This document shows positions 1 to 64,000 of a DNA stretch of 64,000 nucleotides, piece by piece. The stretch is from contig OY761556.1 of the NCBI GenBank assembly GCA_963664705.1, positions 3,680,001-3,744,000 on the forward strand, in the 5' to 3' direction. Both the position numbers and the translations under genes were made by a program. The stretch's first letter is position 1. The number at the start of each line of letters is the position of its first letter. The notes under the pieces were generated by a model. That model saw only the letters and a program-made list of their open reading frames with translations. It ran no database searches and was not told where the DNA came from. This DNA comes from Acidobacteriota bacterium (GTDB lineage Bacteria; Acidobacteriota; UBA6911).

Positions 1-14
1 CTGCGATCGCGGCG

Positions 15-518
15 ATGGGCGTTCAATACTACACCTCCCGATATGATGACATCATCGGCTTGACGGCAGCACGCCACGGCGTTGATTTTTATCTTGTGAA
101 GGCGCTGATTTTCGAAGAAAGCTGGTTCCGCTCCGGAATCCGTGGCCCTGCCGGGGAGGTGGGCCTGATGCAGATCACCCCTGCCGCAGCTTCCGATTTC
201 TCGGGATATAAAGGATTCCCGCCCCTGGAAACCGAGCGTCTTCTGGAGCCGGAGCTGAATCTGGAAATAGGCTGCTGGTATCTTCAAAAGTCGCTGGAGC
301 ATTATAGGAATTCGCCTCACCCCGAACTCTATGCGCTTCTTCGCTACAACGCCGGGGAATCCCGAGCCGATGCATGGCTGAAACGCGCCCTGGCCGAACC
401 TCCCGCGGCCGGCATGTCTTCGGAAAATCACTATCTCTCACTGGTCGATTTTCCCAAAACACGGGCTTATGTGCACAGAATACTCAAACGAGCCCGTTCG
501 CATAATTTCTGGTTTTAA
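15..518 (+). CDS. Soluble lytic transglycosylase (SLT domain); probably 5'-truncated by window edge
   Basis: Motifs ALIFEES (catalytic Glu), GLMQI, YNAG, YVHRI; frame is open back to the window start. Confidence 0.85.
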   Translation: MGVQYYTSRYDDIIGLTAARHGVDFYLVKALIFEESWFRSGIRGPAGEVGLMQITPAAASDFSGYKGFPPLETERLLEPELNLEIGCWYLQKSLEHYRNSPHPELYALLRYNAGESRADAWLKRALAEPPAAGMSSENHYLSLVDFPKTRAYVHRILKRARSHNFWF

Positions 519-587
519 TAGCGTCGCTGAAGACTGTTGCATGCCAGCCGCAAAGGGTCTGCTGAAAACCGTCATCCTTTTTCAACA

Positions 588-616
588 TTGACATCCCTTA
601 TGCTCAAGCCTAGTAT
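588..616 (+). promoter_or_regulatory. sigma70-type promoter of nadA-nadC
   Basis: TTGACA (588-593), 17-nt spacer, TAGTAT (611-616). Confidence 0.7.
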
Positions 617-618
617 AA
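598..618. promoter_or_regulatory. Degenerate NadQ-type operator overlapping the -10 element
   Basis: TTATGCTCA-AGC-CTAGTATAA versus recalled consensus ttATRCTCannntGAGYATaa. Confidence 0.55.
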
Positions 619-657
619 GTTTTTGGCCCCAAATTGGGCCAGTTTTTTAACCCCCAT

Positions 658-678
658 ATATGCTCATAATGAGCATAA
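658..678. promoter_or_regulatory. NadQ-type operator (21-bp palindrome)
   Basis: ATATGCTCA-TAA-TGAGCATAA, perfect 8-bp arms, just upstream of nadA RBS. Confidence 0.75.
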
Positions 679-691
679 CGAGGTTAGGCTG

Positions 692-1735
692 GTGGAATTA
701 AAGAAACAAGAAGAAAACACAAGTGCAAGGACGCCGGTTTTGACTCCGGATATCCTGCAGGAAACCGCATCCATTTACGAGCGCGTGCGCCACATCATCC
801 CCGCAATGGAGTGGCCGGTGCATGCCCCGTATGTCTCGGCCATCCTGCGGTTGAAAAACGAACGCAAAGCCGTCATCCTGGCCCATAATTATCAGACGCC
901 GGAGATCTTTCACGGTGTTGCGGACATAACGGGAGACTCCCTGGCCCTCGCCCGCGAAGCTTCCAAAATTGATGCCGATATCATCGTCCTGTGCGGAGTT
1001 CACTTCATGGCCGAGACTGCCAAGCTGCTGAATCCGAGCAAGACGGTGTTGATCCCCGACCTTGAGGCCGGCTGTTCGCTGGCTTCATCCATTACGGCGG
1101 AAGACATACGCCTCCTTCGGCAGCAGTATCCGGGCGTCCCGGTGGTCACTTATGTAAACACCTCAGCGGCTGTTAAAGCGGAGTCGGACATCTGCTGCAC
1201 TTCTGCCAACGCCGTGCGCGTCGTAGAATCGCTGGATTCCGATCGAGTCATTTTCCTCCCGGATGAATTTCTGGGACGCTATGTTGCCTCCCAGACCAGA
1301 AAAAAGGTGATCCTGTGGAAGGGCCACTGCGAAGTCCACGAAAAATTCACCGCGCAAGATCTGCGCAGCTATCGAGAGCAATTTCCTGAAATCGTTATTC
1401 TTGCGCATCCCGAGTGTCCGCCCGATGTTCTGGCCGAGGCCGATTACGTAGGTTCTACGGCAGGCATGATCGATGAGGTAGGAATTCGCAGACCGCGCCG
1501 CGTGCTGATGGTCACCGAATGCTCAATGAGCGACAACGTCGCGGTGGAGTATCCAAACATCGAGTTTGTTCGTCCCTGTAATCTCTGCCCGCACATGAAA
1601 CTGATCACCTTGCCAAAAATTCTCGAATCCCTGCAGTCGATGAAGCACGTTGTCGAAGTGGATCCGCTGATCGCCGATCGTGCACGGCAGGCTGTGCAGC
1701 GAATGCTTGAAATTGGATCGAAACCGGTGCGCTGA
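692..1735 (+). CDS. nadA: Quinolinate synthase NadA
   Basis: [42 protein letters not shown]; GTG start at 692 chosen after GAGGT (ORF track starts 623, inside the operator region). Confidence 0.97.
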
Positions 1736-1737
1736 CC

Positions 1738-2628
1738 ATGACCTATAACTCTATCCCGCATCTTCTGCCTCCATACCCGATTCTATATGAAGAAACCGTT
1801 CGCCGCGCCTTGCTGGAGGATCTCGGCCGGGCCGGAGACGCAACGACAGATGCGATCGTTTCGTCAAAAGACACGGCGCTCGCTTTGATTGAAGCGCGCG
1901 GTCCCGGACGCACGGCCGGCATTCACATTGCCGAATGCGCTTTCCATTGTCTTGACGCCGGGTTGACCTTCGAAGCGCTGATTCCTGATGGTCAGGACGT
2001 TGATGCGGGATTCACGCTGGCGGTTATTCGTGGCTCGGCTCGCCCGATTCTATCAGCCGAGCGCACCGCCCTGAATTTCTTTATGCGTCTGTCCGGAATT
2101 GCCACGGTGACTCGAGATATTGTGCGACGGATTTCCGCATATTCCGCGCAGGTTGTCTGCACGCGAAAAACAACTCCGGGGCTCCGCGCTCTTGAAAAAT
2201 ACGCAGTGCGTGCCGGTGGAGGATCAAACCATCGCTTCGGACTTGATGATGCCGTTTTGATCAAAGATAACCATATCGTTGTCGCGGGGGGCATTTCAGA
2301 AGCAATTCAGCGGGTCCGCCGCCATGTCGGCCACATGGTCAAAGTTGAGGTGGAAGTCGACACACTCCAGCAATTGGATGAGGCTCTCAAGGAAAAGGTC
2401 GATGCCGTCCTGCTCGACAACATGCCGGTTGCCACACTTGCCGAAGCGGTGCGAATTACCGGCAAAAGGGCTATCACGGAAGCATCCGGCGGGGTCACAC
2501 CCCTGACAGCAGAGGCAATTGCCGCTACGGGCGTGGACCTGATTTCGATTGGATGGATTACTCACAGCGCCCCTGCATTGGATCTAGCGCTGGACTTCAA
2601 GCCGCAGGCATCGGTCAATGCCCTGTAG
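1738..2628 (+). CDS. nadC: Nicotinate-nucleotide pyrophosphorylase (quinolinate phosphoribosyltransferase)
   Basis: ERTALNF, TRKTTPG, HRFGL, IKDNH, EVEV, LLDN, EASGG. Confidence 0.97.
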   Translation: MTYNSIPHLLPPYPILYEETVRRALLEDLGRAGDATTDAIVSSKDTALALIEARGPGRTAGIHIAECAFHCLDAGLTFEALIPDGQDVDAGFTLAVIRGSARPILSAERTALNFFMRLSGIATVTRDIVRRISAYSAQVVCTRKTTPGLRALEKYAVRAGGGSNHRFGLDDAVLIKDNHIVVAGGISEAIQRVRRHVGHMVKVEVEVDTLQQLDEALKEKVDAVLLDNMPVATLAEAVRITGKRAITEASGGVTPLTAEAIAATGVDLISIGWITHSAPALDLALDFKPQASVNAL

Positions 2629-2736
2629 TTGCGGCCTCCTGGGTTGCTGCCTTCAGGAGGGTCCGACGGCTTTTCCCGAACCAAAATCGCTGTTGCCGCG
2701 TATTATTGTTCCGGAAACCAGAAAAGGAGTGTTCGG

Positions 2737-3618
2737 ATGGGAAAGAATCCGTCGCCCGTGAAAAAGCAATCCCAGGGCCTTGATTTCGTTCGCGATGTTC
2801 TCTACGCCCTCATCGCGGTACTCATTATCAACAGCTTTGTCCTGGCCTCTTTCGAAGTTCCAACCGGATCCATGGAGGACACGGTAAAGATCGGGGACCG
2901 GCTGTTCGTGAACAAATTTATCTATGGGGGCACCACACCCTACACCATTCCATTGACATCAATCCGCATCCCCCATCTTCGCGTTCCCGGATTTCGCCGG
3001 GTCAAGCAGGGAGATGTGATTGTTTTCGATTGGCCCGGCCCGAGGGACCAGGTAGAGAAACCAAGCCAGACCTGGTATCTCAAGCGCTGTATCGGCCTGC
3101 CGGGTGACGTTATCCGAATCGACGAGCGTGTTGTTACGGTAAACGGAAAGAAGACGCCTTTGCCGCCGCATGGCAAATTCCTTCGGCCGGAACCGGAACC
3201 GTCGGATTACCGCAATCCAAACATTTTCCCGAACGGAGCCAATTTTAACGCGGACAACTACGGTCCAATCACGGTCCCGCAGAAAGGAATGACGCTGGTT
3301 CTCAATGCCCAGACATTCCCCGGATGGCAAGTTTTCATCCAGAGGGAGGGGCATTCAGCGGAAATGGCGGACGGTAAGATACGGATCGACGGCAAGGAGA
3401 CATCCTACTACGTTGTTGGACGGGATTACATCTTTGCCATGGGAGACAATCGCGACAACAGCCTGGACAGCAGGTACTGGGGCTTTGTGCCGATGGAGGA
3501 TGTCATTGGAACGCCGATGATTGTTTATTGGTCGTGGGATCCGCAGATATCCATTTTCGATATTTTCAACAAAATCAGCTCCATCAATCCACGACGTATC
3601 GGCACCATCGTCCGATAG
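2737..3618 (+). CDS. lepB: Signal peptidase I
   Basis: TM helix then VPTGSME (Ser), YLKRC (Lys), GDNRDNSLDSRYWG; ATG 2737 after AGGAG. Confidence 0.95.
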   Translation: MGKNPSPVKKQSQGLDFVRDVLYALIAVLIINSFVLASFEVPTGSMEDTVKIGDRLFVNKFIYGGTTPYTIPLTSIRIPHLRVPGFRRVKQGDVIVFDWPGPRDQVEKPSQTWYLKRCIGLPGDVIRIDERVVTVNGKKTPLPPHGKFLRPEPEPSDYRNPNIFPNGANFNADNYGPITVPQKGMTLVLNAQTFPGWQVFIQREGHSAEMADGKIRIDGKETSYYVVGRDYIFAMGDNRDNSLDSRYWGFVPMEDVIGTPMIVYWSWDPQISIFDIFNKISSINPRRIGTIVR

Positions 3619-3667
3619 CGCGGATTCACCGTAGCCGGGGAGCGCGTCTGCGAATCAAGACGCGCCC

Positions 3668-4123
3668 CTAGCGGCGAACGGCAAAGAAGGACCGCATGAT
3701 TTCGGCGCACTCTTCCTGCAGCACTCCGGCGGTAACCTGGAACGAATGATTCAGTGGAGCCCATTGCTCCATCTGGTATCGGGAATGAAGGGCCCCGGCT
3801 TTGGGATCCGGGGCACCATAGATTACCGCTTCGACCCTCGCCTGAATGAGCGCCCCCACACACATGATGCAAGGCTCGATGGTAACGATCAGGATGGATC
3901 CCGGGAGGCGGTAATTCATATTACTTTTGGCCGCATGGCGCAATGCAACGACTTCGGCATGAGCCGTAGGATCCTTCAGCTTAATGGGACTATTGTGCCC
4001 ACGCCCGACTATTTTTTCGTTCAGAAGCACGACCGCCCCCACGGGCACTTCTCCTGCCGCCTCCGCTTTTCGTGCTTCGGCAAGCGCTTCTCGCATCCAC
4101 ATTTCCGCCGTCGCGAGGTCCAT
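3668..4123 (-). CDS. tadA: tRNA adenosine(34) deaminase
   Basis: EVPVGA, DPTAHAE, EPCIMC, C-terminal SFFAVRR. Confidence 0.93.
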   Translation of the reverse strand: MDLATAEMWMREALAEARKAEAAGEVPVGAVVLLNEKIVGRGHNSPIKLKDPTAHAEVVALRHAAKSNMNYRLPGSILIVTIEPCIMCVGALIQARVEAVIYGAPDPKAGALHSRYQMEQWAPLNHSFQVTAGVLQEECAEIMRSFFAVRR

Positions 4124-4195
4124 TAGGCTCTCCTGTCTGGCTCCAACTCATTTTTCTCAGCATTAACCGGCTGAAGGAGACCGAAAACGAGTACA

Positions 4196-5176
4196 ATGCG
4201 CGATATGAAAAAATCCGGGCTCATGGTACACAGCCTCAAACTCCTGGTAACGCTGCTGCTGCTTTCCCTCGTCTTTATATCTGTCGATATATCCAAAATC
4301 AGCCAAGACCTCAAGTCTTTTAGTGCAATATCACTCATTCTCCTGTGCCTTCTTTGCTGGGCAGGGCAACTGCTGTGCTCGGAGAGATGGAGAATCTTCG
4401 CCGCATCTTTACAGATGCAGGGAACTTATCGCAGTTTCGTCCAGGTGTATTTTGCGGGTATGTTCTTTAACATCGGGCTGCCCTCGCTGGTGGGCGGGGA
4501 CGTTATCAAGGCCTATATCATCGGGCGAAAAAATAACAAACCGCTGCAAATCGGCCTGGCATCCGTCCTCCTGGACAGGGCTTCAGGATTGATTTCGCTG
4601 CTGGTCTACGGATCCATTGCCACTGTCCTGGCTCCGATGGCCTGGAGAGGAATTCCGCTTTGGAGCGTATACGCTATATCCTGGCTGGCAATCGCTGTTG
4701 TATTATTGCTTGTCTCCAAGGGAGACCGGCTTTACCGCAGGCTCCTCGATCCCCGGAGCGGGACGCTGTTGCAGAAGGCTCTTCAGACAATCGCCGATTT
4801 TCATCAGGCATTGGCCGTGAGCACCCTGAGCCCGGGAGCGGCGCTGCGGATTGCCGTGTATTCGTTCATTTATTCGGGCCTTGTATTGTGGGTATTTCAG
4901 CAGGTAACCGTTGCAGCGAGATATAGCGTCAGTCTTATCGCCTTTTCGGCGCTCTTCCCGCTGATAGCAATCGGGACCATGCTTCCCATCACACTTGGAG
5001 GCATAGGCCTCCGGGAGTGGCTATACGTTGAAGCCCTGTCACTGGTCGGAGTACCTAGAGACCAGGGGCTTCTCATATCGCTGGCCACCTCGGCCCTTTA
5101 CCTGGTAATCAACTTTGCCGGAATTCTATTTCTGCCTACAGTCCCGATGGAACTGCGGAAGCGCGAAGAGCATTGA
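4196..5176 (+). CDS. Lysylphosphatidylglycerol synthase TM / flippase-like membrane protein (UPF0104 type)
   Basis: RW...FFNIGLPSLVGGDVIK, LLDR, LPITLGGIGLRE; multiple TM helices. Confidence 0.85.
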   Translation: MRDMKKSGLMVHSLKLLVTLLLLSLVFISVDISKISQDLKSFSAISLILLCLLCWAGQLLCSERWRIFAASLQMQGTYRSFVQVYFAGMFFNIGLPSLVGGDVIKAYIIGRKNNKPLQIGLASVLLDRASGLISLLVYGSIATVLAPMAWRGIPLWSVYAISWLAIAVVLLLVSKGDRLYRRLLDPRSGTLLQKALQTIADFHQALAVSTLSPGAALRIAVYSFIYSGLVLWVFQQVTVAARYSVSLIAFSALFPLIAIGTMLPITLGGIGLREWLYVEALSLVGVPRDQGLLISLATSALYLVINFAGILFLPTVPMELRKREEH

Positions 5177-5262
5177 CGTTCCGCATACTTGTGGCCTTTT
5201 CCGAGTTTTCTGCGTTCCCGGAATGATGTAAGCTAAATAGATAGTTCATCAACAGGTTCATT

Positions 5263-6786
5263 ATGGATAACTCAAGTGAAGAACGTTTGAAAATTGCAGT
5301 TTTTATCGATTTCGATAACATTGCCATTGGCGTCAAACAATCCCTCAATCGCAACTTCGATGTCGGGACAGTGTTGGAAGCCATCAAGGAAAAAGGACAG
5401 GTCATTTCCAAAATTGCGTATGGCGACTGGAAACGAGCGGAAGACTTCAGTCGAGCCATGACGCAGCACGCCGTACAGATGGTGCAGAGGAATTTGACAC
5501 CGGGAGGGGATAAAAACGGTGCGGATATCGCTCTGGCATTGGATGCGCTTGAAATGGCCTTCACCAGGGATCACATCAACGCTTATGTCATTGTCGGAGG
5601 AGACAGTGACTTCATTGCGCTGGTGGAAAAACTGAAACAGTATGACAAGACGGTATTCGTAGTTGGCGGTCGGCAGTTTACAAGCGTGATACTCCAAAAG
5701 AACTGCCATGAATTCATCTCCTATGAAAACCTCGTCGGCATACAACCTATCGCGCGTAGATCTATAGGCAAGGCGCCAATCCCGGGCACCTCTTCCCTGG
5801 AAAGCACTCTCCCGTTGATTCGCCGCGCCCTGAAAGTTTTATCCGATCGTGAAGTGTCGCCTCAACTGGGGCTCCTCAAAAGCACGCTTTTGCAGCTCGA
5901 TTCCACTTTCTCCGAAAGAGACTACGGAGTCAGCAGTTTCCGCGATTTCATCCAGAAACTCGCCGATGCCGGGTTTGTCAATTTGAAGCAGGTCGATCGC
6001 AGCCTGCTCGTCGAATTGAAGGATATAGCGGAAGAAGGAACTGAAGGGACCAAAGAAATATCGGAACCGCAGGTGGTCGTTGCCGCGGTACCGGAATCGG
6101 ATCCTGTTTCTGACACCACCGTGGCTGGGGATCAGGCTGCGCCCGCGCCGCAACCGTCCTCCACGCTATCGGGCACGGAGGCAACCGCTGCTTTGGAGGA
6201 ATTGCTGCGGGATTCAAAGGCCAAGCCCCACTGGCCGATGTACCTGCGCACCTTCAAACAGTTCCTGCGTTCTCTTCAGCCGCCGTTTGACGAAAGGCAA
6301 TATGGCTTTTCCAGCACCTACGAACTGGTCCGGCAGGCGCATAAAGACGGCTTGCTCCGCGTAGAACGTAACCGGCAGGGCATCCTGAGGATTTATCCCG
6401 CCGAACGGTTCCCGCGTACGGCTCCGGAACAACCGTCAGGCGAGGCTATGCCCGCGGAGATTCTGGAACCGATGCAGGAACTACCCATTCCGGAGGCAGA
6501 CGGCATCGAACGGAGCCACGAGCCCGTGCTGCAAACCGAGCTTCCGGAACCCTTCCTGGAGGTGCAGGCAGAAATCGCTGAGCCATCCATGGAACAGGAT
6601 GCGCCAATAGAATCGGAGTCGTCCACTGAACCCCTGTTCCCCATCCAGCAGGAACCGGTGGAAATTTTGGAAGAGGTTGCCGACGAACCCGTCCGCAAAC
6701 CCAAGCCGAAACGAACGAGAAAGCCTTCGGGAGGCAAGCCCACACGGGCTCCGAGAAAGACCCGATCCAAAGCATCCTCAAATTGA
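5263..6786 (+). CDS. NYN-domain (LabA/DUF88) protein with two OST-HTH/LOTUS domains and acidic then basic disordered tail
   Basis: VFIDFDN, KNGADI, GGDSDF; LOTUS-like FSERDYGVSSF and FDERQYGFSS. Confidence 0.88.
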   Translation: MDNSSEERLKIAVFIDFDNIAIGVKQSLNRNFDVGTVLEAIKEKGQVISKIAYGDWKRAEDFSRAMTQHAVQMVQRNLTPGGDKNGADIALALDALEMAFTRDHINAYVIVGGDSDFIALVEKLKQYDKTVFVVGGRQFTSVILQKNCHEFISYENLVGIQPIARRSIGKAPIPGTSSLESTLPLIRRALKVLSDREVSPQLGLLKSTLLQLDSTFSERDYGVSSFRDFIQKLADAGFVNLKQVDRSLLVELKDIAEEGTEGTKEISEPQVVVAAVPESDPVSDTTVAGDQAAPAPQPSSTLSGTEATAALEELLRDSKAKPHWPMYLRTFKQFLRSLQPPFDERQYGFSSTYELVRQAHKDGLLRVERNRQGILRIYPAERFPRTAPEQPSGEAMPAEILEPMQELPIPEADGIERSHEPVLQTELPEPFLEVQAEIAEPSMEQDAPIESESSTEPLFPIQQEPVEILEEVADEPVRKPKPKRTRKPSGGKPTRAPRKTRSKASSN

Positions 6787-6885
6787 TGTATACTGCGGGC
6801 ACTTAGGAGCATGTCCTGAAAGCTGGATATGCTCCTGGGGTCTGCACCAACCGCAGACTCTTAACCACTTTGGGACGGGTGCCTC

Positions 6886-7098
6886 ATGATCTGGGAATGG
6901 ATTGCAGAAAAAGGTACAAGCCTGCTGTCATTCGTAATCGGTCTGGGACTCATTGGGATATCGTTTCTGGAGCCCCAGTATCGGTATTTTTTCCTCTGCA
7001 TTGCCCTCATCGCCTTTTGGTATGGGTACCGGCAATTGAAGAAACACGACACGCCATTTCAACGCCGAGAGCGTGAAATGAAAAGGAAGCAACTCTAG
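6886..7098 (+). CDS. Small two-TM membrane protein
   Basis: 70 aa, two hydrophobic helices, basic C-terminus. Confidence 0.6.
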   Translation: MIWEWIAEKGTSLLSFVIGLGLIGISFLEPQYRYFFLCIALIAFWYGYRQLKKHDTPFQRREREMKRKQL

Positions 7099-7134
7099 CG
7101 AAGAGCAGCCACATGCTTTTTGCAGGGATTTTAC

Positions 7135-7169
7135 TTCCAGATTCCAGATTCCAGATTTCGGATTCCAGA
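7135..7169. repeat. Heptamer tandem repeat (TTCCAGA x5, one variant)
   Basis: TTCCAGA TTCCAGA TTCCAGA TTTCGGA TTCCAGA. Confidence 0.8.
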
Positions 7170-7299
7170 TAAAGACCGAGGACAGGGAGCGCTGTCCGGA
7201 TAATGCCCTATATTATTTGCAAAAAGGTACCCCCGAATGGGAACCGTGGAATGCGTCAGCTTGCCGCCGGGGCAACGTCGATCCCGGTAAGCCACAAAT

Positions 7300-7332
7300 A
7301 AAAAAGGGCACAGGCAACATTCTCCTGCACCC
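7300..7332 (-). terminator. Intrinsic terminator of TPR gene
   Basis: Minus strand GGGTGCAGG-loop-CCTGTGCCC-TTTTTT (pairs fully only on minus strand via GU). Confidence 0.75.
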
Positions 7333-7358
7333 TTATTTATCTCGAATTTAATCGTCGC

Positions 7359-8858
7359 CTATTTATTCCGACGATTGATAAGAACGATCATATCCTTCGC
7401 TCTCTGAACTTTGTCCGCATCCTGACTCTTTTCAATGAATTTCGTCAGAAGCTCTTTGGCACGGGGATCGTTATCCTTGTCCGCGTAATAGGACTGACCC
7501 AGATCAAAGGCTGCATCCATATTGTCCGGATTAATCTTGACGACGCGTTCCAATGCCGCTTTGGCCATCTTTGGTTCTTTGCTGGCAGTCGTCTTTGCCA
7601 AGCCGAGAAGGACCTTTTCCGGGCTTTCGGACGACTTCGGATCTACGATGGTATCCAGAGCCTCATCGTACTTCTTTTGATCCAGGTAATATTGAGCGAA
7701 AGCATTGCGAACCTCGCCCTGCTTGTCGGCAGGAGCCAATTCAAGCGCTTTCTTGAAGGAAGTCACGGCCTCGGGATTGTTCAGCTTAGACTGGGCTCTT
7801 CCAATCTGCCTCCAGATCGGCCATTGCTTATCCACTGGAACCAGGGCCTTGGCATCTTCGAATCTCTTCAGAGCAGCCGCGGCGTCGCCGACTTGAAGAA
7901 GCTTGGTTCCTTCGTCCAGATCAGCCTGAGCCTTTTCAAGAAGCCCTCTCTCCTTCTGGGCGAGAATGGTCTTCTTCATGTCGTCATATTGGCCGGGCTT
8001 CAATTTGATGGCGTTATCTATAGATGCAATCGCGGCATCGAAATTCTTCAAATTGTATTGAGCGATCGCCATATTTGCGTGAAAATCGGGATTATTGGGT
8101 TCCGATTTAAGCAGCTCGGAAAAGTCCTTCACCGCCTGCTCGTAGTTCTTCGCACGCAATGCGCTTTCCGCCCGGATAGAAGGGATCTTCTTCTTCACAT
8201 TTTGAGCGCTCTGGCTTATTTGCTCATAGGGATTCGGTCCGGATGGGTTGGGCGACGGCAGCGTAGCCATTGCACTGGCAACCTCTACGGTTCTGTCCAG
8301 TCCGGCGGCAGCCTCCTCATACTTGCCCAACTGCAATTTCGTTACCGAAAGGTAATAGAGCGACTCGGCACTCGATGGATTCAGGGAAAGAACTTCCGTA
8401 AACAACTTCTCGGCATCGGCCATTTTCTGCGCCTTATACGCTTCAAGTGCCTGCCCCATGGTTGCCTCGGCTTTCTTCATGCCCAGATCATCTTCGAAAT
8501 AAAGCTTGGCTTCCGGAGAGCCGGCCTGCAGCTTGAGTGTGACCGGTACAGCAGTTCCCTTTAAGATCGCAAATTCATACAGCGCGGGCGCCAAACCCTC
8601 TTTGCGTCCTACCACACGATATGCACCGTCTTCCAGCTTGGCAAATTCCGCCACACCCTGGGCATCGGATTTCTTATCCTTGGGTTTTTGCGGGTTTTTC
8701 ATCGGAATGGCAAAAACCTTTACATCCTTTATCGGCGCACCGGATGCATCAAGGCACTTGACCTGCAGCGTGGTCTCAGCCAACGCGGGCAGGGCCAAAA
8801 AGAAAATTGCAAATCCAGCCAAACAAAGACAAATTGTTTTCCAGTAGTTTATTTTCAT
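7359..8858 (-). CDS. Secreted TPR protein with N-terminal carboxypeptidase-regulatory-like (Ig-like) domain
   Basis: Signal peptide ending ALA; KSDAQGVAEFAKLEDGAY; many TPR helices; start re-set to MKINY. Confidence 0.8.
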   Translation of the reverse strand: MKINYWKTICLCLAGFAIFFLALPALAETTLQVKCLDASGAPIKDVKVFAIPMKNPQKPKDKKSDAQGVAEFAKLEDGAYRVVGRKEGLAPALYEFAILKGTAVPVTLKLQAGSPEAKLYFEDDLGMKKAEATMGQALEAYKAQKMADAEKLFTEVLSLNPSSAESLYYLSVTKLQLGKYEEAAAGLDRTVEVASAMATLPSPNPSGPNPYEQISQSAQNVKKKIPSIRAESALRAKNYEQAVKDFSELLKSEPNNPDFHANMAIAQYNLKNFDAAIASIDNAIKLKPGQYDDMKKTILAQKERGLLEKAQADLDEGTKLLQVGDAAAALKRFEDAKALVPVDKQWPIWRQIGRAQSKLNNPEAVTSFKKALELAPADKQGEVRNAFAQYYLDQKKYDEALDTIVDPKSSESPEKVLLGLAKTTASKEPKMAKAALERVVKINPDNMDAAFDLGQSYYADKDNDPRAKELLTKFIEKSQDADKVQRAKDMIVLINRRNK

Positions 8859-9020
8859 AGCTATCTCAACTGATTTGATGAAAAGCACACATCCTTTACG
8901 GATTAACCCTAAGACGATACACGCAAGAATCCCATCTTGCAACTAATTGTCACTTTCCCTGCTACGGTGAAGTCAGAGAAGATACGCCTATTTTTCCGCC
9001 CTTTTCCGCGACTTCGGTGC

Positions 9021-11252
9021 CTACGGAATTTTGGTTACGATTTTGGCCGTACCGGTATTGCCATCGGCATCACTGGCTCGGATTCCTATCAGGTGTTCCC
9101 CGATTGCAAGTTCGGCAGTAGTCACCTTGTACTCTTCCATGGCCGAATCCGCAATTCCGTCCACAGGAAACAGGAGATTCCACTCTCCCCCATCAACCGA
9201 GAACTCGGCAGTGGCAATTCTACCGGTTGTTACGCTGGCGCGGAATTGCGCTTCTACTTTCTTTCCCACCACCTTGTTTGCGGTGATTTCGATTTTCGGA
9301 GTGGAATTCACGATTACGAACGGATCAGAAACTAACTCTCCGATCAGGAACCTATCATAGGGGTTGTTCGGGGCATCGCTGGCGACAACTTTTACCCGGT
9401 ATGTCCCGTCCGGAAGCGCCGCCGCATTCAGAGTGTAGAAAGTATCGGTGAGCTTCTTCTCGAGCAGCTTCCATTCTGACTCGCCATCCCCTTTAAAAAA
9501 CAGCGAATATTCCAACGTATCTTCATTATCATCGGTGGCTCGCCATGTGAAGGATTGAGCTCCCGGCGTCAGCACCTGTCGAGGCGAAAGCGGCTGCCGT
9601 TCTCTGCTGCGTTCCCGCGGAGAGTTCAGCGATCTGCCGTCGGAAGTTGAGGAGGGCGTCACAATCCCCATGCTGACGATGGTCAGCGACGATTGCTTCT
9701 GAAGCTCCACTCCATAGGGCAGGACATCGATGGAGGTCACTTGCGGACGGAGGTTCTGCTGCAAATAGGCGATCTGTACCTTTTCGATCATATCCGCAGA
9801 TGAACCTGCCGGCGATCCTGATGCCTTTTTAAAGGTGGCTCGCCATTGCAGGTAACGGGCACGCGGGCTTGTGATCTGCTGTCCCGGGCTGGAGTAGGGA
9901 GAACTCCACTCGCTCCAGGAATTGTCCGCCTTGTCTGTATTTCCCGATCGGGTGGCAATCTCGATCCCTGCGCCCGCCGGATTCGAAACCCGCCACGATA
10001 TTTTACCCCAGGAGGACACAATTCTTGCATCCAGGGCATTCGATTCGAAGGTTCCGGTCTGAGCCCGCTGCGGCAGCAACCGGTAAACCTTGCCCTGGTT
10101 ACTTGCGCCGGCGTAGATCACATCCCCCGCCGACAAAAGCCTGGTCACCTGCTCTTCGGGCGTATCCGAAAGAACGGTCACCTGCTTGGCGGCATCAATG
10201 GAGAAGAGACGCCCCTTGGGTCCTGTGGCGATGAGTAGCGATCCATCCGGCCGAAGAACAGAGTCATATACCATCTGCTCGTTGGAACTGTAGATGGTTT
10301 CAATGCTCCCGCTTCGAGTAATGGCATATACGGCCGATTTTGCCCCGGCCGAATCCTTTTCACTTCCGGTTAGGGAAAGGGCCTTTGTGTCTTTTGCCTT
10401 ATCCGGCACCGTAATCACCGACTCGATTGTTACTGTGGCCGTAGCAGTAGCGGTGGATTCCTTTGTGGTGGTTGAGGCTTTTGAAGCCGCAGCTGTATTC
10501 AGTCCTCTGGCAGAGGAAACCAGCGCATAAATGGTTCCCGTTCGATCGACCGTCAGCGAATGCACTTCTTCCAGCGCAGAGTCCAGCAAAGTGAAACCCT
10601 TGCCCTCCGAATTGATTTCGACAATTAAGCCTCCCGGAGACGTACCGGCCAGAATGCTGTTGTTATCGCGGATTAAGGTCACCACGTGGTTGTCGCTGCA
10701 GGTGTAGAAGGTATTCTTCTTCCCGCTTTTATCCACCTTATAGATTGTTCCATTCGATCCGGTCCCGACATAGAGATCTCCGGCGGCATCGAAGATCATG
10801 GACCAGATATATTTTGAATCCAGGTCGCAGAATTCCGTCCCCTGGTTGGGGCCGGTCACCTTGTAGATTTTCCCATCCGGGGATGTCCCCACATAGAGAA
10901 CGTCCGCACTATCCAGTGCCATCGCAAAGATATCAAGCTCCTTGGACTGAAAGTAGAGGCTTCCCTTCCCCTGCGGGTCAATCCTGAATACCTTTCCTTC
11001 ATCGCCGGTGCCGACAAAGATGTTGCCCGCCTTGTCTCGGACCATTGAGAAAATGTATGGCTGCCCGGTGTCATATAGAAGGCCGTAATCGGAAGCCAGG
11101 AAAAGCCTGCCGTCCGGCGTGACCGAGACGTGATCGAGTTTACCTTTGAGCAGATCCTGCGGCGTAAAATCCTCCCAAAACTGTGGAGTAACCGCCCAGG
11201 CGGCAATGGCAACAACAAGAAAAATGATCGGCAGCGCGATTAGTTTTCGCAT
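9021..11252 (-). CDS. Secreted beta-propeller repeat protein with C-terminal Ig/FN3-like domains
   Basis: Signal peptide; repeated xYVGTxxxGKxYKx blades; RYLQWRA; LPDGTYRVKVVASD. Confidence 0.75.
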   Translation of the reverse strand: MRKLIALPIIFLVVAIAAWAVTPQFWEDFTPQDLLKGKLDHVSVTPDGRLFLASDYGLLYDTGQPYIFSMVRDKAGNIFVGTGDEGKVFRIDPQGKGSLYFQSKELDIFAMALDSADVLYVGTSPDGKIYKVTGPNQGTEFCDLDSKYIWSMIFDAAGDLYVGTGSNGTIYKVDKSGKKNTFYTCSDNHVVTLIRDNNSILAGTSPGGLIVEINSEGKGFTLLDSALEEVHSLTVDRTGTIYALVSSARGLNTAAASKASTTTKESTATATATVTIESVITVPDKAKDTKALSLTGSEKDSAGAKSAVYAITRSGSIETIYSSNEQMVYDSVLRPDGSLLIATGPKGRLFSIDAAKQVTVLSDTPEEQVTRLLSAGDVIYAGASNQGKVYRLLPQRAQTGTFESNALDARIVSSWGKISWRVSNPAGAGIEIATRSGNTDKADNSWSEWSSPYSSPGQQITSPRARYLQWRATFKKASGSPAGSSADMIEKVQIAYLQQNLRPQVTSIDVLPYGVELQKQSSLTIVSMGIVTPSSTSDGRSLNSPRERSRERQPLSPRQVLTPGAQSFTWRATDDNEDTLEYSLFFKGDGESEWKLLEKKLTDTFYTLNAAALPDGTYRVKVVASDAPNNPYDRFLIGELVSDPFVIVNSTPKIEITANKVVGKKVEAQFRASVTTGRIATAEFSVDGGEWNLLFPVDGIADSAMEEYKVTTAELAIGEHLIGIRASDADGNTGTAKIVTKIP

Positions 11253-11316
11253 CGCAATTCCTTTGCAAGACTCAACGTGAGAACTGTTCCCGGCTATACC
11301 GGGAACAAAACCGAGG

Positions 11317-13164
11317 TCAGGGTTTGATCGTTAACTTGAGTGCCTTGGCACCGGTGACCATGTAGTCGCTTCTTGGCAGCTCAAATTCCATCAGAGTCGA
11401 TGTGCGAATGGATGTTATGGCACCTACCTTTCGCTCCGACTTGAGAATCGACAGAATCGATGGTGGCAATCCTGGCAGCCCCTCTCCTTTTACAACGGCA
11501 CCGGGCTCCTGGCGGAAAAACCGAACGTACAAATAGTCATTTTTCCGAAGATTGTTGATGAACTTGATCAACTGCGTGAGATCCCGCGGAATCAGGTTTT
11601 CACCCTCTTCCTGTTCATCCAGCGCCATAATTGTGGCGCCGTCCGCAATCAGCATCGTCAGCGGTCCGGGAGATGCATTCTCAGGTATCTTGATGGGAAA
11701 CGTTTGCTGGATCACATCGCCGTTGCCTTTCTTGTACGTAAGATCCAGGTTTAGCGATTCACCCGCCCGCACTTCGGTCCGCTGAAAGCGCATGGAGTCA
11801 AGCACCGCCGTCAGGTCGTTTTCCGTTGAAGAAACATCCAGGTCGATCGATTCCAGATCCAAATTCTTATAGCCGGCAGACATCAGATAATTCACCGGCA
11901 CGGCAATGGACATGGATGCGGAAGTGGGAGCATTGCCATCTGAGGAAAATCTGTTGTCGAGCACAACTTCCTGCTCTCCCTTGATTTTGATCTTTCCCCT
12001 GACCTGCAGCGTGGCATAGCCCTGCGCTCGTTCTGAGGCAACGACCGAATTGTATATCGTAAGGTTGACAAGAAGCGGCGTCAGGAACGGATCACGCGCC
12101 AGCTCATAACGGAGCTCCTTCTTGGCTCCACGGCTCGTTGTCATGTGCACGGTCAATGGAATCATCCGCGGCTTTTCCCCCACTAGACCGTAGATGCCCA
12201 TTCCCCGATCCTGGCGAATAGCTCCGGCCATTTCACCGGTTTCGAGAATTTTGAACGAGCTCTCCAGACTCGGGAAAACCGTGATTGCCCGCCCCTTATA
12301 CATCGGCAGTTCTGTGAAACCCAGGTTGAACATGCTGTGCCCAAAGGCATACAGCCGATTGCCGTCGATATGGGTTACGGTCCCTCCGGCGGATACATCC
12401 AGATCGCCGCGCACCAGGGGTACGATGATGTTGGAACCCGGCTCAAGCGGCGAAGAATCCTGCAGGGTGGTAACGCTTTTTGCGCTGGGGCTGCTTCCAC
12501 CGCCCCCCTGCATCAATGACATCCCCATGGCTCGAAATTGCGGGGCAAAAACCTTCAGGGTTTCCGGATCAAAACCTCCAAGACTCAAGGGCGTTGCAAT
12601 CGGAATCAGTGCATGCCCGCCAAAAGCAGCGAGCGGTTGCTGCTGCTTGAATTCAGCAGGAGCAAGCGATAGCTCTCTGGCACTCAGTTCACCGGCACGC
12701 AGCGGCAAGTGATAATTCCAACGGCTACTTTTCTGAACACTTCTGGGAGCAGTGGATGATCCGACGGATTCCTGAAAGGCATCCACCATCTGGGTGATGG
12801 GGGTGATTCCGCCAATAGCCTCCTTGGCAAACGAGTACGAAAAGGCAACCGCGCCCAGGAGCTTTCCATCTATATACACAGGACTGCCCGACATGCCTTC
12901 GAATATGCCGGTCTTTTCAAGAGATGCCCCGCTGAATTTCGCCAGCACAGCACTCGCTCCAGGGTTGATCCCCTGCAGCACTCCGAGGACTTCCACCTGG
13001 AATTCCTCCGGCTTGGTCCCCTGAAAACAGGTCTTGCCGATCCCCTTCATTCCGGGCCGGACATCCTCGAGTTTCATGAGTTCTGTTTTTGCTGAAGCCG
13101 CTAAGGAGAAAAGCAGAAGAGCGAGCGCGGCAAGTGCCGCCAGGAACCATCTTCTTTTCATCAA
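11317..13164 (-). CDS. SpoIVB peptidase S55-domain secreted protein
   Basis: GIGKTCFQGT, EGMSGSPVYIDGKLLGAVAF, GGTVTHIDG..FGH. Confidence 0.85.
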   Translation of the reverse strand: MMKRRWFLAALAALALLLFSLAASAKTELMKLEDVRPGMKGIGKTCFQGTKPEEFQVEVLGVLQGINPGASAVLAKFSGASLEKTGIFEGMSGSPVYIDGKLLGAVAFSYSFAKEAIGGITPITQMVDAFQESVGSSTAPRSVQKSSRWNYHLPLRAGELSARELSLAPAEFKQQQPLAAFGGHALIPIATPLSLGGFDPETLKVFAPQFRAMGMSLMQGGGGSSPSAKSVTTLQDSSPLEPGSNIIVPLVRGDLDVSAGGTVTHIDGNRLYAFGHSMFNLGFTELPMYKGRAITVFPSLESSFKILETGEMAGAIRQDRGMGIYGLVGEKPRMIPLTVHMTTSRGAKKELRYELARDPFLTPLLVNLTIYNSVVASERAQGYATLQVRGKIKIKGEQEVVLDNRFSSDGNAPTSASMSIAVPVNYLMSAGYKNLDLESIDLDVSSTENDLTAVLDSMRFQRTEVRAGESLNLDLTYKKGNGDVIQQTFPIKIPENASPGPLTMLIADGATIMALDEQEEGENLIPRDLTQLIKFINNLRKNDYLYVRFFRQEPGAVVKGEGLPGLPPSILSILKSERKVGAITSIRTSTLMEFELPRSDYMVTGAKALKLTIKP

Positions 13165-13284
13165 GACAACCTTTCAAAAGCGCAAATTATATCAGAACTA
13201 ACCAAACGTTGAACGTTGAACGTTGGGCATACCGCCCATCTTCGCGCTTGATCTTTGCCCCTTCCGTGGCCTAATTTTCTCTGC

Positions 13285-13902
13285 ATGCAGCCAAAGGACA
13301 TCTGCGCGGTCATATTGGCAGGAGGGCGAAGCAGCCGAATGGGCTGCAATAAGGCCCTGCTCGAAGTAAATGGGAAGCTTCTAATCCAGACGCTCATTGA
13401 TCGCGTATCTCCGGTCACAGACCAAATCCTCATCTCATCTAACGACCCGGACTGTTATAAGTTCCTTGATTTTCCCATCATTCCAGATCGATTCCCGGGA
13501 AACGGCCCTCTTGCCGGATTTCAGTCCGCAATGCTTGCGAGCAGCTATTCCCTGTATTTGCTGCTGGCCTGCGATCTCCCAAACCTGAAAACACCATTGC
13601 TGCGCAGGCTCCTGTCCATGGCAGAGGGTTTCGATGCAGTTATTCCGCGCACTCTTGACGGCATTGCGCACCCTTTATGCGCCGTATATCGCCGAACCTG
13701 CCTTCAGGCGGTGGAGCGAGCGCTGACTCGGGGCGACAATAAAGTGATTCGTACCTTCCTGGAAGATTCCCTTGTGGTGCGATGGGTCGAGCCCAAAGAG
13801 GGCAATTTTGACGATGAAGATCTGGCTAATATCAACACCCCAGAGGACTTACGAAACCTGAAAATCCATTTCTCCAAACCTGGCGACACACTCAAGATGT
13901 AG
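13285..13902 (+). CDS. mobA: Molybdenum cofactor guanylyltransferase
   Basis: ILAGGRSSRMGCNKA, GPLAG, ACDLP, HPLCAVY, NINTPED. Confidence 0.92.
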   Translation: MQPKDICAVILAGGRSSRMGCNKALLEVNGKLLIQTLIDRVSPVTDQILISSNDPDCYKFLDFPIIPDRFPGNGPLAGFQSAMLASSYSLYLLLACDLPNLKTPLLRRLLSMAEGFDAVIPRTLDGIAHPLCAVYRRTCLQAVERALTRGDNKVIRTFLEDSLVVRWVEPKEGNFDDEDLANINTPEDLRNLKIHFSKPGDTLKM

Positions 13903-14050
13903 TGGTTATGAAGAGCAATGCCTACGATATGTTGTGATTTTTCTTTGCCTCCCCGAACACCCCTATGCTATAGTGACGTCCGTATTCGAGCTCTCCGGTA
14001 ACTCAGGGTTTTGCCCTTCGCAGGGAGTTATACCTTTATTGCGGGCTGAT

Positions 14051-15007
14051 ATGGAACGGCATCAGACGACCAACGTGCATTTTGGAAGGTTTTTCCGAAC
14101 GATTCTCCCTGCCTTCCTGATCCTGGTTCTTGGCGTGGCTGTGATTTTGGGAGTGATGGTTTACAAGATCTCGTACCCGCCCGCCGTGCAGGAAGCAGCA
14201 AACCCGTCTCATTATTCGCTACCCTCGCTGGATGTGACGGTACCGACAAATGACGGTAAAGATTTGGCAGCATGGTGGATACCGGGATTGCGGGGTGCTC
14301 CGGCAATCATCCTGGCTCCGGGTTATGGCATGAACCGGGCGGATGCACTCAGCCTGGCATTCGCACTTCACGAAAGCGGATTCAACCTGCTGACATTTGA
14401 CCAGAGGGGCAACGGAGCAGTTCCAAAGGGCGCGAGTACGCTGGGCTTGCTTGAAACAGGGGACATGCTGCAGGCAATAAAGCTTGTCCAAGGCCGGCCC
14501 GAAAGCAATGGGAAGCGATTGGGTATTTGGGGTACGGATATTGGAGCTCTATCAGCCCTGAAGGCCGCCGGAGACTGTCCGGAGGTGCGCGCGATTGTTG
14601 CGGATGGCGCCTACGAATCGCCCGCCGATTTCCTGGGCTACCGGATTGCGGAAGATTTCGGCGTGGATAACAGGCTGGTCGATCTTGGAGCCTTTCAGTT
14701 TTTTAAGCTGGCTCATATCCGCCGTTTTTCGGCTGCAAGAAAGGCGGATGTTCCTGTCCAGGCGCTTTCAGACCGGACCATTCTTTTTATTAATGGGGAA
14801 AACCATAGGGGCCTGGCAGAACTGACCACGGCCATCTATGACAGGATTCAGCCTCAGAAGGAAATCATTTCGTTCAAAACGGCACGAACGCATGTCATGA
14901 ACGGAGAAGATCTAAAGAGCTACGACCGGCAGGTGGCGAATTTTTTCCACCTGAATTTGGTAGCGCCAACGGACGCGGAATCGCAGAAGAACGCGGACCA
15001 ACACTGA
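14051..15007 (+). CDS. Membrane-anchored alpha/beta-hydrolase-fold protein (atypical nucleophile elbow)
   Basis: N-terminal TM; DGKDLAAWWIPG, FDQRGNG, WGTDIGA, AIVADG. Confidence 0.8.
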   Translation: MERHQTTNVHFGRFFRTILPAFLILVLGVAVILGVMVYKISYPPAVQEAANPSHYSLPSLDVTVPTNDGKDLAAWWIPGLRGAPAIILAPGYGMNRADALSLAFALHESGFNLLTFDQRGNGAVPKGASTLGLLETGDMLQAIKLVQGRPESNGKRLGIWGTDIGALSALKAAGDCPEVRAIVADGAYESPADFLGYRIAEDFGVDNRLVDLGAFQFFKLAHIRRFSAARKADVPVQALSDRTILFINGENHRGLAELTTAIYDRIQPQKEIISFKTARTHVMNGEDLKSYDRQVANFFHLNLVAPTDAESQKNADQH

Positions 15008-15050
15008 CTTAATCTGCAAACGCTGATTTGTTCAGGAGAATAAAGCTGCA

Positions 15051-18000
15051 ATGAACCATATCAGGAAACTGGAGCTCGTTGGATTCAAGTCCTTTTGCGA
15101 TCGTACCCACATTCCTTTCAATGAAGGAATCACCGCGATTGTTGGACCAAACGGTTGCGGAAAAAGCAATATTTCGGACGCCATCAGTTGGGTCGTTGGC
15201 GAACAAAGCGCCAAGTCCCTGCGTACCGATAAAATGGAAGGGGTTATTTTCAACGGCACCCAGAAGCGCAAGCCCACCGGGTACGCGGAGGTCATTCTCA
15301 CCCTTGCCCTTGACAACCCGATCGAAATCCAGGGCGTTCCGGAACTGAACCCGGATGGTTTCACAGTCGGCCGCAGACTCTATCGCTCCGGCGAAAGCGA
15401 ATATTACCTGGATGGTAAACGCTGCCGCCTGAAGGACATTCAATCTCTTTTCGAAGGAACCGGCCTGGGACCCAACTCCTACGCAATCCTGGAGCAGGGC
15501 AGAATCGGACAGATCCTAAGCTCCAAGCCTGCAGAACGCCGTGCCCTTATAGAAGAAGCCGCTCGTATCACCTTGTTTAAAAGCCGGCGGCTTTCGGCGG
15601 AAACCAAACTTGAACTCGCGCAGCAGAACCTGGTGCGGGCGCAGGACATCATTCGAGAAGTCGTTCGCCAGTTGAATTCCCTCAGCCGGCAGGCTGCGAA
15701 AGCACGCCGCTATAATCGTCTGCGCGATGAACTGCGGTCCGTGCAACGGCTGAAGGCTGGCATGGAAGAGCGTCAGCTTCGGGCAAAACTGATGGAATGC
15801 TCCACGCGTTTTGCCAACGCGCAGGATGATGAGCAGGCTATCCTCTCCGAACTATCGACGGCAGAGGTGGCACGTGAAACGGCATGGCAGGGTTGCGTGG
15901 CTCAGGAAGAAGAGGTCAACCGAAGCCGGGAGCAGCTCAACGCGCTGAAGGTAGATGCCGGAAACGCGCAGAACACGCTGGAAAACCAAGAGACACAGCG
16001 TCTCGGACTGATTTCCCGCGGCGGTGAGCTCGACCGGGAACAGAAAGCCATTGAAGAGCGCCGTGGGCTGACGCAGCACGAAATTGAGCGGCTCACCCAT
16101 GCCTCCAAAACCATTGCCGAAGAGATCACGCGGGATCAGGAATCTCTTGACGCCGAGCAGGCAAAGAGCGGAGTCCTTCAGGAAGCCATTCACGAAACCG
16201 AGGGCAAAATCGACGATTTGCGTTCCTTCCTGCTGACCGGGGCAGGAAAACTCTCCGATCTTAAAAACCTGCAGGCCCGATGCCAGGAAAGCATCGAGCG
16301 CATTGCCGCACGCACGATTCGCCTCGAGGACGAAACGCAGGCAAAGGCAAAAGAGCGCACGGCACGCGCCGCCGAACTCGACCAGGTGCGCAAGGATTTT
16401 GAGGCCAAGACAAGACGGCAACAGGAAGTTGCAGAAAACTGTGAGGATTGCGAATCGAAAAGCGTGCAACTGGCGTCGCGTTTTGAGCAGCTATCGAATG
16501 AACTCCAGGAGCAGGTCAACGAACACGGACTGATGCAACACCGTTATTCATCGCTTGAAGAAGTCGAACGGCGTCGAAGCAACTACTCCGAGGGCGTTCA
16601 GAAATTCCTGTCCACGCGAATCCCCGGGGAGGATGCGCCGCAGGCCAAAACCCTCGCCGATCACATCGAGGCAGACCCGGCCTATGAAGTGGCGCTCGAA
16701 GATTATCTCAATGATCCGCTGCAATACATCATTGTCGACAGCCGCGACGATGCGGTGACCAGCATCGACCGTTTGAAAAAGATCGGCGCCGGAAAATGCA
16801 CGTTCATGACCCTGCGCAACGGACACAGCCGTCACGAGACCGCCGTGCGGCGGCCACAAATCAGCGGCGACGGAGTCGTGGGATACCTCGATGACCTGCT
16901 GCACATGACGCCGGATATCAAGAACGCCTTCGAGCGCGCCCTGCCGGACTATGCTTCAACCATCATGGTCGCAGATCTGCACACCGCATTCCGCGTGGCG
17001 GAAAATGTATCCGGCGCAAATTTCCTGACCCTGTCGGGTGAATCCTACTCGCCAAGAGGTACGCTCTCCGCAGTGGGCGAGCGCAAATCGATGGCGGGAT
17101 TCCTAGCCCTTAAGCGCGAAAAACGCGAGCTGGGGAAAAAGTTGAACGCCCTGCAGGAAAAAATCCAGGCAACCCGCGGAGAGATTGCAAATCTCAAGCA
17201 GGAGCAGGCAGCTAATGCGGAGATGCTGAAAGTGCTCACGGCCGAATCCCGCAAGCTGGAAGTTGAGACAGCTCTAAAGCGCCAGGAAATAGCCAGGCTC
17301 GAGGCCGAGCTCGGAAAAATCGCCCAGGCAGAACATGTGGCCACTTCTGAGCTCGGGCAGCTGGCGGAAGAAAATATCGGTCTGGAAGCGAAGCTGGTAG
17401 AAGCGGCCGCTCAAATCAAAGAAATCGAATTGCGCAGCGGAAGCAGCAATGAAGAACTGCATGAGCTCAATGCCCGGCTGCAATCCCTGCGGACCGACAG
17501 TGCAATGCTGTCAAAAGAGCTCGCCACCATGACCTCCGCGCATGCCGTCAAGAAAGAACGGAAAAACGGCATGGAGGCGGATTTGAAGCGCCTTGCGGCG
17601 GAACTGGAAGACTCGCAGAAGCGGGCCGAGGTCAACCGCTCCGAAGCGGCCCTCGCCACAAAGAGAATCGGAGAACTGGAAAAAGCCCAGCAGGAAATCC
17701 GCATACGCATTGAGGAATGCGGACGTCTTATCCAGGAAGCGGGAAAGGATCTGGAAGAAAAACAGAAGCAGATGCTTGAGCTGCGAGCATCTCTCTCGGG
17801 CTTTGAAGAAGAGCTTCGCCGGTTGCATGTGCGCCGTGAAGACGCCATGAATACCCGAAGCAAGATCGAGATCGAAAAAACGCGACTGGAGAGCGATCTC
17901 GAACACCTTGAACGCAGCTGCCAGGAAGAATTCCATCTGTCAGTCGCCGAGCTGGTGGCCGAGATTCAGGATACCGATTGGACCCGGGAATACTCCGAAG

Positions 18001-18656
18001 TGGCGGACAGCCATGACCGGCTCCGCAAGATTATTGAAAACTTCGGCGCCATCAACATGCGCGCGCTCGAAGAATATAAGGAACTCGATGACAGATACCA
18101 GTTCCTCAACGGCCAACGGCTTGACATCGAAAAATCGATCGCCGACACGCAGAAAGCCATTGCGGAAATCAATAAACGATCGGTGGAACAGTTCGAGGAA
18201 GCGTTCAAAGCTATTCGGCAGAACTTCCAGGAAGTATTCCAGATTCTCTTTGCCGGCGGTCAATGCGATCTCAAGCTGCTTGATGAAGGAGATGTCCTTG
18301 ATAGCGGCATCGATATCATCGCGCAGCCTCCCGGAAAACGCCTGCAGAACGTACTCCTCCTGTCCGGAGGAGAAAAGGCGCTGACTGCGCTGGCCCTGCT
18401 GATCGCCATCTTCCGCTATAGACCGAGTCCGCTATGCGTTCTGGACGAAGTCGATGCGCCGCTGGATGACGCCAATGTCGGTCGGTTTGCTCGCCTGATA
18501 TCGGAGCTGAGCAAGAACACGCAATTCATAATAATTACCCACAATAAGAACACTATGGAAACCGCCCAATCGATGTATGGAGTCACAATGGAGGAACCGG
18601 GAGTTTCCAAGATCCTTGGCGTCGATTTCCGACCCAAAGAACAAGCCATCGCGTAA
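15051..18656 (+). CDS. smc: Chromosome partition protein Smc
   Basis: GFKSF, GPNGCGKSN, long coiled coils with hinge, LSGGEK, LDEVDAPLD. Confidence 0.98.
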   Translation: MNHIRKLELVGFKSFCDRTHIPFNEGITAIVGPNGCGKSNISDAISWVVGEQSAKSLRTDKMEGVIFNGTQKRKPTGYAEVILTLALDNPIEIQGVPELNPDGFTVGRRLYRSGESEYYLDGKRCRLKDIQSLFEGTGLGPNSYAILEQGRIGQILSSKPAERRALIEEAARITLFKSRRLSAETKLELAQQNLVRAQDIIREVVRQLNSLSRQAAKARRYNRLRDELRSVQRLKAGMEERQLRAKLMECSTRFANAQDDEQAILSELSTAEVARETAWQGCVAQEEEVNRSREQLNALKVDAGNAQNTLENQETQRLGLISRGGELDREQKAIEERRGLTQHEIERLTHASKTIAEEITRDQESLDAEQAKSGVLQEAIHETEGKIDDLRSFLLTGAGKLSDLKNLQARCQESIERIAARTIRLEDETQAKAKERTARAAELDQVRKDFEAKTRRQQEVAENCEDCESKSVQLASRFEQLSNELQEQVNEHGLMQHRYSSLEEVERRRSNYSEGVQKFLSTRIPGEDAPQAKTLADHIEADPAYEVALEDYLNDPLQYIIVDSRDDAVTSIDRLKKIGAGKCTFMTLRNGHSRHETAVRRPQISGDGVVGYLDDLLHMTPDIKNAFERALPDYASTIMVADLHTAFRVAENVSGANFLTLSGESYSPRGTLSAVGERKSMAGFLALKREKRELGKKLNALQEKIQATRGEIANLKQEQAANAEMLKVLTAESRKLEVETALKRQEIARLEAELGKIAQAEHVATSELGQLAEENIGLEAKLVEAAAQIKEIELRSGSSNEELHELNARLQSLRTDSAMLSKELATMTSAHAVKKERKNGMEADLKRLAAELEDSQKRAEVNRSEAALATKRIGELEKAQQEIRIRIEECGRLIQEAGKDLEEKQKQMLELRASLSGFEEELRRLHVRREDAMNTRSKIEIEKTRLESDLEHLERSCQEEFHLSVAELVAEIQDTDWTREYSEVADSHDRLRKIIENFGAINMRALEEYKELDDRYQFLNGQRLDIEKSIADTQKAIAEINKRSVEQFEEAFKAIRQNFQEVFQILFAGGQCDLKLLDEGDVLDSGIDIIAQPPGKRLQNVLLLSGGEKALTALALLIAIFRYRPSPLCVLDEVDAPLDDANVGRFARLISELSKNTQFIIITHNKNTMETAQSMYGVTMEEPGVSKILGVDFRPKEQAIA

Positions 18657-18736
18657 TTGACGATTTACGATTGACGATTTACGATTGTTGACTGACGGTT
18701 ATTTACGATCGTCAACCGTCAATCGTAAATCGTCAA
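18657..18736. repeat. Inverted array of heptamers (TTGACGA/TTTACGA ... TCGTAAA/TCGTCAA)
   Basis: Four heptamers on the left mirrored by four reverse-complement heptamers on the right. Confidence 0.8.
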
Positions 18737-18752
18737 TTCATTTGGGGGTGTT

Positions 18753-19640
18753 ATGGCACTCGTAACCGAGACCAATCTGACTGGAGTAAAACTGCTGCGC
18801 CGTGGCAAGGTTCGGGACATCTACGAATACGGCGACAACCTTCTACTGATCGCTTCCGACAGGATTTCGGCTTTCGACGTGGTACTGCCAACGCCCGTTC
18901 CCATGAAGGGCGCAGTTTTGACGCAGCTTTCCCAGTTCTGGTTCGATATGATGCGCGATGTGGTGCCCAATCACCTGATCAGCACCGATGTCAGCCAATT
19001 CCCCGCGGATCTGCAAAAGCATCGGGATATCCTGCACCTCCGTTCCATGCTTTCGGTCAAAGCGGATATGTTCCCCATTGAGTGCGTTGCACGCGGCTAT
19101 CTTGCCGGATCCGGATGGAAGGAATACCAGGAAAGCCGATCGGTATGCGGCATTGCGCTTCCGGCCGGATTGAAGGAATGCGACCGGCTTCCCGAGCCGA
19201 TCTTTACACCGTCAACCAAGGCCGAAGCCGGCCACGACATAAATATCTCGTTTGAAGAGGCTGCGAAGATCATCGGGCAGGAAGATGCCGGCAAGCTGCG
19301 CGAGCTCACGCTTAAGATATACAACCGTGCGGTTGAATATGCCCTGACCAAGGGAATCATCATTGCGGACGTGAAGTTTGAGTTTGGAGTCTATCAGGGA
19401 CAGATCATTCTGTGCGATGAAGTACTGACGCCCGACTCGTCAAGATTCTGGCCCCTTGCCAGCTACAAACCGGGACAGGGCCAGCCTTCCTTCGATAAGC
19501 AATACGTACGGGATTACCTCGAACAGATCAAATTCGATAAGAGGCCGCCGGGTCCGGAGCTTCCTGAATCAGTCGTTCGCGGCACCATGGATAAATATAT
19601 GGAAGCCTATCGCCTCCTCACCGGAAAAGTACTGCAATAA
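18753..19640 (+). CDS. purC: SAICAR synthetase
   Basis: RGKVRDIY, SDRISAFD, ECVARGYLAGSG, FTPSTK, DVKFEFG, DEVLTPDSSRFW, DKQYVR. Confidence 0.97.
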   Translation: MALVTETNLTGVKLLRRGKVRDIYEYGDNLLLIASDRISAFDVVLPTPVPMKGAVLTQLSQFWFDMMRDVVPNHLISTDVSQFPADLQKHRDILHLRSMLSVKADMFPIECVARGYLAGSGWKEYQESRSVCGIALPAGLKECDRLPEPIFTPSTKAEAGHDINISFEEAAKIIGQEDAGKLRELTLKIYNRAVEYALTKGIIIADVKFEFGVYQGQIILCDEVLTPDSSRFWPLASYKPGQGQPSFDKQYVRDYLEQIKFDKRPPGPELPESVVRGTMDKYMEAYRLLTGKVLQ

Positions 19641-19666
19641 CGCCGCCTCAAAATCTTTGTCTTACC

Positions 19667-19708
19667 TTCCACGAATTATCACAAAAGCTTTTGTGATAAT
19701 TCGTGGAA
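19667..19708. repeat. Perfect 42-bp palindrome
   Basis: TTCCACGAATTATCACAAAAG|CTTTTGTGATAATTCGTGGAA, no spacer. Confidence 0.9.
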
Positions 19709-19771
19709 TTCGTGGCAGCAAATCCCGTAGAATACCTTTCTCTCTTGAAACAAGAAGGCCGGAGACCGCAC

Positions 19772-20317
19772 ATGCTAAGTCAGTGGACGTTCATGGATTT
19801 CCTGTTTGCCGGCATTGTTTTGATCTCGATTGGCTTTGCCGTGCTTAAAGGATTGGTCCGTGAAATTACCAGCCTGGTGGCCCTGATCGGCGGCTTTATC
19901 CTGGCTGTCATTTATTATGGAGTCCCGGCGCGATGGTTTTCTGAATTCGCGCGAAACGACTCGGTCGCCAACCTCATCGGGTTCCTGATTATTTTTCTTG
20001 GATGCATCCTGATAGGCGCAATTATCTCCTTCATAGTGAACCGTTTTCTGAAGGCAGCCAAGATCAAATGGATCGATCGGCTCCTTGGCGGCGTTTTTGG
20101 GTTGCTGCGCGGATGGGCCATATGTTCCATCATTGTCATTGGAGTCGTTGCCTTTCCTATCCGGGATCGAGTGATGGCAAACTCAGTTCTGGCTCCTTTT
20201 CTGCTGGCAGGCGCACGCGCGGCGGTTCATCTAGTCCCTCAAAAACTGGAAGATCAGTTCAACGAACAATATAAAAAAGTGCTCCAGACGTGGAATGAGA
20301 GCAGGAGTGCACAATGA
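19772..20317 (+). CDS. cvpA: CvpA (colicin V production) family membrane protein
   Basis: GLVREITSL, DRLLGGVFGLLRG, four TM helices; next to a pur gene. Confidence 0.85.
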   Translation: MLSQWTFMDFLFAGIVLISIGFAVLKGLVREITSLVALIGGFILAVIYYGVPARWFSEFARNDSVANLIGFLIIFLGCILIGAIISFIVNRFLKAAKIKWIDRLLGGVFGLLRGWAICSIIVIGVVAFPIRDRVMANSVLAPFLLAGARAAVHLVPQKLEDQFNEQYKKVLQTWNESRSAQ

Positions 20318-20556
20318 GCGATCAGGAACGCAAGCCGCCCCTGCGGCTCAAGGAGCGCCTGGAAGTGCTTTGCACTGAGATGATTGAAAAAGGGATCCTC
20401 TTTTCGGAGGCTACAGAACAGTTTGAAAAGTGCTTCATTGCGGAAATGATGCGGCGCAACGACGGCAACCTGATTCGAACGGCCGCACGCCTGGGGATCC
20501 ATCGTAATACGCTCTCCAAGAAGGTCAAAAGCCTCAACCACAACCATCACAAATAA
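20314..20556 (+). CDS. Stand-alone Fis-type HTH protein
   Basis: FEKCFI...GNLIRTAARLGIHRNTLSKK; ATGA overlap with cvpA. Confidence 0.85.
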   Translation: MSDQERKPPLRLKERLEVLCTEMIEKGILFSEATEQFEKCFIAEMMRRNDGNLIRTAARLGIHRNTLSKKVKSLNHNHHK

Positions 20557-20613
20557 ACTGCCGCACTCCAAGGTTTTATTTTTTAATAATTTAGAGAAAT
20601 TTTCCTCGTTAGG

Positions 20614-20641
20614 TTGACAATAAAAAAGTCGCTCTTATACT
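20614..20641 (+). promoter_or_regulatory. sigma70 promoter of groESL
   Basis: TTGACA-16 nt-TATACT immediately upstream of CIRCE. Confidence 0.7.
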
Positions 20642-20642
20642 A

Positions 20643-20669
20643 TTGGCACTCGCCTCGGGTGAGTGCTAA
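20643..20669. promoter_or_regulatory. CIRCE element (HrcA operator)
   Basis: TTGGCACTC-N9-GAGTGCTAA, one mismatch to TTAGCACTC-N9-GAGTGCTAA. Confidence 0.95.
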
Positions 20670-20743
20670 GCGATGCGAGTTCAACTTATAAGCTTTGGAT
20701 AGGTCTAAAAGCGAAAAAAAGCCCAAAGAGAGGAGACCTTAGT

Positions 20744-21034
20744 ATGAATGTTAGGCCGTTACACGATCGTGTTCTTGTAAAACGCGTGGAAGAGAAGGAA
20801 GTCGTCAAAGGTGGAATCATTATCCCCGACACTGCAAAAGAGAAACCGATGGAAGGTGAAGTTGTTGCAGCGGGTCCCGGAAAAGTCACGGATGACGGAA
20901 AGCGCGCTGCCATGGATGTGAAAGCCGGCGACCGGATTCTTTTCGGAAAGTATTCGGGAACGGAAATCAAAATCGACGACCAGGATTACCTGATTATGCG
21001 GGAAGATGAAATCCTCGCGGTTCTGGGAAAGTAA
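20744..21034 (+). CDS. groES: Co-chaperonin GroES
   Basis: [29 protein letters not shown]; ATG after AGGAG. Confidence 0.98.
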
Positions 21035-21038
21035 CTAG

Positions 21039-22700
<1,662 letters not shown>

Positions 22701-22726
22701 AAAGCAGTAATCCGAAGTCAGTAGAC

Positions 22727-22766
22727 AGAAGCCAGAAGGACATCCGTTCTTCTGGCTTCTTTTTTT
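22727..22766 (+). terminator. Intrinsic terminator of groESL
   Basis: AGAAGCCAGAAGGAC-ATCC-GTTCTTCTGGCTTCT followed by T run. Confidence 0.85.
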
Positions 22767-22836
22767 GTCATGCTTAACGGCTCTCCAGCAGCCGTCAAGC
22801 ATGACAAAAAGATCAAATTATGGTTAGATACGCCGC

Positions 22837-24522
22837 GTGCGACACCTGATTCCCTCTCTCTTGCTTTTGATCCTGATCGCCTGCGGATCGATGTTTTTCC
22901 GGCTGGGATCACTTCCCCTGTGCGGTCCGGATGAGCCCCGTTACGCGCGGATTGCCGAAGAAATGGGCAACCGCGGAGATTGGGTCACTCCCGTGCTCGA
23001 GGGAAAACCTTGGCTCGAAAAACCCCCGCTCTATTATTGGATTGCCATCCCCTTTTATTCGCTTTTTGAAAATCATGAAGTGGCCGCCCGCATCGGATCT
23101 GCATTATGTGCACTGATCGCCTCTTTTGCGATATTCTGGCTCGGCGTATCTCGTTGGTCGCAACGGGCGGGTTTCGTTGCCGCTGCCTCCTTATTGACCA
23201 GCTTAGGCTTCATCGGGTTTGGCCGCAGCGCTTCCACCGATATGCCATTTACATGCTGCCTGACGCTCTTCTTTGCCATCCTGCTGTCGGGTTCTGACTC
23301 GGCAAATCGGAAAGCGGGCTATCTCAGAACCCTGGTTGCCTATGCCTGTTTAGGCCTGGCAGTCCTGGCCAAAGGCCCTGTCGCTATCATTCTCGCCGGC
23401 GGAATTCTGCTGTGTGTGTGGTACCTCGACGAACGAGGCGGTCTTTTTCGCACATGGATGATCCTTCCTGGCACAATCATCACGGCGCTGGTTTCCATTC
23501 CCTGGTTCTGGCTCGCATTCAAACAGAATGGCTTTGCCTTTATTGCCACATTTTTTATCAATCATAATCTGGCGCGGTACACCACGGACATTCACCATCA
23601 CTCACAGCCATTTGCGTATTATATTCCCGTGCTGCTGGGCCTGCTATTCCCATGGACCAGTTGGCTGCCGTTGCTGTTTTCAAGATCGCTTTTGAAGGAA
23701 ATCCGCCGCTGGCGAGAATGGGATCGCCGCATGGTTTTTCTGACCTGCTGGTTTGTATTCCCGATTCTTTTCTTTTCCATTTCCGATTCCAAACTGGCCG
23801 GCTACATTTTGCCCTCCCTTCCGCCGCTGGCACTGATTCTTGGAATTGCAATATCGAATATTTCGACTGGTCTTCGACTGAAAACCTCCGCCATTGTGGA
23901 AATTATACTTACACTGGGCATGGCGGTTGCAGCCCCGCTGGCATTCGACAGGGAATATGGAGGAGCATGGAAAACGGGGCTGCTGATTTCCGTCGCCATT
24001 GTGGTCCCGGCAATATTCTCAATTGCGTTGAAGATGCGAGGGCGATGCCTCCAGGCAATGAGAGCCACTATGGTGCAGGGTATATTGATCGTGCTGGCAT
24101 TGGCACAGTTCGCCTTTCCGGTATTGGGCGCCTATCATTCGACACGGGACATCGCCCTTCGCGCTCTGGAATTGAGGCAGCAGGGTGAGGCGATCATAAC
24201 TTATCGGTTCTTTCACCACACACTGCTCTACTATACCGGATACCAGGTTCAGGAGAAGCTGGACGACCCGGATTCGCTTCTCCGGTTTGCGCAACAACAT
24301 CGGAGTTTTCTGCTGGTAGCGAAAGCCGACAGGGTGAAAGAGATCCAGGGAATGGATATCGCTTCAACGCTCCTGGCAGAACAAGGAGATATCCGATTGC
24401 TCCGAATCGGGGAATCGGGACTGCCGATTTCATCGAACCGTAAAGCCTATCGTGAATTTGAACTCGGGACTGTCGATGGCACCGACTTTCACTTCTCCGA
24501 AAAGCCCGTTTTTGTGTTCTAA
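22837..24522 (+). CDS. ArnT/PMT-like GT-C glycosyltransferase
   Basis: DEPRYARIAEEM, EKPPLYYW, LAKGP, KLAGYILP; many TM helices. Confidence 0.88.
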   Translation: MRHLIPSLLLLILIACGSMFFRLGSLPLCGPDEPRYARIAEEMGNRGDWVTPVLEGKPWLEKPPLYYWIAIPFYSLFENHEVAARIGSALCALIASFAIFWLGVSRWSQRAGFVAAASLLTSLGFIGFGRSASTDMPFTCCLTLFFAILLSGSDSANRKAGYLRTLVAYACLGLAVLAKGPVAIILAGGILLCVWYLDERGGLFRTWMILPGTIITALVSIPWFWLAFKQNGFAFIATFFINHNLARYTTDIHHHSQPFAYYIPVLLGLLFPWTSWLPLLFSRSLLKEIRRWREWDRRMVFLTCWFVFPILFFSISDSKLAGYILPSLPPLALILGIAISNISTGLRLKTSAIVEIILTLGMAVAAPLAFDREYGGAWKTGLLISVAIVVPAIFSIALKMRGRCLQAMRATMVQGILIVLALAQFAFPVLGAYHSTRDIALRALELRQQGEAIITYRFFHHTLLYYTGYQVQEKLDDPDSLLRFAQQHRSFLLVAKADRVKEIQGMDIASTLLAEQGDIRLLRIGESGLPISSNRKAYREFELGTVDGTDFHFSEKPVFVF

Positions 24523-24900
24523 CCCCAGAAGGACGTTAAACCCGCCGCCGGTATCGGACCCGCCCCCCTTATACCGATAGACATTCAAGGCAGGGCCGGC
24601 TCCAATGTAAGGCGCAAATGAAGCCTTTGGAATGGGGATCCGATAGGCGAACTCAAGGTTAGCCGCAATCGATGTGCGACTCGATCCTGTGCCGATTTCG
24701 AGATTTGGCCTGAACGACAGGTTGTGGACAAGCGGGTCCGTAACAAAATGCACTCCGAAGTGAAATTGATCAGGATCGGCGGTGACGCCCGCGCGAAACC
24801 CAAAGCCGGCCTGCGCCATTAGGCTGCCCGACGCCAGAAAAACGATGGCAAAGAGCACAGGGAAAACTCTTTTCACTACTATATTCCGCATTCGCTTCAT
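24430..24900 (-). CDS. Small outer-membrane beta-barrel protein
   Basis: Signal peptide; alternating beta strands; PYIGAG motif. Confidence 0.7.
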   Translation of the reverse strand: MKRMRNIVVKRVFPVLFAIVFLASGSLMAQAGFGFRAGVTADPDQFHFGVHFVTDPLVHNLSFRPNLEIGTGSSRTSIAANLEFAYRIPIPKASFAPYIGAGPALNVYRYKGGGSDTGGGFNVLLGLEHKNGLFGEVKVGAIDSPEFKFTIGFTVR

Positions 24901-24996
24901 ACTCCTCAGTAATTTGAATAGTTTTTGTGAAATTTGTGAATTCTGTGTTGCTTTTTCTCTCCGATCTCTCCACCATTCCTAATTCGGGAGACGACT

Positions 24997-26385
24997 ATGC
25001 TCAGACTGCATAACACACTCAGCAACACGGATGAAGAATTCCATCCCCTGGAAGAAGGCGTCGTCCGGTTTTATACCTGCGGCCCTACCGTTTATGATTA
25101 CGCGCATGTCGGTAACTTCCGGACGTTCGTATTTCAGGACCTTCTGCGCAAGTACTTAAAATACCGTAAATACCGCGTAATCCACGTGATGAATATCACG
25201 GACGTCGACGACAAGACAATCCAGAACGCACGCAACCAGGGCGTATCACTCAAGGAGTATACGGAAAAGTATACCGAGGCGTTCCTTGAAGACAGCCGGA
25301 CGCTTCGCATTGATCCACCGGATATCATGCCGCGCGCCACCGATCACATCCCTGAAATGGTTGCACTCATCCGCACGCTGGAAGATAAGGGCTTTACCTA
25401 TAAGAAGGACGGATCTGCGTATTACAGCATTTCTCATTTCCCCGGCTATGGAAAACTCAGCAAGGCCGACTTCAGCGGAGCAAAAACCGGAGTCAGCGTG
25501 GATTCCGATAAATACGACAAAGAAAACGCCAGAGACTTTGTCTTGTGGAAGGCACGGAAAGAAGGAGAGGATTTCTGGGAAACGGAAATCGGCCCCGGAC
25601 GCCCCGGCTGGCATATTGAGTGCTCGGCGATGAGTATGAAATATCTGGGCGAGACATTCGATATTCATTGCGGCGGAGTGGATCTGATCTTCCCGCACCA
25701 TGAAAATGAAATCGCACAAAGTGAAGGCGCCACTGGAAAGCCCTTCGTGCGTTACTGGGTGCATCCGGAGTTCCTGATTGTCGAAGGGGAAAAGATGTCA
25801 AAATCCCTAGGGAACTTCTACACATTGCGGGATCTGCTTGCCAAAGGGCACTCCCCGGAAGCCATCCGGTATCTTCTGCTGTCTGTGCACTATCGCAAAC
25901 AACTGAATTTTACCAATGACGGTTTACATCAAGCCCAGGCGTCCATCCAGCGACTGGAGGATTTTGCCCTCCATGTAAAAGAGAAATCAAAACCGGAGGA
26001 ACCCTCCGACGCATTCATCGCCGAGATCAGCGCCGCTCGCGAGCGCTTTGTTGAGGCGATGGACGACGACATCAATACCTCCGCGGCACTGGCAGCAGCA
26101 TTTGATTTTGTGCGAACCACCTACCAGAAGGATTCGCAGAATGCTCTCTCCGGAGGGGATGCCCGGATTGCTCATGAGTTTATCCAGGAAATAGATGGTG
26201 TGCTGAACATTCTACGCGGCCAGCCCGAACTGCTGGACGAAGAGATTGCGGCTCAAATTGAGGCTCGGCAGGCAGCGCGCAAGCGCCGGGATTTTGCCGA
26301 AGCGGACCGTATCCGCCAAGCCCTTGCCTCGCAAGGCATCCAGCTGGAAGACACTCCCAAAGGCGTCCGCTGGAAGCGCGTGTGA
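24997..26385 (+). CDS. cysS: Cysteine--tRNA ligase
   Basis: CGPTVY..HVGN, GRPGWHIECSAM, HHENE, KMSKS. Confidence 0.98.
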   Translation: MLRLHNTLSNTDEEFHPLEEGVVRFYTCGPTVYDYAHVGNFRTFVFQDLLRKYLKYRKYRVIHVMNITDVDDKTIQNARNQGVSLKEYTEKYTEAFLEDSRTLRIDPPDIMPRATDHIPEMVALIRTLEDKGFTYKKDGSAYYSISHFPGYGKLSKADFSGAKTGVSVDSDKYDKENARDFVLWKARKEGEDFWETEIGPGRPGWHIECSAMSMKYLGETFDIHCGGVDLIFPHHENEIAQSEGATGKPFVRYWVHPEFLIVEGEKMSKSLGNFYTLRDLLAKGHSPEAIRYLLLSVHYRKQLNFTNDGLHQAQASIQRLEDFALHVKEKSKPEEPSDAFIAEISAARERFVEAMDDDINTSAALAAAFDFVRTTYQKDSQNALSGGDARIAHEFIQEIDGVLNILRGQPELLDEEIAAQIEARQAARKRRDFAEADRIRQALASQGIQLEDTPKGVRWKRV

Positions 26386-26548
26386 AATATCTCCGCAGTT
26401 ATTGAAACAATCTGTGAACCGCTGACTTACGCGGACACACGCTGATAAAGCTATTCGCCCAGCGTACTCAGCGTGGTCAGCGGTTTCCATGGTATTTGCC
26501 CTCCTGGCCTTGGATCTGAGATTAGCATGTAAGAGGACGGCACAATCT

Positions 26549-26893
26549 ATGCTACCAAAGCATCTGCTTGAGGGGCGAAGAGGGGAACGGATTGCGTGCC
26601 GATTCCTGCTCAAAGAGGGATTCGATGTGCTTGCCCGCCGCTACCACAGCCGTTCGGGAGAACTCGACATCGTTGCATTTGAAGGGGACGTTCTTACGTT
26701 CATTGAAGTTAAAACCCGAAGCTCAGGTGAGTTCGGAGAACCCTGGGAATTCGTGGATTGGCAGAAACAACAGATCCTGCGCCGTGCGGCAGAGGACTTC
26801 ATCGCCGAGCAGGATATGGGGCATTATGCCTATCGCTTTGATATTGTGTCTGTTCTTCGCGATACAGTCACACTCTTCCGCAATGCATTTTGA
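26549..26893 (+). CDS. yraN: YraN (UPF0102) family endonuclease-fold protein
   Basis: GRRGERIA, GELDIVA, FIEVKTR, RFDIVSV. Confidence 0.9.
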   Translation: MLPKHLLEGRRGERIACRFLLKEGFDVLARRYHSRSGELDIVAFEGDVLTFIEVKTRSSGEFGEPWEFVDWQKQQILRRAAEDFIAEQDMGHYAYRFDIVSVLRDTVTLFRNAF

Positions 26894-27012
26894 AGCATTG
26901 TCTGCATTCCCCCCAGACAGGTTGTGCCCTTCCCGGACAGGCAGTTTTTTTTCAATCTCTGGTTGAGTTTTATTATGGGTTTGGTTATTATCCTGACGCT
27001 GCTTTTGAATGG

Positions 27013-27087
<75 letters not shown>

Positions 27088-27308
27088 TCTAATCATAATA
27101 AATCCAAATAGATACAGACACCCAATCCAAAGATGAAAAGCCAGTTGAAGGGCATTATTCGCTGGTTGCCCCAGTGTTGCAGATCTACTAATGTAAACGC
27201 AGTGAATTCAGATCTGACAAGCAAGTCATTGCCAATGCTGAAAAGGCGTGGGATTGGGGTTTGCCAGAGCTAGGTTCTCGCATTGTATCTTCGCCAAAGA
27301 GGTGCTTA

Positions 27309-27746
27309 ATGAGAAAGCTATATATGATTCTTGGGGTGGCAGTGATGGTTGGGATGCTTGGATCCTTGCTCCTTTCGGGCTTCGCTCGAGGACAGGAAAA
27401 GGCTCCACAGATTAGCCGCCTGGCGGTCGTGTGGAGCAGCAGCGATCCGGAGGTCGCCCATCAAGTCTGTTTTATGTATACCGGCAATGCCAAAAAACAG
27501 AAATGGTTCGATGAGATAACTCTGATCGTATGGGGGCCTTCTGCGCGCTTGCTGGCTGGCGACAAAAGTCTACAGGCCAAAATAAAAACAATGCTGCAGG
27601 ACGGCGTCAAAATACAGGCATGCCAAGCTTGCACGGATTCCTATGGTGTCACGGAGCAACTGAGAAGTATGGGAATCGAAGTGAAATATATGGGTAAACC
27701 CTTTACTGATCTCATTCAGCAAAACTGGCACATACTTACCTTTTAG
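27309..27746 (+). CDS. DsrE-family protein with signal peptide
   Basis: LIVWGPSA, QACQAC, YMGKP. Confidence 0.8.
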   Translation: MRKLYMILGVAVMVGMLGSLLLSGFARGQEKAPQISRLAVVWSSSDPEVAHQVCFMYTGNAKKQKWFDEITLIVWGPSARLLAGDKSLQAKIKTMLQDGVKIQACQACTDSYGVTEQLRSMGIEVKYMGKPFTDLIQQNWHILTF

Positions 27747-27770
27747 GGATCTCTGCTCTCGCAGGCAGGG

Positions 27771-29852
27771 TTACATTTTCATATGCGATGGAGAATCGCT
27801 GCCGGCCCTTTTGAGGTCACCCAGGAATTCGCGGAGAGCCCTTTCGCTGGCAGGATCCGCCATGATTATTATTGTGTCTCCCTGCCGGAGACTGGTATTG
27901 CCATGAGGGAATACCGTCTCTCCTTCCCGCATGATCGAAACGACCAGTGTATTCGGCGGCAACCCGGCATCCCGCAGAGCCTTTCCGGTCAGGGGAGATG
28001 AAGATTTCAGCTGAGCTTCAAAAAGAATGGTGTTGCCCGGAAGTGAGTTGGTCCGGCGAATGCTTCGCTCAAGAGTGTTCCGGTAAGCTGTTATTGCATC
28101 TTTGACCGTAAGCTTGCCCACAAGATTGCCTGCCTCCACCACGGGTGCCCAACTCAATCCTGCAGTAGTCAGCCGTTCGAGTGCAACATCCATGCGCTCT
28201 TCAGGTTTCAATACAACGGAGTCCTTGATCACTATCTTGTCAACGACCGCATTCGCCACCTCCTCAGGTGGCAGCTTCTCCAACTGACGATATGAAAGAA
28301 CTCCAACAAACCTGCCCGTGTTGTCCAGCAGAACCGCTCCTGAATCCGGATCATGATCCAAGACTGAAACAGCCGCCCTGATCGGGAGGCCGGCAGCAAT
28401 GGTGCTGCATGAATTCAATGCGTCCCGTACGAGCAGAGATGAAAGAAGCGGAAAACTCATTCGGACGCGGTGCGCCGGCGAACTTGCCCGGTCGGGAATC
28501 TGGCTGCGATAAATCGTGTTGTTCCCCGTGATAGCGGTCGAAATCGCAACCACGATCATTGCAGGCGCCAACAGCGAAAGATTACCTGTCATTTCTGCTA
28601 CCATCAGCATAACAGCCAAAGGAGCATGGGCTATTCCTCCGAACATTCCTATCATTCCGATGATGACAAACGGCGCCGGGCTTGCGGGCATACCATGAAA
28701 AATCGGGTGGAACAGGCGCCAAAAGGAAGCCCCCAGCATTCCGCCTATGACCATTCCGGGTCCGAAAATGCCTCCCGATCCTCCCGAACTGATGGACAGA
28801 GAGGTGGACAGGATCTTCGCGAACGGCAGGACAAGAACAACCCAGAGCGGCAGGAGCTTCTCGTCTGGGCCCATGGCGATCTGAATCCATCCATAACCCA
28901 TGTGCAGACATGCGGGAAGGACAAGACCCATTAATCCAACGAGGAGACCTCCAATGGCGGGTTTCAGCCACCGGGGCAGCTTGATTCTATGGAATATCTC
29001 GTGGGTACCATAAAAGGATTTTGAATAGAGAATCCCTACTAATCCGCAGACCACGCCCAAAATTGCGTAATAAATGAGTTGGATAGGCTGATCAAAGCCA
29101 ATCTGTGGCATTGCACCAAACACGGGTGTGTAGCCGAAGAAAGCACCGAAAATACTGTAGCCGACTATCGATGCAATTAATCCGGGGATTAGAGCTTCGA
29201 CTTCCAGATCGTGGATGTACAGTATTTCGGCGGAAAGCAAAGCTCCTCCGAGAGGGGCCCGGAAAATAGCGCCGATCCCGGCCCCGATTCCAGCCGCAAC
29301 GGCTATGCGCCGGTTCTGTAGGTCAAGGTTCAGCCATTTACCCATGAGGGACCCGAATCCGGCCGATATTTGAGCTGCCGGACCTTCTCTCCCGCCGGAT
29401 CCACCAGCACCGATGGTAATCGCCGAGGCCACTAACTTAATCAAAGGGATCCGCGCACGGATGATTCCTCCCCTTTTATGGATCGCTTCAATGGCAGCAT
29501 CGGTTCCATGCCCTTCGGCCTCAGGCGCCAGGCTAAACACTATGATTCCGGAAAGCAGCCCGCCGAGAGCGGTGATCAAAGGAAGCAACCAGGGATGTGC
29601 CATGGGTGAAATAACAGGTGAGCCTTCTCCGATGGGGCCTGGAGGAATGTAGCCTACAATCCTCCCCAAAAACAGTTTTGTGCACCAATCAATCGCGGAG
29701 AAAAAAACAACCGAGCCCAACCCGGCTACGATCCCTATCATTGTGCTTAGAAATAGCCATTTCCCCAGATAGCGATGCCCTTCAAATCCGGATCCCAGGG
29801 CTCGGATTCGGTTGAGCCATTTCGTTAAACCCTCTTGATCTGCGGAGTTCAT
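27771..29852 (-). CDS. CLC chloride channel/antiporter with CBS pair and TrkA-C (RCK-C) domain
   Basis: GHGTD, GSGGREGP, FRAPLGG, GGIFGP; C-terminal PHGNTSLRQGD. Confidence 0.92.
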   Translation of the reverse strand: MNSADQEGLTKWLNRIRALGSGFEGHRYLGKWLFLSTMIGIVAGLGSVVFFSAIDWCTKLFLGRIVGYIPPGPIGEGSPVISPMAHPWLLPLITALGGLLSGIIVFSLAPEAEGHGTDAAIEAIHKRGGIIRARIPLIKLVASAITIGAGGSGGREGPAAQISAGFGSLMGKWLNLDLQNRRIAVAAGIGAGIGAIFRAPLGGALLSAEILYIHDLEVEALIPGLIASIVGYSIFGAFFGYTPVFGAMPQIGFDQPIQLIYYAILGVVCGLVGILYSKSFYGTHEIFHRIKLPRWLKPAIGGLLVGLMGLVLPACLHMGYGWIQIAMGPDEKLLPLWVVLVLPFAKILSTSLSISSGGSGGIFGPGMVIGGMLGASFWRLFHPIFHGMPASPAPFVIIGMIGMFGGIAHAPLAVMLMVAEMTGNLSLLAPAMIVVAISTAITGNNTIYRSQIPDRASSPAHRVRMSFPLLSSLLVRDALNSCSTIAAGLPIRAAVSVLDHDPDSGAVLLDNTGRFVGVLSYRQLEKLPPEEVANAVVDKIVIKDSVVLKPEERMDVALERLTTAGLSWAPVVEAGNLVGKLTVKDAITAYRNTLERSIRRTNSLPGNTILFEAQLKSSSPLTGKALRDAGLPPNTLVVSIMREGETVFPHGNTSLRQGDTIIIMADPASERALREFLGDLKRAGSDSPSHMKM

Positions 29853-29943
29853 TCACAGCTCCTTGCCATCCGGTCATAAAGCCCTCCCAGGGCCGTATGC
29901 CAGCTGGAGAAAAGAGAATTTTTGATTTTGTCGGGAAGCGAGT

Positions 29944-30002
29944 GACTGGGTCTGCCATAACGGTCGACTCAAACTGCTTTATTCAGCGTTACAGGGGCAA
30001 CC
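29944..30002 (-). ncRNA. Candidate Na+-sensing (DUF1646-type) riboswitch in CLC leader
   Basis: Minus strand GGTTG...AAGCAG..GAGTCG-ACCGTTATGGC-AGACCCAGTC ~90 nt upstream of an ion-transporter start; resembles my recollection of the motif, not model-tested. Confidence 0.4.
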
Positions 30003-30243
30003 GACTGTGAGTTCACGTTGAACCGGGTTGGGTCGGGTGCGTAATCAATCCAATCCATATACATCGTAGCGCGATAAATATGGGATTCCAGATTCCAAAT
30101 TTATGATTTTAGATATAGCGGTGGGGTAGGAGATGATTGAACTGAAACCGGAATGAGGATTGATTGCGGAGGCCGGGATTTCGGTCGTCAGTCGCCAGCA
30201 AACGCATTGGCAACTGACGACCGACGACAGACTATCTGTTCCC

Positions 30244-33200
30244 TTATTGCCCAGGTATTGCGGACAGTACCGACAGGCTGTTCGTGCCGAATAGGGCGAA
30301 CGAAGCAACCGGCTTGTCGGCAATCACGCGGATGTATCCGGATGTTCCATTCTGTCCTGCCATGGATGGGAAAAGTTCGGTTACAAGCCGAGCTATTCTG
30401 TTCATCCCGGGCAGTGTCTGGGTGGTCTGAGCCATCACCTGGCCGTTCTCGGAAACGAACTGAATAACCACATTGGCATTGGCAAGGCTGGGGTTCAATA
30501 CCGCAACACCGGTGAAGTACATGTCGTTGGAAGCCACCTGGCTGTAGGTGATGGAATTCCTTAAACTGTAGACCAGTGGCAGTGACGAAGCGAAGGATTG
30601 ACCATTCATGTTTCCGAAGACTGTGGACCCAGCCAACCGGATTCCATCGCTCTCGATTCGAACATATCCGGCGGTAGTCGTTTCCAAATCCAGGGCCGCG
30701 AAGAATGAGGGATCATCAATCCAGATTTTGCCTTGGGCTCCAATCACAACCTCTTTACTGGAACCGATCTGGACCCCATCTCCCCCGTACAGCTGAAGAG
30801 TAACCAGCCCCGGTCGGGAATCCAGGTTGATAATCGACAGACTTGTTTTATAGGAACCACCCATGGCGTACTGGGGTGAATAGAGAACTGTTCCACCTGC
30901 ACTTCGATCCTGTCCGCTCAATGAAGCGATGTCACCAACATCGGGCGTCATCAATTCGAAGGATTGCAGTCCTTTCGGGGAGCGAATGAGCACATAGTCG
31001 CTCGGATCCGGCTGATATCCCGTGAACAAATCGCCAAACAGATCGACCACGATAGCGCCATTCCCATTGACGGGGCGGGATTGGGAACTTCTCACGCTTC
31101 CATCCGCCTTCATGAGGTCGATTGTGACGATTCCGCTGCCAGGCTCGGTATTGGCAAGGTTGATTTTTGTCGACCCTGCCGGCACGATTTCGCTCAGGAT
31201 CACATCCCGGAATGGAGCATACCCGAAGCTTGCCCCATCCATTTCGCTGTTGTCCTCATCAAACCCGAGGTAGAAACCCACCACATCGGAACTGTCACTC
31301 TCCACCCTGATCCAGCCGTTCGCGGTGACATTGGCAAAGCCTTTCCCAAAAATATCCAGATCCATAATAGCGATCCTGGCAACTGGACCAATCGGAGAAG
31401 TCGCGGGGTTCACAATATCGGGGCCCGTGATCAGTTCCCCATTACTATCGACGGCTGTAAAGGTGAGGTCTGATTGTGTGCTGCTCATATTGGCAAGCGC
31501 GAGACCAAACATTGTCTGATTCCCTGCAGCGCTTCTCACCTCGTTGGAGTTGGCAGAGGTGAAAAGAGGCAGCGCCACCAGGAGCTTTCCGCGACTGTTT
31601 GTTGTGAATGTCGATTCTGGTGTAACCCCCTGGTTCCCGTCCGGATCGGCGGATTTGATTCTAAAGTTGTACTGAGTCGACTTCTGCAGATCATTGATCG
31701 TCAGCGAGTGCGTCGTCGCCATATCATTAATTACCGAGAGCCCGACCGGCTGGTTGGCCCGCCAGAATTCCACTCGGGAATTAGCAACAACATCCGTCGT
31801 CCAATTAATGGTGACACTACGGTTTGTGATACCGGTTATCGTGACATCGCTAATAACTGGGGGAACCCCGCTCTTGGCAGTCTGAAAAGTGTAGTCCACA
31901 GAGGTCGAAGGATTGCCCGCCGCGTCCGCAGACTTGATGCGGTAATGATAGGTAGTATTCGCCGCCAAACCTGCCAAGGTCTGGAAGTGCGACGCCACAA
32001 GTATGCTATTCAGGTTCGTTGTATTGCCATAGGTTGCACTGGCGCCGTATTCCACCTGCGTGTCCGCGGCCTCATTCGTCGTCCATGTGATAGCAGCGCC
32101 TGAACCTGTGATATTGATTGCGGCTACGTTGCTGATAACGGGGCCCGTTGTATCTTTCCCCATGGACGTGGTGAACGTATAATCACTGGAAATAGCCGGA
32201 TTGCCGGCCGCATCGCTCGATTTTACGCGATAGTGATACTGCGTATTCGCTGTCAACCCACTCAAGCCTTGCGAGTGCGTTGTCGACAGCGTGGCATCCA
32301 ACATCGTGCTGCTGCCATAGCTCGCGCTCGTTCCATATTCCACCTGCGAATTGGCCGCTTCATTGGTGGTCCATGTAATGGTCGCACTCGAACTGGCAAT
32401 GCTTGTAGCCGTCACCGCGGTGATGACCGGCGCTGTTTTATCCTGAGTGGCGGAGGTGGTGAAGGTATAATCCCCCGATGTTGCAGGATTGCCGGCCGCA
32501 TCGCTGGATTTCACGCGATAGTGATACAGCGTGTTGGCGGTCAAGCCGCTCAGGCTTTGGGAGTGGGAGGTTGCAAGCGTCGCATTCAGCGTAGTGCTGC
32601 TGCCATAGCTCGTGCTTGTCCCGTACTCCACCTGTGTATTGGCCGCTTCGTTGGTAGTCCAGGTTATGGTTGCCCCTGAACTTGTGACGCTCGATGAGCT
32701 CACACTGCTGATCGTTGGAGCAGTTGTGTCCGGCGAGGCAGATGTCGTAAATGTGTAATCGCCCGACGTTGCCGGATTGCCGGCCGCATCGCTGGACTTC
32801 ACGCGATAGTGATACAGCGTGTTGGCGGTCAAGCCGCTCAGGCTTTGGGAGTGGGAGGTTGCAAGCGTCGCATTCAGCGTGGTGCTGCTGCCATAGCTCG
32901 TGCTTGTTCCATACTCCACCTGTGTGTTGGCCGCTTCGTTGGTGGTCCAGGTTATGGTTGCCCCTGAACTTGTGACGCTCGATGAGCTCACACTGCTGAT
33001 CGTTGGAGCGGTTGTATCCGGCGTGGCAGACGTAGTGAATGTATAGTCACTGGATGTTCTCCCGTTACCGGAACCGTCACTGGATTTCACCCTGTAATGA
33101 TATAGGGTACCGGCAGTCAGGCCGCTCAGACCTTGGGAATGCGAAGTTACAAGCGAGGCATTCAGCGTGGTGCTGCTGCCATAGCTCGTGCTTGTTCCAT

Positions 33201-34656
33201 ACTCCACCTGCGTGTTGGCCGCTTCATTGGTGGTCCAGGTTATGGTTGCCCCTGAACTTGTGATGCTCGAAGAACTCACGTTGCTGATTGTCGGGGCGGT
33301 GGTATCCGGTGTGGTGGTGGTAGTAAAGGTATAGTCACCGGATGTTGCCGGGTTGCTCGACGCATCGCTGGATTTCACGCGATAGTGATACAACGTGCCG
33401 GCAGCCAGACCGCTCAGGCTTTGGGAATGCGAGGTCACCAGCGTGGCAATCAGGGTCGTGCTGCTGCCATAGCTCGCGCTCGTTCCATACTCTATCTGTG
33501 TTGTGGCTCCTTCATTAGTGGTCCAGGTAATGGTTGCACCCGTGCTGCTGATGCCGGAAGAAGTCACATTGCTGATCGTTGGAGGCGTGACATCCGCAGC
33601 CGCCGAGGTTGTAAAGGTGCAATCCCCGGAAGTTGCCGGATTGCCGGCGGCATCGCTGGATTTCACGCGATAGTGATACACCGTGCCGGCGGCCAGGCCG
33701 CTCAGGCTTTGGGAATGCGAGGTTACCAGCGTGGCATTCAGTGTTGTGCTGCTGCCATAGCTCGCGCTTGTTCCGTATTCCACCTGTGTGGTGGATCCTT
33801 CATTGGTGGACCAGGTAATGGTTGCACCTGTGCTGCTGATGCCGGCAGAGGTCACATTGGTGATCGTTGGAGGCGTGGTATCCGCAGCCGCCGAGGTTGT
33901 AAAGGTGTAATCACCGGAAGTTGCCGGATTGCCGGCGGCATCACTGGACTTGACGCGATAGTGATACAACGTGCCGGCCGTCAGACCGGTCAGACTCTGG
34001 GAATGCGAGGTTACCAGCGAAGAATTCAGGGTAATGGTGCCGTAACCGGTAGTGGTCCCGTATTCCACCTGCGTGGTAGCCGCTTCGTTGGTGGTCCAGG
34101 TAATCGTCGCCCCTGCGCTGGTGATGCTCGAGGAAGTCACACTGCTGATGGTTGGAGGTGTTGTGTCAGCCGTGGCCTGAACGGTAACGCTGCCGTTAGT
34201 TGAGGTTGTTGTAACAGCCGTGGCATTGGACGCGGACGCTACGACACCGGAGATTGTGACCGGAGTGGTGCCAGCCGAGGCGCTTCCCGAAATTGTGAGC
34301 TGAATATTGGCAACGGTTCCGGACCCGATTGAATTTGTGTTCAGCCCGAAGACAAGGATGCGCACGCCTCCCGTGATCGCATTGCCTTGAGCCTCTTTGT
34401 TTGCAGCGGTTGCAGCCGCTCCTGAAGAGGTACCCGAATAAGTCACGGAGGCGGAGAATGCCAGGTCGAATTGGAGCGTGCTTACGCTGGTGGTGCCAGC
34501 GGTGAACGCAACCGGCAGGGTAACGGTAGCGCCCGGTAGTCCCGAGGCAGTCCCGACTGTCACGGCAGCTGTTTGTGCCATCGCGCCTGTGCTGCAAAAT
34601 GTCAGCATTATCATTAACAGCGCGAAAAATGCGGAATAGTTGTATTTCCTATCCAT
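30244..34656 (-). CDS. Large secreted protein: signal peptide, cohesin-like domain, nine FN3-like repeats, four-repeat C-terminal region
   Basis: PGATVTLPV...LQFDLAF...GTVANIQLTI...NGSVTV (cohesin-like); DTTxPxIxxV...WTTNE...YHYRVKSSD repeats; start re-set to MDRKY. Confidence 0.85.
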   Translation of the reverse strand: MDRKYNYSAFFALLMIMLTFCSTGAMAQTAAVTVGTASGLPGATVTLPVAFTAGTTSVSTLQFDLAFSASVTYSGTSSGAAATAANKEAQGNAITGGVRILVFGLNTNSIGSGTVANIQLTISGSASAGTTPVTISGVVASASNATAVTTTSTNGSVTVQATADTTPPTISSVTSSSITSAGATITWTTNEAATTQVEYGTTTGYGTITLNSSLVTSHSQSLTGLTAGTLYHYRVKSSDAAGNPATSGDYTFTTSAAADTTPPTITNVTSAGISSTGATITWSTNEGSTTQVEYGTSASYGSSTTLNATLVTSHSQSLSGLAAGTVYHYRVKSSDAAGNPATSGDCTFTTSAAADVTPPTISNVTSSGISSTGATITWTTNEGATTQIEYGTSASYGSSTTLIATLVTSHSQSLSGLAAGTLYHYRVKSSDASSNPATSGDYTFTTTTTPDTTAPTISNVSSSSITSSGATITWTTNEAANTQVEYGTSTSYGSSTTLNASLVTSHSQGLSGLTAGTLYHYRVKSSDGSGNGRTSSDYTFTTSATPDTTAPTISSVSSSSVTSSGATITWTTNEAANTQVEYGTSTSYGSSTTLNATLATSHSQSLSGLTANTLYHYRVKSSDAAGNPATSGDYTFTTSASPDTTAPTISSVSSSSVTSSGATITWTTNEAANTQVEYGTSTSYGSSTTLNATLATSHSQSLSGLTANTLYHYRVKSSDAAGNPATSGDYTFTTSATQDKTAPVITAVTATSIASSSATITWTTNEAANSQVEYGTSASYGSSTMLDATLSTTHSQGLSGLTANTQYHYRVKSSDAAGNPAISSDYTFTTSMGKDTTGPVISNVAAINITGSGAAITWTTNEAADTQVEYGASATYGNTTNLNSILVASHFQTLAGLAANTTYHYRIKSADAAGNPSTSVDYTFQTAKSGVPPVISDVTITGITNRSVTINWTTDVVANSRVEFWRANQPVGLSVINDMATTHSLTINDLQKSTQYNFRIKSADPDGNQGVTPESTFTTNSRGKLLVALPLFTSANSNEVRSAAGNQTMFGLALANMSSTQSDLTFTAVDSNGELITGPDIVNPATSPIGPVARIAIMDLDIFGKGFANVTANGWIRVESDSSDVVGFYLGFDEDNSEMDGASFGYAPFRDVILSEIVPAGSTKINLANTEPGSGIVTIDLMKADGSVRSSQSRPVNGNGAIVVDLFGDLFTGYQPDPSDYVLIRSPKGLQSFELMTPDVGDIASLSGQDRSAGGTVLYSPQYAMGGSYKTSLSIINLDSRPGLVTLQLYGGDGVQIGSSKEVVIGAQGKIWIDDPSFFAALDLETTTAGYVRIESDGIRLAGSTVFGNMNGQSFASSLPLVYSLRNSITYSQVASNDMYFTGVAVLNPSLANANVVIQFVSENGQVMAQTTQTLPGMNRIARLVTELFPSMAGQNGTSGYIRVIADKPVASFALFGTNSLSVLSAIPGQ
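31600..34170 (-). repeat. Intragenic tandem array, 288-bp (96-aa) period, 9 units
   Basis: GCCGGCCGCATCGCT recurs at 32491 and 32779; central units nearly identical; boundaries approximate. Confidence 0.9.
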
Positions 34657-34721
34657 ATCCGACCTTTTCACAGAGTGGTTTTTTCCAGGAAGAGCAGTAA
34701 GAGAGCGTTGATTGCGGGAGC

Positions 34722-35222
34722 TCATTGGCAGCTCCCCTGAGTCAAAATGGCGTTGTTGAGCAGCTGAAGATCGAGAACATTGATGGAACCGTCGCCGTTG
34801 AGGTCATAGATACCGCTGCCGGCTGATAGGATGACGTTAACGAGCAATTGAAGATCGAGCGCGTTTGTCAAGGAGTCCGCATTGAGGTCACATTTATTTG
34901 TAGGGGCACCAATGACTTGGGAAATTTCGTTGGAAAAATCACTCTCGTTCCCGATTGCGTCAAAGGCGGTGACCGCAAAGTAATAGGTCCCATTAGGAAG
35001 CCCGGAAACGGTGTAATTGGTTTGGTTTCCGATAGTGATTGGAGCGCCGTACGTGTGCGAACTATTACCGTAATAAACCTTGTATCCGGTGATGCCTGAG
35101 GAAGAGCTTGCATCCCATTCCAGTGCTACATCCGTGGCCAAAGCCGTGGCAGAACAGCAGAAAAGAAGCAGCAGAATCGGCAGCGTATGAAGGAAGCCAT
35201 CAAGGAAACGCCTGTTTTTCAT
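34722..35222 (-). CDS. Secreted FN3 + dockerin protein
   Basis: Signal peptide; FN3 (LEWD..GYKVYYG..YYFAVTAFD..ESDFSNE); duplicated Ca-loop/helix DLNADSLTNALDLQLL / DLNGDGSINVLDLQLL. Confidence 0.88.
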   Translation of the reverse strand: MKNRRFLDGFLHTLPILLLLFCCSATALATDVALEWDASSSSGITGYKVYYGNSSHTYGAPITIGNQTNYTVSGLPNGTYYFAVTAFDAIGNESDFSNEISQVIGAPTNKCDLNADSLTNALDLQLLVNVILSAGSGIYDLNGDGSINVLDLQLLNNAILTQGSCQ

Positions 35223-35364
35223 ATTCCCTCTTCAATATTTATGGAGCAGAGGGAATATCGACGATTCCTTGAAACTAGGTGGTGACGGTCGTCACCAAAC
35301 ACCTCAAATACTCATTCGTTAGGACTCGGAAGGTTCGTTGCCGGAAGCACGAGCGCTCCAGCCA

Positions 35365-35393
35365 TTGACATAGTAGCTACAGGTAGCTACTAT
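35365..35393 (+). promoter_or_regulatory. TA promoter with overlapping inverted-repeat operator
   Basis: TTGACA-17-TACTAT; ATAGTAGCTAC-AG-GTAGCTACTAT (35370-35393) perfect 11-bp inverted repeat. Confidence 0.85.
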
Positions 35394-35399
35394 TATTCC

Positions 35400-35711
35400 A
35401 TGAAAAAACCTCTTAAAACCGTCGGCGTCAAGGAGCTTAAAAACAACCTCAGCTCTTATCTCCGTGAGGTCCGCGGCGGTGCCAGCGTTCTTGTCACTGA
35501 TCGCAACAATATTGTCGCAGAATTGCACGAACCCTATACCCGGCCTGACATTGCCGGCTCTGTTCATCCGCTGCTGCTGTCGTGGGCGGAATCGGGATCC
35601 ATAAGGCTCCCATTGGCAGGCAAGGAGCCTCTTGCTCTTCCCGGCCTTCGGAATCCGGTTGGGACTGTGAAGTCAATATTGGAAAATGACCGAAAGGAAT
35701 CCGGCGATTGA
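35400..35711 (+). CDS. Phd/YefM-family antitoxin
   Basis: TVGVKELKNNLSSYLREVRGG..VLVTDR. Confidence 0.9.
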   Translation: MKKPLKTVGVKELKNNLSSYLREVRGGASVLVTDRNNIVAELHEPYTRPDIAGSVHPLLLSWAESGSIRLPLAGKEPLALPGLRNPVGTVKSILENDRKESGD

Positions 35712-36145
35712 GAACCATTTATTTTGAAACTTCGGCACTCCTGGCATGGCTGCTGGGCGAACCTGCGGCCGGAGAAGTGAAGTCGCACATTGACAACGCT
35801 CAATCGGTAGCAACATCCTGCTTAACGCTTCTCGAGGCGGAAAGAGCTTTGATTAGAGGAGAGATTCAAGGTGTGTTGACTGCCAGCGACGCCGAAAAAT
35901 TGCGTGGACTCCTGGCAAGGGCGCAATCGGGGTGGGTACTGATGGAGATTTGCGAAGAAGTGCGGATGCGGGCAAGCCGATTCTTCCCCTCAGAACCCAT
36001 ACGAACACTGGATGCCATTCACCTGGCAACAGCACTGGTGTTCACCCGGGTATTCCCCGCGCTGGAGATTCTCAGCTACGACAGGCGCATCGCAAAGAAC
36101 GCGGCAGCCCTCGGCATTCCAACAACAATCAAGCTTCCCGCGTAA
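35708..36145 (+). CDS. vapC: VapC-family PIN-domain toxin
   Basis: YFETSAL, LLEAERAL, RTLDAIHLATA, SYDRR; 4-nt overlap with antitoxin. Confidence 0.9.
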   Translation: MRTIYFETSALLAWLLGEPAAGEVKSHIDNAQSVATSCLTLLEAERALIRGEIQGVLTASDAEKLRGLLARAQSGWVLMEICEEVRMRASRFFPSEPIRTLDAIHLATALVFTRVFPALEILSYDRRIAKNAAALGIPTTIKLPA

Positions 36146-36237
36146 TCGGCAGCTCAAAGAACACTGCCTTCGCAACGTAACAATTAGTCACAGAATTTTA
36201 ACAATTGCCAACCAGGATTGTGTGCTAGAATGCAGTT

Positions 36238-36330
36238 GTTCGAAGGGGCAGACGAGAGGAATCCGGCTAGGGAAAAAACGGTGAGGGAAATTCCCTAGCA
36301 GGATTGTTGCGTCTGCCCTGATTTGTTTTT
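36238..36330 (+). ncRNA. Candidate small RNA (long interrupted hairpin)
   Basis: Extended -10 TG-C-TAGAAT (36223-36231), three stacked helices 36245-36319, then T-rich tail; no credible ORF. Confidence 0.35.
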
Positions 36331-36422
36331 ACCGACTATTTCCAACCGCCGAAGTAATTTTCCTGCAGACTTCAGACCAATCCGATCTCACTGCCTACTA
36401 GCTACTGCCTACTGCCTCTCAA

Positions 36423-37802
36423 CTAACTTCCCTTTTTTACCAATACGGTTTTTACCGTTTCCATCAGGATAAGGCCATCCAGAACCCACGACATATTCTT
36501 AATGTAGAATAAATCGTACTGGAGCTTTTCAACCGTGTGATCCAGCGTGTTTGCGTAGCCATAGTTTATCTGGGCCCAACCGGTAACTCCGGGCTTGACA
36601 ACATGGCGCAGTGGATAAAACGGGATGGACTCCGATAATTGCTGTACGAAGTGAGGCCGCTCCGGTCGTGGCCCGACCAGACTCATATCGCCGCGCAGAA
36701 CATTCCAGAGCTGTGGCAACTCGTCAAGACGCGTCGCCCTCATGATTCGGCCGACACGGGTGACCCGTGGGTCGTTTTCGGTGCTCCAGACAGGCCCCGT
36801 TTGAGTCTCAGCATCCTGACGCATGGACCGAAACTTGATCAGAGTGAAATTCTTCCCATCCTGACCTACTCTTTCCTGTTTATAGAAGACCGGTCCTTTC
36901 GAATCCAGTTTGACCATGATCATGAGCAACAGGATGACCGGCCAAAGCAACAGGAGCCCTATGGCCGAGATGAGCACGGAAAGAATCCGTTTTTCGGTCA
37001 ACATCCGTCTGGAAACACTGAATCCGCTGTTGAATACCATCCAGCTTGGCTTCAGATTCTCAATTGGGATCTTTCCAGCCACGCGTTCATAAAAGGTAGT
37101 AGCCTCCTCGACAGCAACGCCTCGCGTTTTGAAATCGAGGAGTTCTTTGATGGGAAGCTTCCCTCTCCGATCCTGCAATCCCACCACAATTCGGTCGACC
37201 TTGTGCTTGGCAACCAAATCCGAGAGATCTTCATAAAGACCGATCACCTTCGGGTTGACGATGGATACTCCAACCAGTTCGGGACTATCGCCAACAAACC
37301 CGACAACCTTGATTCCCAGATCCGGGTGTTTCAGGATTTCCCGAACCGCCTCACGCGCCAGGTTCCCGGTCCCCAACACCAACAGGTTTGTCCGGGGCGT
37401 TCTGATCCCGAGGTAAAGCCGGAGGATCGTATGCCAGATGAGCAGAAAGACTGTGCTCAGCAGAAGGCTGATGCCGAAGACTCCCCGGCCAAGCATGGCA
37501 TCGGGAGCCGCAAAGTTCAGCACACTGAGCGCAAGAGTAGCCATTAAAAGAGCCTGGCATATGCGGATGACGTATTCTTTAGAGGCACGCGCCTGACGGA
37601 ACTCGTAAATATCGTTTAAGTGCAGGAAAAGTTGAAAGATGGCAGCAACCAGAAGCGCCTGAAGCATGAAATGCTTAGGGGCGCCGGGCATAAATGGCGA
37701 GCTGCCGATGCGGACATAGTACGCCCCGAAAACACACCACATGATCAGCAGCGTTTCGGCAAACACCGCCCCAAGTTTCCGCAATGCCAGATATCGCCAC
37801 AT
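36423..37802 (-). CDS. Priming sugar transferase, PEP-CTERM/XrtA-system type (TIGR03013-like)
   Basis: N-terminal TMs, CoA-binding-like domain, [40 protein letters not shown]. Confidence 0.92.
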
Positions 37803-38056
37803 AGAATTCGCTATCGACCCTGAATAAACGTACGGCTACTCTATCGACAAAACGAGCGCGAATCTGTTGAGAAATTGTTGCGCCCGGCCATGTTTGCCGG
37901 ACCCTTGTGCACTGCTGCCATCAGGAGGCTCGGCCAATAGTTTTTCAAGACTGTGGATGAGGGAGTGTCTATTCTAGGTAGTTATTACAAACCATGTCAA
38001 TAAGAACATGGAAGTTTCTTTTGCCCTAAACCGTCGCAAGCGGTACCATTGGCGCC

Positions 38057-38632
38057 GTGAGTTTGCGATCAGGAATTGCCCAGTCTGTTTACGACTATCT
38101 GGATGTAGGGAAATCCCCAAGGCCGGCTGACTGCATCTTTGTCCTGGCAGGCAAGCAGGAGAGAAAGACTTACGGAATCAAGATGTGGCGCTTCGGGTAT
38201 GCCCCCCAGCTGGTATTGAGCATCGGCAGGTTTGAGTGGCGGAAATATGGCGAACTGGGGCTTGAATCGGATGGAGGGCTTGACGACCAGAAAGAAAGAA
38301 TCCCACCGAAAAAGCGGCATTTTTTTGTGCGATTGGATCGACAGGACACGGTCTGCACCCCGATTCGGAAAGGATTTTTCGGTACCCGGACGGAGGCCCG
38401 GGAATTTGCCCGATATAGCCGCGATTTGTCGATACGATCGCTGCTGATAGTCTCCTCGCCGGTACACCTGCGAAGAGTGGCCCTCGTCTTCCGACGTGCC
38501 TTTCGCAAAAGCGGGATTCAGCTCACATTCGTTGCCATGCCGGAGAAACCCGATTTCAATTCCTCCCCCGCCCGCTCCGAAACCTGGTCTGAGATTAGAA
38601 AATATCTCCTGTACCGCTGGCTCGCCTTTTAG
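38057..38632 (+). CDS. YdcF/DUF218-like protein
   Basis: PADCIFVLAG..ER, TRTEA, VSSPVHLRR. Confidence 0.75.
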   Translation: MSLRSGIAQSVYDYLDVGKSPRPADCIFVLAGKQERKTYGIKMWRFGYAPQLVLSIGRFEWRKYGELGLESDGGLDDQKERIPPKKRHFFVRLDRQDTVCTPIRKGFFGTRTEAREFARYSRDLSIRSLLIVSSPVHLRRVALVFRRAFRKSGIQLTFVAMPEKPDFNSSPARSETWSEIRKYLLYRWLAF

Positions 38633-38687
38633 CCACGAATTCCATATTCCTTTTATTCCTTTTGTGTAATTCGTGCAATTAGTGGCA
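38632..38687. repeat. Degenerate copy of the 19667 palindromic element
   Basis: CCACGAATT...CTTTTGTGTAATTCGTGCAATTAGTGGCAG. Confidence 0.65.
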
Positions 38688-38700
38688 GAATCTTTTTCAA

Positions 38701-40743
38701 ATGCGGATCATCCTATCAGTGCTTTTATCGTTAGCACTTATTCCATCCATCCGCCAAAGGCCGGAGTGGAATAGATTTATTATCTTCGTCTGGCAGTACC
38801 AGACTGACGTTCTCCGCGACAAAGCACTCTACGAACAAGCGGGGCTCCATGCCTTCCATATTGACCGCGGCGACGGCGAGGACGAACTCGTCAAATTTTC
38901 AATCAAGAACAATTTTCCATATTATGTCGACCACGCCGCAGGAAAAGGCATTCTTTATCTTTCCAACTCGCTGCGCCCCCAGGTAACCGGAAAACGCGAT
39001 TTACTCATTCGCCCCCGTAGTCTTGCCGACCCAAACGTCATCAAGGAATTACAAGACCTGCTTCGCGCTAATATTTCCACCACGCAAAAGGGACTTGCTT
39101 ATGCATACGCCTTCGATGATGAGATCTCGCTGGGTTCATTCAACTCTCCTGCCGAGGTAGACGTTCACCCGCTATCCATTGCCCGGTATCACCAATGGCT
39201 TTCCGAGCGCTACGGCACGATTGCGCGACTAAATGCGTCTTGGGGTACATCCTACGAATCTTTCAACGATGTCCAACCGGTCAGCTTTGAAGACGTCCGC
39301 AAATCCGCCAATTCTCCTCCCTTCGCGAATTGGAATCTTTCGCGCTGGATGGAGTGGCGCCATTTTATGGACTATCAGTTTGCGAAGGTTCTCTCTGACC
39401 TGACCCAGTATGCAAATAAGCTGGATCCCCGAATTCCGGCAGGCTTTGTGGGCGGACAACAACCCTCGGCCTACGGGGGCTACGACTATGCCTATCTCAG
39501 CCGGGCGGTTCAATGGATGGAGGGGTCGGATGAATTGCTGCGGTCTTTCTGGAATCGTCCGCGGCGCCCACATGTTCAGACCTATAATATTACCGGTTCA
39601 GTCACAAGAGATACCTGGACACTCTGGTACCGCCTGGCTCACGGCGATCAGGCTGGGATTGCCTGGCCGGATGGCTGGTTTCGCACCGATTCATTGACCG
39701 GCAAGCGAATGCTGACAAAGGAAATCCAGGAACTTGCGCCGGTTTTTCGCGAAATTCAGGGCCCGGCAAGCGAATTTATCGTGAATCCGGACACCCATCT
39801 CGAGACCGATCCCATAGGGATTTACTATTCGCATCCCAGCATTCGGGCCGGGTGGGTAATGGATAGCATAACCCATGGCAGTACCTGGCCCAATCGCGCC
39901 TCCAGCCTTGATGATGAGAATTCGTCCTCGGCTCATCTCCGTTCCTCGTGGTGCCGACTGCTCGAGGATCTGGGGTATCAGTATGATTTCATAAGCTATC
40001 TGGACGTCCAGGAAAAAAAGATTGATTTGAATCAGCGTTTTAAGGTGATCGTCCTCCCACAGACCATTTGCCTCTCCGACGTTGAAGTTGAAGCACTGAG
40101 GTCATTTGTAAAATCCGGAGGAATTCTGATCGCGGACGATCTTACAGGCTTACTGACAGACACAGGACGCGGACGCAAACAGGGGGCTTTGGATGATCTC
40201 TTCGGAATTGTCCGTGACGAGTCCAAGGGATACCTGGACGGGAGAGGATTGACCGAGATCGACGCGGAATATGGAAACAAACCATTTCAGGATCGGCTTC
40301 GAGCCTATCCGGGGTCTCTGCACAAAGGACCACTGGTTGTTTTTGAAAGAGGCACGCAACAGAAAATCCAAAACAGCAGGGCAATTTACCTAAACCTGAC
40401 CCCGCTGGCTTATGAACACTGGCGGAATGATCGTCCGGGGCAAGAGTGGCGTACGCTGATAGGAAACACGCTGAAGGAATTGGGAGTGCCGCCTCGTATA
40501 ATGACGAATTTGCCCTTTGTGGAATCGCTGCTTTGGCGAAATGGCGATCGGTATGTGCTCGCCATTGTAAAAAACAGCGAGGGAGAGACTCAACGAACCG
40601 GGCAACAGATTCGTATTCAACTGGGAATAGATGCAAAAAATATCAGAAACATCCGAACCGGAAAGGCGTTAGCCGGGCCAGACTTTACAGACGAATTCAA
40701 TCCCTGCGAGGCAAATCTCTATGGTTTTACGGGGCCCAGGTAA
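38701..40743 (+). CDS. Secreted GH42-like (beta-galactosidase catalytic + trimerisation-like domain) protein
   Basis: WLSERYGTIARLNASWGT, WMEWRHF, FKVIVLPQ...FVKSGGILIAD; AFDDE candidate acid/base. Confidence 0.65.
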   Translation: MRIILSVLLSLALIPSIRQRPEWNRFIIFVWQYQTDVLRDKALYEQAGLHAFHIDRGDGEDELVKFSIKNNFPYYVDHAAGKGILYLSNSLRPQVTGKRDLLIRPRSLADPNVIKELQDLLRANISTTQKGLAYAYAFDDEISLGSFNSPAEVDVHPLSIARYHQWLSERYGTIARLNASWGTSYESFNDVQPVSFEDVRKSANSPPFANWNLSRWMEWRHFMDYQFAKVLSDLTQYANKLDPRIPAGFVGGQQPSAYGGYDYAYLSRAVQWMEGSDELLRSFWNRPRRPHVQTYNITGSVTRDTWTLWYRLAHGDQAGIAWPDGWFRTDSLTGKRMLTKEIQELAPVFREIQGPASEFIVNPDTHLETDPIGIYYSHPSIRAGWVMDSITHGSTWPNRASSLDDENSSSAHLRSSWCRLLEDLGYQYDFISYLDVQEKKIDLNQRFKVIVLPQTICLSDVEVEALRSFVKSGGILIADDLTGLLTDTGRGRKQGALDDLFGIVRDESKGYLDGRGLTEIDAEYGNKPFQDRLRAYPGSLHKGPLVVFERGTQQKIQNSRAIYLNLTPLAYEHWRNDRPGQEWRTLIGNTLKELGVPPRIMTNLPFVESLLWRNGDRYVLAIVKNSEGETQRTGQQIRIQLGIDAKNIRNIRTGKALAGPDFTDEFNPCEANLYGFTGPR

Positions 40744-40875
40744 TTTTTTCGCTCCGGGCCTTGTGGGTTTGGTATTCGGGACCCAATGCATGCCCATATA
40801 TTTGCCCTAAAACAGTTTGCCCAATTAGGGGACAAGATCTAAAATCGCACCACACTCTCTATCCTGGAGGACAAA

Positions 40876-41076
40876 GTGAAAAATTACGGCACGGCAAGTC
40901 AAGTCTTCTTGTTGTTGGCTTTATTGGGCTGGATCGGTTGGATTGCAACGAGGTTTACAGGGCCGGTTTTCAGGATTTCCTACGAGGGATTTCTTGCCTT
41001 TACGAATACATGCCTGCTTTTTGCTATTGCCGCCAGTCTGATCGGACTGGGACTATCCCAGAAGAAAGCAGAATAG
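40876..41076 (+). CDS. Small two-TM membrane protein
   Basis: GGAGG RBS then GTG; two hydrophobic helices. Confidence 0.65.
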   Translation: MKNYGTASQVFLLLALLGWIGWIATRFTGPVFRISYEGFLAFTNTCLLFAIAASLIGLGLSQKKAE

Positions 41077-41090
41077 GAAATTTAGAAAAG

Positions 41091-41120
41091 TTGACACCTA
41101 AGCATCCTTGCGCTTAGAAT
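41091..41120 (+). promoter_or_regulatory. sigma70 promoter of peptide-PqqD-kinase-NTase cassette
   Basis: TTGACA-18 nt-TAGAAT. Confidence 0.6.
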
Positions 41121-41245
41121 AATTTACCCTCACTCATTTTGAAGATTTGACTGCGGATGTACGATAAGGAGGAAGTGCCTGCAGCCGAAGTATCCCCGTT
41201 ACGAGCGCACAACAAACCTAGCAGGCTGTAAAGGAGTGCACCCTG

Positions 41246-41488
41246 ATGTCGGAAGAACACGAGAAAAAAGCGGGCAAGGTGGCTGCGCCTGGACTTGACG
41301 AGGAAATCGTTGCAGCTAAAGAAGGACCAACAGGGACTCGGAGGGAGATCATCAAAGCCGGGATCGCGGCAGTACCTATCCTATTGACTCTAAAAAGCAA
41401 ACCGGCGTGGGCGAAAGAGGATAAGTACACGCATTCTGACAAAATGTCAGCAACCCATTTTTCGCATCATCCTGACGACGCCAAATAA
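41246..41488 (+). CDS. 80-aa twin-arginine leader peptide, candidate RiPP-like precursor
   Basis: AAGGAG RBS; TRREIIK, AAVPILLTL, PAWA, then 24-aa polar tail. Confidence 0.75.
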   Translation: MSEEHEKKAGKVAAPGLDEEIVAAKEGPTGTRREIIKAGIAAVPILLTLKSKPAWAKEDKYTHSDKMSATHFSHHPDDAK

Positions 41489-41496
41489 TTTATCTG

Positions 41497-41781
41497 ATGT
41501 CCCCGTTCGCAGACGAAGTCTGGAAAATATCAAGCGGGTCTCGCTTGCATTATCGAAAATGGCAGAATGAATACGTTTTCTATAATGCGGGATCTGGCGA
41601 TACGCATCTATTGGATGCGGTTTCTGGAGAGGTATTGAGCTATCTGGAAAAGAACCCTTCGACGGTTGAACAGATTTCAGCCGCACTGGGATTTCCGAAG
41701 GATCCGGCTCGACGGGATCTTCTCCCTCAGATAATCCACCATCTTCGCAATGCATCATTGATAGAGCTTGAGTTGCAGTGA
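41497..41781 (+). CDS. PqqD-family/RRE peptide chaperone, HPr-rel-A system (TIGR04353-like)
   Basis: WQNEYVFYNAGSGDTHLLD then three helices ending LRNASLI. Confidence 0.85.
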   Translation: MSPFADEVWKISSGSRLHYRKWQNEYVFYNAGSGDTHLLDAVSGEVLSYLEKNPSTVEQISAALGFPKDPARRDLLPQIIHHLRNASLIELELQ

Positions 41782-42674
41782 AGATCGGCGAAGCTACCTA
41801 TTCACAGCTGAAGAGCCTGCTGATCGATCAGGGCCTGCCATTTCAATCCGGCCCCTTTTCGATCAAACTTCATACGGACATCCCTGCAATTATCCAGCCC
41901 CTGCAAACCCTGTACTGGGACTATGCGATTGATCCACAAAAGGAATTCTTCGATTTCCATATTTCGGTGAAACGGGCAAAGGGCCTCCGCCGATGGTGGA
42001 AACCGCAGGTCCGCTTTCTCTTGCAGAACGAATCTTTCTTTTTTCCCTTTCCCATTAGCCTTTCGTATCCACTATTCGAATGGGGGCTCAACTGGTGTAT
42101 ATCCTCCCAGGCAAATCAGTATCTTATTATCCACTCGGCTGTGTTGGAACGTAACGGTCAGGCCATATTTCTAACCGCATCCCCGGGAGCGGGAAAAAGC
42201 ACTCTTGCCGCGGCATTGACATTCCGTGGTTGGAGGCTTCTCTCAGATGAACTGGCTCTTATCCGGCTGACGGACACTCGCGTTGCACCATTGGCCAGAC
42301 CCATCAGCATCAAGAATGACTCTATCCCAATAATCAGAAACTATGCGCCTGAAGCGGTAATCGGCCCTATCTGGCATGACCCGGAAGGCACGGTTGCGCA
42401 CATTCGTCCGCCCCGAGAATGCGTCGACAAAGCGAACGAGCTTGCGAGACCTTCTGTAATACTCTTTATGGCCTACAAGCCCGATTCAAACACCGAAGTG
42501 ACGCCCGTACCCAAATCAAGGGCGTTTTTGAGGATGGGCGAGAACGCCTTTAATTACAGTCTGCTGGGAACAGCCGGGTTTGAAACCATGGCGAACCTGA
42601 TTGAGGCATGCAATATTTACGAGTTTTATTACAGCGACCTCGATGATGCAGTAGCGCAACTTGCATCCCTATAG
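41778..42674 (+). CDS. HprK-related kinase A (TIGR04352-like)
   Basis: RRWWKPQ, FEWGLNWCI, IIHSAV, ASPGAGKST, LLSDE, GTVAH, NAFNY. Confidence 0.9.
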   Translation: MKIGEATYSQLKSLLIDQGLPFQSGPFSIKLHTDIPAIIQPLQTLYWDYAIDPQKEFFDFHISVKRAKGLRRWWKPQVRFLLQNESFFFPFPISLSYPLFEWGLNWCISSQANQYLIIHSAVLERNGQAIFLTASPGAGKSTLAAALTFRGWRLLSDELALIRLTDTRVAPLARPISIKNDSIPIIRNYAPEAVIGPIWHDPEGTVAHIRPPRECVDKANELARPSVILFMAYKPDSNTEVTPVPKSRAFLRMGENAFNYSLLGTAGFETMANLIEACNIYEFYYSDLDDAVAQLASL

Positions 42675-42683
42675 CGGGCATAT

Positions 42684-43754
42684 ATGGCAGAACAAGCAAA
42701 TCTTCTGATAAAAGCCCTCTGTGATCCGAAAGCTGCCGGGGATTTCAGCCTTTCGGAATGGGACAGGTGTATTCGAATGGCCCGGCATTCCAATGTCTTA
42801 TCCCGGCTTTCGTTTTTGCTCAAAGACCAGACAGAAAGCGGACAGATTGCCGCGCCAGTACGCGAGCATCTGCTGGCCGCACGAGTCGTTGCGGATCAAC
42901 ACGAGCGCATCATGCGATGGGAGGTGAGGCAGGTTGAGCGTGTGTTGGGGCCGATGGCCAGGCAGACAATCCTGCTTAAGGGTGCAGCTTATGTAACCCG
43001 CGGACTTCCGCCTGCTCGAGGACGACTCTACTCCGACCTCGACATAATGGTCCCACTGAGCGAAATTGACAGGGTTGAAACAGCGCTGCTTCAAAACGGG
43101 TGGGAGCACATTAAGCTCGAGCCCTATGACCAGAGATATTACAGGCAATGGATGCACGAATTGCCTCCATTACGACATGGTGTGCGAAAGACCTGCCTGG
43201 ACGTACATCACACAATCCTGCCCCGATCCGGCCGTCTTCGCCCTGCTCCGGATCTGCTTTTCAAGGCAGCTGCTCCAATGGAAGGAACATACTTTCGGAC
43301 GCTCTCTTCGGCCGATATGGTTCTGCACTCGGCCGCGCATCTATTCCAGGATGGAGATCTTGCCGGTGGTCTGAGAGATCTGACCGATCTGGATGATCTG
43401 CTCCGATACTTTGACCTGCAGGCGGGATTCTGGGATGATCTGGTTTCAAGAGGAGAAACGCTGGGCCTCTTGCGTCCCCTGTTCTACGCACTTCGGTACA
43501 CACGGAAAATATTGGGAACGCCAATACCGGAATCAGTACGGATCAGGGCAGAGTCCGGATCACCACCGGCAATGGCTCTTAAAATAATGGATCACGCCGT
43601 ATCCCGGGCGCTCACTCCGCTGGAACCGGTTGCCAATACTCCAGGGGCAGGGTTTGCTCGATGGTTTCTCTACGTTCGTTCACACTATCTGCGCATGCCC
43701 CCTACTCTGCTCTTTGTTCATCTTCTGCGCAAAGCGGTCAGGCGTGCCCATTAG
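42684..43754 (+). CDS. Nucleotidyltransferase family protein (NTP_transf_5 type)
   Basis: LLKGAAY, GRLYSDLDIMVP, YYRQWMHELPP, DVHH, YVRSHYLRMP. Confidence 0.88.
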   Translation: MAEQANLLIKALCDPKAAGDFSLSEWDRCIRMARHSNVLSRLSFLLKDQTESGQIAAPVREHLLAARVVADQHERIMRWEVRQVERVLGPMARQTILLKGAAYVTRGLPPARGRLYSDLDIMVPLSEIDRVETALLQNGWEHIKLEPYDQRYYRQWMHELPPLRHGVRKTCLDVHHTILPRSGRLRPAPDLLFKAAAPMEGTYFRTLSSADMVLHSAAHLFQDGDLAGGLRDLTDLDDLLRYFDLQAGFWDDLVSRGETLGLLRPLFYALRYTRKILGTPIPESVRIRAESGSPPAMALKIMDHAVSRALTPLEPVANTPGAGFARWFLYVRSHYLRMPPTLLFVHLLRKAVRRAH

Positions 43755-43777
43755 AAATGGCGGCAGGTACTGATCTT

Positions 43778-44668
43778 CTAGGAACTCAGGGCGGGCGTTT
43801 GATTTGAATACAATGGCAGCCTTTGAACAACTTCCGTAACCGTTCCGAAACGGAAGTCCGCAAGCAGATGCTCCAGCTTCTTTCGCATTCCGCTCAGATT
43901 CGTATAGTGCCGCAGTCTGGACTTTAAAGGAGCGTCGATTTGCGGCTGATCCGGATCGATCTCCCAGGGGTGAAAATAAACCATGGCCGGCTGCCGTTCG
44001 ACATTGTTGATTTCGCGGATCGCCCAGCGCGTAACTGCATACGGCAGGAGACGCAGATACCCGCCGCCAGCCGCTCCGATGTTATGGTTTAGTTTCCGCA
44101 TCGTGGAAGGGGGAAATTCCAATATGTGGTTTCGCCAGTGGGGAAATCGGCTTGATTCCGGCATTCCATACAGATCGTGATGCACGGGAAAAATGGAGGA
44201 GTCTATCCGGATGCCCACTTCGACGAGAATATCCAGCGCCCACAGCGTATCCCGGGCAATTGAAAAGCTTGGCGCCCGGTAGCAGAGAACAGGTTTCTGA
44301 CCCTGATCTGTCAACAGCCCCAGGGAACGTCGTGTATCTTCGCGAAATTGCTCGGGCGTCAGGCGCCGGATGTGCTGGTGGGCATAGCTGTGGCAGCCGA
44401 TCTCATGGCCGGCATTTGAAATCCTGCGCACCAGTGCAGGGGATTTTTCGGCAACCCAGCCAAGGACAAAAAAAGTCGCGGTGGTATTGTGCGCGGCCAG
44501 CAGATCCAGGATATTGTCGACATTCCGTTCAACCCGCAGTTGATATCCGGACCAGGCTGAGGGCGACACATGCTTTGCAAAAGCTTCAACGTGAAAATAG
44601 TCTTCTACGTCAATGCTGAACGCATTCAGGATTTTTTTGTCGGCTGAAATGAGATCCGTGTTCATCAT
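43778..44668 (-). CDS. Polysaccharide deacetylase, XrtA-system type (DUF3473)
   Basis: SIDVEDYFHV, HEIGCHSYAH, YRAPSFSI, GGGYLR, YFHPWEIDPDQP. Confidence 0.92.
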   Translation of the reverse strand: MMNTDLISADKKILNAFSIDVEDYFHVEAFAKHVSPSAWSGYQLRVERNVDNILDLLAAHNTTATFFVLGWVAEKSPALVRRISNAGHEIGCHSYAHQHIRRLTPEQFREDTRRSLGLLTDQGQKPVLCYRAPSFSIARDTLWALDILVEVGIRIDSSIFPVHHDLYGMPESSRFPHWRNHILEFPPSTMRKLNHNIGAAGGGYLRLLPYAVTRWAIREINNVERQPAMVYFHPWEIDPDQPQIDAPLKSRLRHYTNLSGMRKKLEHLLADFRFGTVTEVVQRLPLYSNQTPALSS

Positions 44669-44764
44669 TAGCGAAGCCCATACTCTGACCTGGCGGACCG
44701 TCATCGACGGCGCTGGAGAGCCGGCCCACATTTTATTGACATGTCGCGTGGGCGGCTATCCTGA

Positions 44765-45661
44765 CTACTGGCCGTTTTTTTGAGAACTGCGGTAGTAATA
44801 CTGGTAATAGTAACGGGAAGTGGAAACCCGTTTCTGGCGGTTGATGACTATGCCACAAATATGGTCGCGTCCAATTCGATCCACTGCCTGCGCCGCAAGC
44901 TTCGCGGGAGTGGAATTCGCTCTCAGAACAAGAACCACGGTATCGCAGAGAGGGATCAGAAGATTAGTATCTGACAGAGAGAGGATTGGCGGAGAGTCGA
45001 CAATCACAAAGTCAAAGTTTTCCGCCGCAGCCTTCAGCAAACGCTCAAACTGCTGCGACCCGAGCAATTCCGATGGGTTGGAGGGAAGTGGCCCGGATGG
45101 CAGGAAACAGAATTCGGGATTCGCCGATTTGAGAATAGCCCGGTTGAAAGGTATGTTTCCGCGCAACACTTCAGAGAGACCGAGGGTATCCCCTGCTCCA
45201 TTGATGCCAAAACCGGCACCTGATCGAGGCTTTCTCATATCGGCATCAATCAGGAGTATTCGCTTCCCCGGCTCTTGAGCAAACACACCGACCAGCCCGG
45301 AAGCCGTAAAGGTTTTCCCCTCTTCCGGAACTGTGCTGGTAACAAGTACCGTCTTGATACCGCGCTGCTTTTGCATCAACCCAAGCCTGGAGCGCAAAAG
45401 CCGGAACTGTTCGCCTGCTACCGTAAGGGGCTCCAGCACATTTCTGATTTGCGGCGATGCGAGCGCGAGATCAAACCTGTCCGTTTCACAGATTTCGACA
45501 TCCACCGGAAGCTGTGCAGGTGGCATCACGTCAAGAGTGACTTCCGGTTTGAATTCTTCAACGGGTTCAGGCAAAGGCTCTGCAATCGCCGGCTCAGGCA
45601 CTATTGCCTTTTTCCTTCGTTCAGTTTCAGTCTTCTTGAGAAAGTCGAATATTTCGCTCAT
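44765..45661 (-). CDS. CpsD/CapB-type tyrosine kinase (Wzc cytoplasmic part)
   Basis: EQFRLLR, TSTVPEEGKT, LIDAD, VDSPP, C-terminal YYYQYYY. Confidence 0.93.
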   Translation of the reverse strand: MSEIFDFLKKTETERRKKAIVPEPAIAEPLPEPVEEFKPEVTLDVMPPAQLPVDVEICETDRFDLALASPQIRNVLEPLTVAGEQFRLLRSRLGLMQKQRGIKTVLVTSTVPEEGKTFTASGLVGVFAQEPGKRILLIDADMRKPRSGAGFGINGAGDTLGLSEVLRGNIPFNRAILKSANPEFCFLPSGPLPSNPSELLGSQQFERLLKAAAENFDFVIVDSPPILSLSDTNLLIPLCDTVVLVLRANSTPAKLAAQAVDRIGRDHICGIVINRQKRVSTSRYYYQYYYRSSQKNGQ

Positions 45662-45753
45662 TGGTCCCGCGGCATTTTTGCCGCCCATGTAAAGAGGTCG
45701 TGCGACCCCGCAGATGTGTTATCGACAGCCTTGACTCAGAACTTGTGCCTTAT

Positions 45754-47295
45754 TCACGCCGGCTTGCCTTTTCCAATTAGTTTCATTGCCCGGCCCGCCT
45801 TCACCGCGGGTATCTCGGAGATGGTCACCAACACCGGAAGCTTCAGGGCAAAGGACACCTCATCCTCATTGCTTAATGTGGAATCCAGCAACTCTCGGCC
45901 GAATGCCGCGCCGATTCCGGCAGCGAACCCGACACCAATTCCCATCCAGATAATCTGAATTCGATTGGGAAAGGAGGGTTTTTCCGGCATGTTCGGTTCA
46001 TCCATAACCCTGTAGGTATCGCTGTTTTTGCTGTTTTCCAGGTTCGCGGTCATCTGCGACTGAAACTTCTTGCTCTGCAGATTGGCATATTGCTGCTTCA
46101 AGGCTTCATAATCTCGAGAAAGCGCGGTAAACATCTGATCCAATGCCGGAGCCAGATTCAGCTTGCCCTGGTAGGTTTTGATTTCCGCCAGAATTCCCTC
46201 TTTCTCTTTTTCGCGTTTGGCTATTTCATTTCTGATGCTTTCGTTTTCCATTCTCAGTTCGGCCGCTTCCACATCCAACATGGATTCTGCCCCGGTAATC
46301 ACCCTCTCAGGCTTTGCCACGGCTGCGTTATCATCAGTGGATATCGGCGTATCGGCTGCCGCCCTTGCCTCCTCAATGCGCTTCAGTTCCTCCAATTCCC
46401 TCTTGAGCCGGATGACGTCCGGGTGGCTGGCGGTATATTTGACAAGCGCGTTGTTTAATTCTATCTGTTTGGCCGAAATCAACGGATTCGGTGGCACAAC
46501 ATTCCTGGCGGCTTTAGCCGGAGCTGATGGCGGGGGAGCGATAAGGTCACGCGTCAGAGTGCTAAGCCGCTTCTGCTCCTGGTTTCGCATATCCAAAAGC
46601 TTCAACAGGTCCCTGGCACGTTGAAGAGCGCTCTCGACAGCAGCCAACTGCGCCCTCGCTCCGCTCAACGCATTCATGTTGGTCGCAGCCTGCTCCGGGA
46701 GTTCCCCCAGGTGCTCCATCTTGAACTTTTTGATTTTGTCTTCCTGCTCCGCCAGGTTCTGCTGCGTCTGCCGCAATTGCTCATCAAGAAACTGATCCGC
46801 TTCCACTGCCCGGCTCTTTCTTGAAGAATTGCCGGTAGTGATCAGCGTTTCGACAATGCGCCGGAGAATCTGCTGCGCCTGTTGCGCCTCGGGGGCGGCA
46901 TAGGATATCGAAAAGACATTTCCGGCAGTACTCACTACCTGGATGTTTCTGCCAATGCCTGTAACGGCATAATCCATGGAGAAATTTTTGTCGTTCCCGT
47001 ACCCGAAGAGTCCGAATTCCGTCACCATGCGCTCGAGGAAACTCCGGCTTTGGATCTGAACTCGGATGGCGGCAATCTGCTCCTCGGGACTCGTATGATC
47101 GGACCGTACATAATCTTGGGAAATCAGGCCATTCTCAACGAGAATCCTGGCTTCCGATTTATAGACATTGGGAGTCCGCCAGCTGTATGCGGCGGCACCG
47201 GCACCCACCAGAATAAAGCATGCCAGTGCGTACCACTTCCTCCGCCACAATATTTTTAAGTACTCTAATGGCTCCAGGTTTCTGAAATCTTTCAT
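45754..47295 (-). CDS. Polysaccharide co-polymerase / chain-length determinant (GumC/Wzz type)
   Basis: ILWRRKW + TM, coiled coil, YTASHPDV, PEKPSFPNR + TM. Confidence 0.92.
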   Translation of the reverse strand: MKDFRNLEPLEYLKILWRRKWYALACFILVGAGAAAYSWRTPNVYKSEARILVENGLISQDYVRSDHTSPEEQIAAIRVQIQSRSFLERMVTEFGLFGYGNDKNFSMDYAVTGIGRNIQVVSTAGNVFSISYAAPEAQQAQQILRRIVETLITTGNSSRKSRAVEADQFLDEQLRQTQQNLAEQEDKIKKFKMEHLGELPEQAATNMNALSGARAQLAAVESALQRARDLLKLLDMRNQEQKRLSTLTRDLIAPPPSAPAKAARNVVPPNPLISAKQIELNNALVKYTASHPDVIRLKRELEELKRIEEARAAADTPISTDDNAAVAKPERVITGAESMLDVEAAELRMENESIRNEIAKREKEKEGILAEIKTYQGKLNLAPALDQMFTALSRDYEALKQQYANLQSKKFQSQMTANLENSKNSDTYRVMDEPNMPEKPSFPNRIQIIWMGIGVGFAAGIGAAFGRELLDSTLSNEDEVSFALKLPVLVTISEIPAVKAGRAMKLIGKGKPA

Positions 47296-48608
47296 TGTAT
47301 ATTCCTGATGGGAGGTTCATAGTCGCTGCGCTTTCGGGACGGCCAAACATACTGCAATCCTGCGTAGGCACTGAATCGGTTCAATCCCAAACCGTCCACA
47401 GAGAAATTGCGCGCCTGCTGATTCTGATAAAAACTGTTAACGCTGAGGAAGAGATCCCGCAGCAGAACAAATTCGAAGCCCCCGCCACCGGAAAATGTCT
47501 TCAGTAATCCGTCATAATCCTGTTCGGTGCTTCGATAATAATAGCCCTGCAATCGAGCGCTAATCCTGGGTGTAATCCGATAGCCCAATTCGGCGCTGGC
47601 AATGTTGGAGGTCATCAGCCGTGAAATGCCTATTGCCGAAGTAAAGCCCCGCTGGTATGTCAAACTGAACATGGTATTTCTCGATGTATACCCTATTCCG
47701 CCACTCACGCTTTCGCCAAAGCGATTCCTGTTCTGATATTTTGTATACTCAACCCCTCCACTGGCAGATAAACTCCAAGAGTGACTCAATCGAAAATCAA
47801 AGCCGGCCAGCTGGAGGCGATGAATCTGAGCATCACGGGATTGCTCGTCAACGTAATTCAGATAGGTGGAATATTGGCTGGAAAAATGCAACCATTTCGT
47901 AAACTCGTATTCAAAGCGCCCACCAACATCAAAGGCATTAGAATTTCGTAAATTTTGCTGCGGATACTTGTAATAATTGAATCCACCAAAAACTCCAAAT
48001 TGGGCCTTTTTCGTCAGGCGGAAATCAGCAGCAGCCTGAAGGGAGTTTCGCGTTATCCGTTGCCTATTAAAGAGCACTTCATTTGAAAAGCTGGGTTCAT
48101 AATGCAATGGAGAGTAAAGTGACAGGAAGGACCAGGAATCATTGAAAGAGGATGTAAGCTGGTTTGTAATCTGGAAAGATGTCCGCTTGGACATCTGATA
48201 CGAATACTGCGCGTCCCCATAATAATCCCAGCTGTTTAAATCCCGATGTCTTTCGTAATAGCGATACCCCGCTCCGATATCTACATGAAATTTGGATTTT
48301 TTCCTGCCGGCATTAAAGAATGTTCTTGGCAGAACAGCCGAAATTCCAGAGGACTCCCTTGGCCCATACATAGGGGAGATATCTGTCGTATACGCCTGGT
48401 AGGCACTCAGAGAGAAGCCCCAACTGTTTCGGACGCTCTGAAAAACATCATCGACAAAGGTTTTTGCGGCTAGAGATTTCTGATTCTCCGTATCCTGAAC
48501 CGGGATAGGAATTGGCTCTTCGTTATCCAGCGTCGTATCGTTGGGTTCCTGGGCCGGGCATAATGGAGCGCTGAATAGAAGAATGGCCAGGCCAAGCCAC
48601 AATTTCAT
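47292..48608 (-). CDS. EPS-locus outer-membrane beta-barrel protein
   Basis: Signal peptide; aromatic-rich alternating strands; GLQYVW near C-terminus; between wza and wzz-type genes. Confidence 0.75.
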   Translation of the reverse strand: MKLWLGLAILLFSAPLCPAQEPNDTTLDNEEPIPIPVQDTENQKSLAAKTFVDDVFQSVRNSWGFSLSAYQAYTTDISPMYGPRESSGISAVLPRTFFNAGRKKSKFHVDIGAGYRYYERHRDLNSWDYYGDAQYSYQMSKRTSFQITNQLTSSFNDSWSFLSLYSPLHYEPSFSNEVLFNRQRITRNSLQAAADFRLTKKAQFGVFGGFNYYKYPQQNLRNSNAFDVGGRFEYEFTKWLHFSSQYSTYLNYVDEQSRDAQIHRLQLAGFDFRLSHSWSLSASGGVEYTKYQNRNRFGESVSGGIGYTSRNTMFSLTYQRGFTSAIGISRLMTSNIASAELGYRITPRISARLQGYYYRSTEQDYDGLLKTFSGGGGFEFVLLRDLFLSVNSFYQNQQARNFSVDGLGLNRFSAYAGLQYVWPSRKRSDYEPPIRNIQ

Positions 48609-48642
48609 GTTTCCAAAAGCTAAACGATTTGAAGGTCTAATT

Positions 48643-49218
48643 TTATGGAACAATGATCACATCCCCGCTTTTGAGAACGATATTCTGTTGAAGGTTTCTG
48701 CCATCCGATACTTCCTTGAAGTTGAAGGGAAAGTTGATTGTTTTTCCCCCATCCTTCCGAACAACCAGTATCTTTTTTACTTTGGCTTCTTCCTTGAATC
48801 CGCCTACGCGCGCAAGCAGCTCAAGCACCGTCAAAGGAGATCCCAGATAATAAACTCCAGGCTTGGCAACCTGACCAACAACGGAGACCGATTGGCTAGC
48901 TATCTTTAATACGACGACCGTTACGGTCGGCGAAGCGACAAATTCCTTGAGCTTCTCCGTGATCTTATCCTGCAACTGCCTGGGCGTAAGTCCGTTCGCC
49001 TGGATCTCGCCAACCAGCGGGAGGCTGATCTTTCCATCGGGCCGAACGCCAACCTCTTTTACCGATAGCTCCGCCTCTTTCCAGACGTTCACCGCTAGAA
49101 CATCTTCCAGGCCGATGACAAAATCAGCAGAAATGACAGGCGGCGGTGGGGCTTGATTGGCTAACCCGGGAACCCCAGCAAGTATTGCTGCAAAAAACGT
49201 GAGCAGGAGAATTTTCAT
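48643..49218 (-). CDS. Polysaccharide export protein (Wza/Poly_export + SLBB)
   Basis: IGLEDVLAVNVW, VRPDGKISLPLVGE, GQVAKPG, LKSGDVIIVP. Confidence 0.93.
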   Translation of the reverse strand: MKILLLTFFAAILAGVPGLANQAPPPPVISADFVIGLEDVLAVNVWKEAELSVKEVGVRPDGKISLPLVGEIQANGLTPRQLQDKITEKLKEFVASPTVTVVVLKIASQSVSVVGQVAKPGVYYLGSPLTVLELLARVGGFKEEAKVKKILVVRKDGGKTINFPFNFKEVSDGRNLQQNIVLKSGDVIIVP

Positions 49219-49485
49219 TTTGTATCCCTCATATCAAATGTGTATATCGGCGGAAGGGAGAAAAAGCTTACTGGTGAGAGGATTTATGCTACCGCCCGCA
49301 GCCGCAGTCCGTCAATAAAAATTGATTTTTGACAAATATTTCACGTAGCTTGATTCGATTCAACTGATTGCTACATAATATCAACTCCCTCGCCGATATA
49401 GGAGATGCGCTGCGCGCAGTGCGTCTGCTCCGAATCGCGCAATGCAGCGATAATCTGATAAATACAAAATAGGGTCTCAAATATT

Positions 49486-50541
49486 GTGTCTGATAGCCAA
49501 TTTGTGACTGAGAGGGCGAAGCTGTCATTAGAGGAGTGGCGGCAATGGGACGATTACATCGATGCCCATCCTCAAGGAACCGTGTTTCATCTAAGCCAGT
49601 GGCAGAAGATGATTCAATCCTCATTCAATCACCAGCCGCGTCACCTCCTAATAAGAGAAAAAAACGGCCGCATCCGAGGTATTTTGCCGCTTTTCCTGGT
49701 CTCAAGCCGGCTCTTCGGCAGAATGCTCATTTCAACCCCACAGGCTGCCTACGGAGGCATTCTCGCGGACGATGAGGCAACTTCCGTCAGCCTGCTTATG
49801 GAAGCCCGGCGGGTCGCAGAAGAAGATAGCGTGCGGTTTCTTGAATTGCGCAATTTTCAAAACGACATCAAAAATACCGAGCTGCAGGTCAAAGATCTAT
49901 ATGTAACATTCCGGCAGGAACTCTTCTCTGACCCCGAGAAGAATCTTCTGGCAATACCAAGAAAAACGCGCGCGGAATGCCGGGAAGGGATCAAGAACGA
50001 ACTGGAATTCCGGACCAACGCAATTGGAGTTGACGAATTTTATTCGGTTTACTCGAGAAGCGTCCGCGATCTGGGCACGCCCGTATTCTCTAAACGGCTT
50101 TTCGCAAACGGACTGAAAGAATTCGGGCATAACTGCCGTATCTTTTCCGTGCATTCACAGGGCAAGTTGGTTTCGGCGGTCTGGACTTTGTTTTATAAAG
50201 ATGAAGTGATTCCCTATTATGGGGGGTCCATTCGGGAATATAACCGTCTTGGCGTGAACAACTTCATGTACTGGTCGCTTATAAAATATGGCTGCGAAAA
50301 TGGCTACAAGTTTTTTGACTTCGGCCGCAGCAAGAAGGGCACGGGCTCCTTCGATTTTAAAAAGCGTTGGGGGCAGGTCATGACGGATCTTCCATATCAA
50401 TATGCGCTTGTCCGTCAAAAGACTTTGCCAGACACATCCCCGCTCAACCCCAAGTTCTCGCTGAGCATTCGCATCTGGCGCAAGCTTCCACTTCCCATTG
50501 CCAACACCTTTGGCCCAATCATTGCAAACCATTTAGTGTAA
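49486..50541 (+). CDS. FemAB-related protein, XrtA-system type
   Basis: IPRKTRAE, SVRDLGTPVF, PYYGGS, FDFGRSKKGTG, FKKRWG, NPKF. Confidence 0.88.
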   Translation: MSDSQFVTERAKLSLEEWRQWDDYIDAHPQGTVFHLSQWQKMIQSSFNHQPRHLLIREKNGRIRGILPLFLVSSRLFGRMLISTPQAAYGGILADDEATSVSLLMEARRVAEEDSVRFLELRNFQNDIKNTELQVKDLYVTFRQELFSDPEKNLLAIPRKTRAECREGIKNELEFRTNAIGVDEFYSVYSRSVRDLGTPVFSKRLFANGLKEFGHNCRIFSVHSQGKLVSAVWTLFYKDEVIPYYGGSIREYNRLGVNNFMYWSLIKYGCENGYKFFDFGRSKKGTGSFDFKKRWGQVMTDLPYQYALVRQKTLPDTSPLNPKFSLSIRIWRKLPLPIANTFGPIIANHLV

Positions 50542-50544
50542 TCT

Positions 50545-51720
50545 GTGTCCAAAATCCTTTTCCTCTGCCATCGAGTGCCTTATCCGCCAAACAAAGGAGA
50601 TAAGATACGCTCGTTCAATGAAATCAGGCATTTCAGCAAAAATCACGAGATTCACCTTCTGGCTTTTTGCGACAGCCCGGACGAGCAAAAATATGCCTCG
50701 GAATTAGGTCAATACTGTAAGCACATAGAACTCATTCCTCTCCGCGCCAATTGCCAGAAGTTCAAAGCTATGTTTTCCATGATAAATGGGAAGCCGTGGA
50801 CACTCGGCTATTACGATGATGCCCGCATGCATGCTGCCGTTAAAGAGATGTTGCATCAGGAGCCGATTGACTTGGTATTTGCCTACTCTTCATCCATGGC
50901 ACCTTATGCGTTGCTTGCGGAGAAGGCACCCAAGGTACTGGATTTTGTCGATTCAGATGCGGCAAAGTGGCGACAATATGCCAAATTCAAACCAGCCTAT
51001 TGCCGCTGGCTCTATGGATATGAAGCGGATCGTCTCTCTGTATTTGAAAACGATATGGTGCAGAAATGTGACCGCTCCGTGTTTGTCTCCCCGAGAGAAA
51101 CCAGGCACCTGTCCGATCCATGCAACAAGATCAGCTTTATCCAGAATGGCATAGAGTTGAATGGAACCGTCGCGTCTTCTCCTGATCGGTCCAATCCCAA
51201 GGCGATTTTCGTTGGCGCAATGGATTACTACCCCAATATCGATGCCGTACAGTATTTTGCACTGGAAGTTCTGCCCCAAATCAGGAAGTCCAGAAATATT
51301 GAGTTCTATATCGTTGGAAGCAATCCAGCACCTGCAGTCAAAAAACTGGCTGGACAGCCGGGTGTAGTTGTCACTGGCACGGTCCCGGATGTTGCTCCCT
51401 ATTTGCAGAAAGCCAGCGTCGCCGTTGTTCCAACGCGGATTGCACAGGGGATCCAAAACAAGATTCTTGAAGCGCTTGGATCGGGATTGCCTGTGGTGGC
51501 CAGCCGGGCCGCCGCTGAAGGGCTGCATACACTCAAGGGGATTCCGGTACGGGTGGCGGACCATCCCTCTGATTTTGCCAGGCAGGTTCTTGATTATCTG
51601 GATCATCCCATTTCATCGCAACAGATCGCAGACAGCCTTGATCATCTGAAGCGGCATTATTCGTGGGAAGCCAATCTCTCCGCATTCGATCAAATGTTCT
51701 GTCAACTCAGGCGAGTTTAA
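50545..51720 (+). CDS. GT4 glycosyltransferase (TIGR03087-like)
   Basis: HRVPYPPNKGDKIRS, DSDAAKW, GAMDYYPNIDAV, GIQNKILEA. Confidence 0.92.
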   Translation: MSKILFLCHRVPYPPNKGDKIRSFNEIRHFSKNHEIHLLAFCDSPDEQKYASELGQYCKHIELIPLRANCQKFKAMFSMINGKPWTLGYYDDARMHAAVKEMLHQEPIDLVFAYSSSMAPYALLAEKAPKVLDFVDSDAAKWRQYAKFKPAYCRWLYGYEADRLSVFENDMVQKCDRSVFVSPRETRHLSDPCNKISFIQNGIELNGTVASSPDRSNPKAIFVGAMDYYPNIDAVQYFALEVLPQIRKSRNIEFYIVGSNPAPAVKKLAGQPGVVVTGTVPDVAPYLQKASVAVVPTRIAQGIQNKILEALGSGLPVVASRAAAEGLHTLKGIPVRVADHPSDFARQVLDYLDHPISSQQIADSLDHLKRHYSWEANLSAFDQMFCQLRRV

Positions 51721-51724
51721 CCAT

Positions 51725-52930
51725 TTGCCAATAAAGATTCTGACCTTTTCCACGTTATACCCGGATTCCAGTAGACCCACACACGGAATCTTTGTAGAAA
51801 ACCGGTTGCGACAACTTCTTTCTGGAAGCAAAACGGAGGCTCGTGTCCTGGCGCCGGTTCCATGGTTCCCTACAGCTGGAAAACGGTTTGGCAATTATGG
51901 CAGCTTCGCCAAGGTGCCACGGCGTGAAGTCCGACATGGCATCGATATCGCACATCCAAGATACCCACTCGTTCCGAAAATAGGAATGACTCTGGCACCC
52001 TGGCTAATGGCTGTTGCGGTAAGAAGTCGCTTCCAAAAGATCGTTGAAGATGGCTACGATTTTGACCTTATCGATGCCCACTATTTCTATCCCGACGGTG
52101 TGGCAGCGGCCATCCTTGCCAGGACAATTGGAAAGCCCCTTGTGATTACGGCTAGGGGGACTGACATCAACCTGATACCAAAATATTTCTTTGCCCGTCA
52201 GATGATCCGGTGGGCCGCCACCAGCGCAGCGGCTGTCATCGCCGTGAGTACCTCGCTAAAGGAGACTCTCGCTGCGCTTGGAATATCGCGGGACAAGATA
52301 ACGGTATTGCGGAACGGAGTCGACCTCAGCCAATTCAAACCACCTCAGAACAGAGAGGAGTTGCGCAAGAAACTTGGCTTGGTCGGCAAAACACTGCTGT
52401 CCGTTGGAAATCTGGTGCCATTAAAGCGACAGGACAATATCATTGGAGCGTTAAGATCGCTTCCGGATACAACCCTGATGATTGCAGGGGCAGGTCCTGA
52501 GCGCAAAAAACTGGAATTGATGGCGGAACAGCAAAAGGTATCCCATCGCGTCCGCTTCCTGGGAACGATAGAGCATGAGCGTCTTCAGGAATTTTATGGA
52601 GCGGCCGATGCCTTTGTGCTGGCCTCCAGCCGTGAAGGCTGGCCGAATGTATTGCTTGAATCCCTCGCCTGCGGGACTCCCGTCATTTGTACAAAGGTTG
52701 GATGCACTCCGGAATTAATAGCAGCTCCCGAGGCAGGGTTGTTGCTGGAAGATTCCGCTCCTGAGACCATTGCACGGACATTTGAAGAGCTCTTGCTTCG
52801 CCGGTCGAATCGCGATGCAACGCGAAGATATGCAGAACAATACGGTTGGGGCGAAACCACTCTCGGCCAGATGCGGGTATTTGAAAAGGTACTGACTGGG
52901 AGCGCCGGCGGGACGGCAGCAAGAGCGTAG
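51725..52930 (+). CDS. GT4 glycosyltransferase (TuaC-like)
   Basis: HGIFVENRL, DAHYFYPDG, SREGWPNVLLESLACG. Confidence 0.9.
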   Translation: MPIKILTFSTLYPDSSRPTHGIFVENRLRQLLSGSKTEARVLAPVPWFPTAGKRFGNYGSFAKVPRREVRHGIDIAHPRYPLVPKIGMTLAPWLMAVAVRSRFQKIVEDGYDFDLIDAHYFYPDGVAAAILARTIGKPLVITARGTDINLIPKYFFARQMIRWAATSAAAVIAVSTSLKETLAALGISRDKITVLRNGVDLSQFKPPQNREELRKKLGLVGKTLLSVGNLVPLKRQDNIIGALRSLPDTTLMIAGAGPERKKLELMAEQQKVSHRVRFLGTIEHERLQEFYGAADAFVLASSREGWPNVLLESLACGTPVICTKVGCTPELIAAPEAGLLLEDSAPETIARTFEELLLRRSNRDATRRYAEQYGWGETTLGQMRVFEKVLTGSAGGTAARA

Positions 52931-53010
52931 CCTCCGCCATGGTGCTGATGCTGCCGGGACGTCTAATGCTGCACATTATTTGCCCAAGGAATTTGGGATG
53001 CGATACATAT

Positions 53011-53134
53011 CAGCCCCGAGGGGCGGCAGAATGCCCGATCTTTCGCCCCTACAGGGCTCTTTCTCGCGCTTATCTCTACCGGGGGTTCGCTTCGCTTCAC
53101 CCCCGGCTACTTGCTTTCGGCCCTCCAGGCCTGG
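53011..53134. repeat. REP-like palindromic intergenic element
   Basis: AGCCCCGAGGGGC, GCCCCTACAGGGC, CCGGGGG-TTCGCTTCGCTTCA-CCCCCGG hairpins. Confidence 0.6.
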
Positions 53135-53212
53135 ACGGTATTAGCTGTGACGGCAGCGCCCCTGGTTTACTGGCAACCAATATCTCCCATCCTTGATTGA
53201 AGGTAGCTACTC

Positions 53213-55108
53213 TTGATTCATCTAAGCGCATTTGTCCCTAATCCATCAAATCAACCAATTCCCGACCACCGCATCCAACAATGGAAACAGAATTGTGTCT
53301 CCGCAAGCCATGACAATCGCTGGATAAAAGCCGGGGACCGCTATTTCCTGCTGATTCAGGGAGACTGCAGTCTGGAGCATTTTGTTTACAGCTCTGATGC
53401 AGTCGATTTGATCTGCTACACAGATCTCCTCGGCTCCGGGTCCGGCGAGGATTTTGCCGAAGCAAATCAAAATCCAGCATCATATCTGGCGCATCGATAC
53501 GAAAAAATGGGCGAAGCGTTTGCCAGGGAGCTTCGAGGATGGTTCGGCGTTATTCTGTATGACCACAAGGAAAAGCGGCTGAAGGCCTGGACAGATCACT
53601 TCGGTGTGCGCAGGCTGGTATACCAAAAAACATCTCAGGGATTCGGCATGGCATCGGATTTGCGGCTTCTGAATGCCTTCTTTGATCGTAAGCCTGAAGT
53701 GGAGCCGGCATCCATTCTTGAATACCTCCAATATACCTGCATCCCGGCTCCACACACCATATACAAAGGGATTTCGCGGCTGGAGCCTGGTCATTGGATA
53801 ACCTCTGATCCAGATTCGATTTCGCAGCCCTTCTGGGGCTTGAATTACCAGGAAACCAAAGGGCGGAATCAGCAAGCCTGGGAGGAGAGCACATACCAGG
53901 CCATCGAATCGGCCGTGGCCCGATCGTCAAAGGTCATGGACAACTCGCAGCACATCGGCTGTTTTCTCAGTGGAGGAACCGACAGCAGTTCGGTAAGCGG
54001 ACTGGTGGGGAAAATCACGCAGGCATCTCCCACAACCATATCCATTGGATTTGAAGATCCGCGATATAACGAAATCGAATACGCCCGGATTGCGGCAAAA
54101 CATTTTAAAACGGATCACCACGAATATTTTGTAAAGCCGGCCGATATCCTGAGTCTTCTGACTCGTATCTACGATGTCTACGATGAGCCATTCGGCAATT
54201 CATCTATCGTTCCAGCCTTCTTCTGCTCAAAAACAGGCCTGGAAAATGGCGTCACCCACATGCTCGCCGGTGATGGCGGAGATGAGCTGTTTGGCGGCAA
54301 TCAAAGATACGGAAGTGACAGGCTGTTCCAGCGCTATCACTGGATTCCCAGGTTTATCCGCAAAGGAGCGCTGGAGCCTCTGGTCGCAGGATCTTCCCGC
54401 CTGCTGAAGATCGACAAACTGGATCTCATTCAGCGCTATATCCGCAGGGCCAATATCCCTTTGCCTGATCGCTACTTCTCTTACGACTTCATTTCGTCAG
54501 TCAATCGAGCGGAGCTGTTCTCGAATTCCCTTTTATGCGATCTCAAAGACATTGATCCCCTGGCTGTCGCCAGAAAGCACTTCCGGAATGCAGTAGCCAC
54601 CGAAGATCTGAACCGCTGGCTTCAGCTTGACTTGAAAATAACGATTACGGATAACGACATACGTAAAGTAACAGTAATGGCCGAACTGGCGGGAACCGTT
54701 CCCAGGTATCCGCTCCTGGATCCGGGGCTGGCGGAATTTGCAGCCACCATTCCATCCGCACTGAAAGTAAAGGGGATGCAGCTGCGGTACCTGTTCAAAC
54801 AGGCCATGAGCAGGATTTTGCCCCGGGAGATTCTGACCAAGACAAAACATGGATTTGGGCTGCCCTTCAGTACCTGGTTGCTTGAAGATCCGAATCTGCA
54901 TACCTTTGTTTTCGATATTCTCGGTTCAGGTGCCGCCCGCCAGCGCGGCTATCTCCGCCCCGACATGCTTGAATGGCTGTGGACGCGCTATCAGACAGAA
55001 AGCAAGGTCTATTATGGCGATGTGCTCTGGACCTTTCTGATGCTTGAATTGTGGCACCGTTCCCTTGACAGGCAAATGAGTGACTTCAACACCATGGGAT
55101 CCAATTGA
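53213..55108 (+). CDS. Asparagine synthetase-like amide ligase with degenerate glutaminase domain
   Basis: LSGGTDSS, EPFGNSS, GDGGDELFGG, KHGFGLP; no N-terminal MCG nucleophile. Confidence 0.88.
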   Translation: MIHLSAFVPNPSNQPIPDHRIQQWKQNCVSASHDNRWIKAGDRYFLLIQGDCSLEHFVYSSDAVDLICYTDLLGSGSGEDFAEANQNPASYLAHRYEKMGEAFARELRGWFGVILYDHKEKRLKAWTDHFGVRRLVYQKTSQGFGMASDLRLLNAFFDRKPEVEPASILEYLQYTCIPAPHTIYKGISRLEPGHWITSDPDSISQPFWGLNYQETKGRNQQAWEESTYQAIESAVARSSKVMDNSQHIGCFLSGGTDSSSVSGLVGKITQASPTTISIGFEDPRYNEIEYARIAAKHFKTDHHEYFVKPADILSLLTRIYDVYDEPFGNSSIVPAFFCSKTGLENGVTHMLAGDGGDELFGGNQRYGSDRLFQRYHWIPRFIRKGALEPLVAGSSRLLKIDKLDLIQRYIRRANIPLPDRYFSYDFISSVNRAELFSNSLLCDLKDIDPLAVARKHFRNAVATEDLNRWLQLDLKITITDNDIRKVTVMAELAGTVPRYPLLDPGLAEFAATIPSALKVKGMQLRYLFKQAMSRILPREILTKTKHGFGLPFSTWLLEDPNLHTFVFDILGSGAARQRGYLRPDMLEWLWTRYQTESKVYYGDVLWTFLMLELWHRSLDRQMSDFNTMGSN

Positions 55109-56040
55109 AGCGATCTGTTGCAGGCCTTTTCACAAAACTTCGTCTCGACGATATTCTGAATCCTGTTCTCGAGTACCCGAAAAACCGACATCGGTACCAG
55201 GTGCTTGTGTATCACAAAGTTTCGCCCGATCCCCATCCATTTTTCCAACCAACTCCCCCGGGAGAATTTGAACGTCAGGTTCTGTTCCTGAAGGAACATT
55301 ATCGAGTTATGGATCTGGAAGAACTGGTGGACCGGAGCGCCCGGGGCAGCATTCCGAGGAATGCCGTTGCCATTACTTTCGATGACGGCTATCGCGACAA
55401 TTATGATTTCGCGTTCCCTATCCTCAGAAAACACGGGATTCCGGCAACAATATTTCTGACAACCTCCGCCCTCGATAACCAGCAGAAGCTCTGGCATGAT
55501 CATGTTTTTGACAGCTTCCGTTTTGCAACGAAGCGAGATCCCTCTCTTACTCTGGAGGATGTCATTCGGCGCGCAAAAGGGATGAGGGCCCAGGAGCGAT
55601 CCGGCTATGTCATGAAAGTGACGGACATGCTGGCACCGGAAATTCCTGAGCCGTTCAAAGCTCCTATGCTCTCCTGGAATCAGGTAATCGAGATGAAGAA
55701 GTCGGGGATAGCCTTTGGTTCCCATACTTGCACGCACCCCATCCTCGCAAGGGAAAAACAGACCGATGTCATCAGAGAGCTGGTTGAATCCAGATCGGAA
55801 ATTCGAGAACGCACTGGCAATGATGCATTGCTCCTGGCATACCCCAACGGCCTGAAAAACGATTTTTCGGATGAGGTGGTCGAAGCGGCCCGCAAAACGG
55901 GCTATAAATGCGCGTTCACTATGATCACGGGACCTAACAGCACTGGCACTCATCCATACAAGCTGAAACGAGGACAACCCTGGCAAACCGATCCGAGTAT
56001 TTTTCGTTTTGTATTTTTCCTGCAAAGACATTTCGGGTAA
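55105..56040 (+). CDS. Polysaccharide deacetylase (NodB homology)
   Basis: LVYHKV, ITFDDGYRDN, GSHTCTHP, AYPNG. Confidence 0.9.
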   Translation: MKRSVAGLFTKLRLDDILNPVLEYPKNRHRYQVLVYHKVSPDPHPFFQPTPPGEFERQVLFLKEHYRVMDLEELVDRSARGSIPRNAVAITFDDGYRDNYDFAFPILRKHGIPATIFLTTSALDNQQKLWHDHVFDSFRFATKRDPSLTLEDVIRRAKGMRAQERSGYVMKVTDMLAPEIPEPFKAPMLSWNQVIEMKKSGIAFGSHTCTHPILAREKQTDVIRELVESRSEIRERTGNDALLLAYPNGLKNDFSDEVVEAARKTGYKCAFTMITGPNSTGTHPYKLKRGQPWQTDPSIFRFVFFLQRHFG

Positions 56041-56046
56041 ACACCG

Positions 56047-57174
56047 GTGGCCTCAGATAGAATTCGGATTCTTCATATTCTTCACGCCTTTTCGGCCGGC
56101 GGGCTCGAAAATGGAATTGTAAACATCATTAATCATTCACCGGATCATCTTGAGCATGAATTATGCTTGCTCACCAGGGGCGGCGAATTTCTGAAGCGGC
56201 TTGCCCGCCCGATCCCAGTTCATGAATTGCACAAGCGGGAAGGTAATGATCTGAGAGCGCTGGGAAGGCTTTGCCAATTACTGCATCATAAGAATTTCGA
56301 TATAGTCCATACCAGAAACTGGGCAGCATTTGACGGCGTGCTTGCAGCCATAACGACGCCATCCGTAACGCTGATTCACGGCGAACATGGTCGGGACATC
56401 CAGGACCCCCAGGGATTAAACAAGCGCCGAAATTTCCTGCGCAGACTGGCGGGGCATCGAATCCATCGCTTTGTGGCAGTATCCTCAAACCTTTATGAAT
56501 GGCTCTGGAAAACAGTTCAAATCCCCAGGAAAAAGATAACGCTGATTCACAATGGCGTGGATACGGCAAAATTCCGACGAACTTCATCCTTAAGCTTGCG
56601 CAAGGAATTTGCAATCCAGGACAGTGAGTTTGTGGTGGGAACAGTGGCTCGCCTGGATCCTGTTAAGGACCATGAGGGCATGATAGAGGCAGTCCGGCTG
56701 CTCAATCAGTCCGGAAATAACATACGCCTCATTATCGTTGGGGAAGGCCCCAATCGCAGCTCACTGGAAAAACTCATCCGCGGGTGGCAAGACGGCCCCA
56801 CGCCCATTCTAACGGGGTATAGGGAAGATACTTTGGACTTCTACGGGCTGTTCGATGTATTTCTCCTGACTTCCTATGCGGAAGGGATGTCCAATACGCT
56901 TCTCGAGGCAATGTCCTGTATGCTCCCTGTGATCTGCACTCCCGTTGGAGCGAATGTCGAAGTCGTCGAGCACAATGTGACGGGAATGATCGTCCCCGTC
57001 GCGGCATCGGCAGAACTTGCAGCAAGTATTTCATCGTATAAAGGATCGGAAGGAATGCGGGCTTCTCATGCGGAAAACGCACGTAATTTCATCGAGAAGA
57101 ATTTTTCGCTCAACAAAATGGTAAACACTTACCTAAATCTCTATCAATCCGGGGGATCATGCGCGACTTTTTGA
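56047..57174 (+). CDS. GT4 glycosyltransferase (TIGR03088-like)
   Basis: GGLENGIVN, HTRN, HGEHGRD, RLDPVKDH, EGMSNTLLEAM. Confidence 0.92.
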   Translation: MASDRIRILHILHAFSAGGLENGIVNIINHSPDHLEHELCLLTRGGEFLKRLARPIPVHELHKREGNDLRALGRLCQLLHHKNFDIVHTRNWAAFDGVLAAITTPSVTLIHGEHGRDIQDPQGLNKRRNFLRRLAGHRIHRFVAVSSNLYEWLWKTVQIPRKKITLIHNGVDTAKFRRTSSLSLRKEFAIQDSEFVVGTVARLDPVKDHEGMIEAVRLLNQSGNNIRLIIVGEGPNRSSLEKLIRGWQDGPTPILTGYREDTLDFYGLFDVFLLTSYAEGMSNTLLEAMSCMLPVICTPVGANVEVVEHNVTGMIVPVAASAELAASISSYKGSEGMRASHAENARNFIEKNFSLNKMVNTYLNLYQSGGSCATF

Positions 57175-58457
57175 TCATTGCCATTGTATTCCTGAGCCTT
57201 CCGGTAGGTGTATTTCAGCCCTTTTATGGAATACTGGTTTATGCCTGGATCAGCTACATGTATCCGCACATGCTGGCATGGTCTTACGCGCAGACCGCTC
57301 CCATCGCCAAGCTCGCAGCCTTATCCGTCCTGGCAGGCATAATAATCAGACGAAACGGCAGCCTTGCGGCCCTGAAAGAGAGAGAGATGAAATGCATGCT
57401 GATTCTGTTTCTCTTCTTCACTCTCTCCAGCTTTTTTGCCTTCTACCCTGACGCAGCTTGGGGAAAGTGGCAGGATATGGCCAAGGTAATATTGATGTCC
57501 TTCGTCATATCCGCATTTCTGACAGACCGCAGAAAACTCAAAATTTTTCTAATTGTTGTGGCCTTGTCGCTCGGCTTTTATGGGTTTAAAGGAGGGATCT
57601 TCAGTCTCGCAACACAGGGGCAGTTCATGGTTTGGGGTCCCGGAAATTCAATCATCGGCGCCAACAATAATCTTGGCCTCGCTTTGTGCATGGTGTTGCC
57701 CATGTTCTGGTACCTCGCCAAAGCCGAAACGCGTCAATGGCTGAAACGTGGATTGCAGGTATGTGCTCTTCTGACCATTCCCGCGATTATGTTTACCTAT
57801 TCAAGAGGGAGCTTTGTGGGACTGGCCGTTGTGCTCGCTTTGATTATCATCAAGAGCAAGCATCGCATACTTTCAGCGGCTTTAGCTGTTTTGTTATCCC
57901 TGGCAGTGATTGGATATCTCCCGCAGCGCTGGACCGAACGGACCGGCACCACCATCGATTATGAAGCCGACAGCTCAGCAATGTCGCGCCTGGACAACTG
58001 GAAATTCTGCTGGAAACTTGTTCTGGACCGTCCGCTGGTAGGGGGAGGATTCAATTTCTTTACAACGGAAACCCTCAGTCGCTATGACCCGGAATTTGTT
58101 CGAAAATACGGTAAGGCATGGGATACCCATAATATCTATTTCGGCATATTGGCCGGCCACGGTTTCCCGGCATTTGGTGGTTTTATCGCCATGATCGTTC
58201 TGACATTTCTAAGTTGCTGTAAACTTAAACGGGAGAGCAAAGGAAACCCTCAACTTGTATGGATAGCTCAATATTCAGACATGATCCAGATTGCACTTAT
58301 GGGCTGGGCGGTCAACGGTATGTTTGTAAACATGGAGTACTTTGAACTTCCCTATCACCTGATCGCCGTCACCGCAGCGCTAAAGGTCATGCTTCGTCAG
58401 GAGATAGCCGGCACTGTCATCGATGCAGAGCATCCGATCCAGCATGCCGCGGCATAG
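57159..58457 (+). CDS. O-antigen ligase-like O-glycosylation ligase, exosortase A-associated type
   Basis: MRD start, YMYPH, GFKGG, NNNLG, TYSRG, SAMSRL, HNIYF. Confidence 0.88.
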   Translation: MRDFLIIAIVFLSLPVGVFQPFYGILVYAWISYMYPHMLAWSYAQTAPIAKLAALSVLAGIIIRRNGSLAALKEREMKCMLILFLFFTLSSFFAFYPDAAWGKWQDMAKVILMSFVISAFLTDRRKLKIFLIVVALSLGFYGFKGGIFSLATQGQFMVWGPGNSIIGANNNLGLALCMVLPMFWYLAKAETRQWLKRGLQVCALLTIPAIMFTYSRGSFVGLAVVLALIIIKSKHRILSAALAVLLSLAVIGYLPQRWTERTGTTIDYEADSSAMSRLDNWKFCWKLVLDRPLVGGGFNFFTTETLSRYDPEFVRKYGKAWDTHNIYFGILAGHGFPAFGGFIAMIVLTFLSCCKLKRESKGNPQLVWIAQYSDMIQIALMGWAVNGMFVNMEYFELPYHLIAVTAALKVMLRQEIAGTVIDAEHPIQHAAA

Positions 58458-58460
58458 AGT

Positions 58461-59504
58461 ATGGCAATAATCATTCGGGAAGCGGACCTGCAATCCGATC
58501 GCAGTCTCATTGTTCGCTTCCTGCACGACAACCTGACCGAAAATTCCAACGACGATCGCTACAACTGGCTGTATCTTCAAAATCCAGCCGGCGCGGCAAA
58601 AATATGGATTGCCTGGGATACTGTGCTGGACAAACCGGCGGGAATATCGGCCGCCATCCCAAGAACTTTGAGCATCAAAGGACAGAAACGCCCATGCTGG
58701 ATCCTGGCTGATTTCTGCATGGATCGATCCTATCGAAGTCTCGGACCGGCCCTCAAACTTCAGCGAGAGTCTCTTGAAGCCGCGGACAAATCCCGGATCT
58801 GTTGTTGCATTGATTTTCCCAGCCAAACCATGGCTGCCATATATGCCCGTCTTGGCATCCCGGTGTTTGGTGATTTGGGCCGTTTTGCAAAACCGCTCAA
58901 TGTAAGCAATCGAATAAACAGGTTGATTCCGGTTTCTGCGCTCTCCGCCCCCATCGGTTGGATCGGAAATGTTGTCCTTAGGCTTTCAGACCTCAGATTA
59001 CGATCATCATCGAAAATAGTCCTGGAGAAAAGTGAAGGCGTCATAGGTGGGGAATTCTCCGACCTCGCATCCATGGCATTGAAGCCCTTCGATGTCTTCA
59101 CCGACCGCCCGCCGGAATATTTGAATTGGCGCTATCGGGAAGTTCCTTTGCAGCAAAATACCGTTCTCGCGTTCAGACGGGCAGGCAGATTGGTGGCCTA
59201 TGCCATTGTTAGCTTCACATCTGATGAAGCCGCCATTCACGAGGTATTTTCTCTCCCGGAAACAGATCTCTGCTCTGATATAGTCATCAAGCTTTGGGAA
59301 TATCTGCGGAATGCTGGAATGCAGTCTGCCTCTTTCTGGCAATCCACAAATAAGAACGCTTCCCTGCTTGGTTTTAAGTCCGGGTGTTACCTGCGCAACA
59401 CTTCACCCATCGTTGTTTACCAGAGCAAGCTGGCAGCCGATTCCGGGGAATCGAAACTTATCGACTTGAGTTTCCTTCTTGTGAACGGGGATCGTGACAG
59501 TTGA
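58461..59504 (+). CDS. GNAT-fold protein
   Basis: WLYLQNPAG, DFCMDRSYRSLG, YLNWRY. Confidence 0.75.
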   Translation: MAIIIREADLQSDRSLIVRFLHDNLTENSNDDRYNWLYLQNPAGAAKIWIAWDTVLDKPAGISAAIPRTLSIKGQKRPCWILADFCMDRSYRSLGPALKLQRESLEAADKSRICCCIDFPSQTMAAIYARLGIPVFGDLGRFAKPLNVSNRINRLIPVSALSAPIGWIGNVVLRLSDLRLRSSSKIVLEKSEGVIGGEFSDLASMALKPFDVFTDRPPEYLNWRYREVPLQQNTVLAFRRAGRLVAYAIVSFTSDEAAIHEVFSLPETDLCSDIVIKLWEYLRNAGMQSASFWQSTNKNASLLGFKSGCYLRNTSPIVVYQSKLAADSGESKLIDLSFLLVNGDRDS

Positions 59505-59544
59505 TGTATTCCGAACTTTTTCACTCTTTTGAGATAGATACGAA

Positions 59545-59799
59545 ATGGATAAAGACATCAGTTTGCGGACCATAGAATTTATCAGGACCCACTTTCCGCT
59601 GGCGCGAAAGCAATCCATAAATGAAACCACGCCACTTCTCGAAACGGGCATTATCGATTCCCTTGGAATCCTGGATCTTGTAGCCTTTATCGAAGATGCA
59701 TTTGCGGTTCACGTGGATGATGATGATCTAACGCCTGAGCATTTTGCCTCGGTGCAAACCATCTCCGATATGGTTCAAGGTAAGGCTAGGCGCGCTTAA
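59545..59799 (+). CDS. Acyl/aminoacyl carrier protein
   Basis: LLETGIIDSLGILDLVAFIED (phosphopantetheine Ser); acidic 84 aa. Confidence 0.9.
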   Translation: MDKDISLRTIEFIRTHFPLARKQSINETTPLLETGIIDSLGILDLVAFIEDAFAVHVDDDDLTPEHFASVQTISDMVQGKARRA

Positions 59800-59829
59800 A
59801 CTCACTATTACGGGCAACCCGGAAAAAGT

Positions 59830-60420
59830 ATGAATCTACTAAACAAATTAGCCAGTGCATCCTTCCTGATTGTCGGTTGTATTGTATTGATCGCATCTTT
59901 GACGATCCATTCTGTCCATGCAGAGCAAGACCGCTCCGGCATTCGGATCCCCAACTTAAGGCAAACCGCAATGAGAGGAATGACACATTACAATACCGGG
60001 CCCTGTACCGGCGAAATCCTCAATGCACATTTCTATCCAGGGCTTCTTGAATATCTGGATGGCAATTATGCCTATGCCGTATCACAAATGGATTACTTTA
60101 TCGACAGGCCTGATTACACAAAGATGAATCCCAACCAATCGGAGTATTTCAGCATTGCGCACTATATTCGAGGAAGCATCCTGCTGGAGCATGCGGTTGG
60201 CAACCGGCGATTCCAATTGGCCATCAGTGATCTCGAGGCATCCATTAACTGGAACAAGCAGAATTATCAATCCTACATAAAACTGGCTGCTGCCTATAAA
60301 GAAACAGACATGAAGGAACGCGCGGTCAGTATCCTCAAATCGCTGCTGACCTTGCCAGCCCCGGAAACCATAAAGCAGGAAGCCGTTCAGACGTTGACTG
60401 CTCTGACAGAAAAACAGTAA
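59830..60420 (+). CDS. Secreted TPR-like protein
   Basis: Signal peptide; AHYIRG, YIKLAAAY helical repeats. Confidence 0.6.
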   Translation: MNLLNKLASASFLIVGCIVLIASLTIHSVHAEQDRSGIRIPNLRQTAMRGMTHYNTGPCTGEILNAHFYPGLLEYLDGNYAYAVSQMDYFIDRPDYTKMNPNQSEYFSIAHYIRGSILLEHAVGNRRFQLAISDLEASINWNKQNYQSYIKLAAAYKETDMKERAVSILKSLLTLPAPETIKQEAVQTLTALTEKQ

Positions 60421-60480
60421 TTCCTCACGAACGTCTTTGAGTTCTCTCGAGCCATACATTTTCTCTGGAACAATTCTTAT

Positions 60481-61521
60481 ATGAATAAAAGCGTGTGGCA
60501 GGTTTTCAATGCCCTGGAACGATTTGAAGAAGTGCGCCAGCAATGGGATCAGCTAAACCATAGCGATGCAAATCATATTCTGCTGGATTCCCGATTCATT
60601 GCCGCGCTGCTTCGCCATTTTGCATCAAATACGGTGATGCTTGCATCTAAACCCGGCGCTTGCATGTGCCTTATTCAAAGAAACAAGATAGGACTGTGGT
60701 CTACCTTCCAACCCTCCCAGGCACCCATTGGCTTGATTATGGGCTCCCACGCGCAAGTGGGCGTTCCCGCAATCAAAGAACTCATGGCGTCCTTGCCCGG
60801 CTATGCCATCCAGATCAGCATCCTGCAGCAGGACCCCGCCTACTGCAGCCTGCCAAGGACCTCGGACAGCTCCGATGTGCGGTTCATGGATTATATCCAG
60901 ACTTCACGGCTAAAGATTGAGGGACAATTTGAGGATTACTGGAATAAACGAAGCCGAAATCTCAAGCACAATTTGGACAGGCAGGCTCGAAGGATTGGAG
61001 AGGAGGGTCAAAATATAGAACTGTGCTGTGAGAAAGACCCGCCTCAAATGGCCGGGTGCGTGAATGAGCATGGGAGGATGGAGAGCGAAGGCTGGAAGGG
61101 CAAGGAAGGCACAGCTATTTCGTCAGACAACACTCAGGGCCGATTTTATCGGGACTTGATGGCCACATTTGCATCCACCGACGAGGCTCGAGTATATCAG
61201 CTGAAACTGAATGGTCGTGTTATCGCAAGCGATCTCTGCCTGTCGCGTAAAGGGATGCTTATAGTTTTAAAGACCGCGTATGACGAGACCATCCAGGGCT
61301 TTTCCCCTGCACTTTTGATGAGAAAAAAGATAGTGGAGCGACTGTTCGCAGAAAAAGAAATTGAAGTTATTGAGTTTTATGGGAAGGTAAGGACCTGGCA
61401 CCTGCAATGGACCGAAGATGTTCGGGATATGTATCACGTCGATGTTTTCCGCGCACCCATTGCGGCAACAATCCGGGATTGGATAAAAAGTGCAAGACAA
61501 CATGCAGAGCCACCTGTTTAG
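60481..61521 (+). CDS. GNAT family protein (CelD/BcsL type)
   Basis: FEDYW..RSRNL, GWKGKEGTAI, LKTAYDE, SPALL. Confidence 0.82.
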   Translation: MNKSVWQVFNALERFEEVRQQWDQLNHSDANHILLDSRFIAALLRHFASNTVMLASKPGACMCLIQRNKIGLWSTFQPSQAPIGLIMGSHAQVGVPAIKELMASLPGYAIQISILQQDPAYCSLPRTSDSSDVRFMDYIQTSRLKIEGQFEDYWNKRSRNLKHNLDRQARRIGEEGQNIELCCEKDPPQMAGCVNEHGRMESEGWKGKEGTAISSDNTQGRFYRDLMATFASTDEARVYQLKLNGRVIASDLCLSRKGMLIVLKTAYDETIQGFSPALLMRKKIVERLFAEKEIEVIEFYGKVRTWHLQWTEDVRDMYHVDVFRAPIAATIRDWIKSARQHAEPPV

Positions 61522-62659
61522 CATCCCAAAGGATCAATTCCTTCAGCTGCAATTCCTGAAATGGCGGAATTCCCTTCCTGATCCGAATTCCACCTATCAC
61601 TTTTATTTGGCACGGAATGCAATCTACAGCGCTCTGAAACTGTTGAAAATTGATCCGAATTCCACCGTATTACTTCCGAGCTATATTTGCCGCGCAGCCG
61701 TTGAACCTGTGTCGGCATACGGGTGCAGAGTTGTCTATTATGGAATTCAAGAAAATTGCGCAGCGGACATAGACGATTTGGAGAGGAAGCTGGAAGGAAA
61801 TGCCCGCCTCGTCCTGGCAGTTCATTATTTTGGATTTCCACAACAAATGGACCAGATCCGGAAGCTTTGTGACAGCCGGGGAGCCAAACTCATTGAAGAC
61901 TGTGCCCATCAATTGGGAGGATTAGGTCAGGGCCCATTGGGGGAAGGCCCGGGTGATGTCCGTATATTCAGCCTGAGAAAACAGCTCCCGGTATATGACG
62001 GTGCATTGCTCCACATGCGAAGCCCGATCGATCTGCCGATTCAGTGGCAGCTTGACGATTTCATGCATACCATGAAGGCAACCCTTGATCTCCTTTCCTA
62101 TTCGGCCCGCAGAGGAAAGCCCGGATCACAGGGTGCATTGGCCAGTGCCGGCAGGACTGTAAAAAAACTGCTCCGCAATCGGCTTTTGTCGCGGGAAACG
62201 CAGACTGAACTCAAGAAGATCTCGGAAACAGGTTCAGATTTTAGCGCAGATATGGCAACAATGCCGATGACACGAATTTCCCGCTGGATTTACCGCCATA
62301 TGGATTTTGACAAAATAATGGAGCGGAGAAGGGAAAATTACGTCTTTTTATCCAATGCACTCCGAACTGAAAGACGGATCACCCTCCTATATCCTGAGTT
62401 GGACGAGGGTGTTTGCCCGTGGGTGTTGCCTTTCCATATTAGGGGATTCAAGGATGCCCATTTACGGATGCGAGCCGAAGGCATCCCAGCTGTAACATGG
62501 GGAGGAGTCCGCCCGGAGAGCCTGACTCGAGGGGATTATCCGGAGGCAGATTTTCTCTATGACAATTTGATCTTCCTTCCCGTTCATCAAAGCCTCAAAA
62601 GGAATGATCTGGCATTGATTTCTACAACTGTATCCCGGGTTTTACGCGCTTCAGAATAA
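61502..62659 (+). CDS. DegT/DnrJ-like PLP-dependent aminotransferase
   Basis: ARNAI, LPSYIC, VHYFGF, IEDCAH, FSLRK, LPVHQ. Confidence 0.85.
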   Translation: MQSHLFSIPKDQFLQLQFLKWRNSLPDPNSTYHFYLARNAIYSALKLLKIDPNSTVLLPSYICRAAVEPVSAYGCRVVYYGIQENCAADIDDLERKLEGNARLVLAVHYFGFPQQMDQIRKLCDSRGAKLIEDCAHQLGGLGQGPLGEGPGDVRIFSLRKQLPVYDGALLHMRSPIDLPIQWQLDDFMHTMKATLDLLSYSARRGKPGSQGALASAGRTVKKLLRNRLLSRETQTELKKISETGSDFSADMATMPMTRISRWIYRHMDFDKIMERRRENYVFLSNALRTERRITLLYPELDEGVCPWVLPFHIRGFKDAHLRMRAEGIPAVTWGGVRPESLTRGDYPEADFLYDNLIFLPVHQSLKRNDLALISTTVSRVLRASE

Positions 62660-62669
62660 TTCATCCTCC

Positions 62670-63929
62670 ATGAAAAACATTTTGATGGTTGCATTTCACT
62701 TTCCGCCGCAATCGGGCAGCAGCGGAATTTTGCGAACGCTGAAATTCTGCCGCTATCTCCCGGATTTTGGGTGGAAACCAACCGTTCTCACGGCGCATCC
62801 GCGTGCCTATGAAAAAACGGATCAGGGCCAATTGGCAGAGATACCTGAAAATGTTACGGTTTTGAGGCCATTTGCCCTGGATTCCAAACGTCATTTATCG
62901 ATAAGGGGACGCCATTCGCGTCTTTTGTCTCTTCCCGATCCATGGGTTTGGTGGACTATTGGGGCGGTTCCAGCTGCAATGCGCCACATGCGCCAACAAC
63001 AAACCGACGCCATCTTCAGCACCTATCCAATCGCCAGCGCGCAACTCATCGGTTATCTACTCCATCGTCTCACCTCAAAGCCATGGATCGTGGATCTTCG
63101 CGACTCCATGACCGAGGACAACTATCCTGTAAACAAAACTGTTCGCAAGACATATCTCTGGATAGAACGAAAGGCAGCAAAATATGCGTCGCTGATGATT
63201 TTTACCGCACCTTCCGCTCAAAAGATGTACCTTCAACGCTATCCTTCGCTTCATCCGGATCGCACATGCGTAATCCCCAATGGTTTTGACCGCTCGGATT
63301 TTTCCGGCATTTCATCCACCAATTCTGGAGCGGACAAGGAGTACCCCCTGCATCTAGTACATAATGGCCTGATATACCCTGAAGAGCGGGATCCGCGACC
63401 CTTCTTTGCGGCACTGGCGGAACTGAAGAAATCCGGCCAAATCAGTTCCCAAAAGCTGAAGGTGGAATTGAGAGCCTCCGGATCGGAATCATCCTACCAG
63501 GCAATCCTCAACGCAGCCCAAATTGATGATATCGTGACACTTCAGCCACAGATCAGCTATAGATCATCGCTTGAGGAATGCATGAATGCGGATGGCATGC
63601 TGCTTTTTCAAGCACGAAATTGCGATCATCAAATTCCGGCCAAAGTATATGAATACTTCGCCATTGGAAAGCCGATTCTGGCTTTGACTTCAGAGAGCGG
63701 GGATACCGCCAGGCTTCTCAATGAAGTGGGCGGAACCACCATGGCCGACATTGCCGATCAGAATAATATCGCTTGTCAACTGGTGGACTTCCTGAATAAA
63801 ATTTATTCAAAGCAGCATCCTGTGCCGGATCCGCAGAGGGCAGAAGCTTTCTCACGCAGAAATGGAGCCAAAACACTTGCAGCGCATCTTACCAGACTGA
63901 CAGCCACTGAAAAAACCGCGAGATCCTGA
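62670..63929 (+). CDS. GT4-like glycosyltransferase
   Basis: FHFPP..SSGILR, DLRDSM, IPNGFD, PAKVYEY. Confidence 0.88.
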   Translation: MKNILMVAFHFPPQSGSSGILRTLKFCRYLPDFGWKPTVLTAHPRAYEKTDQGQLAEIPENVTVLRPFALDSKRHLSIRGRHSRLLSLPDPWVWWTIGAVPAAMRHMRQQQTDAIFSTYPIASAQLIGYLLHRLTSKPWIVDLRDSMTEDNYPVNKTVRKTYLWIERKAAKYASLMIFTAPSAQKMYLQRYPSLHPDRTCVIPNGFDRSDFSGISSTNSGADKEYPLHLVHNGLIYPEERDPRPFFAALAELKKSGQISSQKLKVELRASGSESSYQAILNAAQIDDIVTLQPQISYRSSLEECMNADGMLLFQARNCDHQIPAKVYEYFAIGKPILALTSESGDTARLLNEVGGTTMADIADQNNIACQLVDFLNKIYSKQHPVPDPQRAEAFSRRNGAKTLAAHLTRLTATEKTARS

Positions 63930-64000
63930 GTCCGGCATAATCCAAGAGTCATAATTGTGATGATCCACACCATCTATGCCAGCTTTTTGCCGAATAATCA

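What the first reader, a model, noticed from the sequence alone, without database searches (positions are those of the whole stretch)
30244..35222. Adjacent dockerin and cohesin genes with no enzymes: a non-cellulosomal cohesin-dockerin surface assembly
Seen: a 166-aa secreted FN3 protein ending in a duplicated Ca-binding loop-helix (DLNADSLTNALD / DLNGDGSINVLD) lies immediately upstream of, and co-oriented with, a ~1470-aa secreted protein. That protein begins with a cohesin-like beta-sandwich on a stalk of nine FN3 repeats. Established: cohesin-dockerin pairs build cellulosomes, and non-cellulosomal pairs exist but are mostly of unknown role. Inference: a cognate pair in which an interchangeable dockerin-bearing tip is displayed on a long FN3 rod. 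Neither partner has a recognisable catalytic domain.
Basis: partly seen in the sequence, partly recalled or inferred. Interest (0 to 1): 0.7.

Follow-up and report, generated by a model that had tools for sequence, protein, structure and literature searches.

The report
Split surface stalk rejoined by cohesin-dockerin
In this soil-type bacterium a long exported stalk protein that sister species make in one piece is encoded as two overlapping genes carrying a plug and a matching socket that likely snap together, and the small piece ends in an incomplete domain predicted to grip exported enzymes, which would be an undescribed way to display enzymes on the cell.

Summary
In detail: a 166-aa FN3-dockerin gene overlaps a 1493-aa gene for cohesin plus nine FN3 repeats. 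Pfam and a structure model support both modules.

(1) The last 448 residues are four ASRAH (ASRT-like) beta-sandwiches, a module on 21 ORFs of this genome and likely an envelope anchor.
(2) Sister genomes encode the same tip, rod and ASRAH module as one chain with no dockerin or cohesin. Directly after the same exopolysaccharide glycosyltransferase gene, 5 genomes are split and 3 fused. The pair therefore likely replaces a peptide link. The tip is conserved, not variable.
(3) The tip FN3 lacks strand A in 120 of 120 homologs, and bare strand-A tails end secreted enzymes near such genes, including a pectate-lyase-like protein here. The tip is likely a strand-complementation catcher.

The genome has one cohesin and three dockerins, one on a zinc peptidase, so this is not a cellulosome. 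Ten literature searches found no description of it. Verdict: new variant of non-cellulosomal cohesin-dockerin display.

The parts
34722..35222 (-). Small gene, 166 aa: signal peptide, strand-A-less FN3 'cap', dockerin
35136..35222 (-). Predicted Sec signal peptide of the small protein (res 1-29), read by eye from the hydrophobic stretch and the conserved Ala before the cap
34908..35135 (-). Cap FN3 (res 30-105) that starts at strand B; candidate catcher for strand-A tails
34725..34895 (-). Type I-like dockerin (res 110-166): two DxNxDxxxNxxD loops; Cys111 (114 of 114) and Cys165 (113 of 114) could form a clasp (inferred)
34722..34725 (-). 4-base stop/start overlap, implying translational coupling
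30244..34725 (-). Large gene, 1493 aa: signal peptide, cohesin, nine FN3, ASRAH tetrad
34576..34725 (-). Predicted signal peptide of the large protein (res 1-50); the only strongly hydrophobic stretch
34171..34575 (-). Cohesin (res 51-185), closest to type I cohesins
31591..34167 (-). Rod of nine FN3 repeats (res 187-1045), 38% Ser+Thr
30247..31590 (-). Four ASRAH/ASRT-like beta-sandwiches (res 1046-1493); candidate envelope anchor
35400..36145 (+). Context: Phd/YefM antitoxin and PIN toxin pair lying between the glycosyltransferase and the cap gene; not seen there in the 7 relatives that have the slot
36423..37802 (-). Context: TIGR03013 XrtA/PEP-CTERM-system priming glycosyltransferase, edge of an exopolysaccharide cluster; marks the orthologous slot

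Best explanation
The two genes encode the two halves of one exported stalk protein that relatives make as a single chain; the dockerin likely binds the cohesin with calcium to rejoin them, the four-repeat ASRAH module likely holds the base to a cell-envelope sugar polymer, and the strand-less FN3 tip is predicted to capture secreted enzymes by their C-terminal strand. Shown: the domains, the gene coupling, the fused orthologs, the missing strand A and the existence of bare strand-A tails. Inferred: binding of dockerin to cohesin (about 0.85), anchoring by the ASRAH tetrad (about 0.6), capture of tails by the cap (about 0.6). The split lets one tip gene serve several stalks of different length, and leaves the cohesin open to other dockerin proteins.
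For: Fused orthologs: cap-rod-tetrad in one chain with no dockerin or cohesin in G014 (1323 aa, 8 rods), G010, G015, G021, G022, G023 and G024; the cap runs straight into the first rod repeat at the point where the dockerin begins. Same slot after the glycosyltransferase: split in 5 genomes, fused in 3, of 24 loci examined. A second body shows the same alternation: split cap-Doc / Coh-Ig-FG-GAP against fused cap-Ig-FG-GAP, 57% identical over 626 aa. Among the 150 best tetrad proteins, 38 start with the cap, 26 with a cohesin, and 1 has both. Cohesin was found in 8 of 30 genus genomes, all 8 with a cap-dockerin gene. Of 47 distinct cap-dockerin genes, 35 are directly followed by a cohesin gene, 31 of those with overlapping start. 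Cohesin residues Q85, D87, K110, R122 and N129 are 82-100% conserved in 39 sequences. Tetrad: pLDDT 91; Z 13.8 to TM1070 and 10.6 to ASRT; four homologous repeats; one conserved Asn per repeat. Cap lacks strand A in 120 of 120. Strand-A tails end 14 of 3055 locus ORFs against 2.7 +/- 1.5 in internal windows. In 120 homologs of the tagged lyase, 6 end in the tail, 11 carry a dockerin and 8 carry SLH.
Against: Only one tail-tagged cargo was found in this genome, and it lies next to a different cap gene. 7 of the 14 tails are on cap-bearing proteins themselves, so the strand may fold back in cis; 1 of the 14 is an antisense shadow ORF. The non-cap control set (0 of 277) is too small to help. 8 of 43 cap-dockerin genes with enough flank are not directly followed by a cohesin gene. 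Dockerin proteins occur in G007, G021, G022 and G023, where no cohesin was found (incomplete assemblies). The ASRAH first-strand Trp is absent, and sugar binding by ASRAH is itself only a prediction (PMC2739507). Nothing shows that the proteins cross the outer membrane: no PEP-CTERM match and no transmembrane tail.
Confidence: 0.6

Rival explanations
1. Open display hub: the single cohesin mainly serves to swap among dockerin-bearing cargoes (cap, M12B peptidase, unknown-domain protein).
For: One cohesin and three dockerins in the genome. All six loops have Ala/Val-Leu/Ile at positions 10-11 and Gln at 14. In other families of the class, amidohydrolase-, propeller- or TIG-bearing dockerin genes lie beside cohesin-ASRAH genes.
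Against: The two other dockerin proteins do not track the cohesin. The peptidase has a homolog in 1 of 29 other genus genomes, and it lacks a dockerin. The other has 3 homologs; only one has a dockerin, in a genome with no cohesin found. Fused orthologs carry the cap only.
Confidence: 0.2
2. Cargo-free structural fibre: the pair is cognate, but the cap is a self-sufficient six-stranded tip that binds exopolysaccharide, surfaces or other cells, and the complex braces the capsule or biofilm matrix.
For: Conserved position at the edge of the XrtA-type exopolysaccharide cluster; only one tagged cargo in the genome; 73 of 136 cap-first proteins end in neither tail, dockerin nor tetrad.
Against: Bare strand-A tails are enriched near cap genes and end unrelated enzymes. 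The gene is missing from the slot in 16 of 24 glycosyltransferase loci, some cut by contig ends, so it is not a fixed part of the cluster.
Confidence: 0.12
3. Periplasmic tether: both chains stop in the periplasm, where the tetrad binds peptidoglycan and the rod spaces or holds enzymes.
For: Only Sec-type signals are evident; the published ASRAH tetrads are fused to peptidoglycan amidases (PMC2739507).
Against: A pectate-lyase-like cargo and NHL-repeat or peptidase partners fit the outside better (inference). Four secretin genes could provide a route out (their systems were not typed).
Confidence: 0.05
4. The dockerin and cohesin are relics that no longer bind, and the two chains act separately.
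For: Repeated change between split and fused forms shows the cassette is dispensable; the window's dockerin lacks two residues of the linker and differs from the family consensus near its end.
Against: Calcium-loop residues are intact and nearly invariant, the cohesin keeps its conserved residues apart from Asn for Gly at 109 and Ala for Asp at 165, and the coupling persists in 31 of 35 pairs.
Confidence: 0.03

Closest known systems
Single-cohesin anchoring scaffoldins of cellulosome producers (C. thermocellum SdbA, OlpA, OlpC; architecture recalled, OlpA/OlpC cohesins seen as structural hits 3ul4 and 4dh2)
   Same: One N-terminal cohesin, a long spacer and a C-terminal repeat module that holds a dockerin partner at the cell surface; type I-like fold and calcium loops.
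   Different: Diderm host; ASRAH tetrad instead of SLH; FN3 rod; the partner is a small non-catalytic adaptor, translationally coupled; fused orthologs exist.
Non-cellulosomal cohesin-dockerin systems: 'planctosome' (PMC6461901, passages), Ca. Stygibacter complex (PMC8542988, passages), ANME and Archaeoglobus modules (PMC9012536, passages; 2xdh)
   Same: Cohesin-dockerin display without cellulases. The planctosome model also has an anchor, an adaptor and an M12B peptidase cargo.
   Different: There the adaptor relays through a second cohesin. Here it would relay through a strand-less FN3. The passages read report no fused-versus-split orthologs and no ASRAH anchor.
ASRAH superfamily, secreted tetrad family (de Souza, Iyer and Aravind 2009, PMC2739507, parts 1-2 of 3 read); Pfam ASRT and DUF5719
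   Same: Beta-sandwich fold, conserved Asn at the end of strand 2, four tandem copies in a secreted protein, linkage to sugar-polymer genes.
   Different: The published secreted members are Chloroflexi amidases and actinobacterial lipoproteins. Here the tetrad is a general C-terminal module of acidobacterial exoproteins, lacks the Trp, and carries a cohesin stalk.
Donor-strand complementation in pili (Pap/Fim; CPR Pam pili, PMC13278184, passages)
   Same: An Ig-like domain missing one strand, with the strand present on another protein.
   Different: FN3 fold; the strand is a C-terminal tail on enzymes; no chaperone or usher seen; predicted 1:1 docking rather than a filament.

Membership tests
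Cohesin (type I-like) | Pfam Cohesin above curated cut-off | tested here: met
   45.1 bits against 24.1, profile 2-139
Cohesin (type I-like) | Nine-strand cohesin beta-sandwich | tested here: met
   Model pLDDT 97.4; Z 18.8, rmsd 1.9, 133 aligned to 6kgc; Foldseek TM 0.88
Cohesin-dockerin pair | Calcium-dependent binding of the two modules | not testable with these tools
Dockerin type I | Two calcium-binding loops with D/N at positions 1, 3, 5, 9, 12 | tested here: met
   Both loops present and 82-114 of 114 conserved per position
Dockerin type I | Loop-helix-helix-loop-helix fold | not tested
Cellulosome | Scaffoldin with several cohesins | tested here: not met
   One cohesin in the 98% complete genome
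Cellulosome | Dockerin-bearing glycoside hydrolases | tested here: not met
   Three dockerin proteins: FN3 cap, M12B peptidase, unknown domain
SLH-anchored scaffoldin | C-terminal SLH repeats | tested here: not met
   No SLH hit on the protein; one marginal hit elsewhere in the genome
ASRAH superfamily | ASRT/TM1070 beta-sandwich fold | tested here: met
   Z 13.8, rmsd 2.3, 103 aligned to 1nc7 for repeat 4; next unrelated row Z 7.2; repeats 1-4 homologous, HHalign 97-99%
ASRAH superfamily | Near-invariant Asn at the end of strand 2 | tested here: met
   N34, N147, N255, N366 of the module, each at least 90% conserved and at a strand end
ASRAH superfamily | Well-conserved Trp at the start of strand 1 | tested here: not met
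   No Trp there in the four repeats or in the consensus
ASRAH superfamily | Secreted copies occur as dyads or tetrads | tested here: met
   Four copies
ASRAH superfamily | Sugar binding | not testable with these tools
   Predicted only, also in PMC2739507
PEP-CTERM/exosortase substrate | C-terminal PEP-CTERM tail | tested here: not met
   16 matches in the genome, none at this locus; exosortase present
Donor-strand complementation | Acceptor domain lacks one strand | tested here: met
   Profile match starts at position 8-17 in 120 of 120 caps; strand-A motif in 0 of 120 against 15 of 39 complete FN3
Donor-strand complementation | Missing strand supplied in trans | tested here: inconclusive
   Tails exist on other proteins but also in cis; binding not modelled

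The most novel reading that the evidence does not exclude
A two-tier, cellulosome-like display system in diderm Acidobacteriota, built from three different joints in series. An ASRAH tetrad acts as an SLH-like envelope anchor; a cohesin-dockerin pair is gained or lost repeatedly as a removable coupling in the middle of one protein; and a naturally split FN3 domain catches secreted enzymes by a short C-terminal strand.
Probability: 0.35. Interest if true: 0.82.

Novelty: new variant of a known kind. Interest (0 to 1): 0.64.

Why it matters
Most non-cellulosomal cohesin-dockerin pairs have no assigned role. Here fused orthologs at the same chromosomal slot say what the pair does: it stands in for a peptide bond. 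It also names the parts to test. If the other steps hold, the locus gives a function to a large unannotated acidobacterial module (15,132 representatives at E up to 0.001) and a natural tag/catcher pair. It would also show how abundant uncultured Acidobacteriota keep polymer-degrading enzymes at their surface. All three interactions can be tested with small recombinant domains.

Tried and rejected
Sequence search of solved structures with the tetrad profile found 0 matches, and Foldseek gave only TM at or below 0.17; the wide structural search was the informative one. A DNA-pattern scan for strand-A tails in 30 genus genomes was at the level of its reversed control and is uninformative. The second-best tail candidate in this genome is an antisense shadow ORF. 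Promoter and terminator scan: no more sites than shuffles, and none on the minus strand at these genes. No RNA holder was listed. Assembly error at the junction was rejected. A frameshift that fuses the two ORFs was considered and set aside, because the second ORF has its own signal peptide. PEP-CTERM anchoring was rejected. The NCBIfam CbhB hit (111 against a cut-off of 1950) reflects FN3 repeats, not a cellulase. The direction of change (gain or loss of the cassette) was not resolved. The tetrad tree needs 7 changes, at least 4 forced by starred branches. One fused clade is rejected (p-AU 9e-50; one fused row was left out after seeing the tree). The tree is unrooted, and the out-of-genus rows were found with a dockerin-bearing query. 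Peer et al. 2009 (PMC3035643) is not held, so it may list acidobacterial modules that I could not see.

Full report
1. Observation. Both genes are real and lie as described on the minus strand. The small one has an FN3 and a dockerin; the large one has a cohesin and nine FN3 repeats, all above Pfam cut-offs. The dockerin has two complete calcium loops and terminal cysteines conserved in 114 and 113 of 114 homologs. A disulfide clasp is my inference; PMC3821032 (passages) describes non-covalent clasps only. The best-matching named records are Acidobacteriota, one titled UBA6911. The genome has 1 cohesin and 3 dockerins by Pfam and by my own profiles, so it has no cellulosome.

2. The pair is conserved and coupled. 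A cohesin was found in 8 of 30 genomes of the genus, and all 8 have the cap-dockerin gene. Of 47 distinct cap-dockerin genes in the fetched loci, 35 are directly followed by a cohesin gene, 3 have one further on, 5 have none downstream, and 4 lack flank (exact duplicates removed, near-duplicates may remain). In 31 of the 35 the start overlaps the stop. I also looked from the cohesin side (30 of 51 matches fetched; 23 in the same family). There, 14 follow a cap-dockerin gene (one called only), 6 follow another tetrad gene, and 3 stand alone. One tip gene can therefore precede several stalks of different length.

3. Relatives make it as one chain. G010, G014, G015, G021, G022, G023 and G024 have cap-rod-C-terminal module in a single protein and no cohesin hit. 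The G014 protein (1323 aa, eight rods) has a cap 67%, a first rod 80% and a C-terminal module 51% identical to the window's. Its cap joins the rod where the window's dockerin begins. Of 24 loci of the neighbouring TIGR03013 glycosyltransferase, the next slot holds the split form in 5 and the fused form in 3; the other 16 hold other genes or end. A second family with an Ig and FG-GAP body shows the same alternation. In a set seeded by the C-terminal module alone, 38 of the best 150 proteins begin with the cap, 26 with a cohesin, 57 with other heads, and 29 begin with a rod or the module itself; 1 has both cap and cohesin. Split and fused forms are interleaved on the tree (7 changes, at least 4 forced; single fused clade rejected). 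The direction is unresolved. This is the strongest argument that the pair is cognate: dockerin plus cohesin occupies the place of a peptide bond.

4. The base. Residues 1046-1493 form four homologous beta-sandwiches. The fourth matches Thermotoga TM1070 (Z 13.8) and Anabaena ASRT (Z 10.6), above the next row at 7.2. Weak Pfam hits agree: DUF5719 in 34 and ASRT in 10 of 36 members. De Souza et al. (PMC2739507, parts 1-2 of 3 read) define this ASRAH superfamily by a near-invariant Asn ending strand 2, found here once per repeat, and a Trp in strand 1, which is absent. They note secreted tetrads and predict sugar binding. The profile matches 21 ORFs in this genome, and the module is C-terminal in 137 of the 150 best homologs. 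A module shared by many different exoproteins fits an anchoring role like that of SLH. This is inference. The protein has no PEP-CTERM tail and no C-terminal hydrophobic helix. Nine FN3 repeats would give about 30 nm (domain length recalled). The locus borders an XrtA-type exopolysaccharide cluster, whose product is one candidate ligand.

5. The tip. The cap starts at FN3 strand B straight after the signal peptide. Against a profile of complete FN3 domains, all 120 caps begin at position 8-17; none has the strand-A motif, which 15 of 39 complete domains show. Bare strand-A-like tails end 14 of 3055 distinct ORFs in my loci, against 2.7 +/- 1.5 for internal windows. Five are on cap-less proteins such as an M12 peptidase and a pectate-lyase-like protein; one is on a cohesin-rod protein, seven are on cap-bearing proteins, and one is a shadow ORF. 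In this genome one secreted pectate-lyase-like protein has the tail; it directly follows another cap gene. Among its 120 best homologs, 6 have the tail, 11 a dockerin, 8 SLH and 1 an ASRAH match, so in that family the tail co-varies with known surface-retention modules. One unknown-domain family occurs with a dockerin, with a complete FN3, or with the bare strand. Against this reading: there is a single cargo here, encoded beside another cap; folding back in cis is possible; 9 of 16 tails beat the 99th percentile on a strand-A matrix, but both sets were picked with the same pattern; and the genus-wide pattern scan was noise. Earlier AI notes of this scan propose the same split-FN3 idea in other genomes. 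I looked them up after my own test; they are leads, not support.

6. Other dockerins. An M12B peptidase and an unknown-domain protein carry dockerins with similar helix starts (position numbering recalled). They may share the cohesin, but they do not track it across the genus. In other families of the class, enzyme-dockerin genes sit beside cohesin-ASRAH genes, so open display exists in the wider group.

7. Known or new. It works like a single-cohesin anchoring scaffoldin with an adaptor, but fails cellulosome and SLH membership. Searches of the open-access library were: cohesin + dockerin + Acidobacteria, Acidobacteriota + dockerin (94), non-cellulosomal terms (28, 67), planctosome (68), ASRT/ASRAH (51), UBA6911 (95), fusion/fission (110), DUF5719 (121) and FN3 strand complementation (128). 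By their listings, none describes this system. The UBA6911 genome paper has no mention of cohesin or dockerin in its main text (its supplements were not seen). I saw passages of PMC6461901, PMC8542988, PMC9012536, PMC3821032 and PMC13278184, and passages plus section 3.1 of PMC12484212. Peer et al. 2009 was not available, and subscription journals are not covered.

8. Verdict. A real, conserved feature and a new variant of non-cellulosomal cohesin-dockerin display. Cognate joint about 0.85; the full three-joint model about 0.35; interest 0.64.

Noticed in passing
G000:C1:4506430-4508860 (L274:2431-4861, +): A cap-rod-rod gene directly followed by a secreted pectate-lyase-like gene ending in a bare FN3 strand-A tail; a candidate tag/catcher pair with no evident anchor.
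   Followed up: partly
G000:C1:1423004-1424398 (-) and 6872679-6873803 (-): Two further dockerin proteins: an M12B zinc peptidase with a C-terminal dockerin, upstream of an ASRAH-bearing NHL-repeat gene on the other strand, and an N-terminal dockerin on a domain with no Pfam family.
   Followed up: partly
G000, 21 ORFs listed: The ASRAH module sits on many different secreted proteins, at either end; a lineage-wide unannotated module with 15,132 representatives.
   Followed up: partly
L103:180-1558 (+): A cap-dockerin gene followed by a cohesin-rod gene that itself ends in a strand-A tail; the two could close a ring or form an alternating polymer.
   Followed up: no
L148:6953-7330, L161:7007-7351, L165:7001-7357: Cap-only proteins that end in their own strand A: circularly permuted FN3, or self-polymerising subunits.
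   Followed up: no
L037 and L038 (family f4): Operons of cohesin-dockerin tandem cargo genes, a small cohesin with an internal insertion, and a cohesin-ASRAH gene; a multi-level scaffold.
   Followed up: no
window 35400-36145 (+): A Phd/YefM-PIN toxin-antitoxin pair sits between the glycosyltransferase and the cap gene on the opposite strand; not seen in relatives with the slot.
   Followed up: partly
window 36423-58457: XrtA/PEP-CTERM-type exopolysaccharide cluster containing an HPr-rel-A cassette (PqqD-like chaperone 41497-41781, HprK-related kinase 41778-42674); the exosortase lies about 15 kb beyond the window end.
   Followed up: no
L286:365-2134 (+): The G006 homolog of the dockerin peptidase carries a complete FN3 and a different C-terminal module in place of the dockerin.
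   Followed up: no
L099: A cap-dockerin and cohesin locus in a record titled Minisyncoccia; horizontal transfer or mis-binning, not checked.
   Followed up: no
window 38701-40743 (+): A 680-aa secreted-looking protein inside the cluster with no NCBIfam family at 1e-8.
   Followed up: no

Follow-up and report, generated by a model that had tools for sequence, protein, structure and literature searches.

On what does the HPr-rel-A trio act? This trio of a PqqD-family protein, an HprK-like kinase and a nucleotidyltransferase-fold enzyme resides mostly within the EPS/PEP-CTERM loci that have been tied to the formation of flocs and biofilms, and its catalogue entry names no substrate. The question is raised by four genes on the + strand of the window, by which we mean the whole 64,000-nucleotide stretch of DNA analysed here. 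An 80-aa ORF (41246-41488) is followed after an 8-nt gap by a discrete RRE of the PqqD family, HPr-rel-A type (41497-41781), which overlaps by 4 nt an HprK-related kinase A with a GTG start (41778-42674), and after a 9-nt gap comes an NTP_transf_5 nucleotidyltransferase-fold enzyme (42684-43754); the coordinates agree with the ORF list and with the spacing given in the initial annotation. Its identification of the trio also stands, all three being above cut-off, with the RRE at 40.3 bits against TIGR04353 (cut-off 35), the kinase at 353.4 bits against TIGR04352 (cut-off 200) and the nucleotidyltransferase at 181 bits against PF14907 (cut-off 31.2), as does its remark that neither a cyclase nor a radical SAM enzyme is among the four cassette genes. 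An asparagine-synthase-like amidotransferase lies 9.5 kb from the cassette (53213-55108); it reaches 120 bits on the lasso cyclase model NF033535 (cut-off 525), and the XrtA amidotransferase model scores higher. A Shine-Dalgarno-like AGGAG (41232-41236, + strand) stands 9 nt ahead of the substrate ATG, in keeping with the good ribosome-binding site claimed for the ORF. The claim of a promoter of its own can be kept in part: a sigma-70-like TTGACA, 18-nt spacer and TAGAAT (41091-41120, + strand) is the best promoter-like site in 40000-45000, with 11/12 consensus matches, but the region holds 6 such sites vs 4.4 ± 2.3 in shuffles, so that we read it as a consensus match only.

Our analysis indicates that the 80-aa ORF is very probably the trio's substrate. 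The features annotated within it are present as written, all on the + strand: the twin arginine R32-R33 (41339-41344), the segment PILLTL (residues 44-49, 41375-41392), to which the RRE is predicted to bind and which places P at -13, L at -11 and -10 and T at -9 from the predicted cleavage site, and P-A-W-A (residues 53-56, 41402-41413), a predicted signal peptidase I site cut after A56. A 56-aa Tat-like leader is thereby set off from a predicted 24-aa mature peptide, whose composition (3 Ser, 2 Thr, 1 Tyr, 4 His) is confirmed. When the leaders of 69 other loci, with the window's own left out, are made into a profile, the ORF ranks first of 159,084 stop-to-stop frames in its own genome (43.5 bits, E 1.5e-10), and the next-best frames, ordinary Tat-like N-termini included, reach at most 15.5 bits; since the profile lacks the ORF's own sequence, this first rank makes the small ORF more than chance. 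No NCBIfam or Pfam model was found for its family, which in a representative search takes in 1,342 clusters at E<=1e-10. We set aside the top match of that search, P0002, a 2,981-aa protein with 26 repeats whose similarity is due to chance. A word-based search with the ORF gave nothing but itself among 3 candidates. In the atlas the nearest clusters of the peptide are unnamed proteins of 60-77 aa, while named neighbours, which lie below 0.9 and are a lead only, have Tat-type N-termini; a long family member matched unnamed clusters only. Prediction of a complex between the RRE and peptide residues 26-80 gave scores of 0.13 and 0.07 vs a mark of 0.32, in a comparison without folded controls, and is weighed neither for nor against binding. 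No variants appeared in two DNA read runs, one of which is possibly the DNA's own source, the other being uncovered over most of the small ORF.

The ORF is tied to the trio by the company that its relatives keep. The conserved small ORF that the initial annotation had placed beside the cassette is indeed found: scanning upstream at loci of kinase homologues yields a leader-bearing ORF in 74/80, and at 72 of the 80 it stands directly upstream of the RRE. Moreover, in a class-level sample of 401 genomes picked independently of the kinase, the kinase is present in 31/401 (about 8%), the leader family in 32/400 and both in 28, and leader ORF and kinase cassette are adjacent in 27 of these 28. Because relatives of the peptide precede the trio in nearly all loci examined, the trio likely acts on the peptide; the loci are phylogenetically clustered, so the counts overstate independence. 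Carriers of the cassette are records from Pseudomonadota, Acidobacteriota and Myxococcota. The genes for RRE and kinase overlap in the window and abut in most loci. In one genome (L012) the cassette is split, with kinase and nucleotidyltransferase on one contig while the substrate remains with the RRE on another, and one further locus (L005) has kinase and nucleotidyltransferase, with RRE and substrate absent within 6 kb. In the kinase phylogeny, a quick tree only, the sister group of the window kinase (SH-aLRT 89) is a clade of 65 rows whose substrates, where visible, are all of the form C...SxxxS.

How typical of this family is the window's peptide? We aligned 76 substrate leaders, numbered from the predicted cleavage site, and the conserved pattern is RR…P/G-x-x-x-T/S-L-x-S…A/G. 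The residues equivalent to R33 and R32 are Arg in 76/76 and 75/76 leaders, T/S occupies -9 in 76/76, and the small residues at the predicted site are conserved (A/G at -1 in 74/76, V/A/G at -3 in 72/76); position -13 is Pro in about half, with G or A instead in 35/76. At least two Cys lie just behind the site in 66/76. There too an SxxxS occurs in 65/76 substrates vs 28 ± 4 in shuffles (at most 41 in 1,000 shuffles), and the window's S64-x-x-x-S68 (41435-41449, + strand; mature +8 and +12) falls in register with it at positions that hold Ser in 67/76 and 70/76 rows. The chance of such a register match is 0.011 when exact and 0.054 when loose.

The notion of a peptide substrate needs qualifying: the product is short here, but family members are usually proteins of about 200 aa with a median mature length of 147.5 aa, and a mature length of at most 60 aa is found in 8/76. 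Judged by sequence, the window's ORF is a minimal version of this family. In most Pseudomonadota the same N-terminal module stands in front of a Cys-containing domain of about 150 aa, which suggests that the leader directs phospho(glyco)sylation to a single secreted protein of the matrix; carriers of the long form include Duganella, Massilia and Noviherbaspirillum (loci L010, L015 and L034). A weak search for the mature domain within longer proteins found none among 47 candidates. All seven kinase-positive genomes (7/7) in the sample of the window's own phylum have short versions. These short versions, together with 4 His in 24 residues, might suggest that the system exists to make a His-rich peptide for metal binding or signalling. 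However, the short tails share no common motif, and the window's is the only one of 76 substrates with at least 3 His among its first 24 mature residues, so that we consider this purpose very improbable and do not retain the metal-binding signal peptide that had been proposed.

We propose that the kinase phosphorylates S68 and/or S64, and the alignment makes Ser phosphorylation of the substrate probable. The window kinase has an HprK sequence match and a PEPCK/HprK-type fold, and its H119, GxGKST and D157-E158 are invariant in 79 aligned rows. Where the initial annotation had allowed any Ser or Thr of the tail as acceptor, the two serines in family register remain good candidates; Thr and Tyr are unlikely, because LppK, which phosphorylates Ser3 of the linear precursor in the linear polyphosphorylated peptides (LPP) of Bacillota (Popov et al. 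2026, PMC13381572), left S3T and S3Y unmodified. The acceptor is not universal, since 11/76 substrates have no SxxxS and two from the window genome's phylum (L085 and L086) are free of Ser over their first 25 mature residues. A kinase and a nucleotidyltransferase are also the usual pair for sugar activation, and inside an EPS cluster the two might turn a sugar into a sugar-phosphate and then an NDP-sugar for EPS, with the RRE chaperoning the Tat signal of an unmodified passenger. Such a division of labour would accommodate the split contigs of L012, the locus with kinase and nucleotidyltransferase only, and the substrates without a conserved Ser. We nevertheless find it quite improbable: LppK and PsmK, the relatives that have been characterised, phosphorylate Ser in peptides, Ser behind the cleavage site is far above shuffles and is invariant (68/68) in a sister family, and the genes for RRE and kinase overlap or abut.

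How would the modifying enzymes find these serines? In our model the RRE binds the leader of the 80-aa ORF, and the best solved relatives of the RRE are the lasso B1 proteins TbiB1 (E 0.0014) and TfuB1 (E 0.0028). The leader segment had been compared with a YxxPxL recognition motif, a likeness that holds for the Pro at -13 but not for Tyr at -16, which is found in 1/76 family members and is Ala in the window. A sister family of cassettes does have YxxPxI in register: in its 68 distinct leaders position -16 is Y or F (58/9), and P(-13), T/S(-9) and Ser(+4) are each present in 68. There the leader Tyr coincides with an RRE Asp in 47/49, non-Tyr leaders go without the Asp in 10/10, and the Asp column ranks first of all RRE columns for association with leader Tyr, a pairing that is confined to a single clade and so amounts to one evolutionary change. 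This Asp is likely the Tyr-binding residue, as aligned here: D70 of LppB binds Tyr (PMC13381572), and we equate the two via TbiB1 and i/i+4 spacing, not by direct alignment. HPr-rel-A members are without both (leader Tyr 1/76, RRE Asp 1/74), and as their leaders read, the canonical RRE-binding motif is degraded in them. A comparison set beforehand within HPr-rel-A, of Pro(-13) with Asn/Asp at the LppB N33 position, gave a null result (25/14 vs 16/17, p 0.23). Gly at the equivalent of N33 occurs only with non-Pro leaders (12/12); other RRE columns associate more strongly, and the Gly association therefore points to shared ancestry. In three other genomes, five ORFs have an RRE fused directly to a similar RR leader.

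After phosphorylation the nucleotidyltransferase would add a hexose to the serine phosphate, following the precedent of PsmN. In pseudomycoidin, hexose appears on phosphoserine only when PsmN is present with its DxD pair intact, the genetic read-out being +162/+324 Da of hexose on the phosphorylated peptide (PMC6993621). In the window enzyme D118/D120 are invariant in 77 aligned rows. Its structure model (pLDDT 94) is closest in fold to MenT1 (Z 13.1, rmsd 2.8, 176 aligned) and then to ANT(2'') (Z 10.3, rmsd 3.7, 165 aligned), with LnuA at Z 9.9 and FKRP at just Z 6.1; Foldseek returned no match at E<=0.001, and no sequence relative was found in the PDB. By analogy with PsmN, we put the addition of a sugar rather than an NMP at a little short of an even chance. 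The initial annotation had instead envisaged that the enzyme activates or extends the phosphate or adds an NMP, to the same substrate phosphorylated in the same way. The nearest of these folds (MenT1, ANT(2'') and LnuA) do transfer NMPs, and the PsmN study left open that the enzyme supplies a host glycosyltransferase with its substrate (PMC6993621). On the other hand, hexose (+162 Da) is the sole genetic read-out for such enzymes, PsmN itself was modelled on the ANT(2'') fold (PMC6993621), and polyphosphorylation in the LPP and psm systems is the work of the kinase (PMC13381572, PMC6993621); addition of an NMP or extension of the phosphoserine thus seems unlikely to us. No in vitro activity is recorded for PsmN, and deletion of lppN in B. 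subtilis caused no change (PMC13381572).

The modified peptide would then exit by Tat, with a host signal peptidase removing the leader, so that the Tat signal would double as a RiPP leader and a chain decorated in the cytoplasm would cross the membrane. Tat export of the product is fairly likely from the make-up of the leaders, which follow an RRxFxK consensus (F(-22) in 58/76, K/R(-20) in 62/76), have a basic residue in the c-region in 60/76 and, with their small residues at -3 and -1, fit Tat and signal peptidase I. At least 13 uncharged residues are present in 61/76, the Cys residues just behind the site are as in exported proteins, and the genome has two tatC genes above cut-off. Among ORFs of at least 100 aa at the 80 loci and in window positions 27000-64000, we found neither the motif GxSMxP, which we take to be that of SipW-like peptidases and which is present in a control protein from L112, nor a phmmer match; an ABC exporter was matched by phmmer at 1/80 loci and nowhere in 27000-64000. 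A Tat signal doubling as RiPP leader would stand in for both the SipW-like peptidase and the ABC exporter that Bacillota LPP clusters encode. Could the RR leader instead be a cytoplasmic recognition handle, the product staying inside, perhaps to regulate EPS synthesis, or leaving by another way? The RRE-leader fusions keep RR about 100 residues from the N-terminus, the distance from R to cleavage (23-24 residues in 71/76) is more fixed than export alone requires, motif position +4 is Thr or Ala in 41/76, and the window's h-region has 12 uncharged residues. TIGR01409 matches just 8/76 leaders, weakly (best E 0.0011), and the window leader matches neither it nor a Pfam TAT model. Against the features that fit Tat and the missing dedicated peptidase and exporter, we judge such a handle rather unlikely.

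Where does the proposed Tat-exported product act? The EPS surroundings that had been claimed are those of an XrtA/PEP-CTERM EPS locus, with TIGR03013, TIGR03006, TIGR03019, TIGR03087 and the O-glycosylation ligase TIGR03097 above cut-off in the window and an exosortase gene about 15 kb outside it. As a raw count, uncorrected for background, EPS or PEP-CTERM neighbours occur at 57/80 kinase loci, and 23/80 are without a classified EPS neighbour. From this neighbourhood a role in the EPS matrix, its kind unspecified, is likely. One specific form is that a sugar linked through Ser-phosphate or pyrophosphate to the secreted substrate mimics undecaprenyl-PP-sugar, giving the neighbouring glycosyltransferases a protein-borne primer or anchor on which to build the EPS, or to which to attach it, before Tat exports the bulky glycoprotein. 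We think this rather doubtful; if true, floc and biofilm matrices would rest on a route of phosphoglycosylation not yet described in bacteria, common to a larger twin-arginine-leader superfamily to which the RRE-leader fusions and the sister family with YxxPxI would also belong.

Taken as a whole, the model of RRE-guided Ser phosphorylation, hexose addition and Tat export of the 80-aa peptide has, on sequence evidence, somewhat better than an even chance. With a probable substrate and two candidate serines named, the HPr-rel-A cassette is now testable, and the 80-aa version is near a minimal substrate and fits peptide mass spectrometry. If the model is true, an export signal and entire secreted proteins come under the leader logic of RiPPs, and what PF14907 enzymes (PsmN, LppN) do can be examined in a cluster surrounded by its own sugar-supply genes.

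How does the cassette compare with known systems? It shares with the HPr-rel-A system an adjacent TIGR04352 kinase and TIGR04353 PqqD-family chaperone above curated cut-offs, and differs in having a candidate substrate upstream where the NCBIfam entry names none; in CC-licensed PMC and bioRxiv texts we found no description of the HPr-rel-A cassette or its substrate, and the main text of the epsSMASH preprint is without PqqD, HprK or RiPP. The window has XrtA/PEP-CTERM families above cut-off, but its substrate, which has no PEP-CTERM tail, would receive its decoration in the cytoplasm via the leader, not from a periplasmic ligase. Phospeptin is likewise a linear phosphorylated RiPP, but its Thr is modified by a LanM-like enzyme (PMC12639078), to which the HprK/PEPCK-fold kinase of the window is unrelated. 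The paeninodin/pseudomycoidin systems (PsmK, PsmB1, PsmN) share an HprK-type kinase with an acidic pair, an RRE and a DxD nucleotidyltransferase; the macrolactam cyclase and B2 peptidase of paeninodin-type lasso clusters are both absent from the window cassette, whose product would be linear, and their acceptor is a C-terminal Ser, whereas the window ORF ends in Lys and has its last Ser at residue 73/80.

The initial annotation had spoken of a linear class defined by its kinase. The cassette indeed has no cyclase, but the concept is not new, since the LPP class, with RRE, HprK kinase and PF14907 enzyme in polysaccharide loci, was published in 2026 (PMC13381572), its supplement listing LppK as TIGR04352 and LppN as PF14907. 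Both systems have a discrete RRE, HprK-like kinase and PF14907 NTP transferase in a polysaccharide locus without a cyclase, and a precursor whose N-terminus is conserved while its C-terminus varies (35-200 aa in LPP); P-13, V-11 and L-10 of LppA even share numbering with the window's P-13, L-11 and L-10. LPP, however, has a SipW-like (SpI) peptidase and an MsbA-like ABC exporter, neither of which lies beside the window cassette, and no word beginning with 'Tat' occurs in the main text of PMC13381572. The LPP leader is YxxPxVLxHQxIxFETxxS; the window has an RR leader with an AxA-type site, Ala at -16, no FET and no Ser at +3, its predicted acceptors being at +8 and +12 instead of +3. Moreover, the window's family usually has Cys-containing substrates of about 200 aa and is found in Pseudomonadota, Acidobacteriota and Myxococcota, as against Bacillota for LPP. 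Thus, the cassette is likely a variant of the published Bacillota class without its peptidase, its ABC exporter and its Tyr. For Bacillota, these enzymes and linear phosphorylated peptides encoded among polysaccharide genes have already been published; what the alignments add is a candidate substrate family of the HPr-rel-A trio with a twin-arginine leader.

Our analysis suggests that the 80-aa peptide encoded at the head of the cassette is most likely a substrate of the trio: the RRE would bind leader segment -13 to -8, the kinase would phosphorylate S68 and/or S64, the PF14907 enzyme would attach a hexose to that phosphate, and the modified product would leave via Tat and be cleaved by host signal peptidase I. 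The export step draws on the Tat signal consensus and on the view that Tat carries cargo after its modification. We lean modestly towards this whole model, from RRE binding through serine phosphorylation, hexose addition and Tat export to cleavage, whose chemistry and export we infer throughout. Gene linkage, sequence conservation and intact motifs support it; its main weak points lie in the Tat signature, which is imperfect, in those substrates that have no serine pair, and in the product of PF14907 enzymes.

Sequence and ORF checks confirmed the layout that the initial annotation gave for 41091..43754 (+ strand): the four genes, the gaps between them, the RBS and a promoter-like site. In an NCBIfam search of the window the 94-aa protein scores over the TIGR04353 cut-off and the 298-aa protein over that of TIGR04352, and a Pfam search assigns the 356-aa protein to PF14907; the trio is therefore the catalogued HPr-rel-A cassette. 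The 80-aa ORF matches no family in NCBIfam or Pfam. The neighbourhood is an XrtA/PEP-CTERM exopolysaccharide locus: TIGR03013, TIGR03006, TIGR03019, TIGR03087 and TIGR03097 are over cut-off in the window, and an exosortase gene lies about 15 kb outside it. Across 80 cassette loci (74 GTDB loci, six near-duplicates having been removed, and six extended loci from the window's own phylum) an EPS or PEP-CTERM neighbour was classified in 57, a lower bound without background control.

Directly 5' of the promoter match is a 66-aa ORF with two hydrophobic stretches (40876-41076, +) and no NCBIfam or Pfam family, and further 5' are a DUF218 protein and a GH42-like protein of 680 aa (38057-40743, +). 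Genome G210, of the same family, has similar genes close to its cassette (locus L118). A 1,493-aa protein and its 166-aa partner (30244-35222, -), both with probable signal peptides, adjoin the EPS locus; the former has tandem Ser/Thr-rich repeats of about 95 aa with the look of fibronectin type III domains. Two small overlapping genes of 103 and 145 aa (35400-36145, +), without an NCBIfam match at 1e-5, resemble a Phd/PIN-type toxin-antitoxin pair by their motifs.

The initial annotation proposed scanning for a small ORF beside homologous cassettes, and such a relative is indeed present: of the 426 confirmed kinase loci in GTDB genomes the best 80 were examined with an iterated leader profile, which finds a leader-homologous ORF at 74, directly 5' of the RRE in 72 and convergent behind the nucleotidyltransferase in 2. 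A contig end cuts five of the six remaining loci; L079 has a leader fragment at the contig edge, the genome of L012 carries substrate and RRE on a different contig, and L005 is a real local exception, its 1.2-Mb genome having no match for substrate or RRE. Since the profile was trained on these same 80 loci, two less circular tests were done. With a profile built on 69 leaders from elsewhere, the window ORF scores highest of the 159,084 frames of its genome (43.5 bits; next 15.5). In a sample of 401 genomes taken evenly from the class of genome G401, the kinase occurs in 31, the leader family in 32 of 400 scored (E<=1e-5), and both in 28, at least 3 of which belonged to the profile training set; the two are adjacent in 27 and separated by contig ends in 1. 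Three genomes have the kinase alone: the first shows a divergent leader at the expected place, the second has at that place an ORF with RR and a Cys/Ser core, and in the third the locus is truncated. A 401-genome sample of the window genome's phylum, in which 7 genomes passed the kinase cut-off, gave a further 30 loci, and short substrates were found in all 7. Run against 1.84 billion representatives, a profile search returned 1,342 clusters at E<=1e-10, and 3,554 clusters when the limit was E<=1e-3. Its top match, a chance repeat protein, was dropped; RRx[FLIVM] is present in 147 of the 149 other listed representatives (median length 212 aa), counts which are not independent because the same profile selected them.

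Leader anatomy was read from 76 aligned rows, the window and 75 of 79 distinct segments (near-duplicates L030, L036, L049 and L053 left out), with positions counted from the predicted cleavage site behind A56. Arginine stands at -25 in 75/76 rows and at -24 in all 76, F at -22 in 58 and K/R at -20 in 62. Position -13 is P in 41 and G in 30, -12 to -10 are hydrophobic, T/S occupies -9 in 76/76, S occupies -6 in 60/76 and A/G occupies -1 in 74/76. In most rows the cleavage site is followed by C-x-S/T-x-S-G-x-x-S-G-N-x-S and next by a second Cys, and SxxxS falls within mature residues 1-20 in 65/76, against 28.2 ± 3.9 (maximum 41) in 1,000 shuffles. The window peptide is without the Cys pair and has T +6, S +8 and S +12 in the modal register, a match whose chance is 0.011 (exact) or 0.054 (loose). 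Its 24-aa mature part is the second shortest of the 76 (median 147.5 aa; <=60 aa in only 8), and the four His are peculiar to it.

In a quick maximum-likelihood tree built from 79 kinases (SH-aLRT, without bootstrap), the window kinase is sister (SH-aLRT 89) to 65 rows, every visible substrate of which carries C...SxxxS, and substrates without SxxxS fall outside this clade. The pattern is congruent with the model, yet it amounts to one branching event. One kinase clade (L081, L085, L086, L149; support 95) has short substrates without SxxxS and with Tyr/Thr-rich stretches behind the cleavage site, and may use a different acceptor; no cassette lies within about 6 kb of L149, which is a second and orphan copy of the substrate. 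At L035, L078, L085, L184 and L188, whose substrates are also without an SxxxS core, the nucleotidyltransferase does not follow the kinase but is found 5' of the substrate gene, in most cases divergently.

Both catalytic enzymes look free of degeneracy. The HprK His (H119), P-loop and D157-E158 are kept in 79/79 kinase rows, and the kinase model has a PEPCK/HprK fold. The nucleotidyltransferase keeps K99-G100, G113-R114 and D118/D120 in 77/77 rows; its model (pLDDT 94) resembles transferases of the Pol-beta type, most closely MenT1 (Z 13.1, rmsd 2.8, 176 aligned) and ANT(2'') (Z 10.3, rmsd 3.7, 165 aligned). Around the 80 cassette loci we found no SipW-like peptidase motif and an ABC exporter match at one; tatC is present twice in the window's genome. 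The flanks of 30/80 loci (e.g. L006:3092-4075) encode a trypsin-like protease (PF13365) whose probable Sec signal makes it a possible periplasmic processing enzyme; it was not found in window 27000-64000.

The best solved relatives of the window RRE are lasso B1 proteins, and by homology the window RRE would bind the window peptide. Indirect evidence comes from leader-only genomes of the class sample. They carry a sister family, with a twin-arginine leader and Y-x-x-P-x-I at -16/-13/-11, whose neighbours are an RRE and an HprK-like kinase that is more distant (85 and 72 bits on TIGR04352, below cut-off). Of the best 80 of 153 metagenomic loci of the sister kinase, 70 have a leader, 69 an RRE and 48 a nucleotidyltransferase. 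With one truncated copy removed there are 68 distinct leaders: -16 is Y in 58, F in 9 and V in 1, P at -13 and T/S at -9 are invariant (68/68 each), and the mature part has G at +3 (66/68) and S at +4 (68/68); a variable tail follows (median 31.5 aa), and precursors sometimes come in 2-3 copies. The sister family is represented by loci L151, L191, L192, L195 and L196-L275. PMC13381572 reports that D70 of LppB, the RRE of linear polyphosphorylated peptides (LPP), hydrogen-bonds Tyr-16 in a crystal structure. The column equated with D70 holds Asp in 47/49 pairs with Tyr and no Asp in 10/10 non-Tyr pairs, and ranks first among all RRE columns; because all ten pairs without Tyr belong to a single clade, the pairing counts as one event. 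HPr-rel-A is without both partners (Tyr in 1/76 leaders, Asp in 1/74 RREs), a second concordant state. Counting against this, a second comparison set beforehand, within HPr-rel-A, of Pro-13 with the LppB N33 position gave no significant association (p 0.23). In three further genomes, five ORFs (L153:7030-7626, L155:5775-6383, L157:1677-3763) unite an RRE, an RR leader of similar type and a Cys-rich core in one chain; L157 has three tandem copies, and a kinase and/or nucleotidyltransferase is adjacent in L153 and L155.

Two further sets lie in the window's genome. One, a RiPP-like cluster in another polysaccharide locus (L112:3774-11177; G000:C1 about 1,387,800-1,395,200), combines a short precursor, which has a YxxPxI motif and is Cys/Ser-rich in its core, with a radical SAM protein, an HprK-like kinase, a SipW-like peptidase (TIGR02228, 32.9 bits, under cut-off), a PF14907 protein and an ABC exporter; no RRE was seen in this cluster. 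The other (L111:9043-14296; G000:C1 about 6,217,000-6,222,300) places PqqD, HprK-like kinase and PF14907 genes among glycosyltransferase-like genes, with no twin-arginine leader match nearby.

We found no description of HPr-rel-A or its substrate in CC-licensed PMC and bioRxiv texts. According to PMC13381572 (Popov et al. 2026), LPP clusters of Bacillota sit in capsular polysaccharide loci and comprise a precursor, RRE, HprK kinase, NTP transferase, SipW-like peptidase and MsbA-like exporter; LppK adds up to four phosphates at Ser3, Thr or Tyr substitutes being unmodified, deletion of lppN has no effect, and the supplement assigns LppK to TIGR04352 and LppN to PF14907. PMC6993621 states that one or two hexoses on phosphorylated pseudomycoidin require PsmN and its DxD, PMC11912497 notes no in vitro activity for PsmN, and PMC12639078 groups phospeptin with LanM-like enzymes. 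The window cassette departs from LPP in three defining features, the SipW-like peptidase, the exporter and the leader consensus, and is therefore not to be filed as LPP. The gene set of L112 is closer to LPP than the window cassette is, and among Tat-leader analogues of LPP the sister family seems to be the cleanest. The likeness of the window cassette itself to LPP is one of operation: it would work like an LPP cluster.
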